Positions 1 through 64,000 of a stretch of DNA of 64,000 bases are shown piece after piece (positions within the stretch are counted from its first letter, which is position 1; every line of letters starts with the position of its first letter). Made by a program: the position numbers and the translations under genes. This DNA comes from Bacteroidota bacterium (GTDB taxonomy: Bacteria > Bacteroidota > Bacteroidia > AKYH767-A > OLB10): positions 167,031-231,030 of the forward strand of contig JADJOA010000005.1 in assembly GCA_016714005.1 (NCBI GenBank), in the 5' to 3' direction. The notes beneath the pieces were generated by a model that saw only the letters and a program-made list of their open reading frames with translations, had not been told where the DNA came from and searched no databases.

Positions 1-354
1 ACTCCAACGATAAGTGCGATAGGATGCTTAGCTGTACAACCTGATGGTAAAATACTTGGTGGTGGCGGAGTAGGGGCTGGCAATTATGATTTTTCTGTTG
101 AACGATTTAATGATGATGGCACCATAGATAGCACCTTTGATAATGACGGATTACAAACACGTTCTTTCTCAAGTGGACCAGATGGTGCTGAAGAAATAAA
201 GATACAGGTAGATGGAAAAATTCTAGCAGGAGGTTTCTCAAATATGGTTTGGGGTGGTTTAGTTGATTATGGTTTAATGCGGCTGAACAATGATGGAAGC
301 TTTGATAGCAGTTTTGGCAATAATGGAATTGTGGTGACAGATTTTAATTTATGA
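1..354 (+). CDS. delta-60 repeat domain protein, C-terminal fragment (5' end lies outside the window)
   Basis: Frame 1 is open from base 1 to TGA at 352-354. The translation shows reiterated DGKILxGG ... RFNxDGTIDSTFDNDG / RLNNDGSFDSSFGNNG units typical of delta-60 repeats. Confidence 0.7.
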   Translation, partial: TPTISAIGCLAVQPDGKILGGGGVGAGNYDFSVERFNDDGTIDSTFDNDGLQTRSFSSGPDGAEEIKIQVDGKILAGGFSNMVWGGLVDYGLMRLNNDGSFDSSFGNNGIVVTDFNL

Positions 355-473
355 TGATATTAAAAGGTATGCAAGCGGAGGCACTTGCTGTGGATGATTT
401 GAAGAAGGGAGTTTATATTTTGAGGATAGAAACGGAGAGGGTGCAAAGGGGGGTGAGGTTTGTAAAGAATTAA
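351..473 (+). pseudogene. orphan T9SS C-terminal sorting-domain remnant, detached from the preceding delta-60 repeat gene
   Basis: A 41-codon ORF in frame 3 ends ...DDLKKGVYILRIETERVQRGVRFVKN*. This is the last two strands of a T9SS CTD, with no preceding CTD core or passenger domain. Confidence 0.55.
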
Positions 474-486
474 AAAAAACAGAGCC

Positions 487-1004
487 ATGAAGAAAATTAA
501 AATTATTTTAAACGCAGTTGTATTAGTTGCAATAGCACACATTGCAGATGCGCAGCAATTAGACAGTACTTATACTTACAGCTATAACTGCCAGGGTTGC
601 GGTACATTTACAACTGTAACCACAGCGCCCGTGGATGTAGAAACGAGTGTGAGCATAACAAATGAAACATTAACAGATACAAGCCAAAGCACTTTGGCGA
701 GTTTTGTGCTATCGGCAGCCCGAAAAAAGAAAACTGTAAATGTTACCTCAGCCAACAGGTTTAATGTTTACCCAACTCCTGCAAAGGATAAATATTTTTT
801 GAATTTTGAAACGGAAAAGAAGAAAAAGTAAATGTTACTATTACGGATTTGTTTGGAAAAAAGGTGGGCGAAGAATCTTTGTTTTTAAGTAAAGGGATGA
901 ATGTGCAAGAAAGAAAAACGAAGGGATTGACAACCGGGCATTACATAGTAAAGGCAGAAACAAGTAAAGGGTGCTTTGTTAAAAGACTTTTTGTGGATAA
1001 GTAG
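487..1004 (+). pseudogene. small secreted protein with T9SS C-terminal sorting domain, frameshifted in an A-run
   Basis: ORF 487-831 has a signal peptide (MKKIKIILNAVVLVAIAHIADAQ) and ends NVYPTPAKDKYFLNFETEKKKK*. Frame 3 from 828 continues VNVTITDLFGKKVGEESLFL...GHYIVKAETSKGCFVKRLFVDK* (stop 1002-1004). Together these form one CTD. The break is in gaaaagaagaaaaag at about 815-829. Confidence 0.7.
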
Positions 1005-1188
1005 AAAGCAATTTTATTCTATAACCAGCACTTTTTATCCCCAATTCTTGTTTAATAGGCTTAGATACTTATTGGGTAAGTAAAAGTTTTAATGTAGAGT
1101 AATGGTTACATCGCGTTAATTTGCGCACTAAAATTGTGAAGATTATAAAATACTTTTATTTTTCGCCAATGTATTGCCCATTTCCTGT

Positions 1189-2115
1189 ATGAATGATGAG
1201 CGTATTCTGGTATTAAACAACCATCAAATAGATAAAACCCGCTGGGACGAAACCATAGATAAATCTTATAACGGCTTAATATATGCTTATAGCTGGTATC
1301 TAGATTTGGTTAGCCCCGGCTGGCATGGCTTAGTTAGCGAAGGTTATAAAGCAGTAATGCCACTTACCTGGCGCAAAAAGTTTGGTTTTGAATATTTGTT
1401 TCCTCCTTTTTTTACACAGCAACTTGGTGTGTTCAGCAGGCAGCATTTAAATTCGGAACACATTAAAGTATTTATTGAGAAAATACCTGCACGCTATAAG
1501 TTTATTGATATAAACCTTAACAGCGAAAACATGTTTTTGCCTCAGGGATTTAAGTTTACAAAAAACATTAACTGCACATTAAGCCTTAATAAAAACTACG
1601 AGGAAATTCATAACGGGTATTCGCAAAACCTTACAAGAAATCTTAAAAAGGCAAACGGGCAACACCAGTTGCAGATAGTGGGCATGAAAGAGGCTAATGC
1701 TTTAATAAAACTCTTCAGGGAAAACAAAGGCAAGAAAATTAAAAATTTAAAAGACAAAGAGTACGAAATACTCAGTAACCTGATAAATGAAGCTATTGAA
1801 AGAAAGATGTGCGAGGTATATTATGCCTACCATGAAAATCGTTTGGTGGCAGGTGCTGTGTTTTTAAAAACACGCCACCGCATTACTTTTTTGTTTAGTG
1901 CTGTTAATACAGAAGGTAAACACTTCCTGGCCATGCCTGTAATTGTTGACAGGTATATAAGCATGCACCAAAAGCGCGATTTAATTTTTGATTTTGAAGG
2001 CAGCAACAATCCTGAACTTGCGCGTTTTTATAAAAGTTTTGGCGCTACCGAAAACATTTATCTTAAAATAAAGAAAAACAACCTGCCGCTGCCATTCAGG
2101 TTACTTAAAAAGTAA
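1189..2115 (+). CDS. GNAT/FemAB-like acetyltransferase-fold protein, function unknown
   Basis: Intact ORF. I prefer the ATG at 1189 over the TTG at 1174. The C-terminal half (LVAGAVFLKTRHRITFLFSAVNTEGKHF...FDFEGSNNPELARFYKSFGA) resembles the BioF2-like/FemAB acetyltransferase fold. Confidence 0.5.
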   Translation: MNDERILVLNNHQIDKTRWDETIDKSYNGLIYAYSWYLDLVSPGWHGLVSEGYKAVMPLTWRKKFGFEYLFPPFFTQQLGVFSRQHLNSEHIKVFIEKIPARYKFIDINLNSENMFLPQGFKFTKNINCTLSLNKNYEEIHNGYSQNLTRNLKKANGQHQLQIVGMKEANALIKLFRENKGKKIKNLKDKEYEILSNLINEAIERKMCEVYYAYHENRLVAGAVFLKTRHRITFLFSAVNTEGKHFLAMPVIVDRYISMHQKRDLIFDFEGSNNPELARFYKSFGATENIYLKIKKNNLPLPFRLLKK

Positions 2116-2166
2116 CTTTACCACATTAATTAAAGCACACAATTTACAAGCAGAAGATACACAGCA

Positions 2167-2814
2167 ATGGTTAATATACTCAGCAAGCAAAATTCCATCA
2201 TCAATCATTTTATAGCCGAATTGCGCAACATCAATATACAGCAGGACAGGATGCGCTTTAGGAGAAACTTAGAAAGGATTGGAGAAATTGCTGCTTTAGA
2301 AATCAGTAAAACTTTTGCGTATCACGATGTTGAAGTTACCACACCGCTTGGCATTGCACTTGTTCCGCAAATGAAAGAGCAGCCTGTGCTTGCAACTATT
2401 TTGCGTGCAGGCTTACCGTTGCACCAGGGGTTGTTAAATTATTTTGATGGGGCAGATAATGCATTTATATCTGCTTACCGCAGGCACCATAAAGATGGTA
2501 GTTTTGATATTCACCTCGAGTATGTTTCAAGCCCAAAGCTTGAAGACAGAATTATTATTTTGAGCGACCCTATGCTGGCAACAGGGCAATCGTTAGTACA
2601 AACTTTTAAAGCGCTTGTAGCTATGGGTAAGCCCAAGCACCTGCATGTAGTGGCTGCTATTGCAAGTACTGAAGGATTGCAACATGTGCAGGCAAATATT
2701 CCCGAAAACGCTAACATTTGGATTGGCGCGTTAGACGAAGAACTTACTGCACAATCATACATAGTACCGGGTCTTGGTGATGCCGGTGATTTGGCTTATG
2801 GCACCAAGGAGTAA
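2167..2814 (+). CDS. upp: uracil phosphoribosyltransferase
   Basis: 215-aa ORF with a PRPP-binding stretch (IIILSDPMLATGQS) and the C-terminal YIVPGLGDAGDLAYG motif characteristic of Upp. Confidence 0.9.
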   Translation: MVNILSKQNSIINHFIAELRNINIQQDRMRFRRNLERIGEIAALEISKTFAYHDVEVTTPLGIALVPQMKEQPVLATILRAGLPLHQGLLNYFDGADNAFISAYRRHHKDGSFDIHLEYVSSPKLEDRIIILSDPMLATGQSLVQTFKALVAMGKPKHLHVVAAIASTEGLQHVQANIPENANIWIGALDEELTAQSYIVPGLGDAGDLAYGTKE

Positions 2815-2859
2815 AAAAAGTTTTTAAAGCAATTATGTAATTATATAACCCTATAAGCC

Positions 2860-3729
2860 ATGTCAAACAAAATTGCCGAATCAGAATTAATTTTAAACAA
2901 GGATGGAAGTGTGTATCATCTTAACCTGCATCCGCATGAAATTGCTTCAACTATTATAAACGTGGGCGACCCCGACAGGGTAGGCGTGGTAAGCAAATTT
3001 TTTGACAACATTGAAGTTAAAAAACAAAAGCGCGAGTTTGTTACACACACCGGCACATATAATGGCAAGCGCATTAGTGTAATTTCTACCGGTATAGGGA
3101 CGGATAATATTGATATTGTTTACAATGAGTTGGATGCTTTGGTAAATATTGATCTTGCTAAGAGAACAATTAAAGACAACCTTACTTCTATCAATTTAAT
3201 ACGCATAGGTACATCGGGGGCGTTGCAGGCCGATATACCTGTTGACTCATTTGTGTTTTCATCACACGGATTGGGTTTGGATGGGTTGCTAAATTTTTAC
3301 CAGCTTAAAAACAATGCCGATGAAACTGCCATTATAGAATCTTTCCGAAAACATTATCCCAATAATGGGGTGTTGCCTCAATCATATATAAGTGAATGTT
3401 CGGCAGTGTTAAAACAAAAAATTGCCGAGGGAATGTTTGTGGGAATTACCGCATCGTGTTCGGGTTTTTATGCACCGCAGGGCAGAGTATTGCGTTTGCC
3501 ATTGGGCAGAATAGACATGATTGAAAAGCTCAACTCTTTCAAACACGGCACACACCGCGTAACCAACTTTGAGATGGAAACAGGTGCCATGTATGGTTTG
3601 GCAAAGTTACTGGGGCATAATTGCTGTTCGGTAAATGTTATTGTGGCTAATCGAATTGCACAGGAGTTTAGCAAAAACTACGAGGCGGCAATGGATAAAC
3701 TAATTGTTACAGTGCTTGATCGCGTGTAG
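2860..3729 (+). CDS. nucleoside phosphorylase (PNP/UDP-1 family)
   Basis: 289-aa ORF with GDPDRV, ISTGIGTDNIDIV, RIGTSGAL and FEMETGAMYGLA motifs of the purine/uridine phosphorylase family. Confidence 0.75.
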   Translation: MSNKIAESELILNKDGSVYHLNLHPHEIASTIINVGDPDRVGVVSKFFDNIEVKKQKREFVTHTGTYNGKRISVISTGIGTDNIDIVYNELDALVNIDLAKRTIKDNLTSINLIRIGTSGALQADIPVDSFVFSSHGLGLDGLLNFYQLKNNADETAIIESFRKHYPNNGVLPQSYISECSAVLKQKIAEGMFVGITASCSGFYAPQGRVLRLPLGRIDMIEKLNSFKHGTHRVTNFEMETGAMYGLAKLLGHNCCSVNVIVANRIAQEFSKNYEAAMDKLIVTVLDRV

Positions 3730-3733
3730 AGCC

Positions 3734-4349
3734 TTAGTAAAGCAACTCACCGGCACCCTGCCTTGTTAAAGAGGGTTCAGCAGTTGTGCAATCAATTACC
3801 GTACTGGGAATATTACCACCGTAGCCACTGTCAATAATTATGTCAATTGTATTTTCAAAGTGCTCAAAAATTTCGGCAGGATCGGTCAAGTAATCTGCAA
3901 TAGGGTCATCGGCATTATGCAAAGATGTTACCATTAGCGGATTGCCCAGTGTTTCAATAATATTTAGGGCAACAGCATTGTTGGGTATGCGTATGCCAAT
4001 GGTTTTTCTTATTGCGGAAAATAGCCGGCACATTGTTGCTAGCCTCTAAAATAAAAGTAAAAGCACCGGGTAAATTTTTATTAAGCAGTTTGTAAATACT
4101 ACGGTCAAACGGGCTTGTGTATTCCGATATGTTTTTTAAATCGTTACACAAAAAAGAGAAATTGGCTTTTTCGGGCTTTACATTTTTAAGCCTGCAAATT
4201 TTTTCAAATGCCTTTGCCGATTTAATGCTGCATGCAATGGCATAAACGGTATCGGTAGGTATAATAATTACACCATTGTTGCTTAAAACAGAAACAACGG
4301 TTGCTATTTTTCTTTGATCAATAGAGTGGGAGAGAATGGGGAGGAGCAA
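3734..4349 (-). pseudogene. tsaC: L-threonylcarbamoyladenylate synthase (YrdC/TsaC family), frameshifted as read
   Basis: ORFs 3954-4349 (IIIPTDTVYAIAC..., YrdC fold) and 3734-4033 (RKTIGIRIPNNAVALNIIETLGNPLMVTSLH...) join as ...NNVPAIFRNKKTIGIRIPNN if one base is removed from the T-run at 4003-4007. Confidence 0.8.
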
Positions 4350-4367
4350 GGAAAAGAGATTAAAGTT

Positions 4368-5204
4368 TCAAAATTTGCCTCGCTTAATTGCGGTATCTGT
4401 CCTTGGATAATCAGTTGTAGTTACTTCATATAGATAAGTTCCTTCAGATAAGTTTTTAATATCAATAGAAGTAGATTCGTTAAGGTTTTGAATGAATACT
4501 AATTGAGATAACAAATTATAGACTTTGAGTTGGTAGTTTAAATTCTTGTTTGTAAGCTGAATGTTTAAAGTTTCTGTAGCAGGATTGGGAAACATCTGTA
4601 GGGAGTTTAAAAAATTGGTTTCTTGTAAACCAACATTTGTCTGACACATACTTACTGCATCTAAAAAGTTGCCAATCTGAGGATTATTTCCGGTTACATA
4701 TATTGAATTAAATTTTATAGTAAAGTTACTGCCGGAAGTTGATGGTATAACATAGTTCAAAGAGTAGTAACCCCATGCAGTATCTCCATCACCAAACGTA
4801 CCAAGTATAATTTCATTGCCTGATGAATCTGCAATAGAAACACTCATAGAGTCAACTCCGGTTCTTCCTCTGTGGGCAAAACTTATATTCAAAGCCATGC
4901 CGGGTGCAGCATAAAAACTTTGATAAATAGTTGAATAAAAATAAGCGTTCAATTCAAGAAACTGAGTGCCTGAATAAGCAGGAACACCATTATAGCCATT
5001 CAACCAAACTTCAAATTGATTATCGTTAGCAGTTGTTTTCCAGCACGGCATTTGAGTACTATCGGGAAAAGCAGGCGCTGATGGAAACTGAATGCTGTCA
5101 AAATCGGCATTACAAATGAAATTACAATTTTGAGAATGGATTTTTTGCGACAAGAAAAAAAATAAAAAGAAAATTAAAGAAGCTTTAGTTTTCATTTCAG
5201 TCAT
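4368..5204 (-). CDS. secreted protein with T9SS C-terminal sorting domain
   Basis: Signal peptide (KASLIFFLFFFLSQKIHSQ), a jelly-roll-like passenger, and a C-terminal CTD (MFPNPATETLNIQLTNKNLNYQLKVYNLLSQLVF...LSEGTYLYEV). Confidence 0.7.
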   Translation of the reverse strand: MTEMKTKASLIFFLFFFLSQKIHSQNCNFICNADFDSIQFPSAPAFPDSTQMPCWKTTANDNQFEVWLNGYNGVPAYSGTQFLELNAYFYSTIYQSFYAAPGMALNISFAHRGRTGVDSMSVSIADSSGNEIILGTFGDGDTAWGYYSLNYVIPSTSGSNFTIKFNSIYVTGNNPQIGNFLDAVSMCQTNVGLQETNFLNSLQMFPNPATETLNIQLTNKNLNYQLKVYNLLSQLVFIQNLNESTSIDIKNLSEGTYLYEVTTTDYPRTDTAIKRGKF

Positions 5205-5254
5205 TAATTGAGAGCACTAAAGTAACCAAAGCCCCAGACATAAAGAATACCTGA

Positions 5255-6665
5255 TTAAACAAACTTTATTTTGCGCATGGCAAATGCACACATGCGCAAT
5301 AAAATTAATCCATGCTTGAATCTTGATATGTTAGTGCTTCCGTAAGTTCTCTCGCGATAACGAATGGGGAGTTCAACAATTTTTAAGTTGAGTTTGTAAG
5401 CACCAAAAATTAAATCGTAATCGCCAAAGGGGTCAAACTCACCAAAGAATTTTCGGTTGGTAACAAGTCGCTTATAATCTTCTCTGAAAATAACTTTTGT
5501 TCCGCACAGGGTATCCTTAAAAGGCTGATCGAGCAACCAGGAAAATGCAAAGCTGAAAAATTTATTTCCAACCATATTTAAAAAGCGCATGGCTTCTTTT
5601 TCCATTGGGTAAATTAAGCGACAACCATTTATAAAGTTACCTTTATTGGTTGCTATGGCTTCGTAAAATTTCGGCAAATCTTCGGGCGGTACGGTAAGGT
5701 CGGCATCCAATATCATCAGTATATCACCTGTTGCCATATCAAACCCTTTTCTTACTGCATCGTTTTTTCCTTTTCCGGGTTGTTTACCTATCTTAATATC
5801 GTGGGTGCTTTGGTATTTGGTTTTTATTTCTTGTATTTTTTCCCAGGTATCATCAGTAGAATTTCCTTCTATAAAAATTATTTCCTGGTGCCTGCCAAAT
5901 TTTGGTAAGCGCAAAATTGCGTTTTCAATATTGCCGCTTTCGTTGCGGGCAGGTACAACTATGCTTACTGAATATTTTTGAGAAACACTTTCGGGTGTTT
6001 TAACAGAAGATGGTTTTGCAAATGAATAGCCACACATGGACAGTGATTTAAATAATGGCAGTTTGCTTAAAAATTTATTCAGTAAAGATGAAACCAAAGG
6101 AATGTAAACAGGAAACAGCATTCTTCTGGTTTGCCGGTAACAATCGAAACCGCTAAGCATTAAAAGATTTTTTGTGTCCTGGTGTGTTAACCAGTTTACG
6201 TTTGGCGCTGGTGTTTTAAGTTTAAAAAACTCAGCAACTTTTAAAAAGGGTTCCCATAAATGATTGTGGTAAGTAACAATTATTTTAGTTTGTTCGTGAC
6301 AAACTTTTTGTATTTGTTCGAACACAGCCTGCACATCATCCAAATAACCAACCAGATTGGAAACAATTATCAAATCAAATTTCTTTTCAAGGTTAATTGC
6401 TTCTGCAGCCATTAACCTAAAGTCAATATCTGAAAAATTTTGCGTGCCTGGTCAATCATTTCAGCGCAATAATCAATTCCGGTTTTATCTTTTCCTTAAT
6501 CTCGCTAAGCAATTCACCGGTTCCGCAACCAATTTCAAGTATGCTAAAAGTTTCGTGCGAAAAGTAATTGCAATAATTGGTAATGTCGTTCCAGTAGTAG
6601 CTATGGCGCTTACGGATTTTAACTCTTTTAGGAGCAATAGATTTAAAATATTCTAAATAACGCAC
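5255..6665 (-). pseudogene. bifunctional class I SAM-dependent methyltransferase / family 2 glycosyltransferase, frameshifted as read
   Basis: The N-terminal piece 6456-6665 carries the SAM motif ILEIGCGTGELL. The piece 5255-6412 carries the remainder of the methyltransferase (DLIIVSNLVGYLDD) and a GT2 domain (VSIVVPARNESGNIE, ILMILDADL). Manual reading shows two indels, near 6435 and 6485. Confidence 0.75.
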
Positions 6666-6673
6666 AGGCTTTC

Positions 6674-7405
6674 TTAATCTTTACTTCCAAAAATAATAAC
6701 AGAGCCTGCAATTTCTTTAAGCACCGGAATTTTTTCTATTACTTTACCAATATTGTTTACCAAATTAATCATTGATTTTGGAGTAACAGGATGCAAAAAA
6801 TCGTAAGGAAAAATTTCGACTTTAGTAAAACCCAAATCACGCATTTGTTTTTTGAGTTGCCATCTTACTACGGCTGTTTCATCGGGCGAATCGCCAAGTT
6901 TTTCTTTTATGAAAGGAATATTTTTTTGAACGAGAATTTGAGGGTTAATCATATTAGGTTCAGCAAAAATCATTCTTCCGCCACTTTTTAAAACACGTAA
7001 AATTTCTTTTAACGATTTTTCAAAATCCAAGTGGTGCAATACAGAACTGCCAAAAACCACATCAAAACTATTGTCGGCAAAAGATAGGCTCATTGCATCA
7101 TCAACTTTAAAGTTAACCTGAGGTAATTTTTTCTTTGCTTCCTCAAGCAGTTCGTTAGAAATATCAATAGCAGTAATGGATGAATTAGTTTTTTGAAAAA
7201 CTTTTTCGGTAAATATTCCTGTGCCACATCCTATTTCCAAAACTTCATCAGTAGATTTTATTGCAGCCACATCTACAAAAAAATTGGCTCTACGTTCAGC
7301 CCTTACACGCCCTGCGGGGCTTGCCCAGTTCCAAATGTCTTCAGCACCACCGGCAAGTAATTTCTTGCCGTGTTCAATTTCGTTTTCTAATCTTTTGCGG
7401 CTCAT
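6674..7405 (-). CDS. class I SAM-dependent methyltransferase
   Basis: 243-aa intact ORF with VLEIGCGTGIFT (motif I) and FDVVFGSSVLHHL. Confidence 0.8.
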   Translation of the reverse strand: MSRKRLENEIEHGKKLLAGGAEDIWNWASPAGRVRAERRANFFVDVAAIKSTDEVLEIGCGTGIFTEKVFQKTNSSITAIDISNELLEEAKKKLPQVNFKVDDAMSLSFADNSFDVVFGSSVLHHLDFEKSLKEILRVLKSGGRMIFAEPNMINPQILVQKNIPFIKEKLGDSPDETAVVRWQLKKQMRDLGFTKVEIFPYDFLHPVTPKSMINLVNNIGKVIEKIPVLKEIAGSVIIFGSKD

Positions 7406-7408
7406 TAT

Positions 7409-9086
7409 TTAATATTTAATCTCGTATAAGTAGGCAGGTTCCGATTCTCCCATTTGTTTAACTAAAACAACCTTATCAGGATATTTCTGCGCAACAGGTG
7501 CCATCATCCGGTGAAGCGTATTAATTACATATCCATCAATTTTTTTTGGATTACGTCTGATGCTTGCAAGCAAAACATGCGTAACTTTTTCTTTTTAAAA
7601 TAATTGAGTACAGAATCGGCATCGGTACTATAAACAGTATAAACCGGATAAAATGATTTACCGCCTCCGTAAATAAATGACATTGGTGCTTTGCGGGAAG
7701 CGACAAAAGAATTAGCAGGTAGACTATCAGCCGCATACTTGCTTAGCTCAAGAAAATTTCTCCAGTCTTGAGTATAGCCGTAGTAAATATCTCCGGCAAG
7801 ATTCTTTTTTATAACACTAAAATTTTTTGCAGCTTTAGTTGATGTGCTTATTAAACTGCTTCCTAAATTTAAAACAGCAAAAAATAAAAAGGTAATTGAT
7901 TTTAATACAGGTAAGTTCTTAAACATAGAGTACAAGCCATAGAAAGCAATTGCTAACATAAAAGGAACATACACTAAAACCATACGTGGTTGATCCCATC
8001 TTGTTTGTAAAACAAAAAAAGTTAGCCCAGCCATACACAGAGTATACAGAAAAACAAAAAGCAACATTTTGTTTTTTTGCCTTATAATGTGAAACAGGCC
8101 TATGCCAATAAAAATAAATGTTATTAGAACCAATCCTTTGTTAACGTTGGTTGCATCAGGAGAAATAAATCCTAAAATCTGATATAGGCGTTTGGAAATA
8201 TATAAGGAGGTGTTGTCAAACAACCTTCCGAAAAAACCTGCCAAATCATCAACACCCTTGCTTGCATCATAAGGATCTTTTTGAATAAGAATCTGGTATT
8301 GGCTGCTGAATTGATTCTCACTTCCCCAAATAGATTTTTTAATTAGTTCAAATGGTATTCTGAAAATAAGGAAGGAACCTAAAGCGAGTAAAATATTTTT
8401 GAAGTTTAAGCTGAAAATAAAAAACAGAAAAACAGCGGCTAAGGCGCCAACAGAAATATTTTTTGTGATGGTTAAAAGAAAGAGTAAAAAGCCAAATAAA
8501 ATCCATTTTTCGTAGCTTATTTTTTTCTCATCACTTAAAATAAGAGGGCGGGCTGCAAGAAGAAAAGCTGCCTGAAGCATACTAAAAAAAGCTTCGGTGT
8601 ATGTTTGGCTTGCGAAATAAAGAAAGTAACTATTAACGGAAATGAAAACAATAGACAAGAAAAGCACTGCATAAGGAATTACTTTACGAAAAGCCAGATA
8701 TATAAATGTGATTTGAAGCAGCGTAAAAATAATTGACAATGATTTTAATAACGGAACATTAATGCCAAAAAAGGAAACAGGAAGGCTCAAAACCATTGGG
8801 TAAAGTGGCGCTTTGGAATTATAATAACTTTTATAATCCGGCTAAACTTGTAAGCGCCTTCTATGTAATCAGAATCATCATTCCCCTCACTCATCTTTAC
8901 ATCAAATAACAAAACAGAGAAAACAAGCGATAATAAAAGCGTGGTGTAAAAAATTACTTTTTCGTTACGCTCTAAAAATGATTCAAGCCTGTTAAGTAAA
9001 GATGGTGCTGCTTCCGTTTTCCTTATGTCTGCTAAGGGTTTTGCCGGTGCAGTGCGTGCAGTTTTGTTTTGGGGTTGCTTTTTCAC
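7409..9086 (-). pseudogene. polytopic membrane glycosyltransferase (GT39/ArnT-like), two frameshifts as read
   Basis: ORFs 8787-9086 and 7525-8796 join (...KFSRIIKSYYNSKAPLYPMVLSLP...) if one base is added to the T-run at 8829-8832. The C-terminus continues (...NYFKKEKVTHVLLASIRRNPKKIDGYVINTLHRMMAPVAQKYPDKVVLVKQMGESEPAYLYEIKY*) after an indel in the T-runs at 7586-7596. There are many TM helices. Confidence 0.6.
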
Positions 9087-9089
9087 AAT

Positions 9090-9756
9090 TCAAAATAAAC
9101 GATTAAGCAGATTTTTCGCATCCTCTAAAAACTTTTGCAAGCCAATATCGGTTAGCGGATGTTTTAATAAATCTAATATAGCACTAAGCGGGCATGTAGC
9201 CACATCAGCCCCCAGCTTGGCACAATTAATTATGTGCATTGCATGGCGTATGCTGGCAGCAAGTATTTGTGTTTGATAGCCGTAGTTATCATATATCTGT
9301 CGTATTTCGGCAATGAGGTTTAAGCCATCTGTACTTACATCATCAAGCCTTCCAATAAACGGAGATACATAAGTGGCACCCGCTTTTGCAGCAAGCAATG
9401 CCTGCCCTGCGCTAAACACCAGTGTGCAGTTTGTTTTAATGCCATTGTCGGTAAAATATTTTATTGCCTTAACACCATCTTTAATCATAGGCACTTTTAC
9501 TACTATTTGCTTATGCAGTGCGGCAAGCGCTTTCCCTTCTTCAATTATGCCATTGTACTCTGTTGAAATAACTTCAGCGCTTATGTCGCCTTTTACAATG
9601 TTGCAAATGTCAACATAATGCTTTAGCACATTGTCTTTACCTTTTATACCTTCTTTAGCCATTAAAGAGGGGTTGGTGGTAACACCATCAAGCACGCCAA
9701 GGTCATTGGCTTCTTTTTATTTGTGAGATATTAGCTGTGTCTATGAAGAATTTCAT
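9090..9756 (-). pseudogene. fsa: fructose-6-phosphate aldolase / type 3B transaldolase, frameshifted near the 5' end as read
   Basis: The 201-aa ORF carries DGVTTNPSL, VKVPMI and GATYVSPFIGRLDD. The true N-terminus [25 protein letters not shown] (ATG at 9756) is out of frame because of an extra base in the T-run at 9714-9718. Confidence 0.85.
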
Positions 9757-9907
9757 GATACTGAGTAGAATTTAAAGAGTGCGAATTTGCAAATAATTGT
9801 AATACGACAATGGTATTAAGGCGTTGACAAATACAAAACACGATAGCCCATCCCAAAGTATGGGGACTAATACCTAACTCTACCCTGCTTACAAAACACC
9901 ATATTGT

Positions 9908-11572
9908 ATGAAAATTTTCAGACGCAAGTCTATTTCGCAAGCTATTACGGACTTTAACAAAACCGGTGGCGATGGCGACCAACATGCTAATTCACTTAAA
10001 AAAAACTTATCGGCTCGCGACTTAACTTTTTTTGGTATTGCAGCTATTATTGGTGCCGGCAGTTTTAGCAGTTTGGGTGAGGCATGTTTTAAAGGAGGCC
10101 CGGGGGTGGTTTTGCTTTTTCTTATTTGCACGCTTGCCTGCGGTTTTACTGCCATGTGTTATGCCGAGTTTGCATCGCGCCTGCCCATTAGCGGAAGCGC
10201 TTACACCTATGCTTATGTTTCGTTTGGTGAACTGTTTGCATGGATAATAGGCTGGGCATTAATTATGGAATATTCCATTGGAAATATTTATGTGGCTTTT
10301 TCCTGGAGCGGATATTTTACAAATCTTATTGAGCAGTTTGGCATACACCTTCCCGAGTATTTAACTATTAATTACCGCAGCGCACACCAGGCATTTTTAG
10401 CCGGCACAGCAGGCGAAGGGCAAACAGCATGGCTAACAGCGCCACAAATAGGCGGCCTGCATATTATTTTTGATTTACCGGCACTGCTCATTAATGTATT
10501 TGTAACGTGGCTGGTTTTTGTTGGTGTAAAAGAATCGAAAAACGTAAGCAACATAATGGTGCTGCTTAAGCTTGGCATTATACTGCTTGTAATAGTTATA
10601 GGTGCGGGTTATGTTAACATTGATAACTGGACTCCTTTTATGCCTAACGGTTTTGGAGGTGTAATGGGAGGGGTAGCAGCCGTGTTTTTTGCATACATTG
10701 GTTTTGATGCAGTTTCAACACTTGCCGAAGAAAGTAAAAATCCACAGCGCGATTTACCTAAGGGCATGATTTACTCATTGGTAATTTGTACGGTGGTTTA
10801 CATCATACTTGCATTGGTACTTACAGGCATGGTTTCATACACGCAACTTGGTGTGAGCGACCCTTTAGCCGAGGTGTTTAAAATAAAAGAAGTAAAGTGG
10901 ATGCTTTTTATTATTTCAATTGGAGCTGTAATAGCCATGACAAGTGTAATACTTGTTTTTCAGTTAGGGCAGCCGCGTATATGGATGAGCATGAGCCGCG
11001 ATGGGTTGTTGCCTTAAAAAATTTGCAAGCATACATCCAAAGCATAAGACACCGGGGTTCTCTACTATTATAACGGGTTTGGTGGTAGGCTTGCCCATGT
11101 TTTTGTTGATGAAAAATTTATTCTTGATTTCACTTCTATTGCCACCTTATTTGCTTTTGTACTGGTTTGTGCAGGTGTGCTTACCTTACCGCAAAAGGAA
11201 ATAAAGGAATCGGGCAGATTTTCTCTTCCATACATTAATGCTAAGTATATAGTACCCGTATTGGTTATATCGGCAGCAATAGCTTTATGTATTTATAATA
11301 TGCCGTACGTAAAGCAGGTAATTACGTTTAGTGGCGATGATTTTACGAAGTCGTTTGTAATGCTGTTGTTTTTTATGCTATGCATTACTTTGTCTGTATT
11401 ATCGTTTATGCGAAACCTTTCACTTATTCCGGTGTTAGGAGTGATATCTTGCTGCTACCTTCTTACTCCCATGAGCAAAAGCAACTGGTTGTGGTTTTGG
11501 CATGGCTTGCATTGGGATTGATAATTTATTTTTCTTACAGTTATAAAAAAAAGCCGCTTAAACACCCATTAA
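9908..11572 (+). pseudogene. APC-family amino acid permease, at least 3-4 frameshifts as read
   Basis: Pieces 9908-11017, 11001-11204, 11177-11521 and 11380-onward all read as consecutive TM segments of one amino-acid permease (FFGIAAIIGAGSF, YAEFASRLPISGSAYTY, ...SRDGLLPKKFASIHPKHKTPG...). The 3' end is uncertain. Confidence 0.75.
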
Positions 11573-11624
11573 ATTTTATTTTAAAATACCACAATCAAAA
11601 CCACTTAAAAACAGAAATTAAATT

Positions 11625-12383
11625 ATGCCAACCATTTTTGTAACAGGCGCCACTGCCGGATTCGGTAAAGCCATAGCCATTAAATTTTCTCAACACGGAT
11701 GGGATGTAATTATAAACGGCAGGAGGGAAGAGCGTTTAAGAAAACTGGAAGAAGAAATAAAAACAGCTACCGGTGTTAAAGTACTCTCACTGCCGTTTGA
11801 CGTAAGAGATAACAATGCAGTGGAAACCGCCATTAAAACCATGCCGCATAACTGGAAGCATGTAGATGTGCTGGTGAACAATGCAGGGCTTGCATCGGGC
11901 TTAGGACCTATTAACGATGGACAGATTGATGACTGGAATGTAATGATAGATACAAACATTAAAGGATTGCTTTATGTTACTAAGGCTATTATGCCCGATA
12001 TGATACAACGCAAAAGCGGCCATATTATAAATATAAGCTCCATTGCAGGTAAAGAAGCTTATATGAAAGGCAACGTTTATTGTGCTACCAAGTTTGCTGT
12101 GGATGCACTTACCAAAAGTATGCGTATTGATTTGCTTGAGCATAACATTAAGGTTACATCTGTTTGCCCGGGTGCTGCCGAAACGGAATTTTCGCTGGTG
12201 CGGTTAAAAGGAGATGCCGAGCGTGCCAAAAATGTTTACGCAGGCTATGAGCCGTTAAGAGCCGATGACATTGCCGATGTAGTTTACTTTGCTGCCTCGC
12301 GGCCCGCACATGTATGCTTAAATGACATAGTAATTATGCCCACTGCCCAGGCAAACACAAGTCATTTGATAAGGAAAACATAG
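11625..12383 (+). CDS. SDR-family NADP-dependent oxidoreductase (YdfG-like)
   Basis: 252-aa intact ORF with TGATAGFGKA (TGxxxGxG), NNAG and YCATK (YxxxK). Confidence 0.85.
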   Translation: MPTIFVTGATAGFGKAIAIKFSQHGWDVIINGRREERLRKLEEEIKTATGVKVLSLPFDVRDNNAVETAIKTMPHNWKHVDVLVNNAGLASGLGPINDGQIDDWNVMIDTNIKGLLYVTKAIMPDMIQRKSGHIINISSIAGKEAYMKGNVYCATKFAVDALTKSMRIDLLEHNIKVTSVCPGAAETEFSLVRLKGDAERAKNVYAGYEPLRADDIADVVYFAASRPAHVCLNDIVIMPTAQANTSHLIRKT

Positions 12384-12384
12384 G

Positions 12385-12912
12385 TTATTTTTTGCGTTGC
12401 CTTTCTACCAGGTTCAATATCAAACGGTGATTGGTGAAAAGGAAAAAGCCTACCAATATTTGTAAGGAATAATAAATCAAACTTCTTGTGTTAGGGCTCT
12501 CTCCAAATTTTATTCCTCTTTGTTTATCTCCAACAAATGTATAAGCGCTTTTGAAAAAATCAGGTATTGCTTCAGAAAAAATAAAAAGCCCCGATAGTAT
12601 AATGACTATGCTGATAATTGTTGAGCGATGGATGTTTAGCTCAAATTTATCTTCTTTAAAATGTTTATCAAGAGACAGTTTGTCAACAATCCAGTCTGGT
12701 TTAAAAATACAATACCTGAGTATAAGATAGTAAACTAAGAGTTGCAATAAGATAGCCAAAACACCAATTAACATAACATCTTTACTATTATCAGTGCCAA
12801 AGGCAATACTAAACAGATTTGAAAAAGCACCCGGAATAATTACAAGAGATTCTAGTATGAAATAGATACCAGATACTTTAATCAGAATAATAAATAAACT
12901 TCTGGGTGTCAT
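12385..12912 (-). CDS. hypothetical membrane protein (about 4 TM)
   Basis: 175-aa intact ORF with hydrophobic helices. No family recognised. Confidence 0.4.
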   Translation of the reverse strand: MTPRSLFIILIKVSGIYFILESLVIIPGAFSNLFSIAFGTDNSKDVMLIGVLAILLQLLVYYLILRYCIFKPDWIVDKLSLDKHFKEDKFELNIHRSTIISIVIILSGLFIFSEAIPDFFKSAYTFVGDKQRGIKFGESPNTRSLIYYSLQILVGFFLFTNHRLILNLVERQRKK

Positions 12913-12946
12913 AGGCTTTAATCTAAATTATTAATGGATGATTACA

Positions 12947-15659
12947 TTATTTTATTTTAACTGTAATTGCCTTCCTCTGAAAACCAAATTCTAAAATTTT
13001 GTCAATAAAATCGTAAGGCTTGTAATGATTGATGGCTGCCTGGTGGAAAATACAAGTGGCTGGAGTCATGCCAGGCAGTGAGTTTACTTCAATAAAGAAA
13101 ACTTCTACGCGGCTGTCTTCTTTTATTTTTACAAAGCATCAATGCGCGCATAACCTTGTATGTTTAAAAGTGTGGCTGCATCTTTCAATTGTTTCTTTAC
13201 TACTTCTGCAATCATCTTATTTTCTATCGTTACCTTGCTGTAACGTGCAGGCGTTATGTTTTGTCCTTGCCCTGCCAAAAATTTTTCTTCTAAAGAAAGT
13301 ACTTCGCCCTCGCTTAATGTTTCGCTCGGTTCAAACATTTCAAACTCCACTTCGCCCTTGGCATTATAGTGTGTAAGCATACCTCCCGTTACTTCCAAAA
13401 AATGTTTGGTGCCATCAGCATTTACCAGTGTCTCAATTAAAAAAGATTTTTTGCGCGGAAATTCTTCGTTAAATTTAACTTTAAGTAATGAGGCTGCTTT
13501 TTCATTTAACGCATCTTCTTTACGGAACATCAGTTCGGCAAAGGCATGTAACTGGTTTTCGTTACGCAGTACCTTTACAGCACTGCTACAGCCATCGTCA
13601 ACAGGTTTGGCAATAACCGGAAAACTAAACTGCGCTTTAATTTTATCTTCAATAGCCGATGGGTTGTTTCTCCACTCATCTTCAAACACCAGCATGTGCC
13701 CGGCTGCTTTAAAGCCATGTTGTAATAAAATTTCGTTGGTTTTAAATTTATCAATAGTGGTTTGAGATGACTCTACACCACTGCCATTAAACGGCAAGCC
13801 CACTCTTATCAGGTTTTGTTGTATAACACCATCTTCGCCCGGGCGACCATGCAATGCAATAAAAACTCCTTCCACTTGTTTTGCCAAATCCTCGTAAGAA
13901 ACTTTTACCGGAGACTCTAAGTTTTTTTCTGAAGAATAATTTTCTGTCAACTCTTTACACTCATCTATAATTTTATTGATGACAGAGTGTCTTTTAAAAG
14001 AAAGAATTTTTTCCTTTATATCATCAGCATTGTCTTTTAAAAGAATGTTTACAGGTATACGGTAAATTTCATGGGCTGCATCATTACCCATCAGAAAAAA
14101 CGGAATGGGTTCGTATTTCTCACTGCTGCTTAGTTTTTCGTAAATGTTTCTTCCGCTTTCAACTGATATGTGTCTTTCTGTACTATAACCGCCCATTATT
14201 ACAGCAATGCGTGTTTTCTTTTTCTGCAGCGATTTTTTATCGGAAAGCAACCTGCTAAAACGATCGAGCAAAAGCGGAGTGGTGCGGTAGTTCTTTAAAT
14301 CGTTTAAACGGTTTTTTAAAGAAACATAAATAATGTAGGTAATAAACTGTGATGGGTTCAATCCTATTTCAGCCGCCTGGTGAAAAAGAAACTGCTTGGC
14401 ATCATGCCTGAAGTAGTGTTGGGATCATTCAGAAAAACTTTACCATCGTTACCATAAAAACCATCAATGCGTGCATATACATTAAATTGCAAAGCATTGT
14501 AAAGTTTACCGCATTCTGTTCTTATCTTTTCAATACCGTCATCATCAATTTGTATAGGTGTTATTTTGCGCGATAAGCCGGGCAAATATTTACTGCGGTA
14601 ATCAAATACTTCTTTTCCTTTTTTTATTTCAGTAGGAGGTAAGGCGCATGGCTTTCGATCTGTATTTTCAATTACAATACACGAAAATTCTTTTCCTTCA
14701 ATAAACTGTTCAATCAATACTTCGCTCTCAGCTTCTACAGCTTCAATGGTAATCTCCTCGTCCATTTCAGCAAACAGGTTGAGGATAACAGACAGCAGTT
14801 CTTCGGGATGGAAAATTATTTTGCTGCCAATCTTTACAGGCATACCAATTCCTTCTCTTATATCTGCAAGAGTTCGTATGTATTCTACCCGCTGCTCGTG
14901 ACTAAGTTGAGTAAAATTTTCGCGTTTGATGGTATGAATGAAAAAGGCTTTGTTAACGGCATCGGTAAGCGTTGCAACATTTTCTTTGGTTATAACACTA
15001 ACACCAATAGATGAGCCCTGGTTGGCAGGTTTAATAACGCATGGCAAGCCAACATTCTTTTCAATAACATCAGCGAAGTTTTTTATGCTCTTGCTTTTCC
15101 ATTCGTGTCTTGAAACAGAGAAAAAAGCTGGAACATTAAAACCGGCATGTTGCATCAGCTTTTTCTGAACCACTTTATTCATGCCAATAGCACTTGACAA
15201 AATTCCCGATCCGGTGTATGGAATTCGGTAATATTCAAGCAAGCCCTGTATGCGGCCATCTTCGCCATCATTGCCATGCAGGCATAAAAAAGCAAGGTCA
15301 ATTATTTCTGATAATGCGCTGGGTTCAATTTTAGTTCCGAGCTTTGATGCTAATTTTATTTGCTCACTTATGGTTAGGTCGCCAATGCTTTCGGCATAAA
15401 TCTGAAACTCGTTTGCCGATTCGGGCAATGATTCTATATGCGGATAAAAATCCCTTATGCTTCCTTTGTAAACATATTGCAAGTCTAAAATAATTAAGTT
15501 GCCAAAACTGTCGGCAAATATTGGCACTGCATCAAACAACGACTTGTCTAAATTATCGTAAACGGTGCGGCCACCTGCAAAAGAAACTTCACGCTCGCGC
15601 GATGAACCGCCAAATATGATTCCTATTCTTATTTTCATACTTAAAACCAAATTTATCAA
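12947..15659 (-). pseudogene. tandem double D-alanine--D-alanine ligase-like (ATP-grasp) fusion protein of about 900 aa, two frameshifts as read
   Basis: Module 1 (14364-15659) runs KIRIGIIFGGSSREREVSFAGG...NDPNTTSGMMPSS. Adding a base to the A-run at 14383-14387 reads through FFFHQAAEIGLNPSQFITYII... into module 2 (KTRIAVIMGGYSTERHISVESG...GYARIDA). Adding a base at 13133-13135 continues FVKIKEDSRVEVFFIEVNSLPGMTPATCIFHQAA... to the stop at 12947-12949. Confidence 0.7.
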
Positions 15660-15830
15660 ACAAAACTATACATAATAATTTGTCACCCGCATGTTGCTTT
15701 AGGTTAGTTTTCAAAAAGTAAAAGTGAATTAGCCGCACACTTTGTTGTACTATTTTTAGAAGCTGTTTAAATTTGTTTGGTATGCCTGTTGTGGATTGAA
15801 TTTGTAGTAAGAAGCACAATCAATATATTT

Positions 15831-15962
15831 TTGACACAGATTCACAGATTTTATAAGGCAATTAAAGCGCTTCGCTTTAAAATTTTTACAAATTACAGGC
15901 TGCAAAGCAGTTTCAGTGAAAATCAACCATTCAATTTTAATTAATCTCTGAATTTGTGTTAA
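15831..15962. repeat. MITE-like intergenic repeat, copy 1 (about 130 bp, inverted termini TTGACACAGATTCACAGATT / AATCTCTGAATTTGTGTT)
   Basis: It aligns over its whole length (roughly 75-80% by eye) with the reverse complement of 19412-19545. It carries an internal palindrome, TTAAAGCGCTTCGCTTTAA. Confidence 0.7.
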
Positions 15963-16006
15963 AAAAAATAAGTATAAGCAAACTTTTAGATAAATTTTAA
16001 CAACTC

Positions 16007-16320
16007 CTAATAATCATTGGTAAGCATGTTATAAGCTGACATGAGTTCTGCTTTTGCATGGTTATTTTTAATGCGGGTAGCTGTTTCAATACTGCTTTTA
16101 TATGCAGCGGCAGCCTCTGCAGTATTTGTTTTTTCAAGCGCCTGCCCCAATTGATAATAAGCAGCCACATAATCAGGATTTAAAGTAATTACTTTTTTGA
16201 GAAGTTGAATGGCTGTGTGGTGCTGATTAATTTTTAAATGCTCAAGCGCCAAAGCGTAAAGTGAAAAATATCGTTTGGGTCTTCTTTTAAAAATTCCTGT
16301 AACTGTTGTATGCGCAACAT
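16007..16320 (-). pseudogene. small TPR-repeat protein, frameshifted as read
   Basis: 81-aa ORF with TPR-like sequence (AIQLLKKVITLNPDYVAAYYQLGQALEK). The N-terminus MLRIQQLQEFLKEDPNDIF (ATG at 16320) joins after an indel in the A-run at 16264-16268. Confidence 0.6.
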
Positions 16321-16332
16321 TACCTTAGTAAC

Positions 16333-16913
16333 TTATCCGTGAATGGTTTCTTTTACGCCAAACTGGTTTATGATTTCGCCTTCGTAGTCTAAAAATTCCT
16401 GCCAGCGTTTTTCTACATCTTCGCCATTGGCATATTGGCGGGCATAGCCAATAAAAGTGGTGTAATGGTTGGCTTCGCTAATCATTAATTCTTTGTAAAA
16501 TTCCTTTAGTTCAGGGTCGGTAATATTTTCACTCAATACACTGAATCGTTCGCAACTGCGTGCTTCAATGATAGCTGCAAAAAGCAGGTGATCTATAAGG
16601 CGGGTTGTTTTGGAGCCGCCCTTGCGCCTGAAGTTGTATAGCAGGTTTACGTATTCATCTTTTCTTTCGGGACCTAATACCAAACCACGGGCTTTTATTT
16701 TTTCGTGTACCATATTAAAGTGCATCAACTCTTCCTGTGCTATGGCAACTAATCCTTCTATCATATCTGTTTTATCAGGATAATGCACAATTAAAGAAAT
16801 GGCATTGCTGGCAGCTTTTTGCTCGCACCAGGCATGGTCGGTTAAAATTTCGGAAATATTTTTTCTACCAAGTTAACCCAACGCGGGTCGGTAGCCAATT
16901 TTAGTTTAAACAT
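16333..16913 (-). pseudogene. miaE: tRNA-(ms2io6A37)-hydroxylase MiaE, frameshifted as read
   Basis: Ferritin-like diiron motifs are present (EELMHF, EARSCERF, SEANHY). The N-terminus MFKLKLATDPRWVNLVEKNISEILTDHAWCEQKAA joins if one base is added to the T-run at 16859-16864. Confidence 0.8.
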
Positions 16914-17057
16914 TTTTTTGTTTGCAGATTGTATGTTCCATTTATTATCTTTCGTATCTATATCAAAGCTATTCTTGATTAATTTTTAAAGCGTCATCCG
17001 TTGCTACTTTCCGACTTCCTTATTCAAACAATTTTTTGTGATCCTGATTTTGAATTA

Positions 17058-17957
17058 CTATTTGAGTTTCATTACTTGCTCTAACAATGGTGGAAGTCCA
17101 CTTGGATTAATTTGGTCGTTGTTCCAAAAACTCATTACACAACTTACAAAATTATTCCTCACTGGTGCTGCAATAAAATAAACTGTTAATGTTTTACCTC
17201 CACTCATACCAACTAAAACGGAATTAACTCCTGTAATATCAAAGATAATTTTTTTTGCGTTTGTTTCTGCTCCTTCAAAAATAACTGCAACGGTTGTGTC
17301 TGAAACTATCTTGCCTTTATTGCCAGCTTTGATGGACATAAATTGATTATTTACACTTGATGTAGCATCTTCAAGGGTTTTGTGAACACTCCAATTCAAT
17401 TGTCCCCAGTAAGGACATTGAACATTATTAATTCCCATCCATCTGCAACCGCTCCCCAATGGAATTTTTCTACCTGCAAAATTTATATCATCAATGTTTA
17501 ACGATGAATAAACCTCTTTTGGAATAGCATTATCTTTTATTAGTCGTGCAAACTTCCTTTCCAATTCTTTCTCAGTTTTGTTTATTGTTATAAATGAAAT
17601 GCCTACTACTTTGTCCTCAGCATTTTTAAAAAAGTAGTAATTCATGTTCATGGTAAGTTGCTCGGTAGCAACTTTTGATTTGGAAACATAATAGTTTGGA
17701 AACTCCATTGTGCTGTCAGAGGATGTAATTTCTTTTTCTCTTACTGATAGATTTTTAAACTTCTTGGAAATGTTCTTCGGGTTTAATTCCGTTTCTACTT
17801 TTTGAACTGTAATTTCAATTCCATCAACATTAAAAAAGTCAATGCCACTGTTTGAAATTCCATTCAGCCTGGAAAATAAACTAGTGCTATCTTGTCCAAA
17901 AACAAAGCAAGTAGTCAATAATAGAATTAAGGTAAGTAGTTTGGTCTTCTCTATCAT
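17058..17957 (-). CDS. hypothetical secreted protein
   Basis: 299-aa intact ORF with a signal peptide (LLTLILLLTTCFVFGQ). No family recognised. Its start overlaps the upstream ORF's stop by ATGA. Confidence 0.45.
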   Translation of the reverse strand: MIEKTKLLTLILLLTTCFVFGQDSTSLFSRLNGISNSGIDFFNVDGIEITVQKVETELNPKNISKKFKNLSVREKEITSSDSTMEFPNYYVSKSKVATEQLTMNMNYYFFKNAEDKVVGISFITINKTEKELERKFARLIKDNAIPKEVYSSLNIDDINFAGRKIPLGSGCRWMGINNVQCPYWGQLNWSVHKTLEDATSSVNNQFMSIKAGNKGKIVSDTTVAVIFEGAETNAKKIIFDITGVNSVLVGMSGGKTLTVYFIAAPVRNNFVSCVMSFWNNDQINPSGLPPLLEQVMKLK

Positions 17958-18343
17958 TTTGTCATTGTGAAAGTGTAAATTGGTCGTCCTTTTTCGTCAG
18001 ATGTTTTAATCCAGTTCTCTTTGTTCTTTGGGTCATTAAATGAAAGTCTATCGGCTTGAAAGATTGTAAACTTTGTAAACCATGAGGTAGGAGAAGCATC
18101 CTTTCTAAAATTTATTCTTCTTGCTAAGACACTATCATGAGGATAAACAACAAAAGGCAAAGTCATTTCAAATGGTCCCATTTGGCTTCGCTTCATTACA
18201 CTTGCCTTAAAATTTAGAGTTTTGTCTGTTGTATTTTTCACATAGAAAGTTGTTAAGGGATAATTATTGATACAACTTGTACAAGTCAACATAAAAACAA
18301 TTGGCATCAAAACATACATTTGGCGGGACACGGTTATTATCAA
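17954..18343 (-). CDS. hypothetical lipoprotein
   Basis: 129-aa intact ORF with a signal/lipobox-like N-terminus (MPIVFMLTCTSC). It overlaps the downstream ORF by ATGA at 17954-17957. Confidence 0.45.
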   Translation of the reverse strand: MIITVSRQMYVLMPIVFMLTCTSCINNYPLTTFYVKNTTDKTLNFKASVMKRSQMGPFEMTLPFVVYPHDSVLARRINFRKDASPTSWFTKFTIFQADRLSFNDPKNKENWIKTSDEKGRPIYTFTMTK

Positions 18344-18440
18344 GTTTAATTAGTACGAATTTAACTTATTAAAAGTCCTGATACTTGAAGTTTTAGCAAG
18401 AAACTACAGGTATGATTAATCAGTTATTTACTCTAATACT

Positions 18441-19313
18441 CTAAATATGCTTCTCCGCATGATAGCTCGAACGTACTAATGGTCCACTCTCTACATAATT
18501 AAATCCAATTTGCAGACCTATTGCTTTATACTCTGCAAATTTATCGGGATGAATAAACGATGCAACGGGTAAATGTTCTTTTGTTGGTTGAAGATACTGA
18601 CCAATGGTTACAATGTTTACACCGGCATTTTTTAAATCGTTTAGTGTTTCTACAACCTCTTCTTCTGCCTCGCCAAGCCCAAGCATAATACCCGATTTTG
18701 TTTTAACACCGGCAGCGCTAATTTGCTTTAGCGCATCTAAACTTCTGTGGTACTTTGCCTGAACACGTACCATTTTGGTAAGTCGCCTTACAGTTTCAAT
18801 ATTGTGAGACATTACCTCGGGCTTCTCATTAATTACCAATTGCAAATTATCCCATTTGCCGGCAAAATCGCCAACAAGTGTTTCCATAGTTGTACCCGGT
18901 GAAATTCTGCGAATGGCTCTTATTGTTTCTACCCAAATATTAGCACCACCGTCTTTTAAATCATCTCTGTCAACACTGGTAACAACACAGTGCTTTACCT
19001 TCATTATTTTAACGCTCTTGGCAATACGCACCGGTTCAAAAGGGTCAACAGCATCTGGTCTGCCGGTGGCAACAGCGCAAAACTGGCATGAGCGCGTACA
19101 TACATTTCCTAAAATCATAAATGTGGCTGTGCCCGCTCCCCAGCATTCGCCCATATTAGGGCAGTTTCCGCTCTCGCATATTGTATGCAGTTTGTTTTCG
19201 TCAACCAGCTTACGCACCATACGGTACTCCTCGCCAATGGGTAATTTAACCTTTAGCCAATTGGGTTTTTTGGTGCGCGGGTTTAAATCCGTAATCTGAT
19301 TATTGCTTTCCAT
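18441..19313 (-). CDS. lipA: lipoyl synthase
   Basis: 290 aa with both cysteine clusters, [12 protein letters not shown] and the radical-SAM CTRSCQFC. Confidence 0.95.
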
Positions 19314-19411
19314 TAGCGCAAAAATAGAAATTTAAAGGAGGGTATCAGCCACAGATTTTCACAGAATATTTTTTTGTAGAATTTTTCTAAAAATATGTTA
19401 TGCTTATTTTT

Positions 19412-19545
19412 TTGACACAGATTTACAGATTAAATAAAAATGGAATAGATGATTTTGACTAATACTTCTTTGCGGCAATCAATTTGTGTGAATTTTAAAG
19501 CGAAGCGCTTTAATTGGCTTTAAAAAATCTGTAAATCTGTGTTTA
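19412..19545. repeat. MITE-like intergenic repeat, copy 2 (inverted relative to copy 1)
   Basis: Termini are TTGACACAGATTTACAGATT (19412-19431) and AATCTGTAAATCTGTGTT (19526-19543), with the internal palindrome TTAAAGCGAAGCGCTTTAA. A solo terminus-like half site, CCACAGATTTTCACAGAAT, lies at about 19349-19367. Confidence 0.7.
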
Positions 19546-19657
19546 AAGAACCTGACTCTATCAGACTTAAAATGTAATATGCGGCTTTTATTAAAATTCA
19601 ATCGCACAGCCGGTTAAATTAGAATTTGTAATCTTACAAAGTCAAATAGAATAGAAC

Positions 19658-20022
19658 ATGCGAAAAATCATTATCATTTTAATTACAGTAATTATTATTG
19701 GACTTGTTTTGTTTTTTGTGATTGCAGGCTATACCTATAGTGAAGGCTCGCGCACAGGCTATCTCACCAAATTTAGTAAACGCGGCTATGTTTTAAAAAC
19801 TTATGAGGGTGAGTTAAACCTTGGTGGAATGAATGCTCAAAACAACAGTGTTATGAATAACCTTTGGGATTTTTCGGTACTTTCAAAAGACGCAGCCGCT
19901 ATTGATAGTTTACAGCATTACGAAGGAAGTGTGGTTAAGTTATATTACAAGCAGGTGTTAAAAAACATGCCCGGCAAGGAGATACCGATTACTTTGTTTT
20001 TAAGGTAGAGAAGGTGAGGTGA
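19658..20022 (+). pseudogene. small N-terminally membrane-anchored conserved hypothetical protein, frameshifted near the 3' end as read
   Basis: 116-aa ORF with a TM anchor (IIIILITVIIIGLVLFFVIAG). A one-base shift near the C/G run at about 19970 gives a C-terminus ...RQGDTDYFVFKVEKVR* with its stop at 20020-20022. Confidence 0.45.
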
Positions 20023-20026
20023 GAAT

Positions 20027-21304
20027 TTATTTGAAAGCATCTAGAATTAGTTGGTATACTTTTTCTATTATATTCATTTTAGTTATTGTAAGCGTCATAA
20101 ATATCGAATAAAGAATTATAAATAGTCTAGAAAAATTATTAATTACCCCTCTGAATTTCTCTAGTTGTGAAACAGGAGAATTAATTTTTCCGGCAGAGTC
20201 AATGACCTCTTGGTAATCTTCGGTAACATCCATTTGGGATTCATTTATATTCATATTTACATAGGAAGCCAGTATTGGATTTAAGTGATTTTTTAGATTT
20301 TTATTTAACATTTCAGTACTTATATTTTCTTCTCCACCAAGCTGTTTTATCAATTCAGGTCTATCATTTATTAGTTTTTCAAGTTCTGCAACTGCTTTTC
20401 TATGTTTAAGGAATATTTCCTTAACTTGTAATAAGTTAGTCTTGTTTATTGATATTTTATTTTTCACCTTATTGTAATCAGAATCATAATTAAGGCATTT
20501 AGCATTTAATTTTGATTTTTCATAGTAGTACCTTAAGGCATTCAACTTTATTGGTAAAATTAATATTAGTACAGAGAAATAAACTAAGCAGTTCGAAAAT
20601 TTTTGGTCATCATTATGAAACAGCCCATGAAAAAATTCTCCAATAGAGGGGGAAAAATATTTTATATTGAACCATACTAATAATCCAAAGAAAATAATTG
20701 TTGCCACTCGGAATTTAAAAATCTTGACAATGAACAAGGCGAGTTTTTCAGATAAGTTTGTAATAGCAAAGTATACAAAAAAAGTCAACATAATGAGTAG
20801 GTTGAAATTCCAAACTTGAGTAGTTAGTAATTCTTGGCTATAAGTAAGACCATTAATAATTAAGAGATACAGGCAATATAAAACCGCCATGAGCGTAATA
20901 GGAGTTAAAGGATTAAGGGACTCAATTAGTATTTTTTGCAATTGATCTTCTTGGTCAAATAGATTAGATTGCTGAGTTGATATTTCCTCTAATTCGTTGA
21001 TGGCGTCCTTATGATATGCTTGAGCTTTTTTAAGTGAATCATATAAAATTACGTCCTCAGTTTCAGGGTTTAATAATGTTATTTCCGAAACAATTGCTTG
21101 ATTAGAATCAATATTGATTTTCAATCTTTCTTTCCTAGATTTAAAATCATATTGATTTTTTATTTGTTTAAAACTAGACGTCAAGCCTTCAAGCAGAAAG
21201 GTTCTTATATCAGATGAAATTAAATAACCAACATAAAACGTTAAAAAAAATTCAAATAACGGATGAATCTTGTAAAGAACAGATTTTGACATTAGATAAA
21301 TCAT
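20027..21304 (-). CDS. hypothetical polytopic membrane protein (about 6 TM, two long coiled-coil-like segments); second gene of the A+T-rich cassette
   Basis: 425-aa intact ORF. Hydrophobic helices lie at about residues 15-32, 130-153, 163-183, 188-213, 236-254 and 396-415, with charged heptad-like stretches at about 50-125 and 255-395. Its start overlaps the upstream stop (ATGA at 21301-21304). No family recognised. Confidence 0.6.
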   Translation of the reverse strand: MIYLMSKSVLYKIHPLFEFFLTFYVGYLISSDIRTFLLEGLTSSFKQIKNQYDFKSRKERLKINIDSNQAIVSEITLLNPETEDVILYDSLKKAQAYHKDAINELEEISTQQSNLFDQEDQLQKILIESLNPLTPITLMAVLYCLYLLIINGLTYSQELLTTQVWNFNLLIMLTFFVYFAITNLSEKLALFIVKIFKFRVATIIFFGLLVWFNIKYFSPSIGEFFHGLFHNDDQKFSNCLVYFSVLILILPIKLNALRYYYEKSKLNAKCLNYDSDYNKVKNKISINKTNLLQVKEIFLKHRKAVAELEKLINDRPELIKQLGGEENISTEMLNKNLKNHLNPILASYVNMNINESQMDVTEDYQEVIDSAGKINSPVSQLEKFRGVINNFSRLFIILYSIFMTLTITKMNIIEKVYQLILDAFK

Positions 21305-21966
21305 AGACAGAAAGGTTTCTCTATTTGAGAAGTTTGAAGGTTATCAAAAATACTAGTTAATTTATTGCGGGTAAATGAATCGTTAAAATTTGCAATTGCT
21401 ACGTAGTTTTCAGTATCAGTTTCAAGTCTGAACATTTTACTATCGCCAACACAAAAATTATACATTTTTTTATTATGCAACTTAAGTAACTCCAAATTAC
21501 TTGTCTTTACAAGTCCAATAGAAACATTATCTGAGAAAGTTGGATTTTTTTTGTACTGCCTAATTAACTCAATCGCTTTTGAGTTTTCAGAATTAGAGTT
21601 GCTTTCAAGTTTAATTTCGATTTTAATTTTTCTATTTATTGCTGACTCCAACTCAGTAATATACTCATCCTTTGAAACATCTCCGCAAAGATTCTTCGCT
21701 AATATTTTTATATGGGAATTACTTTGTTTAAAAATATTAGATAAAATAATTCTTGCATGCACGTTATTGGAATTGGGCACAAAAAAATTAGTGCCAGTTG
21801 AGGCTAATCTTTCTATTTCTGATCTATATTTTGTCGGATCAGAATCAAAAACTGAGGAAAAGTCAAAATCCACCATTTTACTTTTTGCCTGAAATTCGAT
21901 ATGGTCTAAAGAATTATAGTGTCTATTAATTTTTAAAAATTTTCTTAAATATTCAATTATTTTCAT
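21301..21966 (-). CDS. hypothetical soluble protein; first gene of the A+T-rich cassette
   Basis: 221-aa intact ORF with no signal peptide or TM segment. The only motif noted is a weak HxR(4x)N string (VHARIILSN). No family recognised. Confidence 0.55.
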   Translation of the reverse strand: MKIIEYLRKFLKINRHYNSLDHIEFQAKSKMVDFDFSSVFDSDPTKYRSEIERLASTGTNFFVPNSNNVHARIILSNIFKQSNSHIKILAKNLCGDVSKDEYITELESAINRKIKIEIKLESNSNSENSKAIELIRQYKKNPTFSDNVSIGLVKTSNLELLKLHNKKMYNFCVGDSKMFRLETDTENYVAIANFNDSFTRNKLTSIFDNLQTSQIEKPFCL

Positions 21967-22248
21967 ATTACTGTAGGGTCAAAATGATTTTAAAAAAAAT
22001 AATAAACGTGTTCCTTTTAATAACGGGGGCATAAATATAAAACATTCTAACAATGGCAAGTTAATAAAATTATTGCCTTAAGCCAAAATAAATTAAGAAA
22101 GTAATGAAAAATCTGTAAAGAGAAATGAGAGGAAGACCGCTTAATGATATTTAAATATTTTAATATAATATTTACAAGTCCAAAATTAAACCCTTTCTAT
22201 CATCCTTTGATTATAAAAATTTTAGTTATTAACAGAATTATAAGCGTG

Positions 22249-23088
22249 TTAAGTCATTAACTCTACAGTAGTTTTTTTTGAATACACATCCCAATTTGAA
22301 AAAGGAATAAAACCTTCTGGTTCTCTTTTAAAAATACCATACAACGCAGAACCACTTCCGCTCATTGCAGCATAAACAGCTCCAGATGCGTAAAGAAAAC
22401 TCTTTATTTCTTTTAGCAAAGGGTATTTTGTAAAAAGTGCTTTCTCAAAATCATTTACAATATAATTCTTCCAGTTTGCAATGTCGCTAACTTTTAGATG
22501 GATTAAATTAAATTGAGGTGGCTTAGGTACAACAAGACTATATGCCTCTTTGGTAGAAATAAAAATATCAGGCTTAACAAGCAATAAATAATATCCTTTT
22601 AAATCAAGGGCAGTGTCATTTAGAATTTCGCCTCTGCCGGTGGCTATTTGAGGAATTGATTTTATAAAGAACGGACAATCGCTGCCAAGCATAGCTGCAT
22701 AATTTAAAAGCGCCTCTGTACTTAAATTGAGTTTAAATTTTTCGTTCAGGATTTTTAAAACCTGCGATGCATCTGACGAACCGCCACCCAAACCTGCTCC
22801 AACCGGTATTTGTTTGTGCAGGTGCATTAACACGGGAGGGAGGTTAAAATCATTATCCAACAGCTGATATGCCTTCACGCAAAGGTTGTTTTGGTTATTT
22901 GCATCGGTTTTTATACCGGTTGAAGTAAATGAGCATTTCTCGTCAATGTCCCGGTTTTTTTCAACAACTTCAATTATATCGTGCAACGGAACAGGATAAA
23001 AAAGAGAATGTAACTCATGATAACCATCAGTTCTTTTAGCAGTTATATGCAAGCCAATATTTATTTTGCAAGGGGCAAATGCAATCAT
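22249..23088 (-). CDS. ispE: 4-(cytidine 5'-diphospho)-2-C-methyl-D-erythritol kinase
   Basis: 279 aa with an N-terminal APCKINIGLHI and the GHMP kinase motif PVGAGLGGGSSDAS. Confidence 0.9.
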   Translation of the reverse strand: MIAFAPCKINIGLHITAKRTDGYHELHSLFYPVPLHDIIEVVEKNRDIDEKCSFTSTGIKTDANNQNNLCVKAYQLLDNDFNLPPVLMHLHKQIPVGAGLGGGSSDASQVLKILNEKFKLNLSTEALLNYAAMLGSDCPFFIKSIPQIATGRGEILNDTALDLKGYYLLLVKPDIFISTKEAYSLVVPKPPQFNLIHLKVSDIANWKNYIVNDFEKALFTKYPLLKEIKSFLYASGAVYAAMSGSGSALYGIFKREPEGFIPFSNWDVYSKKTTVELMT

Positions 23089-23225
23089 GTGATTTTAAAA
23101 CTGCAGCAAGTATATTAAAATGATGTGTTAACATCTTTGTTAAATTCTACTCTATTAAAATTTATCTTATAAAGCATATCTAAATACATTTGTCCGCTTA
23201 ACCACAGCGTAACTAAAACAATAAA

Positions 23226-24088
23226 ATGAAAAAACTTATTCTTGGAGCAAGCATTATTTGCTCTGTATTTTTTTCCTGTAAAGATTACAAACCCGAAGTT
23301 GACCGCTTAAATCTCGAACGCGATTCACTAATAAGATTAGGAGGCACTAAAGACAGCACCGTTAACTCTCTGCTTGGCGATTTTAATGCCATTGATGCCA
23401 GCCTTGACAGTATTAACCAACTGCACACCGCCATTACGCTCGATACCAAGAGCAACCCGGAAATGAATGCCGATGTTAAGGAACGCATCAGAAAAATATT
23501 GAAAACATTAACCGCCTGCTTGAAGAAAACAGCAAACGAATAAGCGAACTTTCGGGCAGGGTAAAAGGCTCTAACGTAAAACTTGCGCAGTTAGAAAAAA
23601 TGATTGCAGGCTTAAATGCAAAAGTTACCGAGCGCGATTCTATGATTGCCGGACTTAATCTTCAGTTAGGCGATGCCAACAAAGCCATTACCGATTTAAA
23701 AATTAATATTGATACGCTAAACGCTGTGGTGGCTGCCAAGAGCCAGACTATTGACGAAAAGGTAAACATGCTGCACACGGCTTATTACACTATGGGTACT
23801 TACAAAGAATTGCGCGATAAAAAAGTACTGAGCAAACAAGGCGGATTCTTAGGTATTGGTAAAAGCCAAACACTCATCAGTGATTTTGATTCCACACAAT
23901 TCACTAAAATTGATATTACGCAACTTAATAGTGTTGCTATTGATAAAAAAGTAGCCACTATTATTACCAACCATCCATCTAATGCATACAGGTTTGATAA
24001 AACAAAAGATAAAGTAGTTGCATTAAATATTACCGACCCTAATAAATTCTGGAGTTCATCTAAATATTTGGTTATAGTAACCAAATAG
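23226..24088 (+). pseudogene. coiled-coil lipoprotein, frameshifted as read
   Basis: ORF 23226-23543 has a lipoprotein signal (LILGASIICSVFFSC). The frame containing 23600-24088 is open back to 23480 (...HQKNIENINRLLEENSKRISELSGRVKGSNVKLAQLEKMIAGL...). The shift lies at about 23480-23490. Confidence 0.6.
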
Positions 24089-24108
24089 CACCTCATTTAT
24101 AATAACTG

Positions 24109-24145
24109 CAAAGCCTCCTTTTCAAAAAGGAGGCTTTGTCATTTT
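24109..24145. terminator. bidirectional rho-independent terminator-like hairpin between convergent genes
   Basis: CAAAGCCTCCTTTT-loop-AAAGGAGGCTTTG, followed by TCATTTT. The reverse strand also has a T-rich tail. Confidence 0.65.
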
Positions 24146-24192
24146 AATAAAACTAAAACGCCTATAGTCAAAGGCATTAAAACTCGGACCTA

Positions 24193-24654
24193 TTAATTAA
24201 ACACCTGCAAAACACTTCCATCAAACGATGTGCGGTATTGCTGTAATGGTCTTGACGATGGACCTTTGGTAACGTTACCATCAAAAATCTGGTACTGGCT
24301 TCCGCAGCAGGTATCAGTCATATTTATGTTATTGCCATCAACTGTCACTCCCGGGCAATTATTATCGGGGTCGTAAGTACAGGTGCGCTCATACGCCAAA
24401 AACTCATCCTGCGTCCTCCTGTAAACCACTATTCCTTTACATCCGCCACCAATGTATGTCCAACCGCCTATGGCGTTAAGGTTAATAAATGTTGGCTCGG
24501 TAGTATATATACTGTAATTTACATAACCACACTCAGGAGTGCCACTGTCCTTTTTGCACGAGGTAAAAAAAGTAAACAAACCAATGGTAATAAAAAAGGG
24601 TAAACTAACGTTTAATACTGGCTTTGCCCACTTACATTTGTTTTTCGGTATCAT
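24193..24654 (-). CDS. hypothetical lipoprotein, Rieske-fold-like cysteine-rich domain
   Basis: 153-aa intact ORF with a lipoprotein signal (FFITIGLFTFFTSC). The C-terminal pattern YERTCTYDP...DTCCGSQYQIFDG...GP resembles a Rieske-like fold without the His ligands. Confidence 0.35.
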   Translation of the reverse strand: MIPKNKCKWAKPVLNVSLPFFITIGLFTFFTSCKKDSGTPECGYVNYSIYTTEPTFINLNAIGGWTYIGGGCKGIVVYRRTQDEFLAYERTCTYDPDNNCPGVTVDGNNINMTDTCCGSQYQIFDGNVTKGPSSRPLQQYRTSFDGSVLQVFN

Positions 24655-24678
24655 GCTTCAAAATTATTAAAATCAATA

Positions 24679-24948
24679 ATGTATTCCTTTAAACGCTTGT
24701 TTGCAGTTTTATTTTGTGTATTGTTACTACAAACAGCCCATCATTCATTTGCACAAACCGATGGAGGTGGCAAATCATCAAAACAACAGCGCGCTGCTGA
24801 AAAAAAGCAAGCTAAAGACCTAAAAAAACAAAAGAAGGCATACGAAAAATTAGTGAAGAAGCACGTTAAACTTCAGAAAAAAGAAGTGCAGAAGCGCATG
24901 AAAAAAAACAAAAAGAAAAGCCGAAAAAATACCTACAGGAGAAAATAA
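24679..24948 (+). CDS. small secreted lysine-rich protein
   Basis: 89-aa ORF with a signal peptide (LFAVLFCVLLLQTAHHSFAQ), followed by a highly basic K-rich tail. Confidence 0.4.
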   Translation: MYSFKRLFAVLFCVLLLQTAHHSFAQTDGGGKSSKQQRAAEKKQAKDLKKQKKAYEKLVKKHVKLQKKEVQKRMKKNKKKSRKNTYRRK

Positions 24949-24951
24949 TTC

Positions 24952-25372
24952 TTAAGCAGTTTTACTGCCTGCACCAAACCTGCCTCCCAAATACGCCATT
25001 GGAATATAAGCTGCTAGTATATCCAATACATTAAACCACATAGGCGCGGGCAACATCATTACATTCATAATACCTCCTGCTAAAAACAAAATGCCTATAA
25101 CCATAGCAACACGCGTTTTATTATTGGCTGCAAGCTTAGCCGTAACAAAAGCGCCCACCAATGTGCCAAGCGCATGTGCTAAAAAAAGGAAAAATAAAAT
25201 GCTTTGCTCCAAACAAGTGTATAGATGCCTTTAAACCTTCGTAATTGGTAACATCGGCACCGGCAGGTGGGGGTATTATGTAACCGCTTAGCATTATTAT
25301 ACACATGTTAACCAAACTGCCTACTGCCGCACCAACAATAATGGCAAGTATGTTTTTAAGTACAGGATTCAT
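24952..25372 (-). pseudogene. small membrane protein (about 4 TM), frameshifted as read
   Basis: ORFs 25136-25372 and 24952-25212 join as ...KASIHLFGAKHFIFPFLAHALGTLVGAFVTAKL... with a shift near 25190-25210. Confidence 0.5.
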
Positions 25373-25493
25373 AGCTTTAAATTATTAAAAAACAGTATAA
25401 TTTTATTGCACGAATATAAATACAAAAACATGCCTTGCAATTTTACACAGCGCTTAAAGTGTTATTTTGGTACATCTTAAAAAATTGTTGCCG

Positions 25494-25940
25494 ATGAATG
25501 TTTATACCTCCAATAACAAAGATTATTTAATAACTACCGACAAGAGCTTTCTTGATATAAACTTTATACACCAATATCTTTCGCAAGAATCGTACTGGGC
25601 AAATGGCATTTCGATGGATGTGGTAAAATGCGCAATAGAAAACTCGCTTACTTATGGCGTTTATCACGGCTAACGGCAGGTAGGCTATGCCAAAGTAGTA
25701 ACCGATTTTGCATCGGTAGCATATATTGGCGATGTATTTATTACACCATCTCACCGTGGCAAAGGATTATCCGTTTGGCTAATGGAAACAATTATTGCAC
25801 ATCCGCAAATGCAGAATTTACGCAGATGGGTACTAGCCACAAAAGATGCTCACAAACTTTACGAAAAAACCGGATTTAAACCTCTTGCAAAACCCGAAAG
25901 GTGGATGGAACGCCATCGCGAAGACGCATACCTCCATTAA
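25494..25940 (+). pseudogene. GNAT-family N-acetyltransferase, frameshifted as read
   Basis: The N-terminal piece (MNVYTSNNKDYLITTDKSFLDINFIHQYL...YGVYHG*) and a second frame (QVGYAKVVTDFASVAYIGDVFITPSHRGKGLSVWLMETI...KLYEKTGFKPL) carry the GNAT motif A RGKGLS. The shift is near 25668. Confidence 0.75.
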
Positions 25941-25951
25941 CTTTACAGCTT

Positions 25952-26695
25952 TTACGATCTTCCTTCTTCCTTCAGCAACCCCGTATAATGCTTTAACGAA
26001 CGCAGCACAACAGTAATTACCACGGCAACTATAAGTGCCCAAAACCACTCACCGCTTATTTTAAAAGTATTATAAGTAAAATACTGCTGCAGCAAGTGTA
26101 CAAACACAAAACCTATAACAGTTGCCAGCCAGCCGCTGTACTCGCGCCTCAATACACTAATCATAGAAAAAGGGACCAATGGCTTAACAAACTTACCCAA
26201 TGCCGGAATAAAAGCAGGCGCCTTCAAGCTCCAGTCTAAATACTGCTGCCCGAATTTCTTCTCTAAAAACCGCTCTTCGGCAAACATAATGCGCTCGTAA
26301 TAAATCCAGTAAAGCAAACTCACTATAATCACAAAAGCGGCATTAAGCGTAAAAATTACTATGCCTATCCACATCAAATAATTACCTAAGTATAACGGAT
26401 GCCTCACCATCGAATAAATGCCTGTAGAGTTCAAAACCTCCGCCACCTGCTCCTCCGTATTACGTCCAGATGTACCCTTTGGTGTAGTCCCTATAGTATA
26501 TGCCCTTACAATAGCTCCTAAAAAAGAAACCGCAATAGCTACCATGCCTATCAACCTGGCCTTAGGCGGATAAATAATTGCATAGTCGCTGTAATAAACT
26601 GCCGGTATTGCAAGTAAAAAAAGCACCACAGGTATCTGCCCGCGTCTTTTAAACAACCAGTTGCCTTCCTCTTCTAACGAATGTATTAATGCCAT
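25952..26695 (-). CDS. isoprenylcysteine carboxyl methyltransferase (ICMT/PEMT)-family membrane protein
   Basis: 247-aa intact polytopic ORF containing GIYSMVRHPLYLGNYLMWIG and ...ERIMFAEERFLEKKFGQQY, typical of the ICMT family. Confidence 0.6.
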   Translation of the reverse strand: MALIHSLEEEGNWLFKRRGQIPVVLFLLAIPAVYYSDYAIIYPPKARLIGMVAIAVSFLGAIVRAYTIGTTPKGTSGRNTEEQVAEVLNSTGIYSMVRHPLYLGNYLMWIGIVIFTLNAAFVIIVSLLYWIYYERIMFAEERFLEKKFGQQYLDWSLKAPAFIPALGKFVKPLVPFSMISVLRREYSGWLATVIGFVFVHLLQQYFTYNTFKISGEWFWALIVAVVITVVLRSLKHYTGLLKEEGRS

Positions 26696-26896
26696 AATTA
26701 ACGCACAAAAGTAATTTTGTAATTGTAATAGCGAATCTTTGCTTCAAAAAACTTAACCCTAACTCTTTAAACTCAATTTAGTATCTTAAATCTTAACTAC
26801 TAACATTTTAATTTTGACTTTCTTCTGTTGATACTTGGTACTTTGTACTTTTTTTATAGGTTTGAGCAATCAATAAATTTTTCAAGCAATTTTAAA

Positions 26897-29740
<2,844 letters not shown>

Positions 29741-29748
<8 letters not shown>

Positions 29749-30667
29749 TTCTTAAGCCATATAGTGAAAGAAGCAGCATGCAAAATGAGAATTGTTTTAT
29801 TCGGTTTATTCCTCTGAACTTTGCTTTAGAATATTGCCAGCATCCTCCGGCTATAGCATACATTTGTGGCAATTCATTTATAGTACTTTGAATAGCATTC
29901 TGAGATTGTAATTGCTGTTTTTTAAGGTTACTTTTTATCAAGTACTTTAACAAGGGAGTTATGATAAAGAACAGAATAATAACTCCTGCAATGGTTCTTA
30001 ACATTATATAGAGTGTTGATGAGTTGTTAAACACCAATATGCCCAGCAAAACAATTGAAATAAACAGAACTATGTAAACAGTCTTTCCTTTTCTGGTTTT
30101 GTCTTGCATTCTTAATGGCTTAACATAATTATTAACGTAAGCAGACATGTCAGACAGCAACTTTTTATTGCTGAATTCATTTAGTTTTTTGGGTAAGGCA
30201 GACAAGTAAAATCCCAATATCAATCCCCATAAAATATAGACAAACAAATAGATTATGACAAGTGTAAAGCTGCCATTTTCAGCAGCAGAACCGAAGATTT
30301 TGGCAACGTCATTTAAAAAACTGTTTATGGCATCCCAAAAGGCTTTACCAAACAGAATTGTCAGTGTTAATAGTTTTTGAAGAGCTGACTCGATCATGGC
30401 TATTGTGGCAAATATCAAGGAAGCTGTTCGGAAGTTTGAAACTAATTTATAACAAATAGCCCCAAATATTCCCTGGAAAAATACCGCTATATAAGCACCA
30501 ATAGGTGATTGAGGGCTGACCATAAACTTAACAGCTAAAACCAATAAGGTTGCCTGTATAATTTCTTTAAAATTTCTTTGGCTGAATTCTACAATTAAAC
30601 CGATTAGAATTACAGCAAAACCACCCACAAAAATGCCGGTAAAAGGGATTTTAAAAGCGTGCATCAA
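29741..30667 (-). CDS. hypothetical polytopic membrane protein
   Basis: 308-aa ORF with about 8 TM helices. The frame stays open upstream (VRNLTILWAFNECALGGL), and the true start may lie near 30750 behind another indel. Confidence 0.4.
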
Positions 30668-31047
30668 ACCGCCAAGAGCACACTCGTTAAATGCCCATAA
30701 TATGGTGAGGTTCCTTACTGGTGAGTGATTTTAGTTATCATTAGCTATTTGTAATCTGTTGACTGCCAGATCGTCCAATATCGATTGTTCTATAATTAAC
30801 ATTATGTTAAGTTGCTTTGAATTAAACTAATATTTCTTTCTCCCATAGAAAACAAGCCATTAAATCTTCTATAAACTCTATCCTTTTATCCAACCTTCTT
30901 TGTTCGTTTTAAGCATTGCCTTTTTCTACATTCATTTCAGCCCTTCTCGAAAATTATTTCCAACAAATAACATCAGAAATTTTTATTTTTTCTAAGGACT
31001 TTCTCCCCATTGCCTTAGTTTGTTTAATCAATATTAAAAGATTTAAA

Positions 31048-33499
31048 ATGTTAACACGCTTACTGGCTTCTGCTTTATGCAGTTTATTGTGCTTAAGTTC
31101 TTATGCACAAAAGTTTTCTGTTTATGGACAAATTCTAAATGGTAATAACCTCCCCTCTTGAGAGTGCCTCCATAGAATTAAAAGGTGCCTCATCTGAGTT
31201 TACGACTATATCAGATAACGAAGGAAACTATCGCTTTAACAATATAGATGCCGGCAACTATACACTAACTGTTGCACACATTGGGTATAAAACGCAAAAC
31301 AGAAAGTTTAATCTAGCCGAATCGAGAAAGGAATCATTTCAACTTAACATAATATCTTATCAAAAGGACGAAGTGATTGTAATCTCTACCCGCAATAATC
31401 AAAAGACAGGTTTAAACTATGGTGTGGTTAAAAATTCGGATTTCGAAAAGGAAAATAACGGCAAGGATATGCCCTATTTACTCAACACTCAACCCTCGGT
31501 AGTTGTAACGAGTGACGCAGGTAACGGAATTGGCTATACAGGCATTAGAATAAGAGGCACTGACCCATCGCGCATTAATGTTACCATAAATGGCATCCCT
31601 ATAAATGACGCTGAAAGTCAAAATTTGTATTGGGTGGACATGCCTGATTTGGCTTCGTCTGTTGAAGATATTCAGATACAAAGAGGCGTTGGTACCTCTT
31701 CAAATGGTACAGCTACTTTTGGAGGAAGCATCAACATTAAAACAAACACTATTTCAGCTGAACCTTATGGTAGCAGTACGTTGTCTTACGGTTCTTTTAA
31801 TACCATTAAAAACAATATTGCCGCAGGAAGCGGGCTTTTAAATAATCATTGGTTTATAGATACGCGCTTGTCACGCATAAAGTCTGATGGGTATGTGGAC
31901 CGAGCCTCTTCTAATTTAAAGTCGTATTATGTTTCGGGAGGATTTACAAGTGATAAAACATTAATAAAAGTATTGTTTTTTCGGGCAAAGAGATTACCTA
32001 CCAGAGTTGGAATGGTGTACCCGAATCAAGAATTAATAATGATGTGGTTGGGATGAATGACTTTATAGGCAGAAACGGATTAGATGAGGAAGATGCTAAA
32101 AACCTCACCGAGTCAGGCAGGACTTATAACTATTACCTTTACGCTAACCAGGTTGATGATTACCTGCAGGATAATTACCAGTTGCACCTTTCTCAAAAAA
32201 TTACGCCTTATTTAACTTTTAACAACGCATGGCACTATACTAAAGGAAGCGGCTTTTACGAAGAATTTAAAAAACAACAGTATTTGGGTGATTACGGTAT
32301 TGCTGATGTTGTTGCTGGAAATGATACAATTAAAGCTGCCGATTTAATAAGAAGAAAATGGCTCGATAATGATTTTTACGGAACAACTTTTTCTTTTAAC
32401 TACGAAAAAAATAAACTGCAACTTATAGCCGGTGGTGCGTGGAATAAATATGATGGTGATCATTTAGGGAAAGTAACCTGGTTACAGTATGCTAGCAACG
32501 TACCTGCAGATTATGAGTACTATAACGATAATGCCGTTAAAACAGATTTCAACTCTTACATAAAATCTGTTTATGATGTTACTGCTAAACTTTTTGTCTT
32601 TGCTGATTTACAATTAAGAAGTGTAAACTATAGATTCATAGGTTACGATAGAGATGGAAACACCCTTCCGTCCGAGGAATTGTTATACTTCTTTAACCCT
32701 AAGGCAGGTGTTACCTTTAAAAAGAAATGAAAATGAAACAGCGTATGTAACTTTTGCAGTGGCAAACAGAGAGCCTTCAAGAGATGACTATGTTGATTCA
32801 TCGCCACTGAGCAGACCGCAGCATGAAACGCTTTATGACTTTGAGGCAGGTTATCAGTTAAAAGGTAAAAAGCTTTTTGCAGGAATTAATTTTTATTGGA
32901 TGCAGTATTACAACCAACTTGTTTTAACAGGTGCTGTAAACGATGTTGGCAATTACACCCGCACCAACATTAAGGAGAGTTTCCGCAGAGGTGTTGAACT
33001 GATGGCTGCTTATAACCCAATAAAGAAATTTGAAATGAAAGGAAACATAACGTTAAGCGAAAATAAGATGGAGAATTTTTCAGAATACCTGTATAACTAT
33101 GATACTTATACGGAAGACAAAATCACTTACCAAAATTCTGATATAGCCTTCTCCCCTGCTGTTACCGGAAGTTTAACGCTGACCTTCTCTCTGGTTAAAG
33201 ATTTTAAAATTAGCACGGTAAGTAAATATGTTGGCGAACAGTATTTAGATAACACTTCAAACAGCAAGAGAAAGTTAGATGCCTACTTTGTAAACGACTT
33301 AAACTTTAACTACTCCATAAGGACAAAATGGGTAAAACAAATTGACGTGGGTTTGTTTGTTTACAATTTGTTTGATGAGGTATATGAAAGCAACGGCTAC
33401 ACGTACGGTTACATTTCAGGACAAGAAAGAATAGACGAAAACTTTTACTACCCACAGGCGGGAACTCATTTTATGGGAATGGTGAAGATTAGTTTTTAG
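31048..33499 (+). pseudogene. TonB-dependent receptor (carboxypeptidase-regulatory-like N-domain + plug + barrel), three frameshifts as read
   Basis: Signal peptide MLTRLLASALCSLLCLSSYAQ. CarbopepD_reg-like DNEGNYRFNNIDAGNYTLTV. Plug motifs IRIRGTDPSRINVTINGIPINDAESQ. Terminal ...GTHFMGMVKISF. Indels lie in the C-run at about 31160, the T-run at about 31975 and the A-run at about 32722. Confidence 0.85.
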
Positions 33500-33509
33500 C
33501 CAATGTCAG

Positions 33510-34178
33510 CTATATCACTTTATCTTTTTTAGAATGCTTTAAAACTTTTGCCTCTATATAAAGATAATCTCTTCGGCAATGTTTTTACATTGGTCACCTA
33601 CTCTTTCTAATTTGCGTATGGCAGAGAGTACATAAAGGCTTTGGTTAATGCGGTCGGTATTGGCTTTTATAAACTCGGCAACGGCAGTGTTAGCGTTTAT
33701 GTTAATCTCGTCTAATATTTCATCCTTTTTAAAACTGTACGTGCTATAGATGTGTCTTCCTTTTCAAAAGCAGTCATTACATCCTTCAGCATTTCTATGC
33801 CGGTATCATACATTTCTTTTATGCGCGTGTTGGCAACCAACTGTTGTGCAGGTTCTAATTTTATGTTCAGCACAAATTTGGCTATTCCATCGGCAATATC
33901 GCCTGTACGTTCCAAGTTGTTATTTATTTTAAGGCAGGCAAGCACGAAACGCAAATCCATTGCAACCGGATTAAATAGTGCAATAATGTTTTCGCAATCG
34001 CGGTCGAGTTTTAATTCAAATGAGTTAACACGTTTTCGTTTACAATTACCTCTCGCGCCAAATCTTTATCAAGCGCAATTAATGCTTGTTTAGATTTTTC
34101 CAATTGCGATTGCACTAATTGAAAAAGCTCTATTACATCTTTGCGCAGTTTTTGTAATTCTATTTCTAAATGAGACAT
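33510..34178 (-). pseudogene. phoU: phosphate signalling complex protein PhoU, at least three frameshifts as read
   Basis: Pieces read MSHLEIELQKLRKDVIELFQLVQSQLEKSKQALIALDKDLAREVI..., ...MDLRFVLACLKINNNLERTGDIADGIAKF..., ...RKLERVGDQCKNIAEEIIF(Y)IEAKVLKH... These are the two PhoU repeats. Confidence 0.8.
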
Positions 34179-34181
34179 TTT

Positions 34182-34223
34182 GATTTATGATTTTGGAATT
34201 GGGATTTTGGATTTTGGATTTTG
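34182..34223. repeat. heptanucleotide tandem repeat (GATTTTG)n, 6 units (3 perfect and consecutive)
   Basis: The sequence gatttat gattttg gaattgg gattttg gattttg gattttg begins 4 nt from the phoU start codon at 34178 (CCAAAAT repeats on the coding strand). Confidence 0.8.
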
Positions 34224-34304
34224 GGACTTCTCATTAAAGATTTATAGATAGAGATCTAGTTTCTGTTAAATCCGAAATTACCAATCTCTAATCCAACATC
34301 TTTT

Positions 34305-35204
34305 TTATCCAAACCTTCCGGTTATATAATTCTGAGTGCGGACATCGGCTGGGTTCGTAAATATCTTTTTGGTGTCGTCAAATTCAACTAATTCGCCAAG
34401 GTAAAAGAATGCAGTACGATCGCTCACGCGCCCTGCCTGCTGCATGTTATGTGTAACTATTACAATTGTGTAAAGTGATTTGAGTTCGTAAATTAACTCT
34501 TCAATTTTTGCTGTGGAAATAGGATCAAGTGCAGATGCAGGCTCATCCATTAAAAGTATAGATGGTTCAATAGCCAGCGCACGGGCTATGCACAAACGTT
34601 GCTGCTGCCCGCCCGAAAGTTCAAATGCCGATTTTTTAAGTTTATCTTTTACTTCTTCCCATAAGGCGGCTTGTTTTAAACTGCGCTCTACTCTTTCTTC
34701 AATAAATTTTTTGTGTGTAATGCCATTCACGCGTAAACCATAAGCAACGTTTTCAAAAATTGATTTAGGAAAAGGATTGGGTTTTTGAAAAACCATTCCT
34801 ACACGTTTGCGCAGTTCATCAATATTTAAATCGCGTGAGTTGTATATATCTTTTGAATCAATTAAAATATTGCCTTCAATTTTAACACCTTCAATTAAAT
34901 CGTTCATGCGGTTGAGTGTGCGCAGAAACGTTGATTTACCACAACCTGAAGGGCCGATAAAAGCGGTAACAGTGTTTTGCAACATTGCCATGCTTATGCC
35001 TTTAAGGGCATGAAAATCGCCATAGTAAAGGTGAAGGTTTTTGCTTTCTAATTTGGTCACAGATGTTTTGTTTGACGGTGTATAATTTGCCGATGGCTCA
35101 AATTTAATTTCTTTATTCAATTTTAAATCTTTCGTATCAATCGCATTAATTACCTTTTCTTCAGGAGATGAACTCATATTATTATTTTTCGATTCATAAT
35201 TCAT
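34305..35204 (-). CDS. pstB: phosphate ABC transporter ATP-binding protein
   Basis: Walker [10 protein letters not shown], signature [14 protein letters not shown], Walker [12 protein letters not shown]. The first ~10 codons overlap an intergenic repeat motif, so the true start may be the internal ATG (MSSSPEEK). Confidence 0.95.
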
Positions 35205-35229
35205 AACTCATCATTGATCATTACACTTA

Positions 35230-36096
35230 TTAGTTCATTTTTACTTTTTTACCCAAGTACCTTCTTAAAGCATTTGCCAAAAGATTTAATGTTAAAACCA
35301 ACAGTATTAATACCAATGCAGTTCCGTAAGCCATAGGGCGAGAAGCTTCAATATTGGTTCCGCTGGTAGAAATTACATACAGGTGATAAGGCAATGCCAT
35401 AACCTGATCGAAAATGCTTGATGGAAGTTTTGGGAGAAAATATGCAGCTACAGTAAAAAGTATAGGCGCTGTTTCGCCTGAAACACGACTCATGCTTAAT
35501 ATTAAACCGGTAACAATATTGGGTAGTGCAATAGGTAAAACCACTTTGCTGGTAGTTTGCCATTTACTTGCGCCCAAAGCAAAACTTGCTTCGCGGAAAT
35601 TTTTAGATACTGCTTTAAGCGCTTCTTCAGTTACGCGAATTACAACTGGCAGTGCAAGCAAGCCTAAGGTAAATGAGCCTGCAATAATGCTATCGCCCCA
35701 GCCTAACTTATTTACAAAAAATTCCATGCCAAACAATCCAAATACAATACTGGGTATGCCAGCCAGGTTGTTGGTCATTACATTTATAAACCTTTTAAAA
35801 AACCCATCGCGCATATACTCATTCATATATATACCACTCATTACCCCAACAGGAAATGCTATTATCATGCTTCCTGCCATAAGACAAAGCGTTCCAATAA
35901 GCGCGGGAAATATTCCGCCTTTGGTCATTCCGTCCTCGGGCATTGCGGTTAGAAACTCCCACGATAAAACAGAAAAACCGTTTAGTACGATAAATCCAAG
36001 TATGATTATTAAAATTACAAGTACGCTATAACTTAAAACACGTAGTGTACCAAATGCAAAATTTTGCTTTAATCTTTTCTTTTCTGCGTATTGCAC
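35230..36096 (-). CDS. pstA: phosphate ABC transporter permease PstA
   Basis: 288-aa intact ORF with 6 TM helices and an EAA-like loop (EASFALGASKWQTTSKVVLPIALP). Confidence 0.9.
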   Translation of the reverse strand: MQYAEKKRLKQNFAFGTLRVLSYSVLVILIIILGFIVLNGFSVLSWEFLTAMPEDGMTKGGIFPALIGTLCLMAGSMIIAFPVGVMSGIYMNEYMRDGFFKRFINVMTNNLAGIPSIVFGLFGMEFFVNKLGWGDSIIAGSFTLGLLALPVVIRVTEEALKAVSKNFREASFALGASKWQTTSKVVLPIALPNIVTGLILSMSRVSGETAPILFTVAAYFLPKLPSSIFDQVMALPYHLYVISTSGTNIEASRPMAYGTALVLILLVLTLNLLANALRRYLGKKVKMN

Positions 36097-36190
36097 TTTT
36101 TGAAAGTATGATTTATGAATAATGAATAATGAGTTGGTTTGAGCGTGTAACCCTTTCAGAGCTTTAAAGGTCTTGAAGGTTTGTTTTGTT

Positions 36191-37395
36191 TTAACGTTCT
36201 GTTCTCTTTTTGGGTGCTATTAGTTCAACTACAAAGTTTATGATAAGTGTTATAAAGAATAAGATACAGCCGAGAAAGAATAATGCTTTAAAATGTAAGC
36301 CGCCAAACGGGGCCTCACCCAACTCGGCTGCAATGGTGGCGGGTATGGTGCGAACGGGTTGCAACAGGCTGTTGGGCATAACGGCAGCGGTGCCGGTTAC
36401 CATAAGCACAGCCATTGTTTCTCCAATGGCTCTTCCTATTCCTAAAATAACTGCTGCTGTAATTCCGCTAATGGAGTAAGGAATAACTACACGCATAATG
36501 GTTTGCCAATGGTTTGCACCTAAAGCAAGACTCGCTTCTTTCATGGCACGAGGCGTATTTCTTATTGCATCTTCACTTATGGTTATAATTGTGGGTAATG
36601 CCATTATACCAAGAATGATGCTTCCGGCTAATGCAGATTCGCCTACAGGAAGGTTAAATAACTTTTGAATGAAAGGTACTATTACCACCAATCCAAAAAC
36701 CCATATACAACAGACGGAATGCCTGCCAGCAATTCAATAGTTGGTTTTAAGAAGTTGCGTATGCGCGGTTGTGCAATTTCGGCAAGGTAAATAGCTGCTG
36801 CAATGCCAAACGGCAGTGCAAGAAGTATGGCGCCAATGCTTACCAGAAATGTTCCGGCTATAAGCGGCAATACGCCTAATTGTGCTGCGGGTTGTGAGGT
36901 GGGAAACCACTCTTTTGCTTTCAGTACTTTAAGTAATTCAATTTTATCAATACTTAAATGATTGGCATTGATGGAAGGCTTAATATATTTTTCGGGTATA
37001 AATGCAATAATGCCCGGATGTTTGGTTATGTAATCTTCAATTTTTGCAGGCATGTGTTCAAAGTTGCTGCCTAACTCTTCTTCGGTATAAAAATTACCTA
37101 TGTCGTCAATTCTAAATAGTTCTATATCTTCTTGCTTACCTCCTATTTGTTTCCACGAAGTTATTTCCTGGTCAAATACAAGTTTAATCTGTTCAGTAGT
37201 TAGTTCTTTAACCGGATTGCTTTTGTGGGTAAGCAATTCAAATCCTTCTTCAACGGGAGTCATTTTAAACAACCCGAACGATTCACTGAAGAGGAAGAAA
37301 ATAATTAACAGCACTGTAAGCGTAGTTACAGTGCTGCTTAAAAAAAGTGAACCTTCTATTAAAGATTCCTTTAATCGTTTAAAACTAAAACCCAT
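36191..37395 (-). pseudogene. pstC: phosphate ABC transporter permease PstC (long form with PstS-like periplasmic insert), frameshifted as read
   Basis: 36682-37395 and 36191-36691 join at ...GIPSVVYGF / GLVVIVPFIQ... The EAA loop is EASLALGANHWQTIMRVVIP. The first periplasmic loop contains LTTEQIKLVFDQEITSWKQIGGKQEDIELF, resembling the PstS motif. Confidence 0.85.
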
Positions 37396-37423
37396 GTATT
37401 AAAAGAGAAAACACAATAATAAT

Positions 37424-38281
37424 TTATAACGGAACATATCCCACATCTGAAACCAACTTTTGACCTTCGGCTGATAGTATGTAATCAATAAAAGGCTTTA
37501 CCTTAGGTTCGGATGCTTTGGTGTAAAAGTAGTAGAGCGGACGAGAGATAGGGTAAGATTTGTTTTTTGCATTTTCTACCGATGGTGCTACAAAGGTTTT
37601 ACCATCATCGTAAGAAACTTCAAGGTGTTTAACATCTTTGGTTTCGTAAGCCAAACCCACATACCCAATAGCTCCTTCGGTTTGACTAACAGATTGTATG
37701 ATGGCTCCTGTTGCAGGCATGTTTAATACATCGGACGCATAATTTTTCTTGTCCATTACATGTTCTTTAAAGAATTCGTAAGTGCCGCTGCTGCTTTCGC
37801 GCGAGTAACAAATCACTTTTAAATCTTTGCCCCCTACTTCTTTCCAGTTTTTAATTTTTCCGGTAAACATATCGGCTATTTGCTTCTGCGTAAGTTTGCC
37901 AATAGCATTACCAGGGTTTACAACTACAGCTAACGCATCAAAACCTATTATTGATTCTACTACTTCTATTTTATTTTCTTCAAGCTTTAGTTTTTCATCC
38001 ATCTTTAAAGGGCGAGATGACATGGCAATGTCTGTAGCGCTTTCCATTAACGCAGAAATGCCCACGCCCGATCCGCCACCAACAACTGTAATGGATGCAT
38101 CAGGATGTTGTTTCATGTATGCTTCGGCTTCTTTTTGAGATAGCGGAAGTACGGTGTCGCTTCCTTTTATGGTTATGGAAGTTTTTGCAGAGGCTTCTGT
38201 ATTTTTAGTTTCCTGTTTGTTTGAATTGCTGCCGCACGCTGCAAGCAATAATGCTATTGGTAGTAATTTTAATTTGTTCAT
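37424..38281 (-). CDS. pstS: phosphate ABC transporter substrate-binding protein (PstS family), copy 1
   Basis: Lipoprotein signal LLPIALLLAAC. ITIKGSDTVLPLSQ, GGGSGVGISAL and KNWKEVGG motifs. Confidence 0.9.
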   Translation of the reverse strand: MNKLKLLPIALLLAACGSNSNKQETKNTEASAKTSITIKGSDTVLPLSQKEAEAYMKQHPDASITVVGGGSGVGISALMESATDIAMSSRPLKMDEKLKLEENKIEVVESIIGFDALAVVVNPGNAIGKLTQKQIADMFTGKIKNWKEVGGKDLKVICYSRESSSGTYEFFKEHVMDKKNYASDVLNMPATGAIIQSVSQTEGAIGYVGLAYETKDVKHLEVSYDDGKTFVAPSVENAKNKSYPISRPLYYFYTKASEPKVKPFIDYILSAEGQKLVSDVGYVPL

Positions 38282-38356
38282 ATTTGATATTGATATTGAA
38301 TTGTTACGAATTTATGAATGACTATAATTCTATTCATAACTCATCATTCCTGGTTT

Positions 38357-39181
38357 TTATTTTAATGTTATGTACCCTACCTTTTCTACCACTGCCTGTC
38401 CTTCGGCTGAAAGTACATAATCAACAAATGCTTTTACCGATTTTTCTTTTGCTGTTGGATAATAGTAAAACAAAGGGCGAACAATGGGGTATGTTTTATT
38501 TTTTGCGTTTTCTACTGATGCCATAGTGTATGTTTTTCCTTTATCATAACTTACTGCTATATCTTTAACAGACTTATCCATATAAGCAACTCCAATGTAA
38601 CCTATAGCGCCTTTTGTTTGTGAAACAGACTGTACAATGGCACCCGTAGCAGGCATATTAAGGCACGAACTTGCATAATTTTTTCTGTTTAACACGCTTT
38701 CTTTAAAAAACTCATACGTACCCGAACTTGTTTCGCGTGCATAAGCTATAATTTGCATATCAGAGCCACCTACTTCTTTCCAGTTTTTTATCTTACCTGT
38801 AAATATTCCTTCAATTTGTTCGCGAGTAAGTTTAGACACACCGTTTGATGGATTAACTACTACAGCCAATGCATCGTAAGCTACAATTACTTCTTTAACC
38901 GCTCTGCCTGCTTCTTGTAATTTTAACTTTTCATCCATTTTCATTTTACGACTGCTCATGGCAATATCTGTAGTTCCATCTATTAATGCTGATATGCCTA
39001 CACCGGAACCACCGCCAACAACGGTAACTGATGCCCCGCTGTTCTTTTTCATATATGTTTCGGCTTCTTTTTGCGAAAGCGGTAAAACCGTATCGCTGCC
39101 TTTAATGGTTATACGTGTTTGTGCATTGGCAAATATGCCTGCTGCAAGTAAACTTAGTGTTATTAAAATGTTCTTTTTCAT
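38357..39181 (-). CDS. pstS: phosphate ABC transporter substrate-binding protein (PstS family), copy 2
   Basis: Paralog of the preceding gene, highly similar by eye, with a signal peptide and the same motifs. Confidence 0.9.
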   Translation of the reverse strand: MKKNILITLSLLAAGIFANAQTRITIKGSDTVLPLSQKEAETYMKKNSGASVTVVGGGSGVGISALIDGTTDIAMSSRKMKMDEKLKLQEAGRAVKEVIVAYDALAVVVNPSNGVSKLTREQIEGIFTGKIKNWKEVGGSDMQIIAYARETSSGTYEFFKESVLNRKNYASSCLNMPATGAIVQSVSQTKGAIGYIGVAYMDKSVKDIAVSYDKGKTYTMASVENAKNKTYPIVRPLFYYYPTAKEKSVKAFVDYVLSAEGQAVVEKVGYITLK

Positions 39182-39297
39182 TTTATGTTTTTATTAATAA
39201 TTAATTGTTTTAATTGATGCTGTTGCAGGCTTTTTGATGAGGAAATCAAAATCAATTTGCCCGTTGGAATTCTGTCTTTAGCCTCTTTTAACTTTAA

Positions 39298-40706
39298 TTA
39301 AAATCTTATTTGAGTGCGAAGAGTAAATACATTGTCTTTTAAATCTTTGGTATAGCCGCTCAGGTTCTCGCTGGTTTCATTTTTAACCATATCATAATAT
39401 GCTGTTATGCGCACATTGGCATCCCACCTGTAAATAAGACCTAATCCAATGGTTTCGTATTTTAAATCGGTGGCATTAAATGCCCTTGCCGATGAATTGG
39501 CAACCTTTTTACCAATATCGTTTCCTTCTACATCGGTGTTTGGGTCATACCAATCGTATTTAACAACAACCTGCCATGGGGATTGCATAATGTTGTGAAG
39601 GAAATAAAAGTAAGCACCGTTAAAACTCCTTTTATAGATAGAGCTTGTGTTTGCTGCAGCAGGGCTTGCTGTTGAAGATGAAAAGCCCGGCTGATCGCCT
39701 TGTATATATTCACCTCTAATGGTAGTTAAACCGCCAATCCAATCAACACTTAACTGAACATCGGCACCTACGTATTTACGTTTGGCAGCTTTGCGTGTGG
39801 CAATACCTACGCTGTAGAAATCAGCCTTTTTGTTTTCAAAAACAAAACTTGTTAAGCCAAGCGAATCTTTACCAATTTTAAAAACATCTACGGTATCAAT
39901 TCTAAACCCGCCATCGTAAACAGATACACCACCACCATATCTTATTTTTTCGTTTGCAGTGTTTTTAGCAAAACTTAAGTGCCCGATAAAATCTTTGAAC
40001 TTATCAAAATCACTTGCATCCAAACCCGGGCCACGGCTCCGGTTCCATTAAAATATCCGGCCTCTAATTTCAACCAGTTCCATCTCGAAATTTTTGGTGC
40101 CTGCAAAGTAACCATACCACCTAAATCTCTCTCGCCCGGAAACAATATTTGCGACATACGACCACGCTCGGGAGATTCACGCAGGTTTGATGAGTACCCA
40201 ATCTCATAACCAAACGGGCGGTTTTGCATACCTGCTGTAAAGTTGAACCAACCACACCATGGATCCGTAAATTTTAAATATGCATCTTTAATAGTTAAAC
40301 CTTTTTCTGTTACATCAAACTGTAAAACATATTGCGATGTATTCCATCCTTTATCATTTAACTGAGAGTCGTACTGAAATTTAACACGACCTCTTCTTAC
40401 GGCAATCCTCTTATCTACCCCAGCAGGAAAATTTCCACCATTAAAAGACTGCTGACCAGATGAATCGGCATACTGAAACTGCGCCTGCAGGTAACCGCTA
40501 ACTTTAATACGTTTTAATAATTCCAGTTCCTGTCCGTATCTGCTAAGTGTAGATATGGTAGTGTCTGTGTTTTCCGGTTCGGTTACCTGCGCTTTTGCAG
40601 CATTAACCGATGCTACACCAAAGAGTAGTGCAATGGGTAAAATGTGTTTGAGTTTAAACATAGTTGCTCTGTTTTTTTTTGACACTGCAAAAGGATATAT
40701 AAGCAA
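39298..40706 (-). pseudogene. phosphate-selective porin O/P-like outer-membrane porin, frameshifted as read
   Basis: 39975-40706 carries a signal peptide and beta-strand pattern (VSGYLQAQFQY...). 39298-40023 ends in ...FTLRTQIRF. They join as ...GYFNGTGA..GPGLDASDFDKF... with an indel in the G/C run at about 40025-40045. Confidence 0.7.
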
Positions 40707-41550
40707 TTATGTGAATGTATTTTTAAGGTTAAATTAAGGTTAATAAGAGGGGGTTGTTAAAACATTGCAGTAACATAGGAGCAACAAAGAAAACCCAAAC
40801 TAACAACAAGTAGTAGCCGGAGCTACTGTTAAGGGTTAGGTTGTAAAAATATTTGATATAAGAATTTAATGCAGTTGTGCAGTTTTCTGCTTTTAAAGTG
40901 AGAAGCTACAAAACAAGACAAGGTTGCATGTGGTGTGTGAAAGGGTTTTGTATTTGGTTGAATAAGTGGGTTTAAAAACGATGTTTGTTTGGTTAGGCTG
41001 AACGATATTAAGAGCTTAACAATTACTGTTGCGTGTTAAAAGATTGATGTTGGTGCAGGACTTTTTATTGCTGAGGTTGATCAAATTGAATTATGGAGTT
41101 GAAAAAACAATGTTAGGGTGCGACTTAACAATGTTGAGGTTTGACTTGATGCGGGCATGGCTGAAAAAATGGCAGTGGCGGGTGGATTTATTGAGGGCAT
41201 GGATTTACTTGAAGGTATAAGGGTTTAAAAAGCAGAAGACGTGGGTGCAATTGCGGAGGACGATTTTTAAAAAACGAAGGAGGTGGATGGGTTTGTTGAT
41301 GACGTTGGTGGATTTAAGGGAATGGTGGGTTGAAAATGTGAGGGTGAGCAGGAACTATCTATTTGCTTTATTTTATTTGTTAACGATTGGTTTTTTGCAT
41401 TTTGCGAAGGAAATGCAGGGATGGAAACAGAGTTGGTATAATGCCTTGGTTAGTGAAAGGGCAACGCTTGTAAACAGGCAATATGTTTTAGATGTATTTG
41501 ATGGGATAGAGAATTTTAAATTTTGTCATTTGAAAAATGCAGTTGTGGAT

Positions 41551-41760
41551 TTAGGCTAACGGGGTGCTAATAGGTATTATACCCAGCAGGTGAAGGGCGG
41601 CCTGCCGGGTTGTGGGATGCATAAGGGAGCCGTTGTGGGTAAAAATATCTCTTACCTCATTGGGAGGAAAGCCATTGCCAAGGGGTTGCAAGATTTGCGC
41701 AGGGGCTATTTGAATAATAGCCACACAGATAAGCAGGAATATTTTTGCTTTTATGCGCAT
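41551..41760 (-). pseudogene. truncated third copy of the T9SS beta-propeller paralog family (only the first ~47 codons are retained)
   Basis: MRIKAKIFLLICVAIIQIAPAQILQPLGNGFPPNEVRDIFTHNGSLM matches the N-termini of 41769-43112 and 43121-44458. After that the sequence diverges into unrelated sequence and a stop. Confidence 0.75.
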
Positions 41761-41768
41761 TTTACCAT

Positions 41769-43112
41769 TTAGTTCTTGATGAACTGTTTGCTGATTTTAT
41801 TGCCCTTGGAAAAAACAGTGATGTAGTAGGTGCCCTTGGGAAGGGCTGCAATGGGTATGTTGATGGAGTTGGTTTTGATTGATTGCTGTTGTGAAAAAAG
41901 AAGCTGACCGAATAGGTTTGTAACCTCTGCTTTTTGAATGAATTGGTTTTGTGCGGTGAGTTTAACTGCAATTTGGGTTGAGGCAGGATTGGGGATGATG
42001 GTGAGGTGGTTCTGAGATGGTTTTAGTTCTGTGAGGTTGGTGGTGGTATCTATATAGGCGGCTATTCTGTTAACGGTTATGCCGCCTGCGGTATCGAAAC
42101 CGCCACCCACGATGAGCATGTTGTTGTACTCTAACAGGGCAGTAACACCTCCATCGGTACCAGTACCAAGATTTTTCCAATCTGTTCCATCAAAGTATGC
42201 AATGTTGTTTATGGTATCGCCAGCTAAGTTAACGGGTCGGTAGCTTGTACCTGCAACTATTTTACCTTTATACATTCCTAAACTTAAAGGATGCATGGCA
42301 GGACCACTGCCAACAGGAAACCATGTGCTGCCATCCCAATATGCAATATTAGATAAGCAATTATTGGCACTACCATTTACGCCACTAATATCTCCTACAT
42401 ACAAACGGTTATTAATGGAGTCAACTGCCATACAAACAACGTCACCGGTAGTGCCGCCACCTACCGGGCTCCATGTGGTGCCATTAAATTTTATTATGTT
42501 GTAAGCAGTTACGGTATCTATACTTGAAAAGTATCCGCCTACATACAGTTCGTTATTAAAAACTGCCATTGAAAATATTTGAGATAACCCACCTGATGTG
42601 CCAATACCGATGGGATGCCATGCTGTGCCATCCCACCGCGCAATGTCGCGCATGGGTTGGCTATCTACTGACAGGAAATTGCCTCCTATGTATATGCTGC
42701 CCTTGTAGCTTTTTAATGCAGCTACACTTCCATTAATTACTCCATAACCTAAGCTACTCCAATTAACGCCATTGTATTTTGCTACACCCTTACCATTAGA
42801 AATCCCAAACATGTTAAAAAAGATACCTCCTACATATAAGTCACCGTTAAGCGTATCGCTATCGTAAGCACCACCACCAAAAAAAAGCCCGTTAGAATAG
42901 GCTTGCCAACTGGTGCCGTTCCATTTTTGAATGTTTGTGTAGCTGCCGCTGGTTGCCATGTTTCCACTGACCATAAGGGAGCCGTTGTGGGTGAAAATAT
43001 CTCTTACCTCATTGGGAGGAAAGCCATTGCCAAGGGGTTGCCAGATTTGCGCAGGGGCTATTTGGGCAATGGTTAAGAAGATAAGTAGGAATATTTTTGC
43101 TTTTATGCGCAT
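41769..43112 (-). CDS. secreted beta-propeller-repeat protein with T9SS C-terminal sorting domain (paralog 1)
   Basis: 447 aa with a signal peptide, reiterated ...GG.F....G....NIA.WDG..W...G.G blades, and the CTD TIIPNPASTQIAVKL...LPKGTYYITVFSKGNKISKQFIKN. Confidence 0.75.
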   Translation of the reverse strand: MRIKAKIFLLIFLTIAQIAPAQIWQPLGNGFPPNEVRDIFTHNGSLMVSGNMATSGSYTNIQKWNGTSWQAYSNGLFFGGGAYDSDTLNGDLYVGGIFFNMFGISNGKGVAKYNGVNWSSLGYGVINGSVAALKSYKGSIYIGGNFLSVDSQPMRDIARWDGTAWHPIGIGTSGGLSQIFSMAVFNNELYVGGYFSSIDTVTAYNIIKFNGTTWSPVGGGTTGDVVCMAVDSINNRLYVGDISGVNGSANNCLSNIAYWDGSTWFPVGSGPAMHPLSLGMYKGKIVAGTSYRPVNLAGDTINNIAYFDGTDWKNLGTGTDGGVTALLEYNNMLIVGGGFDTAGGITVNRIAAYIDTTTNLTELKPSQNHLTIIPNPASTQIAVKLTAQNQFIQKAEVTNLFGQLLFSQQQSIKTNSINIPIAALPKGTYYITVFSKGNKISKQFIKN

Positions 43113-43120
43113 TTTACCAT

Positions 43121-44458
43121 TTAGTTCTTAATGAACTGTTTGCTGATTTTATTGCCATTGGAAAAAACAGTGATGTAGTAGGTGCCCTTGGGAAGGGCTG
43201 CAATGGGTATGTTGATGGAGTTGGTTTTGGTTGCTTGCTGTTGTGAAAAAAGAAGCTGACCGGAAAGGTTTGTAACCTCTGCTTTTTGAATGAACTGGTT
43301 TTGTGAGGACAGTTTAACTGTAATTTGGGTTGAGGCGGGGTTGGGTATGATGGTGAGGTGGTTCTGAGATGGGTTTAGTTCTGTGAGGTTGGTGGTGGTA
43401 TCTATGTATGCTGCTATTCTATTTGCAGGCATGCCTCCTGCGATATCGAAATAACCTCCTACTACTAACAGGTTATTGTATTGCATGAGTGCATAAACAG
43501 TGCTATTTACTCCGCTGCCAAGGTTTTTCCAGTCTGTCCCATCAAAGTATGCGATATGATTAATTGTATCGCCCGCTAAGTTTACTGGGCGATAACCAGT
43601 GCCTGCAACTATTTTGCCTTTATACATGCCTAAACTCAAAGGGTGCATTTCGGGTACTGTACCAACCGCAAACCAGTTACTGCCATCCCAATATCCGACT
43701 TTGGATGGACAATTATTGGCAACACCATTAAAGCCATAAATACCTCCAACATATAGTCTGTTATTAATGGTATCTACAGCCATGCATCTTACATCACCGG
43801 TAGTGCCTCCTCCTACCGGACTCCATGTGGTGCCATTAAATTTTATAATGTTATAAGCTGTTACGGTATCTATGCTTGAAAAATAGCCGCCCACATACAG
43901 TTCGTTATTAAAAACTGCCATACAAAATATTTGTGATAAGCCGCCTGATGTGCCTACTCCAATAGGATGCCATGTGGTGCCATCCCACCGGGCAATGTCT
44001 CGCATGGGTTGGCTATCTACTGACAGGAAATTGCCTCCTATGTATATATTGCCCTTGTAGCTTTTTAATGCAGCTACATCTCCATCAGTTACACCATAAC
44101 CTAAGTTGTTCCAATTTGCTCCATCGTATTTTGCTACTGCTCTGGCATTAGGAATGCCAAACATGTTGATAAACCTTCCTCCTGCATATAAATCACCGTT
44201 AAGCGTATCGCTATCGTAAGCACCAGCACCAAAAAAAAGTCCGTTGGTATATGCTTGCCAACTGCTGCCGTTCCATTGCTGAATACTTCCATAAATACCA
44301 CTGGTAGCCATATTGCCACTGACCATAAGGGAGCCGTTGTGGGTGAAAATATCTCTTACCTCATTGGGAGGAAAGCCATTGCCAAGGGGTTGCCAAATTT
44401 GAGCAGGGGCTATTTGGGCAATGGTTAAGAAGATAAGCTGGAATATTGTTGCTTTCAT
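43121..44458 (-). CDS. secreted beta-propeller-repeat protein with T9SS C-terminal sorting domain (paralog 2)
   Basis: 445 aa. It is highly similar along its full length to 41769-43112 and separated from it by only 8 nt. Confidence 0.75.
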   Translation of the reverse strand: MKATIFQLIFLTIAQIAPAQIWQPLGNGFPPNEVRDIFTHNGSLMVSGNMATSGIYGSIQQWNGSSWQAYTNGLFFGAGAYDSDTLNGDLYAGGRFINMFGIPNARAVAKYDGANWNNLGYGVTDGDVAALKSYKGNIYIGGNFLSVDSQPMRDIARWDGTTWHPIGVGTSGGLSQIFCMAVFNNELYVGGYFSSIDTVTAYNIIKFNGTTWSPVGGGTTGDVRCMAVDTINNRLYVGGIYGFNGVANNCPSKVGYWDGSNWFAVGTVPEMHPLSLGMYKGKIVAGTGYRPVNLAGDTINHIAYFDGTDWKNLGSGVNSTVYALMQYNNLLVVGGYFDIAGGMPANRIAAYIDTTTNLTELNPSQNHLTIIPNPASTQITVKLSSQNQFIQKAEVTNLSGQLLFSQQQATKTNSINIPIAALPKGTYYITVFSNGNKISKQFIKN

Positions 44459-44480
44459 AAATGCTAAATTAAAATAAATA

Positions 44481-44514
44481 AAAGAGGTTAGTGAAAACGC
44501 AGACTAACCTCTTT
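44481..44514. terminator. terminator-like hairpin
   Basis: AAAGAGGTTAGT-gaaaacgcag-ACTAACCTCTTT with T-rich tails on both strands. It lies between the paralog array and RAYT-derived element A. Confidence 0.5.
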
Positions 44515-44568
44515 TTATTTTAGTATGAGATAAAAGCAATATTTAGCACAATACCTGTTAATACCTCA

Positions 44569-44852
44569 CTGCACTCGTCCTTGTCTGAAGCAAAGCCTTG
44601 TGCGCTGTGAGGAGGATGTAAAGCTTCCGAAAGATAAAATTATTTTTGCCATAGTATATTAAAAATTATGTCGGGCGACAGATATTTTATCAGATATTAA
44701 AACCCCGGTTGAGCAAGGCGTAGTGTTTTATGAAAAGGATTATCTTTATAGCTCTGCTAAAGAGTACAGTGATGAAAAGGGGTTGGTTAGAATTTCGTTG
44801 TTAAAGGATGTGCAGGCATCCTCGTCTCTACACACTTGCAAGGACGAGAGGG
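44569..44852 (+). mobile_element. RAYT-derived non-autonomous element, copy A (REP-like hairpin + 3' remnant of a Y1 transposase gene + shortened right hairpin)
   Basis: About 90% identical by eye to 46461-46757 and 54684-54980. The internal frame reads ...DIKTPVEQGVVFYEKDYLYSSAKEYSDEKGLVRISLL, like the conserved C-terminus (NPV.aG.V....dY.YSSa.dY) of REP-associated tyrosine transposases. The right end lacks the CGCGTCAGACGA segment. Confidence 0.7.
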
Positions 44853-44894
44853 AAATTAGTGGTAGACAAAAGGGAATGAACAAAGAGTTCTAAA

Positions 44895-46393
44895 TTACTC
44901 CTTGATAATCTTGACATTTGCTTGCATTTCTCCCCACTGCAATTTGCATAAATAAATACCCTTTGAAAGCCCAGTTAAATTAACCTGTTTAAACTGGCTC
45001 CGGGTGCAATTAATTCCTCTCCAACCTTATCTCCAGTTATGTTATAAATTAACAGTGTGCCTTCTGTTTTTTGAACAGGAAACTGGAGTGTTGTTGTATT
45101 CTTTGAAGGATTGGGAGATGCGCGTGCTGAAATTTTTATTGGGATATAATCTTCCAAGTCTGTAAGACATCCGCAACCCAAAGTTGAATCGCATCCTAAA
45201 AAATAATTAGGATGGTTAGGAATTCCATTAACATACCAATTTTGAAGTTGAATTCCATGTTGAATGAAATCACATGCAACTCCTAAACTGTCTGGATAAT
45301 TAATTACATGTAAATGGAACGTACTATTTCCTGTTTGAATATAAATCTTACCATCAGGAGCAAGTTGCATTCCCTCAAAACCAGTAGAAAACGGAGGAGA
45401 GGGTGAATAAAAACTATCCCATACTGCAACAGTCATCTGAGATGCTGCAATATTTGCGCTTGTCATGTCATACTGATAAGCTGTATAGATATTTGCCGCA
45501 TACAAAAATCTTGAATTAGGAGAAAATGCAGCCCCACCTAGAAAGGAAGTGGCTTGAGGCAGAACAATATGGATATCATTTGTAAGCAGTCCGGTACATC
45601 TGTCAAAATCAAAAATATCCAATGCGCCCACAGACTGATACTCTGCATGAATAACTGCAAATTTTCTACCGTCAGGAGAGAAAACAGACATTCCACCTAT
45701 TTGCGGTCTTACCACCCCAATATTCTGAAGATATGGTCCAAGAATATTGTTATTGGATAATACTAAGTACTTATAAAAAAGATTGCTGTTAGCTTGTTGA
45801 ACAATGACCCACCAATCTCGTCCGTTTGCATGTTTACATGCTGTTATATTGCCTGCTATTAATGTATCTTGCAATATCACCACATTCTTGCTTGTAACAG
45901 CACCCTTTCCACCATTTAAGTTCATATCAATTACACTGTAGTAGAAATTCAAAGCTCGATTATAGTTAGGGGCATTATCCACCGTGCTATGAAATAAGTA
46001 ATACAAATGAGAGCTACCTGGTTGGGGAAGGGCTAAGCATGCCTGTGGAACAGTTAACCCTGAAGGTGAAGAAAGATTAAATCCAGTGGGGCTTATTGTA
46101 TTGCCATTTTGCATCGTATCTCCTGTAACGTCTGCAATGTAATATCCATTCGTATAAAACAAAATATTTCCATTTGTATCTGAAATATTTGCTGAAGTCC
46201 TATTGATATCCATTTCAAGACTATCGTAGGTAATTGTGGGGGCTCCACTATTAAAATCCATTAATGTGTGACCATAAGCAGCACCCCAATAACTTCCGTA
46301 TCCCAATATCCAATTTGTATTAACACCAGTTGTCTGGCTATGAGTTAGGATATAACAATTACAGAATAGGAATATAAAATGCCATTTTTTCAT
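44895..46393 (-). pseudogene. secreted protein with T9SS C-terminal sorting domain, frameshifted in the CTD as read
   Basis: The 472-aa ORF has a signal peptide (WHFIFLFCNCYILTHSQ). The CTD begins ASPNPSKNTTTLQFPV...LLIYNITGDKV. A shift near 45000 continues FKQVNLTGLSKGIYLCKLQWGEMQANVKIIKE* with its stop at 44895-44897. Confidence 0.65.
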
Positions 46394-46460
46394 TGACTAA
46401 AAATTGACATTCAAATATAGTATTTATTCCAATTTTACATTATCTAACAATGCTCAATTT

Positions 46461-46757
46461 CTGCACTCGTCCTTGTCTGAAGCAAAGCCTTGTGCGCTGT
46501 GACGAGGATGTAAAGCTTCCGAAAGATAAAATTATTTTTGCCATAGTATTTTAAAAATTATTTGGGGCAATAGATATTTTATTAAAGATTAAAACCCAGG
46601 TAGAGCAAGGGATAGTTTTTTATGAAAAGGATTATCTTTATAGCTCTGCTAAAGATTACAGTGAAGAAAAAGGATTGGTTAGAATTTTGTTGTTATAGGA
46701 TGTGCAGGCATCCTCGTCTCTACACACTTGCAACGCGTCAGACGAGGACGAGAGGGG
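46461..46757 (+). mobile_element. RAYT-derived non-autonomous element, copy B (complete)
   Basis: The left end is CTGCACTCGTCCTTGTCTGAAGCAAAGCCTTGTGCGCTGTGACGAGGATG. The remnant ORF reads LFGAIDILLKIKTQVEQGIVFYEKDYLYSSAKDYSEEKGLVRILLL*. The right end is GCATCCTCGTCTCTACACACTTGCAACGCGTCAGACGAGGACGAGAGG. The terminal inverted repeat is CTCGTCCTTGTCTGA / TCAGACGAGGACGAG. Confidence 0.75.
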
Positions 46758-46789
46758 TTTGTACTTTGTCATTTATTTAAAATACAATT

Positions 46790-48093
46790 ATGGAGAAATT
46801 TTTTGACAGATTCAGGTTGTTGCAGGAAAAGGAAGATCATCCTATTTTAATTGAAAATATTACGAATGGCGTTTCTTTCAGAGGTACAAACCTGTGGGTT
46901 TTGATTTTTGCAATATTTATTGCTTCCCTGGGATTAAACGTAAATTCAACAGCCGTAATCATTGGTGCAATGCTGATTTCTCCTCTTATGGGTCCTATCA
47001 TGGGCTTAGGGCTTGCGCTGGGGATTAATGACCTTGTTTTGTTGCGGAAGTCGCTGTCAAATTTCGGATATGCCGTGATGGTGAGTTTGGCAACTTCTAC
47101 TTTTTATTTTTTGCTTACGCCATTAAGCGATGCACACTCAGAATTGCTTGCCCGAACCTATCCGACAATTTATGATGTGCTGATTGCTTTTTTTGGCGGG
47201 CTTGCAGGTATTGTAGCTACATCAAGCAAGCTTAAAGGCAATATAATACCAGGTGTGGCAATTGCAACAGCGCTGATGCCGCCACTGTGTACAGCGGGTT
47301 ATGGGTTGGCAACTTTGCATTGGAATTATTTTTTTGGTGCATTTTATTTGTTTCTTATCAATTCAGTTTTTATTGCTGCGGCTACTTTGCTTACAGTGCG
47401 ACTTCTCAAAATTCCGCATAAACATTTGCCTGATGCAAGGGCGGAAGCAAGAGCTAAAAGAATAATTATAACTGTTCTGATTGTAACGCTTGCACCAAGC
47501 TTATATTTAGGATATGATATTGTTCAGCAGGACCGCTTTACGAAAAATGCAAACCGTTTTGTAGATGTTGCCTGTGTGCTGCCGAATGATTATTTGCTGA
47601 ATAAAAAAATTGATGCAAAAACAAATCAATTATTCTGACTTATGGCGGTGATGAGATTACCGAAAAAGAAATAAATGCTTTGAAAAGCAAACTGGGAGGT
47701 TTTAATTTGAAAGGCACATCGCTTCAAATAAAACAAGGCTTTTCCTATTTGACCGATAATACTGAAAACAATAATCAGCTGAATGAACTAAGCAAGGCAT
47801 TGGTTGATAAGGAATCGGAAATAAGCAGGTTAAAGTTGAAACTTGACAGCATGACTACTAAGAATAAAATCGGGATGCAATTATTTTCAGAATTAAAAAT
47901 AAGTTATCCTGATTTAAAAGACATCATTATAAATGAATCAACCACCCTAATTGATACATCTTCTGTAAAACAAACCATTTTTTTAGCTGTGCTGGATTTT
48001 AAAAAGCCTGTTTCAAGTAAAGAAAAAATTAAAATTGAAGAATGGCTGAAGGTGAGACTGAAGGAAAATAAAATAAAAGTTATATTTGAATGA
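46790..48093 (+). pseudogene. DUF389 / TIGR00341-family membrane protein, frameshifted as read
   Basis: 46790-47638 carries the DUF389 hallmark GAMLISPLMGPIMGLGLALG and several TM helices. 47680-48093 is the soluble C-terminal domain in another frame. The shift is near 47625-47640. Confidence 0.7.
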
Positions 48094-48122
48094 GCGCTCA
48101 TGCAATTTATCTTATGAAATAA

Positions 48123-49901
48123 ATGACCTTAGAAATTGGAATTGTTTTAGTCATCATTGTGCTGACACTGTATTTATTTATCAGTGAAAAATTCGGGATA
48201 GATACTATATCTATAATCGTTATGGTTTTATTAATGGTTACAGGCATATTAACACCGCATGAAGGATTTGCAGGCTTTACTAACTCCGCTACAATTACAG
48301 TGGCTTGCATGTTTGTGGTAAGTGCTGCTATTTATAAATCAGGTGCACTTAGTGGTGTAGGCAATATATTAAAAACGCTTGGCAAGAAAAGCTATATCGT
48401 TACGCTTATAGTTCTTATGCTGCTTTCAGGCTCGCTTTCTGCTTTTATGAACGATACTGCTGTAGTTGCGCTTTTAATGCCGGTTGTAATAAATGTTGCA
48501 CAAAAAACTAAAATTAATCCTTCCAAATTATTGATGCCACTTTCGTTTGGAGCATTGCTTGGAGGAATCTGTACACTCATCGGCACTTCCACCAATATTT
48601 TAGTGAGCGGAATTGCTGAAAGACAGGGATTGGCTCCAATTAGTATGTTTGAAATGGCGCCTGTCGGATTATGCTTTATGGCAGTGGGAATTTTATATAT
48701 GCTTATTGTTGGTAACCGTTTGCTCCCTGACCGGAAGCAAAAAGAAAATCTGGCTGAGGAATTTGAGGTATCAAAATATATTACAGAAATTATTTTATTG
48801 CCGGAGGCAAAGTATGTAGGTACAACAATAAAAGATTAACCAATTGTAAAGAATCGTGACATAATAATAATAAAGATAACGAGTAAAAAAATACCTATGA
48901 TTCATTTGCCCGGCCTCGTTCTGGAAGCACATGATATTTTAAAAGTGAGCTGTGATATTGACAAACTGAAAATGCTGATGGAGCGCGAAGGAATTAGGTT
49001 CACCTCAGATAAAGGCGTGAAAAATGAATCTGTTTCATTGGGAAATGTCAGTCTTGTAGAAGCAATTGTGACAGTTAATTCCGAGATGGAAAACCAATCA
49101 TTCAAGGAGTATAATTTCAGAACACGGTTTGAAGGAGCAACTGTTTTAGCGGTAAGACACCGGAATGAAATATTGCATGAAAAGTTAGGCAGAGTCAAAT
49201 TAAAATCAGGCGATGTATTGCTTATCTCTGCCACTAAAGAACAGATAGCTGCATTAAAAAGCGCAGATGATTTGCTGATTATTTCTGAAACTGAACATCA
49301 CCCTTTCAATTTGTTAAATTCAGCTTCTATAATTTCAATTGTTGCCGGCATCGTTATAACAGCGGCTTTAGGAATAGCCCCCATTGTGCTGAGCGCAACT
49401 GTTGGAGTGGTTTTGCTTATTGTATTAAAATTTTTAAAAACCGAAGAAGCGTACCGGGCAATTGATTGGAAAGTTGTTTTTATGTTAGCGGGTGTTCTGT
49501 CACTTGGCGCTGCTCTCGAAAAAACAGGTGCTGCTACCTTGCTTGCTGATGGAATTATAAACACTATTGGTGCGTATGGTCCTAAAGCTGTACTGTCTGC
49601 TTTTTTCGGGTTAACATTTCTTTCAACTAATTTTATGTCAAACAATGCCACTGCTGCTTTGCTTGCTCCCATAGCGATTGTTACTGCCAGCGAAATGGGA
49701 ATTGATGCCCGCCCGCTTATCCTGGCAGTGGCATTTGCTGCTTCGCTTAGTTTTATGACACCAATGGGCTATCAAACCAATGCCATGATTTATGCGCCCG
49801 GTAATTATAAGTTTAAAGATTATCTGCGTGTTGGCACTCCTTTAAATATTTTGTTCTGGATTTTGGCTTCTATCATTATACCGTACTTTTTTCCATTTTG
49901 A
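48123..49901 (+). pseudogene. SLC13/DASS-family permease with central TrkA-C domains, interrupted by an in-frame TAA
   Basis: 48123-48839 and 48897-49901 are in the same frame (both coordinates are divisible by 3). The single TAA at 48837-48839 (GAT TAA CCA) interrupts ...GTTIKD*PIVKNRDIIIIKI... The permease TM repeats flank two TrkA-C-like segments. Confidence 0.75.
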
Positions 49902-49949
49902 TTTTTATAGCATTGTAATTTGAGAGAACTAATCGTTAAAATAATTAAA

Positions 49950-50796
49950 ATGAAGGAACTTTTAAAATCAGAAATTATTTCAACTGGAAATTATACCATG
50001 ACCGCAGGTAATTTATTGGTAGCAGTTATAATTTTTGTTGGTACTTATTTTTTAATAAGAATAATTGCTGCATTAATCACCCGTACATTTAAAAGAAGAA
50101 ACAGACCTGACGGAAGGCATTTTTCCATCATTCAGCTTGTAAAATATTTTATATGGACACTGGCTTTTGTTTTTATTCTGCAAACATTAGGGTTTAACAT
50201 TACTTTTCTTATAGCAAGCTCAGCTGCATTATTGGTTGGAATCGGCTTAGGGCTTCAGAATGTTTTTAAAGATTTTATTTCAGGTATTACCTTGCTCATC
50301 GAAGGCACTATAAAAGTGGATGATATTGTAGAGGTGGACGGGTTGGTTGTAAAAGTTAATGAAATAGCGCTTCGTACATCAAAAGTTACCACAAGAGAGG
50401 ATAATGTGGTGATAATTCCGAACCACAAGTTTATAGAGGAAAAGATTGTAAACTGGACAAATAATATGCTGCCTTCGAGGTTTATGATTGAAGTGGGTGT
50501 GGATTATTCTTCGGATGCAATGCTGGTAGAAAAGATTTTAATTGAATGCGCCACACTGCATAAGGATGTGCTGAAAGAAAAGGAGTATATTGCTACTGTG
50601 AGATTAAAAAGACTTTGGAAAATCTTCTTTGGACTTTCAACTGATATTTTACAGTTATAATTTATTCAGGATTGAAAATGTGAAAAGCAAAATACGGTTT
50701 GAAATTCTTGAAGCTTTCAGAAAAAATAATATTGTGATTCCTTTTCCACAGCATGTTATTCACTATGCCAATAAGGAGCAGGACAAAAGCATATAA
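49950..50796 (+). pseudogene. MscS-family mechanosensitive ion channel, frameshifted near the 3' end as read
   Basis: I prefer the ATG at 49950. The MscS core reads FKDFISGITLLIEGTIKVDDIVEVDGLVVKVNEIALRTSKVTTREDNVVIIPN. The C-terminus continues in another frame (...DFGKSSLDFQLIFYSYNLFRIENVKSKIRFEILEAFRKNNIVIPFPQHVIH...) to the stop at 50794-50796. Confidence 0.8.
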
Positions 50797-50809
50797 CTGA
50801 ATTTGAGGA

Positions 50810-51526
50810 ATGATTAGCAAAGAAAGAATTAAGCGTGCCCTGAACCGTTTTCATTTTTATTCGGGAATCCGGATTGATTCCTTGCCCGAAAATGAACTGG
50901 AAATATTTAATAAACATGCTAAAAAAATAAATTTAAAAAAGAAGAAAGTACTATTCAGGCAAGGCAGTTATCCTAATGGAGTTTATATTCTGAAAAGCGG
51001 GAAACTAAAAGTTTATCAGTTAAATTATGATGGTTCTATTCAGATACTTTTTATTTATGCTGCCGGAGAAGTATTTGGCTACCGCCCTATCCTGAGTAAT
51101 GAATATCAGCCGGTGAGCATTGCTGCACTGGAAGATTGCGAGTTGCTTTTTATTGAAAGAAAATTTTTTCTTGAATTGCTTCAAAAATCACTTACTCTTT
51201 CCAATCAGTTGCTCGTGAGTTTGAGCCATGAGTTTACCGTTCTTACAAATCGGATTAATGTTTTTGCACAACGCGGGATTAAAGAACGGTTTGCGCTTGC
51301 TTTGCTTATTTTAAATGAAAAATATAAATCGGAAAGTGATATGGACGGTTTTGCAGAAATAAAATTGGCACGAACAGACCTTTCCAACTTTGTAGGCACT
51401 TCTCTTGAAAATCTGAGCCGCACCTTAAATTATTTCAAAGAAAAAAGACTTATTCGCACTAAAGGAAAAAGTATTTTTATTGAACACTTTGAAAATCTTT
51501 TTATTCTTTCAGCAATTGATAGCTGA
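50810..51526 (+). CDS. Crp/Fnr-family transcriptional regulator
   Basis: 238 aa with a cNMP-binding domain (VLFRQGSYPNGVYILKSGKLKVY...GEVFGY) and a C-terminal HTH (RTDLSNFVGTSLENLSRTLNYF). Confidence 0.85.
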   Translation: MISKERIKRALNRFHFYSGIRIDSLPENELEIFNKHAKKINLKKKKVLFRQGSYPNGVYILKSGKLKVYQLNYDGSIQILFIYAAGEVFGYRPILSNEYQPVSIAALEDCELLFIERKFFLELLQKSLTLSNQLLVSLSHEFTVLTNRINVFAQRGIKERFALALLILNEKYKSESDMDGFAEIKLARTDLSNFVGTSLENLSRTLNYFKEKRLIRTKGKSIFIEHFENLFILSAIDS

Positions 51527-51650
51527 GTTTTTGATCTATTTTCATAGTTTGACTTAAGTCAAATTTATCTTCTGCATACCACTTTACTTTTGTAAATATG
51601 ATTTAGCAATCCTTGCTTTTTCAATCAATTATTTAAAAAAAGAATACACT

Positions 51651-53256
51651 ATGAATAAGACAGAAAATAACAGCATTCTAAAAAAAATTAAACTAAGAAA
51701 AACTTGAAGACAGAGACTATGAAGATATTGTACTACTTCAGTTAAAATGTTTTCCTGAAATGAAGCCCTGGAAACGTGAGCAGTTTGAGAACATTTTAAA
51801 AGTGTTTCAGGAAGGACAAATTTGTGTAGAATATAACGGTGAAATTATTGCTTCCTCGTGCTCATTAATTATTGACAGCAATAAGTATTCGGAAACTTCA
51901 AGCTGGCATGAGCTTACCGGAAACGGTTTCATTAATAATCATGAATCTGATGGTGATACATTGTACGGAATGGAAATAATGGTTGACCCGGAATACCGCA
52001 ATATGAAACTTGCACGGAGAATGTATGACTGGAGAAAACGATTTGCAGTAACTAAAAATTTGAAGCGAATTGCTGCGGGTGGAAGAGTTCCTAATTACTG
52101 CAAGCATCAGAAAAAAATGACCGTGTATGAATATGTAGAAGCTGTAACAGATAAAAAAATATTTGACCCTGTGCTTACCACTCAGCTTGCCAATGGTTTT
52201 TCGCTGATAAAGGTGTTGCCTGATTATTTGCCAAATGATAAGGAGTCGTGTGGTTATGCTACCTATCTTGAATGGACGAATTTCCAATACCGGACTGATA
52301 AGGAAAGAATCAGTTCGAGATATGTTCGCGTTGCGGCTGTACAATATCAAATGCGGACTAGAAAGGATTTTGACGAGTTTGCTTCGCATTGTGAATATTT
52401 TGTGGATGTAGCTTCTGATTACCGGAGTGATTTTGTAATGTTTCCTGAGATGCTCACGATGCAATTGCTTTCATTTATGCCTACTGAACGCCCGGAACAA
52501 TCAGCAAGAAGGTTAAGCGAATTTACTTCACGGTATATAGAGTTCTTTAACCATCTCGCAATTAAATACAACATCAATATAATTGGCGGTTCGCACCTGA
52601 ATGTGGAGAACGATTCACTTTACAATGTAGCTTATTTATTCCGTAGGGACGGAACAATAGGAAAGCAATATAAAATTCAGATTACACCTCATGAAAAAAA
52701 ATGGTGGGGAGTGAAAGGCGGCAACAAGATTGAAGTATTTGATACCGATTGTGGAAAGATTGCAATTGCTATTTGTTATGATGTTCAATTTCCTGAGCTT
52801 GTCCGCATAGCTGCTGTAAAGGGTGCGCAAATACTTTTTGTTCCGTATAATACAGATGAACGCAGAGGTTATTTAAGGGTACGGTACTGTGCACAGGCAC
52901 GAGCAATAGAAAATCAAATGTATGTTGCTATTACAGGATGCGTTGGTAATTTGCCTAAAGTAGAAAACTTAGATATTCATTTTTCACAATCTGCCATATT
53001 TACTCCATCGGATGTTGAATTTTCGAGAGAAGGAATTGCTACGGAAGCAACTCCTAATACTGAGACAATAATTTACCAGGATTTGGATTTACGGTTATTA
53101 AAACGAAACCGTGAGTATGGAACAGTGCAGCCGTGGAACGATATAAGGAATGATTTGTATGAAGTAATTCAAAAGCATAATGAATCAATTGTTCCCACTC
53201 AGCATCAAAATGGAAATGCAAAGGTTGAAAAACAGATTAGTATAATAAATCAATAA
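51651..53256 (+). pseudogene. bifunctional GNAT N-acetyltransferase / carbon-nitrogen hydrolase (nitrilase superfamily), frameshifted near the 5' end as read
   Basis: The 498-aa ORF has a GNAT region (YGMEIMVDPEYRNMKLARRMY) and a CN-hydrolase region (RVAAVQYQM..., FPEM, KIAIAICYDVQFPE with the catalytic Cys). The N-terminus MNKTENNSILKKIKLRK(L)EDRDYEDIVLLQLKCFPE (ATG at 51651) joins after an indel in the A-run at about 51705. Confidence 0.8.
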
Positions 53257-53267
53257 AAAATATTCAA

Positions 53268-54117
53268 ATGAAAAATAATAAAACAAAAATCATTCTTGTT
53301 CCTACAGATTTTTCGGAAACCGCTAACAAAGCTTTAGCAAAAGCAATAGACTTATCGAAAAGAACCAATGATAAATTGGTTTTGGTGCATGTGGTGGAAA
53401 CAAATATGTTTTTAGCTCCGGTTGAAATGATGGCAGTGGGATACATAAATGAAGTAATGGTAAGGGATTCGAAAGAAAGCCTGCGGGAAACTGTCAGAAG
53501 AAATAAAGGATGAACATGAAATCAATGTAGAATATGCCTGTTATTCAGGCAACGTATATGATAACATTATCCGTGCATCGCATTTATTTGATGCAGATTT
53601 AATAGTAATGGGAACTCATGGCACGTCAGGTGTTTCGGAGTGGTTGTTTGGAAGCAATGCTTTTAGTGTTGTAAATAATACAACCATTCCTGTTTTAACT
53701 ATCAACTTTCATTCTGATTCAAATACGTTTAAAAAAATTGTTTTTCCTTTTAATGAAAATTTGCTGACACTAAAAAAAGCAGAACAGGTTATTGCACTTG
53801 CAAAAATATTTAACGCTTCTATTTTGATTTTTGGATATACTGACAGTAAAATGACATCGGCATTAACAGTGCTTCGTAAAAAAGGTGAAGAACTTGCCAG
53901 GCAGTTTAAGGATGAAAATATTGAAAGCACTTTTACTATGAGCCTGGGTGAAGATTATGCAGATGAAATTTTGGAGTTTGCCAATGGAGAAAAAGCAGAT
54001 TTGATTACGGTTATTACAAACAGAAGTCATAATGTTGACAAAGTTTTTAAAACAAAACCGGATAAGAAATTGGTGAATCATTCTGAAATTCCGGTGCTGA
54101 GTGTACCGGTGGGGTAG
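53268..54117 (+). pseudogene. tandem-domain universal stress protein (UspA family), frameshifted as read
   Basis: KIILVPTDFSETANKAL... and ...DLIVMGTHGTSGVSEWLFGSNAFSVV (the Usp ATP-binding G-2x-G-9x-GS motif), plus a second Usp domain ending HSEIPVLSVP. The shift is near 53495. Confidence 0.8.
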
Positions 54118-54193
54118 CGGATAGTTTAACTTAATATTGCTTTGCTTGTTAACCAAACATTAAAATATACAAAGCAGCACCTGCAAAGTAATT

Positions 54194-54242
54194 CCCTCGT
54201 CCTCGTCTTACGCGGTGCAAGTGTGTTGAGACGAGGCGAGAG
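54194..54242 (-). repeat. solo REP-like hairpin (right-end type of the RAYT-derived element, inverted orientation)
   Basis: CCCTCGTCCTCGTCTTACGCGGTGCAAGTGTGTTGAGACGAGGCGAGAG matches the reverse complement of the right end of copies B and C. It has an 8-bp stem CCTCGTCT/AGACGAGG. Confidence 0.65.
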
Positions 54243-54683
54243 AAAGAAGGATTCTATTTAGGCAACCTTACAGGGGGCGCTATCACACAAGCCGCGTGTG
54301 CGACTTGTCAGGTGAAATTACAAGCAAAATTTTAGTTATGAAATTGAAAATTGGTTTTAGTTTTTTCTTTATTCCACTTTTAGTTCGTTAGCTTTTTAAT
54401 TTGATTTTAGCAACTCATGAATGCTGAAGGGCATTTGTCTTGAAACAAAAGTGGAGCAAAAATTCAAGCCAAATTGCCAACCTTCAATTGATTTTTCGCA
54501 CTTGCCTTTGCATCTAATGCCAATCAATTGAGTAGCGGCTTACAGTCACGTAGTTTGCTAAAAAGTCCACCGGACTTTTTATTGACGCAACCTCGTGCAC
54601 CATTTTCAAAAGCCCTCGCACTCGGAAAGTGTTTTGACATTAGCGAATTTTCTGGGGCATTGTTTCGAACACTTATGTTTTCA

Positions 54684-54980
54684 CTGTACTCGTCCTTGTC
54701 TGAAGCAAATCCTTGTTCGCTGTGACGAGGATGTAAAGCTTCCGAAAGATAAAATTATTTTTGCCATTGTATTTTAAAAATTATTTAGGGCAATAGATAT
54801 TTTATTAAAGATTAAAACTCCGGTTGAGCAAGGCTTAGTGTTTTATGTAAAGGATTATCTTTATAGCTCAGCAAAAGACTATAGTGAAGAAAAAGGGTTG
54901 GTTAGAATTTCGTTGTTATAGGATGTGCAGGCATCCTCGTCTTTACACACTTGCAACGCGTAAGACGAGGACGAGAGGGG
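54684..54980 (+). mobile_element. RAYT-derived non-autonomous element, copy C (complete)
   Basis: It aligns end-to-end with copy B and carries the same remnant ORF (...VEQGLVFYVKDYLYSSAKDYSEEKGLVRISLL) and the same termini. Confidence 0.75.
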
Positions 54981-55375
54981 GATTGATTTTTATTTCCTTA
55001 TTTCTTTTCTGCACGAGTTGTGATTATTATGATAACAGACTTTCCATAATAAACAATAGTAATGCAGATATTGCAGTTGAAACTTATCTAGACAGCATTC
55101 CTACCATTGAAGAATCTAATAGTTCGGCTTATTACCTTCGTGAAATTGTCAAAAAGCAAGGAACTTCATCATTAACAATGCCAGGAAGTACTCAAGCTTG
55201 GATTTTTTTTATCGAAAGAAGTAAAAACAAAAAATTGAACATTTGTGTTTTTAATAAAGATACAATAATAAAATACGGAGAAATTGATTCATTAATTAAT
55301 AAAAACCTTTATAAAAAATATATTATAAGTAAATCATATTTAGACAGTACGCAATGGATAGTTCAAATAAATTAG
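54923..55375 (+). CDS. hypothetical lipoprotein whose 5' end lies inside RAYT-derived element C
   Basis: The ORF is open from 54884 (GTG), with an in-frame ATG at 54923 inside the element, giving MCRHPRLYTLATRKTRTRGG-LIFISLFLFCTSC-DYYDN... The hydrophobic core and Cys lie just outside the element (after 54980). The start codon is uncertain; a TTG at about 54981 is an alternative. Confidence 0.45.
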   Translation: MCRHPRLYTLATRKTRTRGGLIFISLFLFCTSCDYYDNRLSIINNSNADIAVETYLDSIPTIEESNSSAYYLREIVKKQGTSSLTMPGSTQAWIFFIERSKNKKLNICVFNKDTIIKYGEIDSLINKNLYKKYIISKSYLDSTQWIVQIN

Positions 55376-55588
55376 TTTTTAGGGCTTAAGAATGATTGAA
55401 TAAAAATTATGAGATTACATAGAATTTTCGTCAAAAGTGTTGCTGTATTCAATGTATTCCTGCAGCCAACCACTTTCAATATTAAAATTTATTATCCTCT
55501 TTTGTTCTTTATTGACGTCTTTATCATATAAACTCAGTGCACCAAATCTGGAATCTAAGGTGTCCTTTTTCTGATCAACTTTATTTTT

Positions 55589-55645
55589 CTGCACTCGTCC
55601 TTGTCTGAAGCAAAGCCTTGTGCGCTGTGACGAGAATGAGTGCAG
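55589..55645 (+). repeat. solo REP-like hairpin (left-end type of the RAYT-derived element)
   Basis: CTGCACTCGTCCTTGTCTGAAGCAAAGCCTTGTGCGCTGTGACGAGAATGAGTGCAG. The first 46 nt are identical to the left end of copy B. The sequence closes on itself through CTGCACTCGTC / GACGAG(aatgag)TGCAG. Confidence 0.7.
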
Positions 55646-55672
55646 GATTTAGCTGCGAGGGACGTTTTTTTT

Positions 55673-56305
55673 TCAGGATTGGCTGAGAATATACTGGTGG
55701 ATGTTTTTGAAACCGCCAGCCCTTACTTTTTTGTTGATTTTTCCAATGTGTTTGTTGCAGGAGTGGATGGTAACTTGCAGTTGGGAAGCAATTTCGTGGG
55801 TTTGCATGCCGCTTTTATAAAGGCTGAGGAATAATGATTGTGACGGTGTGAACGTGATTTTATGTTCTGCGGTTGTAAGAGGGTATGCCGATGGCGTTAG
55901 CTGCATGAGGCTGTGTATTTGTGCACTTTTGCAGATAAAGACATTGAGCATAGATTGTATTTGAGGCACAGGCGTGTAAATGGGAAGCCCTCCTTTTATG
56001 TTGAGTGTGTTTATGAGATGAGCAGCTGGCGACAGGCGGTGGTGAAAAAAGATGAATGTGTTTACATGGTTGTATTGGCTGATGAAATTTTTAAGTTCAG
56101 TAACGGTTTTGAGGTTACCGAAATCTTCCTGTAAAATTAGGTAGTTGTTATTGTTATTGGGGAGCATTTGCGATAGCCTGCCGGTGTCGCTAACAGAAAT
56201 GATTTCGTTTATGCCTTTCCATTTTTGAATTATTTTATATATGGCAAATTCAATGAGAGGGATGTTTAATGCAAGGAAAACCCTTGTGAGATTGGCGGAG
56301 GTCAT
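55673..56305 (-). CDS. LuxR-family transcriptional regulator with an atypical (pseudo-)receiver N-domain
   Basis: 210 aa with a C-terminal LuxR HTH (FTPSQSLFLSLYKSGMQTHEIASQLQVTIHSCNKHIGKINKKV). The N-terminal domain has a receiver-like length but lacks the acidic DD pocket (RVFLALNIPL). Confidence 0.7.
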   Translation of the reverse strand: MTSANLTRVFLALNIPLIEFAIYKIIQKWKGINEIISVSDTGRLSQMLPNNNNNYLILQEDFGNLKTVTELKNFISQYNHVNTFIFFHHRLSPAAHLINTLNIKGGLPIYTPVPQIQSMLNVFICKSAQIHSLMQLTPSAYPLTTAEHKITFTPSQSLFLSLYKSGMQTHEIASQLQVTIHSCNKHIGKINKKVRAGGFKNIHQYILSQS

Positions 56306-56311
56306 GTGGTT

Positions 56312-56347
56312 GGGTAATTAGGGTAATTAAGGTAATTGGGCTATTAA
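56312..56347. repeat. 9-bp tandem repeat (GGGTAATTA-like, 4 units) immediately upstream of the LuxR-type gene start
   Basis: The sequence gggtaatta gggtaatta aggtaattg ggctattaa begins 7 nt from the ATG at 56305. Confidence 0.7.
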
Positions 56348-56425
56348 GGTTTATGGCATAGTACCCGGTTTAAATTATGATTAGAGAAAAGATAAATGTA
56401 AAAGTATAAGCTCTAATTAATAAAA

Positions 56426-56475
56426 CAAATAGTACTAAAAATGATACCATGCAGTACTAAATTTAGTACTATTTG
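56426..56475. promoter_or_regulatory. candidate operator: 11-bp perfect inverted repeat CAAATAGTACT / AGTACTATTTG with a third AGTACTA between the arms
   Basis: Located in the divergent intergenic region between the LuxR-type gene and the 56642 operon. AGTACTA occurs three times, at 56430-56436, 56453-56459 and 56465-56471. Confidence 0.4.
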
Positions 56476-56641
56476 AAAGTATTGTAAGAGTGAAATTTAT
56501 AAAACAAAGAAACAAGGCAGAGGAATGTGGAACATGGGTTGAAAGAGTGAGTTAAAATGATTGTTAAGTTCTTTGACATATTGGATAGTGAAATGAGGTT
56601 TGACCGGACCTTTTACAAAAAATGGTTAGGGTGAGAACGGC

Positions 56642-57325
56642 ATGAACTCACTGAGAAAAAGGCATGCCCACAAAAACTTTAATACAATGGACAGAAACAG
56701 AAACAATATATTGAACATGTACCTTGCAGTACAATTAGTGATTGCAAAATTTATTTTAAAATGGACCGGGTACACTCCATTTGAAACTGCTAATACAGAA
56801 TTTAATGGATTGGTAGATGACATAAAAGATGTGAATGAATTGCAAAAGGTAATTATTAAAGGTTATACTAAAGAGAAGAGGGAAAAGAAGAGAGCGATGG
56901 CTAATCTTGGAGTTATACTGGCAAAAAAGGTTAGGGCACTTGCATCAGCAAAAAGTAACTATGGTTTGTTTGGCGAAATGAATATAACTTTTAGTAAGTT
57001 GTTTTACATGCGATCGAACTTATCAATTGCTTTTGCAAAGCAGGTTTTGGCAAGCGTAAACGGCATGAGCCCTGAGGAAAGAACCGCGTATGATATAAGC
57101 GCTGAAAATATAAGCAGCTTTAGCAAAGCGATAGATGATTTTGAGGTTGTAAATGCATTGCCAAGAGAAAAAATTGCATTGCGTAAAACAGAATCGAAGA
57201 AGCTTAGCCAATTGTTTAAGAATACAACGGCTGTGTTGAAAGATAAGCTTGATAACCTGATGGAAAATTTTGTTACAAGTGATACTGACTTTTATTCTGA
57301 TTACAAAAATGCAAGGGCATTGTGA
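56642..57325 (+). CDS. hypothetical protein (helical, no family recognised)
   Basis: 227-aa ORF. An alternative start is the ATG at 56686 (MDRNRNNILN...). Its stop overlaps the next ORF's GTG (GTGA at 57322-57325). Confidence 0.4.
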   Translation: MNSLRKRHAHKNFNTMDRNRNNILNMYLAVQLVIAKFILKWTGYTPFETANTEFNGLVDDIKDVNELQKVIIKGYTKEKREKKRAMANLGVILAKKVRALASAKSNYGLFGEMNITFSKLFYMRSNLSIAFAKQVLASVNGMSPEERTAYDISAENISSFSKAIDDFEVVNALPREKIALRKTESKKLSQLFKNTTAVLKDKLDNLMENFVTSDTDFYSDYKNARAL

Positions 57326-57615
57326 ATTTTGTAAGACATACTGCTATTGCCGCTAACGTAACTGCTGTGGGGGGAGAAGATTTGAAGAAGGTGAAGGTAA
57401 CGCTAACCGGTAAGGATAAGGTAACAAACGCGGTGTATGAAACATTTGAAGAGCTTACGGATAAGGATGGTAATATGATTAAGCGCGAACTAAACCCTGA
57501 GTACGAGTGGGATGTAAAGTTTGAATTACCAGCTTATGAGCCTGTTGAGGTAAGGGATATTGATTTATCGCCCGGCAAGCATGAGAAGTTGGAAGTGGTG
57601 CTGAAGAAAATTTAA
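57322..57615 (+). CDS. hypothetical small beta-sandwich-like protein (carboxypeptidase-regulatory-like pattern); may be the C-terminal domain of the preceding ORF
   Basis: 97-aa ORF reading VKVTLTGKDKVTNAVYETFEELTDKDGNMIK...YEPVEVRDIDLSPGKHEKLEVVLKK. A strong terminator follows. The GTG start and 4-nt overlap could equally be another indel artefact. Confidence 0.35.
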   Translation: MNFVRHTAIAANVTAVGGEDLKKVKVTLTGKDKVTNAVYETFEELTDKDGNMIKRELNPEYEWDVKFELPAYEPVEVRDIDLSPGKHEKLEVVLKKI

Positions 57616-57633
57616 AGTAATATGATTGAAGCG

Positions 57634-57671
57634 AAAGTCCCGTCTCTGCTGAGGAGAGACGGGACTTTTTT
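57634..57671 (+). terminator. rho-independent terminator
   Basis: A perfect 13-bp stem AAAGTCCCGTCTC / GAGACGGGACTTT with a 9-nt loop, followed by TTTTTT. Confidence 0.85.
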
Positions 57672-57749
57672 ACAAACATTGCAGTAACATTGAGGGAACA
57701 ACCAATGCACTGTGTGGTTTCATCAATTTCCCAATAGAAATTTATTGCT

Positions 57750-58070
57750 TCAGTTTTTGTTTTTCTTGTGCCTGGTTTTATCACGTTTGGTCTTTTTGGC
57801 AATGTTTTTTTTAAATGCATCGGTTAAGTCGGTGTTGGTTTGGTTGGCAATACAAATAAGTACAAATAGTACATCAGCCATTTCATCGGCAAGGTTAGCT
57901 TGTTTGTCTTTCTTTTTAAAAGATTGCTCGCCATAAGTGCGTGCTATTACTCTCGCCATTTCTCCAACCTCTTCGGTAAGCAATGCCATGTTGGTTAGCT
58001 CATTAAAATACCGTACACCATGTTGTTTAATCCATTTGTCAATGGTTAGCTGAGCGTTTTTTATTGTCAT
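57750..58070 (-). CDS. MazG-like nucleotide pyrophosphohydrolase
   Basis: 106 aa with the EEVGEMAR and ADEMADVLF motifs of the small MazG/YpjD family. Confidence 0.8.
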   Translation of the reverse strand: MTIKNAQLTIDKWIKQHGVRYFNELTNMALLTEEVGEMARVIARTYGEQSFKKKDKQANLADEMADVLFVLICIANQTNTDLTDAFKKNIAKKTKRDKTRHKKNKN

Positions 58071-58225
58071 ATAAAGTAAAGATTTTTATGCTTGAAAAAT
58101 ATTAATTGCTGTTTGCAAATGCAGTTGCTTAACAGCGTGAACAATTATAGCGATAAATTTATTTACCAATAGACTACAACAAAACGCTCAACCTTCTTAC
58201 ATTTGAAACGACAAAACATTTCCTT

Positions 58226-59542
58226 ATGAAAAAGAAAATCAGTACCGCTTTGCTAGGTGTTTTACTGTTGGTGTCTTATGCAAAATCTCAACCGGCATGG
58301 AACAACATACCCTCTGCCCCCACTAATGGCCGGTTTGATGATATTAGTGTAATTAATGATTCAACAGCATTTACCGGGCAGGATGGTTACATCTATAAAA
58401 CTACAGACAAAGGCAATACATGGAATCTGATTTCTACGCTTGACAGTGTTGGAGGTGGTTACATCAGAAGTATAGAATTTGTTAACGACACCATTGGCTT
58501 GCCGGTATGTTATATTCTGCTGCACCGCTTTTAGGAAACACCTACAAAACCACCGATGGTGGTTATACATGGACGCTGCTTCAAAACATGCAAATACAAA
58601 GCAACGATGGCATTTGCGGTATGGCGCATTATGGCAATACCTTAATTGCTGTTGGAACTTATTCAGGTCCATCATGGCTTTACAGAACTAACAACTTTGG
58701 TGCAAGTTGGACCAAAACCAACCTTGGAGCTTTTGCATCGGGCCTGGTTGACTGTTATATGATAAGCAACGATACCATACTTGTAGCGGGCATTGCCGAT
58801 GCAGCCAACAATTTTGCGGCTACCATATTGCGCTCTGTTGATGGGGGTGCGCAATGGACTCGTGTTTACCTCGCTCCTACTCCACAATCTTACTGCTGGA
58901 AAATATTTATGCGGCCAAATGGTTTGGGGCTTGCATCGGTGCAGTATGGCTCGCCAATAGTAGCCAGAACAACTGATGGCGGAACAACGTGGTTTAACGT
59001 TACTGTTTACAACTCGGCAACCAGCGACACGGGCGGAATTGGTTTACTAAACGACACATTGGGATGGGTGTTTGATCAGTATGATTTTGGCACGTGGCAA
59101 ACAACTGACGGTGGTCTTACATGGAGTGCTTTGCCAGCATCACCCGTAGAATCGGGATACCGCTTTGAAGTGTTTGATTCCATTACAGCTTTGGTAACCG
59201 GTTCTTCAGTTTACAAGTATGCTTCAGGAACCACAGGGGTTGCAGGCGTAAAACCTTTAAAAAATAAAATTCACTCTCTTATCGTTAGCCCTAACCCGGC
59301 ACAAAAAGAAATTAGCATTTCAGTAAATGCCGGGCAAAATACCTTCGGTTTGCTTTTTATTACTGATGAAAAAGGAAATGTGATTAGAAACACAAAGACA
59401 ACCATTTGTAAAGGTGAAAGTAAAATCAATAGAAACGTGAGCAATTTAACGGCGAAGGCACCTACCGTAGTTCACTGGCGAACCAATGAATTGTTTTTTG
59501 GCTGAAAAGTTTACTGTTGTTAAAAAAAAGCTGATGCGCTAA
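58226..59542 (+). pseudogene. secreted BNR/Ycf48-like beta-propeller protein with T9SS C-terminal sorting domain, two frameshifts as read
   Basis: Signal peptide (ALLGVLLLVSYAKSQ). Repeated TTDxGxTW blades (YKTTDKGNTW, YKTTDGGYTW, RSVDGGAQW, RTTDGGTTW, QTTDGGLTW). The CTD reads LIVSPNPAQKEISISV... Shifts lie near 58510 and 59500 (continuing ...LFFAEKFTVVKKK). Confidence 0.65.
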
Positions 59543-60288
59543 TTGCTCAACCGCTGCCTTACCACTTCAAACAAAACCACGCTTGCAGCGGCTGATACGT
59601 TTAGTGAATCTAACTCCTCTTGTATAGGTATTTTAACAAGGTAATCGGCAGCTTTAAGTAAATCGCGGGTAATACCGTTTTCTTCTGAGCCCATTATAAT
59701 GGCAACGGGTTCTTTAAAATCCGCTTCGTAAATGTGTTCACTTGCTTTTTCGGTGCTTGCAAAAATCCTTACGCCCGATTGTTTTAAAAACTTAACAGCA
59801 TTTAGCAAGTGCTGCCTGCAAACCGGTATTTTATGCAAAGCCCCTGCAGATGTTTTAACGGCATCGGCATTAATTTGTGCAGAGCCTTTTTCGGGAATTA
59901 TTATTGCATCTACACCGGCACACAATGCACTACGCGTCATAGCGCCAAAGTTTCTTACATCGGTTATATGATCACAAATTAACAGCAATGGCACCTTGCC
60001 CTTTTCAAACAACGCGGGCAGTATATCTTCTATGTTATGGTAAGTAATCATAGAAATAAAAGCCACCACGCCCTGGTGATTGCCCCTTACCATACGGTTT
60101 ATTTTTTCGGGAGGCACGGGCTTGTAGGTAACCTGGTTTTTTTTGAGCAGCGTGCGCAGTTCATTCATTAACGGGTTGCTTATGCCCTGTTGTATAAAAA
60201 TGCTTTCTATTTCCTTGCCTGCTTCCACAGCTTCTATCACTGCGCGCGTGCCATATATTAAATTTGTTTTTTCTGTTTGTGGTCTCAT
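59539..60288 (-). CDS. rlmB: 23S rRNA (guanosine-2'-O)-methyltransferase, SpoU/TrmH family (RlmB-type)
   Basis: 249 aa with an N-terminal substrate-binding domain (IYGTRAVIEAVEAGKEI) and SpoU motifs (DHITDVRNFGAMTRSA, IIMGSEENGI, IPIQEELDSLNVSAAAS). Confidence 0.85.
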   Translation of the reverse strand: MRPQTEKTNLIYGTRAVIEAVEAGKEIESIFIQQGISNPLMNELRTLLKKNQVTYKPVPPEKINRMVRGNHQGVVAFISMITYHNIEDILPALFEKGKVPLLLICDHITDVRNFGAMTRSALCAGVDAIIIPEKGSAQINADAVKTSAGALHKIPVCRQHLLNAVKFLKQSGVRIFASTEKASEHIYEADFKEPVAIIMGSEENGITRDLLKAADYLVKIPIQEELDSLNVSAAASVVLFEVVRQRLSN

Positions 60289-60291
60289 GTG

Positions 60292-61550
60292 TCAGTCTCT
60301 GGTATCTATTCGTCCCTGTCTCCAGCGGTCAACAGCCATGTACCATACAGGCTCATAAGATTGCTGACGTTCAAGTTCAAAATCATTATCGGTAAAAGGG
60401 TTGCTTATTCTTTTAAAAGTAAAGGACAGGTTTCCGTAACCGGGTGTATATGCGTATTCCCAGTATTCTTTTTCGTCACTTACATACACCACCTGTGGTT
60501 TGCCAAACACAAGATAAATCATTCCGCGGTCTGTTTTCCAGCCTTGAAGGTACGAAGTAAAAAAACGGTTTGCATCCTGCATCCTCGAATAATATTCAAG
60601 CAATAATCTTCGTGCGCGGTCGCGGTTGCCGCTTAGCTCAACCCAAAAATTATCTACCGCTTCCTTTTTATCGGTAGCAGTTTTTAGTTTATCGTATTCT
60701 TTGTTGGAAGTGATGTAACGCAATCCTTCTATAAGTTGGGTGGCATGGGTTACCAACGGAAAATCATCATCAAAATAAAACAGTGTTAATCCCTTTAACA
60801 AAGTACTGTCATATTGAAAATGATAAATGCCCGGAAGGGGAGCTGAAAAATTCTTCAACTCATCATCCGTTACCATTTTAGAAATGCTTGACGTGTAACT
60901 GAATTTGTTTTCTTCCATCATCACAAAAGGAGGCCTGGCAACAGGATAATCTTTATTAAAATATCTTAAATACAAATTTTTGTTTGCCTCATTACCCGTT
61001 ACAGAAACACGTGATAACAGGTGTAATATGTGTCCCGAAAAGGGTAGCCTGTGTTATCGGTTACAAAAAAAGTTTGGGGTGATTGTGCCGTTTTGTCAAA
61101 CAACAAAAAATCTTCTTTTAGCACATTGCGGTTTAAATCGCGTAGCGCAAAATGCAATACCCCTTTTTGTGATTTTAGTTTCAGCAAAAAATTTTTGTAC
61201 AGCACCACGGTTGAATCCTGCCTGTGTTCAGGAGAAAAAATAAAAGAGGCGCTGTCAACTATTGTTTTAGTGGTAAAATCGGGGAAGGAATTTACAATCA
61301 AATAGAGTCTTGAGGCAAAAGCATTGTTCTCGTCTTTTTTAAACAGGATATCTTTAAGCGGCAGCCTCAAATACAAAACAGTAGAATCGGCACTGCGGTG
61401 TTCAACCACATACTGCGGGTTTAGCTGCAAACGTGTAGTGTAATATTTATCAGCCACATTTTTATTGCTGAGCTTGCCGGAGCGGCATGCAGCAAAAAAC
61501 GCTGCACACAAAACAATAAACATAAGTTGCTTAATCACTGCTGACTTCAT
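60292..61550 (-). pseudogene. GWxTD domain-containing protein, frameshifted as read
   Basis: 60999-61550 is the N-terminal part with a signal peptide (LMFIVLCAAFFAAC). 60292-60975 contains GWKTDRGMIYLVFGKPQ. The shift is near 60975-61000. Confidence 0.8.
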
Positions 61551-62858
61551 TGGCGCGTTCTACTAATGTGGGTGGTAACGATTTGGTTGCTTTTGCACCA
61601 AGGTCTTTCATTTTTGTGCACGGTTTACAAGGTTTCCTGTGCCCTCATACAACTTTTTCATGGCTTCGGTATAATCTGATTTTGCGCTGTCCATTTTTGC
61701 CAACGTTGGTAAGGTCTTCAACAAACGCATGTAGTTTATCATACATCTTCCCTCCTTCTTCGGCTATCAGCAGTGCGTTTTTAACCTGCCGCTCCTGTTT
61801 CCATATTGAAGCAATGGTGCGCAAGGTGGCAAGCAGGTGGTGGGACTTACAATTACAATTTTCCTGTCCCATGCAAAGTTGTACAAATCGGCATCAGCCT
61901 GCAGCGCCAAACTAAATGCAGATTCCATGGGCATAAACAACAACACAAAATCGGGCGACTGGTAACCGGCAGCCGTCTGGTAATTTTTATCGCTTAACAG
62001 TTTTATGTGGCTGCGTACAGAGTCAATATGCTGTTTTGAAAAACGCTCCCTTTGCTCATCCTCTGCAGTGGCAACGTAACCGTTATACGCCACAAGCGAA
62101 ACCTTAGAGTCAATAATCAAATGCTTTTGATCGGGCAAAAACACCACCACATCAGGCTTTATCTTTTCACCGTCCACATTGGTGGTAACCACCTGTGTTT
62201 TGTACTCATGGTCTTTAATTAAGCCCGATGATTCTAATATTTTCTCCAGCACCAGCTCTCCCCAGTTGCCCTGCATTTTGTTATCCCCTTTAAGGGCAGT
62301 GGCAAGGTTGTTGGCATCGGTGCTTAATTGCTTATTTAAATCAAGGAGGTTTTTTATTTGTTCTTTTAATGATATGCGCTCTGTTGATTCCGCTTTATAA
62401 GTCTTCTCTACCTTCTCTTCAAAATCTTTTATTTTCTCTTTAAGCGGATTTAAAATAACATCCAGGTTATTGCGGTTTTGCTCGGTAAACTTCTGCGATT
62501 TTTCTTCTAATATTTTATTGGCAAGGTTTTCAAATTCTTTCTGGAATTTTTGTTGCAAATCGTTTACTTCTTGCTTTTGCTCAAGCAATTTCTGATTAAG
62601 GTTTGTCAGTTCAGTACTCGGCTTTGAGTTTTGTATAGAATAGGTGTTTACTTTTTCGCGCTCGGTGGTTAGCAGGCTATCCGTTTTTCTGTAATCGTCA
62701 GCAGCTTTTTTCAATGCATCTTCTGCAATGCTTTTTTGTTTATCAAGTTGTGTGTAAGATTCAAGCGTAATGTAAGCAGGCAAAGACGATTTTGATTTTA
62801 TAAGCCATGCAATGATGCCTCCAAGCACTGCCCCCGCAATAAGAAAAACTATTTCCAT
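61531..62858 (-). pseudogene. rmuC: DNA recombination protein RmuC, two to three frameshifts as read
   Basis: The 363-aa ORF has an N-terminal TM, a coiled coil and an RmuC core (GNWGELVLEKILESSGL..., VVFLPDQKHLIIDSKVSL, DFVLLFMPMESAF). It continues in other frames (SPTTLLATLRTIASIWKQERQVKNA..., ...AMKKLYEGTGNLVNRAQKMKDLGAKATKSLPPTLVERANEVSSD*). The 3' end overlaps the GWxTD start by about 20 nt. Confidence 0.8.
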
Positions 62859-62949
62859 TTATATAATAATGAGTTGCGGTAAAGGTAAAAAATGTTTGGA
62901 GGCTTAGATTAAGTATATTAAGCTAATTCATGAAAGCCGTAAATATTGA

Positions 62950-63480
62950 TTATTCATTACCTCTCATAGCTTTATAAATCTTTACCGCTGCCATCATAAA
63001 TACCATAAAAGCAGCCATGCTAACGGCAAGGTAAACAACGTTCAGCTCCTGCCTAATCATTACCAGCAGGACTATAGATACAAGCAAAACAGTAGGTACC
63101 TCATTCCATACTCTTAATTGTGAGCTGGTGTATTTAAATACCTTGTTTTTTTGCTGAGCATACACAAGGTGAAGAGAAGTGTGATACAAGAGAAGCAATA
63201 ACACACAAATAAGTTTAATGATCATCCAGCCGGGTAGCTGCCCAAAGGAATGAAGCAGCCACAATCCTATAACAACGGTAAGGATAGCCGATGGCAGCGT
63301 TATGCCAAACAGCAGCCGTTTTATCATCAGGTTAAACTGATGTTGCAAAATGCTTTTTTCCGGTTCGGGTTTGGCGTTTGCTTCGGTATTGTAAACAAAC
63401 AAGCGGCAGAGGTAAAACATACCACTGAACCATGTTACAATAAAAACAATATGAAAAGCTTTTAAATAAAAATAGAACAT
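62950..63480 (-). CDS. hemJ: protoporphyrinogen IX oxidase HemJ (CopD-like, TIGR00701 family)
   Basis: I prefer the start at MFYFYLKAFHIVFIVTWFSGMFYLCRLFVY... There are four TM helices, and the conserved H in helix 1 is typical of HemJ. Confidence 0.7.
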   Translation of the reverse strand: MFYFYLKAFHIVFIVTWFSGMFYLCRLFVYNTEANAKPEPEKSILQHQFNLMIKRLLFGITLPSAILTVVIGLWLLHSFGQLPGWMIIKLICVLLLLLYHTSLHLVYAQQKNKVFKYTSSQLRVWNEVPTVLLVSIVLLVMIRQELNVVYLAVSMAAFMVFMMAAVKIYKAMRGNE

Positions 63481-63490
63481 ACGCTTAAAA

Positions 63491-64000
63491 CTATTGCAAA
63501 GTAAACACAATGCATTTTAAAACCTGACTACCCCCCACCCCATTCAAAAAATCGGCTTTGGCAAAGTGTGTTTTAAGATTAAATGCTGCAAAATATCTTT
63601 TTTTAACATGATACCTCAAACCCAAGCGCTGGTAAAGAATGCCATCGTCCGTCAGCTGCGAATAAACATAAAAGCCCTGCTGCACAAGCATAGTCAGGTT
63701 GCCCATTTTAAAACTGTAAGAAGCATTAACTCCTGGTCTGAAAGGGGTAAAATCATCAGTTATTGCACCGCGGTTGTCAAGCCGTTGCGTTATGGAAGGG
63801 TCATGCAGTAAATCAACACCCAAGCCATACGCGCTTACAGGTTTAAACTGCCGCATGGCTAAAAGGGATAATTGTGTAATAAAAAAATCGGGGCCAATGG
63901 CGGGATAGTTTTGTTTAACACCAAATACCAACGCAACGGATTTTTCCCATTTTTTACTTCCTGATTGCTCAACGTTTCTTTCAATAGGTTTTTTATCTCC
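63491..64000 (-). CDS. outer-membrane beta-barrel protein, acyloxyacyl hydrolase (PagL)-like; 5' end lies outside the window
   Basis: The frame is open to the window edge (GDKKPIERNVEQSGSKKWEKSVALVFGVKQ...). An alternating beta-strand pattern ends ...FNLKTHFAKADF. A probable indel in the T-run at about 63548-63553 would move the stop to 63528-63530. Confidence 0.4.
   Translation of the reverse strand, partial: GDKKPIERNVEQSGSKKWEKSVALVFGVKQNYPAIGPDFFITQLSLLAMRQFKPVSAYGLGVDLLHDPSITQRLDNRGAITDDFTPFRPGVNASYSFKMGNLTMLVQQGFYVYSQLTDDGILYQRLGLRYHVKKRYFAAFNLKTHFAKADFLNGVGGSQVLKCIVFTLQ

Follow-up and report, generated by a model that had tools for sequence, protein, structure and literature searches.

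Among described proteins, single-domain PLD nucleases (Nuc of pKM101, H. pylori NucT, and Zucchini/MitoPLD) combine an alpha/beta PLD fold, in which helices flank a mixed sheet, with a domain of about 150–180 residues; Nuc is encoded on a mobile element, and Zucchini/MitoPLD is membrane-associated. In the TrmBL2 C-terminal domain and the DUF1669 domain of FAM83, the PLD fold has a degenerate HKD motif and is used for binding, not catalysis, in the contexts of archaeal chromatin and eukaryotic kinase scaffolds, respectively. DISARM DrmC and Mokosh MkoC retain the HKD motif and occur on accessory or mobile DNA. Lambda RexA/RexB and Kiwa KwaA/KwaB are two-gene operons of prophages or mobile elements that each encode a soluble and a polytopic membrane protein; neither RexA nor KwaB is known to have a PLD fold. 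In CBASS, Thoeris, Avs, and retrons, one constant module is combined with effector-type partners that can be exchanged, and mobile elements and phages are a frequent location of defense or exclusion genes. The defense repertoire of Bacteroidota-type hosts is, as far as we are aware, poorly characterized.

Here we describe a two-gene islet in a 64,000-nucleotide stretch of Bacteroidota DNA (the window), consisting of gene A, which encodes a soluble protein, and gene B, which encodes a polytopic membrane protein. Protein A resembles Nuc, NucT, and Zucchini in its predicted fold (Foldseek E 4e-8 to 1e-4) and, like Nuc, belongs to a family encoded on mobile elements. Unlike these nucleases, it lacks the HxK(x)4D…GSxN motif, having His or Asn at the lysine position and a variable residue at the catalytic-His position. 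It also differs from them in a family-specific R-x-E strand, in an obligate-looking membrane partner gene, and in having no signal peptide or TM segment. TrmBL2 and FAM83 share the degenerate HKD and are among the top structural matches; however, they have no sequence relationship to A, whose own set of polar residues is strictly conserved. Some members of the A family have weak profile similarity to DrmC and MkoC (E about 1e-4), but the window protein scores only 11.5 bits against a cut-off of 133, and genes for DrmA/B/D/E, a methyltransferase, or the MkoA/B helicase are absent from the window and from about 14 related loci.

The A–B pair is organized like RexA/RexB and Kiwa, yet it has no sequence or profile similarity to them (PADLOC negative), and B is larger, with long coiled-coil arms. 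The resemblance is a functional analogy only. Neither window protein matched any PADLOC v2 family, including Kiwa, RexAB, and the other named membrane-effector systems; as judged by these searches, no known system matches the pair, in agreement with a preliminary description of this DNA. We tentatively favor reading the islet as a copy of a mobile two-gene conflict module of the defense or exclusion type, in which A would be the sensor and B the membrane effector. The A–B pair appears to be a widespread module and a good candidate for a new phage-defense or exclusion system.

A compositionally foreign islet between ispE and lipA

Genes A (positions 21301–21966, 221 aa) and B (20027–21304, 425 aa) both lie on the minus strand between ispE and lipA, and both are intact in the open reading frame list of the window. 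The foreign composition suggested by the preliminary description is borne out by computation: A and B are the two lowest-G+C genes among the 60 window ORFs of at least 120 aa, with a G+C of 0.28 versus a mean of 0.378 (z about −2.55) and a GC3 of 0.24 versus 0.346. Other details of that description also hold. The stop of gene B is 4 nt from the stop of a convergent 121-aa gene, which a frameshift shortens to 116 aa in the window and which is intact in conspecific contigs, and the two islet genes are free of such damage, with zero indels relative to five conspecific contigs, whereas neighboring ispE has one.

The A+T-rich spacer upstream of the pair, previously put at about 280 bp, runs for 282 bp on the minus strand from the ispE stop to the start of gene A (21967–22248; G+C 22–26%) and is 99.6–100% identical to conspecific contigs. 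This spacer presumably contains the promoter of the pair. One Bacteroidota-type −7 motif (TAnnTTTG) starts at position 22188, and sigma-70-type promoter matches are no more frequent than in shuffled sequence. The spacer has no Rfam match, and its predicted RNA fold is not better than that of shuffled sequence (z +1.6).

The overlap of the two genes by ATGA (21301–21304, minus strand), which had been taken as a sign of translational coupling, is present in the window strain only. In all other conspecific strains gene A has the same start and ends at a TAA at codon 217, five codons earlier, giving a protein of 216 aa and an 11-nt gap to gene B; across more distant loci the A–B spacing ranges from −29 to +66 nt. 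The read-through of this usual stop, accompanied by eight substitutions clustered at the A/B junction, is one of several features expected if the window copy were a decaying, non-functional relic of an old insertion. Such a relic would also fit the lack of mobile-element genes nearby (no mobile-element or defense gene flanks the islet in the window) and the Asn at position 170 of window A, where 80 of 93 relatives have His. We nevertheless consider decay very improbable. Both ORFs are full length despite an A+T-rich sequence in which stops arise easily, they are intact in six strains with no indels, and every invariant residue is kept except at position 170, where we regard Asn as a tolerated state because it recurs in 9 of the 93 relatives.

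A flanking 34-nt direct repeat was considered as an insertion scar and rejected; at 74% identity in A+T-rich sequence, chance is its most likely origin. When genome contigs were scanned with IspE, the sole match was a Muribaculaceae locus at 41% identity, and a metagenome scan with LipA gave 80 loci at no more than 76% identity, none of which had ispE, the 121-aa gene, or an A–B pair nearby.

Protein A represents a large unnamed family

Protein A has no TM segment and no signal peptide, as had been noted, and is expected to be cytoplasmic. The preliminary description recognized no family for either protein. For B this stands, with no Pfam, PADLOC, or PDB match. For A it does not: a word-indexed search returned self matches only, and the orphan status that these implied was overturned by an exhaustive HMMER search (E≤1e-3), which places A in a family whose members in public data form 754 or more clusters at 50% identity. 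Searches of Pfam, NCBIfam, PHROGs, and PADLOC found nothing significant for either window protein, and no housekeeping family was matched by A or B. Sequence and profile searches of the PDB likewise gave no match for A, B, or an alternative 236-aa partner of A described below. At tblastn sensitivity, neither A nor the family consensus matched PLSDB plasmids or GenBank phages, and viral-contig scans with single proteins and with a B motif gave no match.

The nearest named family is the uncharacterized Pfam DUF7931 (PF25559), which is matched at E≤0.1 by 31 of 93 A relatives (best E 3.8e-8). Because relatives score just below the DUF7931 gathering threshold (P0056 reaches 26.0 bits against a gathering score of 27, over profile positions 3–136 of 149) and window A has no match at E≤1, we read the A family as a sister clade of DUF7931 rather than a member. 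Our literature search found no publication mentioning DUF7931 and nothing relevant on PF25559 or on defense pairs of a PLD protein and a membrane protein. PLDc_2 is matched by 9 of 93 relatives (best E 5.5e-4), and P0056, the sole relative scored individually, reaches 13 bits against a cut-off of 27. Across three libraries, the family has weak sequence links to PLDc_2, DrmC, MkoC, and NucT.

A predicted PLD fold with a family-specific signature

An AlphaFold2 model of A built from a seven-sequence alignment (pLDDT 72.9, pTM 0.75) has a PLD-superfamily core at residues 40–217 (21316–21849, minus strand), preceded by 39 N-terminal residues that are variable and modeled with low confidence; a single-sequence model (pLDDT 38) was unusable. 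The best Foldseek match is NucT (6ehi; E 4e-8, TM 0.65 on the target), and other top matches are Nuc (1byr), Zucchini, PLD3/4, F13, TrmBL2, and FAM83, with PssA and PLD also among the matches. Against the PDB there were 86 matches at E≤1e-3, the best 50 of which are all PLD-superfamily or PLD-like proteins, and matches in BFVD are viral PLD/F13-like proteins. As modeled, then, protein A has a PLD fold.

The preliminary description had hinted at a PLD protein from the string VHARIILSN. The fold was correctly suspected, and the motif was the wrong one. The string lies within strand 1 and helix 1 (residues 60–82; 21721–21789, minus strand), a stretch with near-invariant N65 (91/93), H70 (88/93), and A71 (90/93). 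It is not the HKD equivalent, since H70 is conserved but R72 is not (5/93) and the string sits at the start of helix 1. In place of the HKD motif, window A carries N170-F-C-V-G-D175-S-K-M-F-R180-L-E182-T-D184 (21415–21459, minus strand), corresponding to a family motif, [H/N]-F-x-h-G-D-x4-R-x-E, that is found in 141 of 153 members. D175 is conserved in 92 of 93 relatives and R180 and E182 in all 93. In the hhalign alignment D175 of A is anchored on D101 of Nuc, the residue at D-7 is variable, D-5 is His or Asn, and the GSxN segment is deleted. The pattern H.K....D occurs in 3 of 153 members, none at the homologous site. In these alignments the A family lacks HxK(x)4D(x)6GSxN, the motif of catalytic HKD phosphodiesterases, and a family-specific polar constellation is found instead, comprising N65, H70, [H/N]170, D175, R180, E182, and N195.

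Such strong conservation of polar residues could mean that A is an enzyme instead of a sensor. A may be a membrane-tethered nuclease or phosphodiesterase that uses a non-canonical active site, in which H70 or H170 would serve as nucleophile and R180 would stand in for the HKD lysine, and that is recruited and dimerized at the inner membrane by B to degrade incoming phage or conjugative DNA. The function would still be defense or exclusion, but A would be the effector and B the anchor or sensor. It speaks for this proposal that the nearest structural neighbors, NucT, Nuc, and Zucchini, are PLD nucleases of one domain that function as dimers, that membrane-anchored PLD nucleases such as Zucchini/MitoPLD are known, and that the coiled-coil arm of B could dimerize A; the residues that do not vary (R, E, D, H, and N) also suggest chemistry over scaffolding. 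We nonetheless judge it unlikely. The residue at D-7, where HKD enzymes have their His, varies across the family, there is no GSxN, and about 10% of members, window A among them, have Asn at the family His. In addition, one member (P0097) is a fusion of A to an Mrr-type restriction endonuclease domain, which would be redundant if A were itself a nuclease.

Architecture of protein B

Gene B (20027–21304, minus strand), whose family is the downstream partner of A in most loci, encodes a polytopic membrane protein with charged helical segments. Its hydrophobicity profile agrees with the six or so helices and two long charged segments reported earlier: an N-terminal helix, four TM-like segments, and a C-terminal helix. 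Partner alignments delimit a conserved N-terminal hydrophobic helix at residues 10–32 (LYKIHPLFEFFLTFYVGYLISSD; 21209–21277, minus strand), in which H14, E18, and F19 do not vary between the closer partners and which may be a docking site or a membrane helix. By composition, a first charged, heptad-like helical segment follows at residues 40–128 (20921–21187, minus strand); residues 33–128 include 12 K+R and 17 D+E. This segment is probably cytoplasmic by the positive-inside rule, and relatives of B give weak matches to coiled-coil families (XRCC4_CC, spectrin, FlgN, and mitofusin HR).

The membrane block (residues 129–258; 20531–20920, minus strand) has four TM-like helices by hydropathy, with peaks at 132–150, 164–182, 188–206, and 239–257 and with Y143, L148, F167, and P251 conserved. 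Beyond it lies a clade-specific C-terminal extension (20066–20530, minus strand) made up of a second charged helical segment (259–392) and a terminal hydrophobic helix (393–413). Partner comparison finds this extension only in the closest pair, L105 (421 aa), to which B is 34% identical (blastp 3e-46), and not in partners of 271–311 aa. Further blastp homologs are the partners in L090, L092, L093, L096, and L107 (1e-8 to 3e-13), and the L106 partner is matched at 2e-5 by blastp and at 8.5e-26 by the B HMM. Across the B family, PADLOC gave single weak matches only (LmuB, 0.002; a 2TM effector, 0.005).

Conserved pairing and partner exchange

Genomic contexts were sampled for about 14 of the 754 A clusters. 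A B-type partner lies downstream of A in 13 of 14 independent A lineages with context, 11 of them at the level of sequence or architecture and two by gene call only. A B homolog is directly downstream on the same strand in the window and in L090, L092, L093, L095, L096, L097, L105, L106, and L107. Loci L098–L100 have a partner with B-like architecture (hhalign E 6e-4, with a probability of only 29%), and two further contexts have partners of similar size, known from gene calls. The preliminary description had looked to co-occurrence of the two genes as a pair, and this is what we find: homologs of A and B are adjacent and co-directional across distant lineages, as expected of a conserved two-gene module.

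The partner of A is swapped occasionally. In L101–L104, which form one lineage, a nearly identical A lies beside an unrelated, co-directional gene for a soluble 236-aa protein, which in L101 has no Pfam match, and the Mrr fusion in P0097 provides a third kind of partner. We considered whether the 236-aa protein might be a Panacea antitoxin and rejected this assignment; in L101, Panacea is encoded by a convergent neighbor (9245–9715, minus strand). A constant A with swappable effector-type partners, as seen in known defense systems, speaks for a defense-type function of the islet.

Proposed mechanism

We propose that A, the constant subunit, has a sensing or regulatory role; it is a cytoplasmic single domain that has lost the canonical HKD motif and that may bind a phosphate-containing ligand or nucleic acid. 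B would be the inner-membrane effector, in which an N-terminal helix is followed by a coiled-coil-like arm in the cytoplasm and by a block of four helices, to which this clade adds a further arm and helix. When signaled by A, B would breach the membrane or keep DNA from entering, as do RexA/RexB or other TM effectors. The physical interaction of A with B, the topology of B, the sensor and effector roles, and any anti-phage phenotype are inferred.

A more far-reaching proposal, which we regard as possible yet doubtful, is that the pair represents a widespread and so far unrecognized anti-phage or anti-conjugation immunity in which a PLD fold has been turned from a nuclease into an infection sensor that drives interchangeable effectors. 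The invariant D…R-x-E site of A would bind phage-derived nucleic acid or a nucleotide. The effector would mostly be the coiled-coil membrane protein, which would collapse the membrane or block DNA entry; in occasional cases its place would be taken by a soluble protein or by an Mrr-type nuclease fused to A. If the function is indeed defense or exclusion, bacterial immunity would gain a sensor of a new type, a PLD fold without HKD, along with a new family of membrane effectors. DUF7931-like proteins would then have a function, and the pair would exemplify how a nuclease fold can be put to regulatory use with exchangeable effectors.

Related pairs are cargo of mobile elements and phages

Genes near related loci encode relaxases, T4 coupling proteins, serine and tyrosine recombinases, and IS1595 transposases, as well as terminase, portal, capsid, KilA-N, and ArdC-N proteins. 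Judged by these gene neighborhoods, mobile elements and phages carry the pair as cargo. Some loci have Schlafen-like, AAA_15/21, HamA-like, BrxP-like, or Panacea-TA neighbors. PADLOC on 128 neighbor ORFs, a small sample without background, gave scattered matches to mad8 (two), HamA-like (3.6e-8), BrxP-like (2e-7), PDC-S45, and Csx1.

The same setting could suit a toxin–antitoxin or addiction module that stabilizes mobile elements, with B as a membrane toxin and A as its cytoplasmic antidote, or the reverse, and with no dedicated anti-phage role. The two genes form a closely spaced operon found on relaxase, integrase, IS, and phage elements, the cassette is A+T-rich accessory cargo, and other TA-type genes adjoin it in some loci (one for a Panacea antitoxin and one that weakly matches ParE). 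However, type II TA components are typically far smaller than either protein, no antitoxin or toxin domain is recognized in the partner of A, and the islet persists in the window chromosome without a mobile element to stabilize. The A–Mrr fusion also fits a defense architecture better, and we give addiction only a small chance of being correct. Were it correct, the conserved pairing would still be a well-defined, testable unit.

The pair might alternatively have an accessory function for the element or in membrane physiology that is unrelated to conflict, such as a role in conjugation or lysis, or lipid chemistry carried out by a PLD enzyme with a membrane partner. In four loci it directly adjoins relaxase and coupling-protein genes, in some phage loci it adjoins DUF5675 or M15 peptidase genes, and the PLD superfamily includes lipid synthases (PssA and PLD are among the Foldseek matches). 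Yet transfer and lysis genes are missing around the pair in the window, in IS1595-flanked loci, and in one integrase locus. PLD enzymes that act on lipids carry a pair of HKD domains, but A is a single domain lacking HKD, and a swap to a soluble partner or a restriction nuclease is ill-suited to a lipid role. We rate an accessory function as improbable and retain the defense or exclusion module as our reading of the islet.

The low G+C of the window islet recurs in related loci: in 11 of 11 homologous cassettes, G+C is 2.6–11.4 points below that of the flanks. The carriers of the module, mobilizable elements and phages alike, seem to have low-G+C hosts, probably of Bacteroidota type.

Protein A is a predicted PLD-fold protein without the HKD motif

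Genes A (21301-21966, minus strand; 221 aa) and B (20027-21304, minus strand; 425 aa), which the preliminary description had correctly delimited, constitute a conserved, horizontally mobile two-gene module. It pairs a PLD-fold protein lacking HKD (HxK(x)4D…GSxN, the catalytic motif of PLD-superfamily enzymes) with a coiled-coil membrane protein. Sequence searches of Pfam, NCBIfam, PHROGs, PADLOC and PDB with window A returned nothing significant, the sole hint being a DrmC match (E 0.16), and a word-indexed search of 5.8 billion proteins found only A itself. An exhaustive HMMER search of 1.84 billion cluster representatives returned 754 proteins at E<=1e-3, 158 of them at E<=1e-10, mostly 170-230 aa long; A is not the protein without a family that it had been taken for. 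Scanned singly, 31 of 93 members match Pfam DUF7931 (best E 3.8e-8) and 9 match PLDc_2, with weak matches to PADLOC DrmC and MkoC and to NCBIfam DrmC and NucT. The member P0056 reaches 26.0 bits against DUF7931 (cut-off 27) over profile positions 3-136 of 149. We infer from sequence that the A family is a sister clade of the uncharacterised DUF7931, of which, also as PF25559, a literature search found no mention.

An AlphaFold2 model of A from a seven-sequence alignment (pLDDT 72.9, pTM 0.75) is mostly confident over residues 40-217 and not over the first 39. Searching the PDB with this model by Foldseek gave 86 matches at E<=1e-3, and all of the top 50 are PLD-superfamily or PLD-like entries. 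NucT (6ehi) matches with E 4e-8 and a TM of 0.65 on the target; Nuc (1byr), Zucchini, PLD3/4, bacterial PLDs, poxvirus F13 and PssA also match, as do the non-catalytic PLD-like domains of TrmBL2 and FAM83. A viral structure library agrees with the PDB result. By predicted fold, A belongs to the PLD superfamily.

In the 93-member alignment, R180 and E182 (window A numbering) are invariant, and Y47, N65, H70, A71, F171, D175, A190, F194, L203 and F207 are nearly so. Column counts yield the signature [H/N]170-F-x-h-[G/A]-D175-x4-R180-x-E182, in which position 170 is H in 80/93 and N in 9/93 (N in window A), position 172 holds T, C or A but K in no member, and D175 is present in 92/93. For motif mapping, the PDB output confirmed the Nuc query sequence at all positions but one, and the MitoPLD and NucT sequences came from the same output. 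The hhalign alignment of the A family with these three, of only 19% probability (E 1.2e-3), places D175 on Nuc D101, the family His/Asn at the lysine position (D-5) and a variable residue at the catalytic-His position (D-7), with the GSxN segment deleted. An alignment-independent test agrees: only 3 of 153 members contain H.K....D at any position, whereas 141 contain the family motif. Because the family signature replaces HKD, A is a PLD-fold protein and not an HKD enzyme; it lacks the defining motif of those enzymes. The string VHARIILSN, previously picked out as PLD-like, does hold the conserved H70, but it lies at the start of helix 1 and its Arg recurs in only 5/93 members. A non-canonical nuclease role for A itself, with B as its tether, would suit the fold but has to dispense with the HKD motif, and we think it unlikely.

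Asn occupies the expected place of the HKD His in the deposited NucT chain ('GIMNQKVAIID'), which may be a mutant construct. This residue matters because NucT is the top structural match and window A also has Asn in that region.

B-family proteins follow A in distant loci

Searches of Pfam, PADLOC, PHROGs and PDB gave no match for B. The genomic context of distant A homologs was obtained by contig look-ups and a viral-contig scan. Co-occurrence, which the preliminary description had named as a check, is borne out by blastp, a B HMM and hhalign, with B homologs directly following A in these loci. At L090/L091, L092, L093, L095, L096, L097, L105, L106 and L107, a same-strand gene of 271-421 aa begins 5-66 nt past the A stop. 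In blastp against B, the partners at L090, L092, L093, L096 and L107 score 1e-8 to 3e-13, that at L105 3e-46 (34% identity) and that at L106 only 2e-5; those at L095 (E 0.15) and L097 (E 0.07) are not significant. The B HMM, derived from an alignment of B-family proteins, gives 2e-46 for L107, 1e-31 for L105, 8.5e-26 for L106 and 5e-14 for L097, whose partner also has an hhalign probability of 98%. The L095 partner is itself a row of that alignment and has 15-17% identity to the B family; we count it as a weak member from the alignment and the common layout, which has a hydrophobic segment at the N-terminus together with a charged arm and three to four TM-like helices. At L098-L100, the end of A is overlapped by the gene of a 304-aa partner, which has B-like architecture and only a weak profile match (E 6e-4, probability 29%). 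For two further A-family members, the partners are known from gene calls only: 309 aa for P0004 and at least 216 aa for P0006.

The N-terminal hydrophobic helix of the B family is conserved (L-H-P-h-F-E-F-a-L-T), with H14, E18 and F19 (window B numbering) invariant in closer members. It is followed by a charged arm of ~100 residues, a membrane block of three to four TM helices with conserved Y143, L148, F167 and P251, and a charged tail common to the family. Window B and its closest relative, at L105, carry in addition ~135 charged residues and a terminal hydrophobic helix. The distribution of positive charge suggests that both charged arms of B are cytoplasmic.

Partner exchange and proposed mechanism

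At L101-L104, an A nearly identical to that of L098 precedes an unrelated, soluble protein of 236 aa for which no family could be detected. P0097 (344 aa; from a 1221-nt Logan contig) joins the A domain to a C-terminal Mrr-type restriction-endonuclease domain and is the only such fusion among the 150 best A-family representatives. That domain has 43-50% identity (E down to 1e-41) to plasmid genes annotated restriction endonuclease, and a D…Q-x-K pattern that we take to be that of Mrr-type enzymes. From these cases and the B-type partners, it follows that A is the constant element and that membrane proteins, soluble proteins and nucleases can all serve as its partner.

Because partner types swap and A is fused to a restriction nuclease, we favor a mechanism in which A senses and the partner executes. 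In this conflict module, the best-supported reading although we hold it at somewhat less than even confidence, A would be the constant sensing or regulatory subunit, which may bind a phosphate-containing ligand or nucleic acid via its D…R-x-E site. The partner would be the effector, and the target of B would be the membrane or the entry of DNA. A toxin-antitoxin or addiction pair could likewise consist of two adjacent genes, but is unlikely in our estimation.

No PADLOC v2 model matches A or B. In the window and about 14 related loci, the companion genes of DISARM and Mokosh are missing; RexAB and Kiwa, as sensor plus membrane effector, offer the nearest functional analogy, with no homology of A or B to either. 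A-B is one candidate system among many, but one that is well defined, widespread and open to testing.

Composition and strain conservation

Windowed G+C agrees with the earlier view of the block as a compositional outlier: at 1-kb resolution it has 27.5-28.6% versus ~33-44% elsewhere in the window, and at 300-nt resolution the coding sequence has 25-32% and the 282-bp spacer upstream of A 22-26%. Among 60 non-overlapping ORFs of at least 120 aa in the window, A and B have the two lowest G+C values (0.28 versus a mean of 0.378, sd 0.038, z ~ -2.55), with GC3 of 0.24 versus 0.346. Since G+C in 11/11 homologous cassettes lies 2.6-11.4 points below their own flanks, A+T-richness is a property of the module itself. 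No tRNA, tmRNA or Rfam family was found in the whole 64-kb window, and the predicted fold of the upstream spacer is not better than those of shuffled versions.

Eight Logan contigs, with 98.7-99.75% identity to the window, encode exactly this A protein, their genes running in the order ispE, A, B, 121-aa gene and, if the contig extends there, lipA. All eight were fetched via the A protein, so strains without the islet cannot show up among them. As noted before, the B stop lies 4 nt from that of the convergent 121-aa gene (19658-20022), which a frameshift reduces to 116 aa in the window but which is intact in conspecific contigs. Compared with five conspecific contigs (L001-L005), A and B have zero indels and the neighboring ispE (22249-23088) has one, which upholds the claim that both ORFs are intact in an error-prone assembly. 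That the window copy is a decaying relic seems to us very improbable beside these indel-free frames. The ispE indel and the 121-aa gene frameshift fit homopolymer errors of long-read assembly.

The ATGA overlap from which translational coupling had been argued is not conserved: every other strain has TAA at A codon 217 and an 11-nt gap between the A stop and the B ATG. The overlap arises from a TAA-to-AAA change, one of eight substitutions that separate the window from all five contigs and cluster in 21260-21369 (A codon 200 to B codon 15); window A has none in its other 199 codons. Either a micro-recombination tract or an assembly error confined to this spot could account for the cluster.

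Genomic context and mobility

The window has no mobile-element gene flanking the islet. On the other side of lipA, a 1.5-kb insertion (16920-18440; G+C ~33%), absent from strain L001, carries two overlapping minus-strand ORFs of 299 aa (17058-17957) and 129 aa (17954-18343), both with signal-peptide-like N-termini. In L001, lipA is directly followed by the MiaE, TPR and Ddl genes, which come further along in the window; the neighborhood does accept small insertions. The lineage is poorly sampled: an IspE search of reference genomes found only one locus, in Muribaculaceae (41% identity), and none of 80 metagenome LipA loci (<=76% identity) has the window arrangement.

In related loci, genes of mobile elements adjoin the pair: MobA/VirD2 relaxase, TraG/TrwB coupling protein, ArdC-N, serine and tyrosine recombinases and IS1595 transposases, together with KilA-N, terminase, portal, major capsid, Mu Gp36 and DUF5675. 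We give little credence to a role for A-B as an accessory in transfer, lysis or lipid chemistry. Known defense-type genes are only sporadic nearby. In L092, whose element carries a relaxase and coupling protein, a Schlafen/AlbA_2 gene (3975-4922, minus strand) adjoining an HTH_XRE gene lies ~1 kb upstream of the A-B pair; an AAA_15/AAA_21 ATPase adjoins P0004; and HamA, BrxP, mad8, PDC-S45 and Csx1 are single PADLOC matches among 128 neighbor ORFs. At L101 (9245-9715, minus strand) and L102-L104, a SocA/Panacea antitoxin gene (E 1.8e-11), convergent to A and the 236-aa gene, has a small hydrophobic ORF after it; this is probably a separate toxin-antitoxin module that shares the accessory region of a phage-like contig with the A locus.

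Follow-up and report, generated by a model that had tools for sequence, protein, structure and literature searches.

A family of REP-flanked repeats in a Bacteroidota genome, probably derived from a RAYT gene by internal deletion

The 64-kb stretch of Bacteroidota DNA analysed here (the window) contains three copies of a repeat of ~297 nt. Each copy was interpreted as a non-autonomous element derived by deletion from a REPtron, a RAYT/TnpA_REP gene (Y1 HUH transposase, Bacteroidota subclass 2.6) bracketed by inverted REPs, a reading to which we give a probability of about 80%. A single deletion of ~417 bp has taken out residues 13–151 of the transposase, and with them its HUH motif and catalytic tyrosine. 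An earlier note made from the sequence alone had already proposed RAYT genes that lost an internal part and retained the REPs on both sides, and the proposal was supported by profile and HMM searches, by the N-terminus and the stop codon and by the REP layout of full-length relatives.

Copies and boundaries of the element

The three copies were identified by a repeat search and aligned with MAFFT. They are located, all on the forward strand, at positions 44569–44852 (copy A), 46461–46757 (copy B, taken as the reference) and 54684–54980 (copy C). Their pairwise identities were 87–93% (87 and 93% with respect to copy B), in agreement with the ~90% estimated by eye in the earlier note. The aligned span of copy A is 44569–44865, the element proper stopping at 44852, and its right hairpin carries an internal deletion of 12 bp. 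When 30 bp of flanking DNA were added to the alignment, similarity broke off sharply at both ends: the shared sequence runs from CTG(C/T)A to GACGAGAGGG in 3/3 copies, with unrelated flanks that have nothing in common. The copies are therefore discrete elements. A larger segmental duplication, to which the adjacent tandem duplicate genes at 41769–43112 and 43121–44458 could point, is refuted by this confinement and its probability is practically nil.

Gapped and mismatch scans revealed no further members in the 64-kb window. All eight REP hairpins of the window fall within 11 kb and the other 53 kb has none. No target-site duplication was present at the three copies (flanks TCA/AAA, TTT/TTT and TCA/ATT), and no conserved target sequence was seen beside them; single-strand transposition by Y1 enzymes is not expected to leave a target-site duplication. 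The elements are MITE-like in being short, non-coding and multi-copy, with terminal inverted repeats and unrelated flanks.

Remnants of the RAYT gene and deletion junction

Each copy is composed of a 5' REP, a 49-nt leader, the first 12 RAYT codons (MSGDRYFIKDQN), one extra base, 33 C-terminal codons followed by the stop, and a 3' inverted REP. In copy B, the left REP (46466–46510) ends 49 nt before the former start codon, the leader (46511–46559) being what was once the 5' untranslated region of this gene. It is followed by the N-terminal remnant (46560–46595; ATT TGG GGC AAT AGA TAT TTT ATT AAA GAT TAA AAC), in which the start codon has been lost, by the deletion junction (46596), where the extra base shifts the C-terminal part to frame +1, and by the C-terminal remnant with its TAG (46597–46698), colinear with residues 152–184 of the RAYT of locus L062. 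The right REP starts 10 nt past the stop. In copy C the N-terminal remnant occupies 54783–54818, the C-terminal remnant and stop 54820–54921, and the right REP 54932–54975.

The ATG is retained in copy A only. Its N-terminal remnant (44668–44703) reads ATG TCG GGC GAC AGA TAT TTT ATC AGA TAT TAA AAC (MSGDRYFIRY*N), and 16/17 nt are identical to the start of the L062 RAYT; the 33 C-terminal codons (PVEQGVVFYEKDYLYSSAKEYSDEKGLVRISLL) lie at 44705–44803. MSGDRY is also the start of the RAYT of a second locus, L049, the element reading MSGDRYFI(K/R)DQN where L062 and L049 have MSGDRYPITDQN. Over the last 33 codons the element is colinear with the parent-type genes, and its stop codon is at the homologous position. 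A global alignment to these genes with low gap extension was scattered, and only its start-codon block and a 69-nt 3' block are reliable.

The earlier note had described a decayed reading frame in every copy. The frame PVEQG(I/V/L)VFYEKDYLYSSAKDYSEEKGLVRI(S/L)LL plus stop is present in copies B and C, and the stop of copy A is now AAG. The stretch AIDILLKIKT, which had also been taken as RAYT sequence, has no homology to RAYT as it was translated: it comes from the N-terminus MSGDRYFIKDQN, whose true frame lies one base away and, because of this, the argument that IKT is one substitution away from IKN rests on a coincidence.

Residues 13–151 are missing, and the invariant H61, H63 and Y147 of the full-length RAYT alignment lie inside the deleted stretch. 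The HUH motif (NH[LIV]H) is consequently not retained, six-frame HMM matches spanning model positions 148–182 only. Nor is the catalytic tyrosine of YIH[QN]NP, as Y147 and H149 are absent and the remnant resumes at P152. The C-terminal tail NPVxxGxVxxxxDYxYSSA, homologous to that of RAYT family members, was kept. No intact transposase gene lies between the REPs, where the 12 and 33 codons are mutually out of frame and the start has been lost in two of the three copies.

Homology to RAYT transposases

A profile of the remnant matched 146 of 1.84 billion proteins. The full-length ones among them (176–186 aa) belong to Pfam Y1_Tnp, and the aligned part is their C-terminal tail. An HMM derived from 45 full-length Bacteroidota RAYTs matched the three remnants at model positions 148–182, with E values from 4e-12 to 5e-11. 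Y1/RAYT homologs, the absence of which from relatives would have spoken against an origin from such a gene, were therefore found there. The remnant peptides matched nothing in Pfam and NCBIfam because the fragment is too short and lies outside the core of the Y1_Tnp model. In a profile search of the PDB, the solved structure that best matched the parent family was the Escherichia coli TnpA_REP 4ER8 (E = 1e-5, tail included), and the IS200/ISDra2 transposases matched the parent-family profile at ~2e-3; a PDB search with the single L062 sequence yielded 0 matches where the profile search succeeded.

The flanking structures agree with this homology. Inverted hairpin repeats of 20–40 bp, arranged as in the element, bracket about 20 of the 35 full-length Bacteroidota RAYT genes tested, 30–90 bp upstream of the ATG and 2–50 bp past the stop at these relatives. 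The REP stems of L062 and L049 (Chitinophagaceae) are homologous to those of the element, with three compensatory pair changes (variants TCCTCGTC/GACGAGGA, TACTCGTC/GACGAGTA and TCCCGGTC/GACCGGGA). These loci, the closest full-length ones, are from another family and only ~55–60% identical in the tail; over the tail, the best full-length matches overall reached only 43–70% identity. With the HMM, no full-length RAYT carrying the REPs of the element was detected in the window, L001 or L005; the collections scanned gave none either, and no close relative was among the species-representative genomes. An exact 21-mer scan of these genomes gave 0 matches, and the left-end 21-mer was present in one contig only of a metagenome collection. 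Two word-index protein searches produced 2 and 1 candidates; they missed even P0003 and are uninformative on the existence of the parent.

REP hairpins

The left-end 27-mer occurs four times, always on the forward strand (44574, 46466, 54689 and 55594), and the right-end 36-mer three times (46712 and 54935 on the forward strand, 54201 on the reverse strand), both with 0 occurrences in 100 shuffles. The termini (left CTCGTCCTTGTCTGA, right TCAGACGAGGACGAG), the right-end stem (CCTCGTCT-20 nt-AGACGAGG) and a 10-bp inverted pair (GACGAGGATG/CATCCTCGTC) had been correctly given before. In copy B, the left hairpin (46466–46510, forward strand) has a 23-nt loop closed by the stem TCCTTGTC/GACGAGGA and is preceded by the conserved CTGCA (46461–46465). 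The right one (46709–46752, forward strand) is an inverted copy in which the stem CCTCGTCT/AGACGAGG encloses a 20-nt loop of different type, the element ending at 46757. Both previously reported solo hairpins were recovered. The left-type one (55589–55645, forward strand, with the hairpin at 55589–55638; 27-mer at 55594) is an extended palindrome, CTGCACTC...GAGTGCAG, at the right edge of a strain-variable region. The right-type one is inverted (54196–54236, reverse strand; 36-mer match at 54201), and together with copy C's right end it makes up a 41-nt inverted repeat that is 93% complementary.

The folding check likewise bore out that the ends can form hairpins. In the predicted folds, single hairpins had stems of 9–10 bp, loops of 20–23 nt and modest energies (z from −0.3 to −4.8). 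The fold of the whole element pairs both ends (−37.6 kcal/mol, z = −3.6) and was matched by 0/200 shuffles. Scanning the window for Rfam families and tRNAs gave no match.

The element is most probably copied by the known Y1 route. The REP hairpins, folded on single-stranded DNA, would be the target of a RAYT acting in trans, which would cut beside them and would move or copy the segment between, leaving no target-site duplication. Decay of the copies by deletion would then give the solo hairpins and the truncated left ends.

Copies elsewhere and comparison of strains

The same deletion junction was present in copies A, B and C, in the copies of a close relative and in a copy on another contig (L005), which is 89% identical and lies beside unrelated genes. 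Since junction and frameshift are shared by all copies, it was the already deleted unit that multiplied. The sibling element L096 has a different deletion, occupies a third genomic context and still contains YIHKNPV. A Prevotellaceae MAG harbours a separate family, with four copies of a ~370-bp REP-flanked 5'-deleted RAYT on different contigs. Both cases show the process to be recurrent. In addition, a protein search identified P0008 as an in-frame mini-RAYT of 87 aa.

These dispersed copies bear on whether the elements are an immobile relic, in which one REPtron decayed in place and was copied, with no transposase involved, by local duplication, unequal crossing-over or homologous recombination in a hypervariable region. 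The crowding of all eight REPs into 11 kb agrees with such a relic, and so do the equal clustering at the syntenic site of the relative, the neighbouring tandem T9SS paralogs, which indicate that the region duplicates locally, and the fact that neither an empty site nor a parent gene was found in the data searched. It nevertheless leaves unaccounted for the dissimilar flanks of the three copies, the L005 copy among unrelated genes, the third context of L096 and the mini-elements spread over contigs of the Prevotellaceae MAG, and we regard it as unlikely.

The copies mark the edges of a region in which two closely related strains carry unrelated genes, and every boundary of the strain-specific segments in 44.7–55.6 kb was in or beside an element copy. 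Recombination between or at copies probably swaps the intervening DNA, which would place them at these edges. PADLOC detected no defence genes in the variable cassettes, and GC skew gave no usable replication direction. No empty site or presence-absence polymorphism was seen: the other contigs of the species match the L001 arrangement or break at the repeat, a search with a 210-aa flank protein returned only contigs ending at the solo hairpin, and the DUF389 protein adjoining copy B, looked up for an empty site, had no record. The idea that L006, with 68% identity to L005, is an old ortholog of it was dropped, as masked N bases lower the identity and both are the same locus.

Substitution pattern

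Between copies, the pN/pS of the C-terminal remnant was 0.23 in the RAYT frame and 1.05 and 1.47 in the other two, and substitution events were distributed over the codon positions as 4:3:14 (p about 0.005). A long-dead element drifting neutrally would not be expected to show this third-position bias, which counts against a deletion derivative multiplied after the loss of its gene. Several full-length REPtrons might instead have diverged under selection, the autonomous genes being what moved, and one deletion allele might afterwards have spread by gene conversion or recurred via slippage at the AAC microhomology N12/N151. The coding-like differences fit this explanation, as do the truncated copy in the relative, which ends within 2 nt of the junction, and the existence of deletion derivatives with other junctions. 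We still hold it improbable: all copies have the junction and its stray base and most have the CAA-to-TAA change, for which one deleted ancestor is the simplest origin, and a full-length copy survives at none of the sites examined.

The bias could also reflect translation, if the host had taken the element over, either to serve adjacent genes as promoter or RNA hairpin module or to encode a small peptide consisting of the C-terminal tail of the RAYT. The leader and the left REP are the best conserved parts, TATTTTTG in the leader resembles the Bacteroidetes −7 promoter box and might act as one, copy B ends 33 bp before the DUF389 gene, and in the relative the remnant frame has 73 open codons and was annotated as a gene (P0001). 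In the window copies, on the other hand, a stop lies 12 codons upstream of the remnant and the frame lacks a conserved start, neighbouring genes vary in orientation and distance, Rfam gave no match and the regions contrast only weakly in conservation (p = 0.04–0.10), all of which makes a host function very unlikely.

Comparison with known systems

MITEs can arise from internally deleted insertion sequences, and PATEs are palindrome-associated elements derived from IS200/IS605. Like them, the window element is small, lacks a transposase, retains both parent ends and is multi-copy. Unlike them, it has no target-site duplication, its ends are hairpins presumably recognised as single-stranded DNA instead of double-stranded repeats bound by a DDE enzyme, and its parent is a gene of the RAYT type, commonly held to be domesticated and immobile.

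TnpA_REP proteins of subclass 2.6 (RAYT "group 5") from Bacteroidetes have ~179 aa and the motifs NH[LIV]H, WQ and YIH[QN]NP (Quentin et al., 2018, PMC6006769), and the flanks of their genes carry atypical secondary structures recurring elsewhere in the genome (PMC6006769). The parent family coincides with them in size (~179–185 aa), in motifs and in a C-terminal SS tail, and the window element retains both flanking structures, the leader and both gene ends. It differs from these REPtrons in having lost the gene centre, so that no enzyme can be encoded, and in that the deleted unit is multi-copy. Class 2 tnpA_REP genes have been described without evidence of mobility (PMC6006769, PMC8266576), and RAYT genes are usually seen as single-copy, domesticated and immobile, only their REP/REPIN satellites moving (PMC8266576, PMC6006769).

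With REPINs (Bertels and Rainey, 2011, PMC3116915; PMC3337134) the element shares two inverted REPs, ends that pair into a long hairpin, a non-autonomous nature with a supposed dependence on a RAYT, and solo REPs as decay products. In contrast to the short and anonymous spacer of REPINs, its ~200-bp spacer is recognisable RAYT leader and coding sequence. Its loops are of 20–23 nt, it has no GTAG tag and carries CTCGTCC at its ends, and its known copies are a handful and local (the 64 kb and contig pieces of the relative), whereas REPINs are dispersed by the hundreds. REPs are also concentrated in one neighbourhood around the REPtrons newly arrived in the genome of Marinomonas sp. MWYL1, as described by Corneloup et al. 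(2021, PMC8266576), although that cluster includes an intact tnpA_REP and the 64-kb window has none. CGTC-tagged REPs with no known dedicated transposase were reported in Bacteroidetes (Di Nocera et al., 2013, PMC3733652). The tag CTCGTCC preceding the window hairpin contains CGTC, a resemblance to be taken as a lead only, since the published stems are of 8–9 bp, start with A-T pairs and have 4–5-nt loops, unlike the window hairpins, which have GC-rich stems and loops of 20–23 nt.

The presence of both gene ends between REPs in a multi-copy element indicates that a whole REP-gene-REP unit was copied in this lineage, and suggests that the gene plus its hairpins can be copied as one. The element therefore represents a form intermediate between IS200-like transposons and REPINs. 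An origin of REPINs from the flanks of an ancestral transposase has been proposed and is still open (PMC3337134). It is a doubtful further step that REP-flanked RAYT units of Bacteroidota are live mobile modules, that gutted derivatives are seeded from or corrected against working RAYTs, and that same-orientation arrays of REP pairs serve as cassette-exchange points between strains; such seeding or correction would explain the third-codon-position bias. More speculatively, the retained C-terminal tail might be translated and modulate the transposase. Subclass 2.6 is poorly studied, none of the solved structures retrieved by sequence search of the PDB belonging to it, and the element provides defined left and right substrates for testing an enzyme of this subclass.

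In practice, such elements cause assembly breaks and mark a strain-variable region. They also give rise to spurious small ORFs in annotations (P0001–P0004), among them the 73-codon open remnant frame of the relative.

Repeats and hairpins in the window

The three repeats of the window, copies A (44569-44852), B (46461-46757, the reference) and C (54684-54980), are a genuine, discrete family of deletion elements derived from RAYT, the Y1 HUH tyrosine transposase also called TnpA_REP. A repeat search of the window recovered them as a direct three-member family of 297 nt with 87–93% identity, and MAFFT alignment with 30-bp flanks revealed that the shared sequence starts with CTG(C/T)A and stops at GACGAGAGGG, beyond which the DNA is unrelated. 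Both analyses bore out the repeat positions proposed in the earlier note. The left-end 27-mer occurred four times in the window, all on the + strand, and the right-end 36-mer three times, one of them inverted; both were absent from every shuffle. BLAST with copy B and gapped and mismatch pattern scans did not yield any additional member in the remaining 53 kb of the window.

Eight REP-type hairpins were identified in the window, all within 44.5–55.7 kb; the three elements account for six, and two are solo, a right-type hairpin at 54196-54236 (− strand) and a left-type one at 55589-55638 (+ strand). The right hairpin of copy A has a 12-bp deletion. Single hairpins had stems of 8–10 bp (TCCTYGTC/GACGAGGA), unusually large loops of 20–23 nt and modest fold energies, and the whole element folded with both ends paired together at −37.6 kcal/mol (z = −3.6, 0/200 shuffles). 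A 41-nt inverted repeat, 93% complementary (54196-54236 and 54935-54975), encloses copy C and the 440 bp (54243-54683) that separate it from the solo right hairpin. In these 440 bp no ORF longer than 65 aa, RAYT HMM match or Rfam match was found, and they hold a terminator-like hairpin (aaaagtccaccggacttttt, about 54563-54582). Another hairpin of this type, a strong one (aaaagaggttagt...actaacctcttttt), lies at 44487-44517, between a T9SS gene and copy A.

Identity of the coding remnant

Pfam and NCBIfam did not recognise the 43–65-aa remnant. An exhaustive search of 1.84 billion representative proteins with a remnant profile gave 146 matches, of which the full-length P0010, P0070, P0095 and P0106 (176–186 aa) are Pfam Y1_Tnp proteins. 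The remnant matches the extreme C-terminus of the full-length proteins (...YIHxNPVxxGIVxxxxDYLYSSAxDYxGxKGL...). Scanning of species-representative genomes detected 80 loci, Bacteroidota without exception, about 45 of them with full-length genes of 176–186 aa. The HMM built from 45 full-length genes matched the three window remnants at model positions 148–182 (E = 4e-12 to 5e-11) and nothing else anywhere in the window. The best match of an 18-member full-length profile was E. coli TnpA_REP (PDB 4ER8, E = 1e-5), with the NPV...SS tail included, and the IS200 and ISDra2 transposases were matched at about 2e-3. The parent family is like TnpA_REP subclass 2.6 (Quentin et al.) in size and in the motifs NHxH, WQ, YIH[NQK]NP and the SS tail.

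Anatomy and deletion junction

Copy B, read on the + strand, consists of CTGCA (46461-46465), the left REP (46466-46510), a leader (46511-46559), the N-terminal remnant (46560-46595), a junction base (46596), the C-terminal remnant with its stop (46597-46698) and the right REP (46709-46752), and ends at 46757. The N-terminus is the decisive part. In copy A, positions 44668-44703 read ATG TCG GGC GAC AGA TAT TTT ATC AGA TAT TAA AAC. MSGDRYPITDQN is the start of the RAYTs in a Chitinophagaceae MAG (L062) and a Ferruginibacter MAG (L049), and copy A is identical to this start region in 16 of 17 nt. In addition, the truncated copy of the relative strain encodes GDRYFIRDQN, with the CAA codon still intact. 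From the N-terminal matches, the element thus retains 12 N-terminal codons, then has a single extra base and after it 33 C-terminal codons colinear with residues 152–184 of the L062 protein, with an identical stop position. Residues 13–151 are missing, among them the invariant H61 and H63 of the HUH motif and Y147. The deletion may have used a microhomology formed by the asparagine codons (AAC/AAT) at N12 and N151. Because of the extra base, the N- and C-terminal halves are out of frame. The stretch 'AIDILLKIKT' of the earlier note is actually the N-terminal piece in the C-terminal frame, so that its likeness to IKNPV, one substitution away, was a coincidence; the RAYT conclusion drawn from it was nevertheless correct.

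REP flanks of full-length relatives

An inverted repeat of 20–40 bp flanks about 20 of the 35 full-length loci with sufficient flanking DNA, its arms lying 30–90 bp upstream of the ATG and 2–50 bp past the stop and being GC-rich hairpins themselves. The element is flanked as full-length RAYT genes normally are. In the window element, L062 and L049 alike, the left side is framed by CTCGTCC...GGATGTAA and the right side by CATCC...GGACGAGAG. The 8-bp REP stems are homologous among the window (TCCTCGTC/GACGAGGA), the 724-bp metagenome scaffold L096 (TACTCGTC/GACGAGTA) and both L062 and L049 (TCCCGGTC/GACCGGGA). They differ by compensatory pairs, which argues that the hairpin is the feature under selection. 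The main difference is the loop, of 3 nt in the L062 REP versus 20–23 nt in the window element.

Remnant homology, N-terminus and REP layout uphold the interpretation first proposed, that is, internally deleted RAYT genes that kept both REP flanks. The element belongs with the known kinds (REPtron, a RAYT gene between two inverted REPs; REPIN; MITE) as a variant and is not a new kind. It is evidence for the copying of whole subclass 2.6 REPtron units in Bacteroidota and an intermediate from transposon to REPIN, and its further interest lies in the coding-like divergence among copies and their siting at cassette boundaries.

Multiplication of the deleted form and recurrence

The junction and the stray base are identical in copies A, B and C, in the full and truncated copies of the relative strain (contig L001, sampled again as L004 and L088-L091) and in the copy on contig Ga0493731_003421. 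The latter has 89% identity over positions 1–226, and its neighbours, rotamase and response-regulator genes, are unrelated to any window gene. These data are evidence that the deleted form itself has multiplied. Three synonymous changes common to copy C and the Ga0493731_003421 copy point to sub-lineages of the element.

The process is also seen elsewhere. L096 contains, at 227-529, a sibling element with related REPs and another deletion, which is devoid of the N-terminal piece and leader and whose C-terminal part retains the catalytic YIHKNPV. Directly upstream of it are the ~27 initial codons of a response-regulator-like ORF, so that it may have inserted into a gene. The Prevotellaceae MAG JACJXK01 has at least four copies (L025, L028, L030 and L039, about 2770-3140 in each) of a ~370-bp element, with 92–98% identity and on three contigs. 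This is a REP-flanked RAYT without N-terminal half and HUH motif (HMM positions 93–182), and the family is independent of that of the window. P0008 is an in-frame mini-RAYT of 87 aa.

In the full copy of the relative (L001 9985-10281), the loop of the right hairpin is of the left type, which makes the two 45-bp ends symmetrical; in the window copies this loop is of a separate right type. The relative's full copy has an open frame of 73 codons, annotated as a 'hypothetical protein' (P0001 cluster). At L001 15662-16110 three left ends are piled up in direct orientation: a degenerate left REP with leader, the truncated copy and, 3 bp further, a solo left hairpin. The truncated copy ends at element position 135, at most 2 nt from the deletion junction, and its Q11 codon is preserved.

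Coding-like divergence between copies

Differences between copies in the C-terminal remnant were mostly at synonymous sites of the RAYT frame, with a summed pN/pS of 0.23 versus 1.05 and 1.47 in the two remaining frames and substitution events of 4:3:14 by codon position (chi-square p = 0.005; binomial p = 0.002). Comparison with the independently deleted L096 gave a ratio of about 0.2, with counts by codon position from about 4:4:13 to 3:4:16. Mutation bias is unlikely as the cause of the third-position excess because, in an AT-rich genome, relaxation would be expected to raise the counts at first and second positions, if at any. Translation of the C-terminal tail could also be the source of the synonymous excess, but this is less likely since there is a stop upstream and no conserved start in the window copies. 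Most simply, a large part of the divergence would have been gained inside working RAYT genes, from which the elements would then have been seeded or against which they would have been converted. Such an origin would indirectly support a recent functional parent.

Parent, empty sites and mobility

No full-length parent with window-type REPs was found in the window, the contig pieces of the relative, the species-representative genomes or the metagenome collection. No empty site was seen among the other contigs of the species, which have the L001 arrangement or end at the solo hairpin. Four independent short-read assemblies of this species (Logan contigs L092-L095) stop at the solo left hairpin, 68 bp past the gene of the 210-aa protein, where they are broken by the repeat or by strain heterogeneity. 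The copy number visible in the window and relatives is low and local. Neither a target-site duplication nor a common target motif was detected at the copies, which fits Y1 single-strand transposition without proving it.

Strain-variable region

The source organism, a bacterium of the Bacteroidia represented by MAGs, has T9SS-secreted proteins and about 37% GC. The flanks of the region (window 35175-44741 and 55592 onwards) are 94–99% identical to the relative strain, and window 44742-55591 and L001 8258-16063 have only element copies in common. The left breakpoint falls within copy A, at element position 173, and the right one is the solo left hairpin. Between copies A and B the window encodes a 472-aa protein and the relative an unrelated 560-aa T9SS protein (E = 0.59). 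After copy B, the window has a cassette of transport and stress genes (DUF389, whose gene is at 46790, split CitMHS transporter, MscS, Crp, GNAT-nitrilase and Usp) and the relative a 1472-aa AAA_16 protein. Thus, an element copy is present at every boundary between strain-specific segments. The copies may cause the segment exchange or may just gather in a region that tolerates them. Locally clustered REPs are also described in Marinomonas, for REPtrons thought to have arrived recently (PMC8266576). PADLOC gave no defence match in the strain-variable cassettes.

The CitMHS-family transporter with TrkA_C domain (48123-49901) is split into ORFs 48123-48839 and 48897-49901, perhaps through a frameshift or an interruption of the gene. 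At 41620-44458, two tandem paralogous T9SS genes (Por_Secre_tail, DUF6087-like beta-propeller; 41769-43112 and 43121-44458) are repeated with a period of 1352 bp and are 86–94% identical; the relative strain has a single copy.
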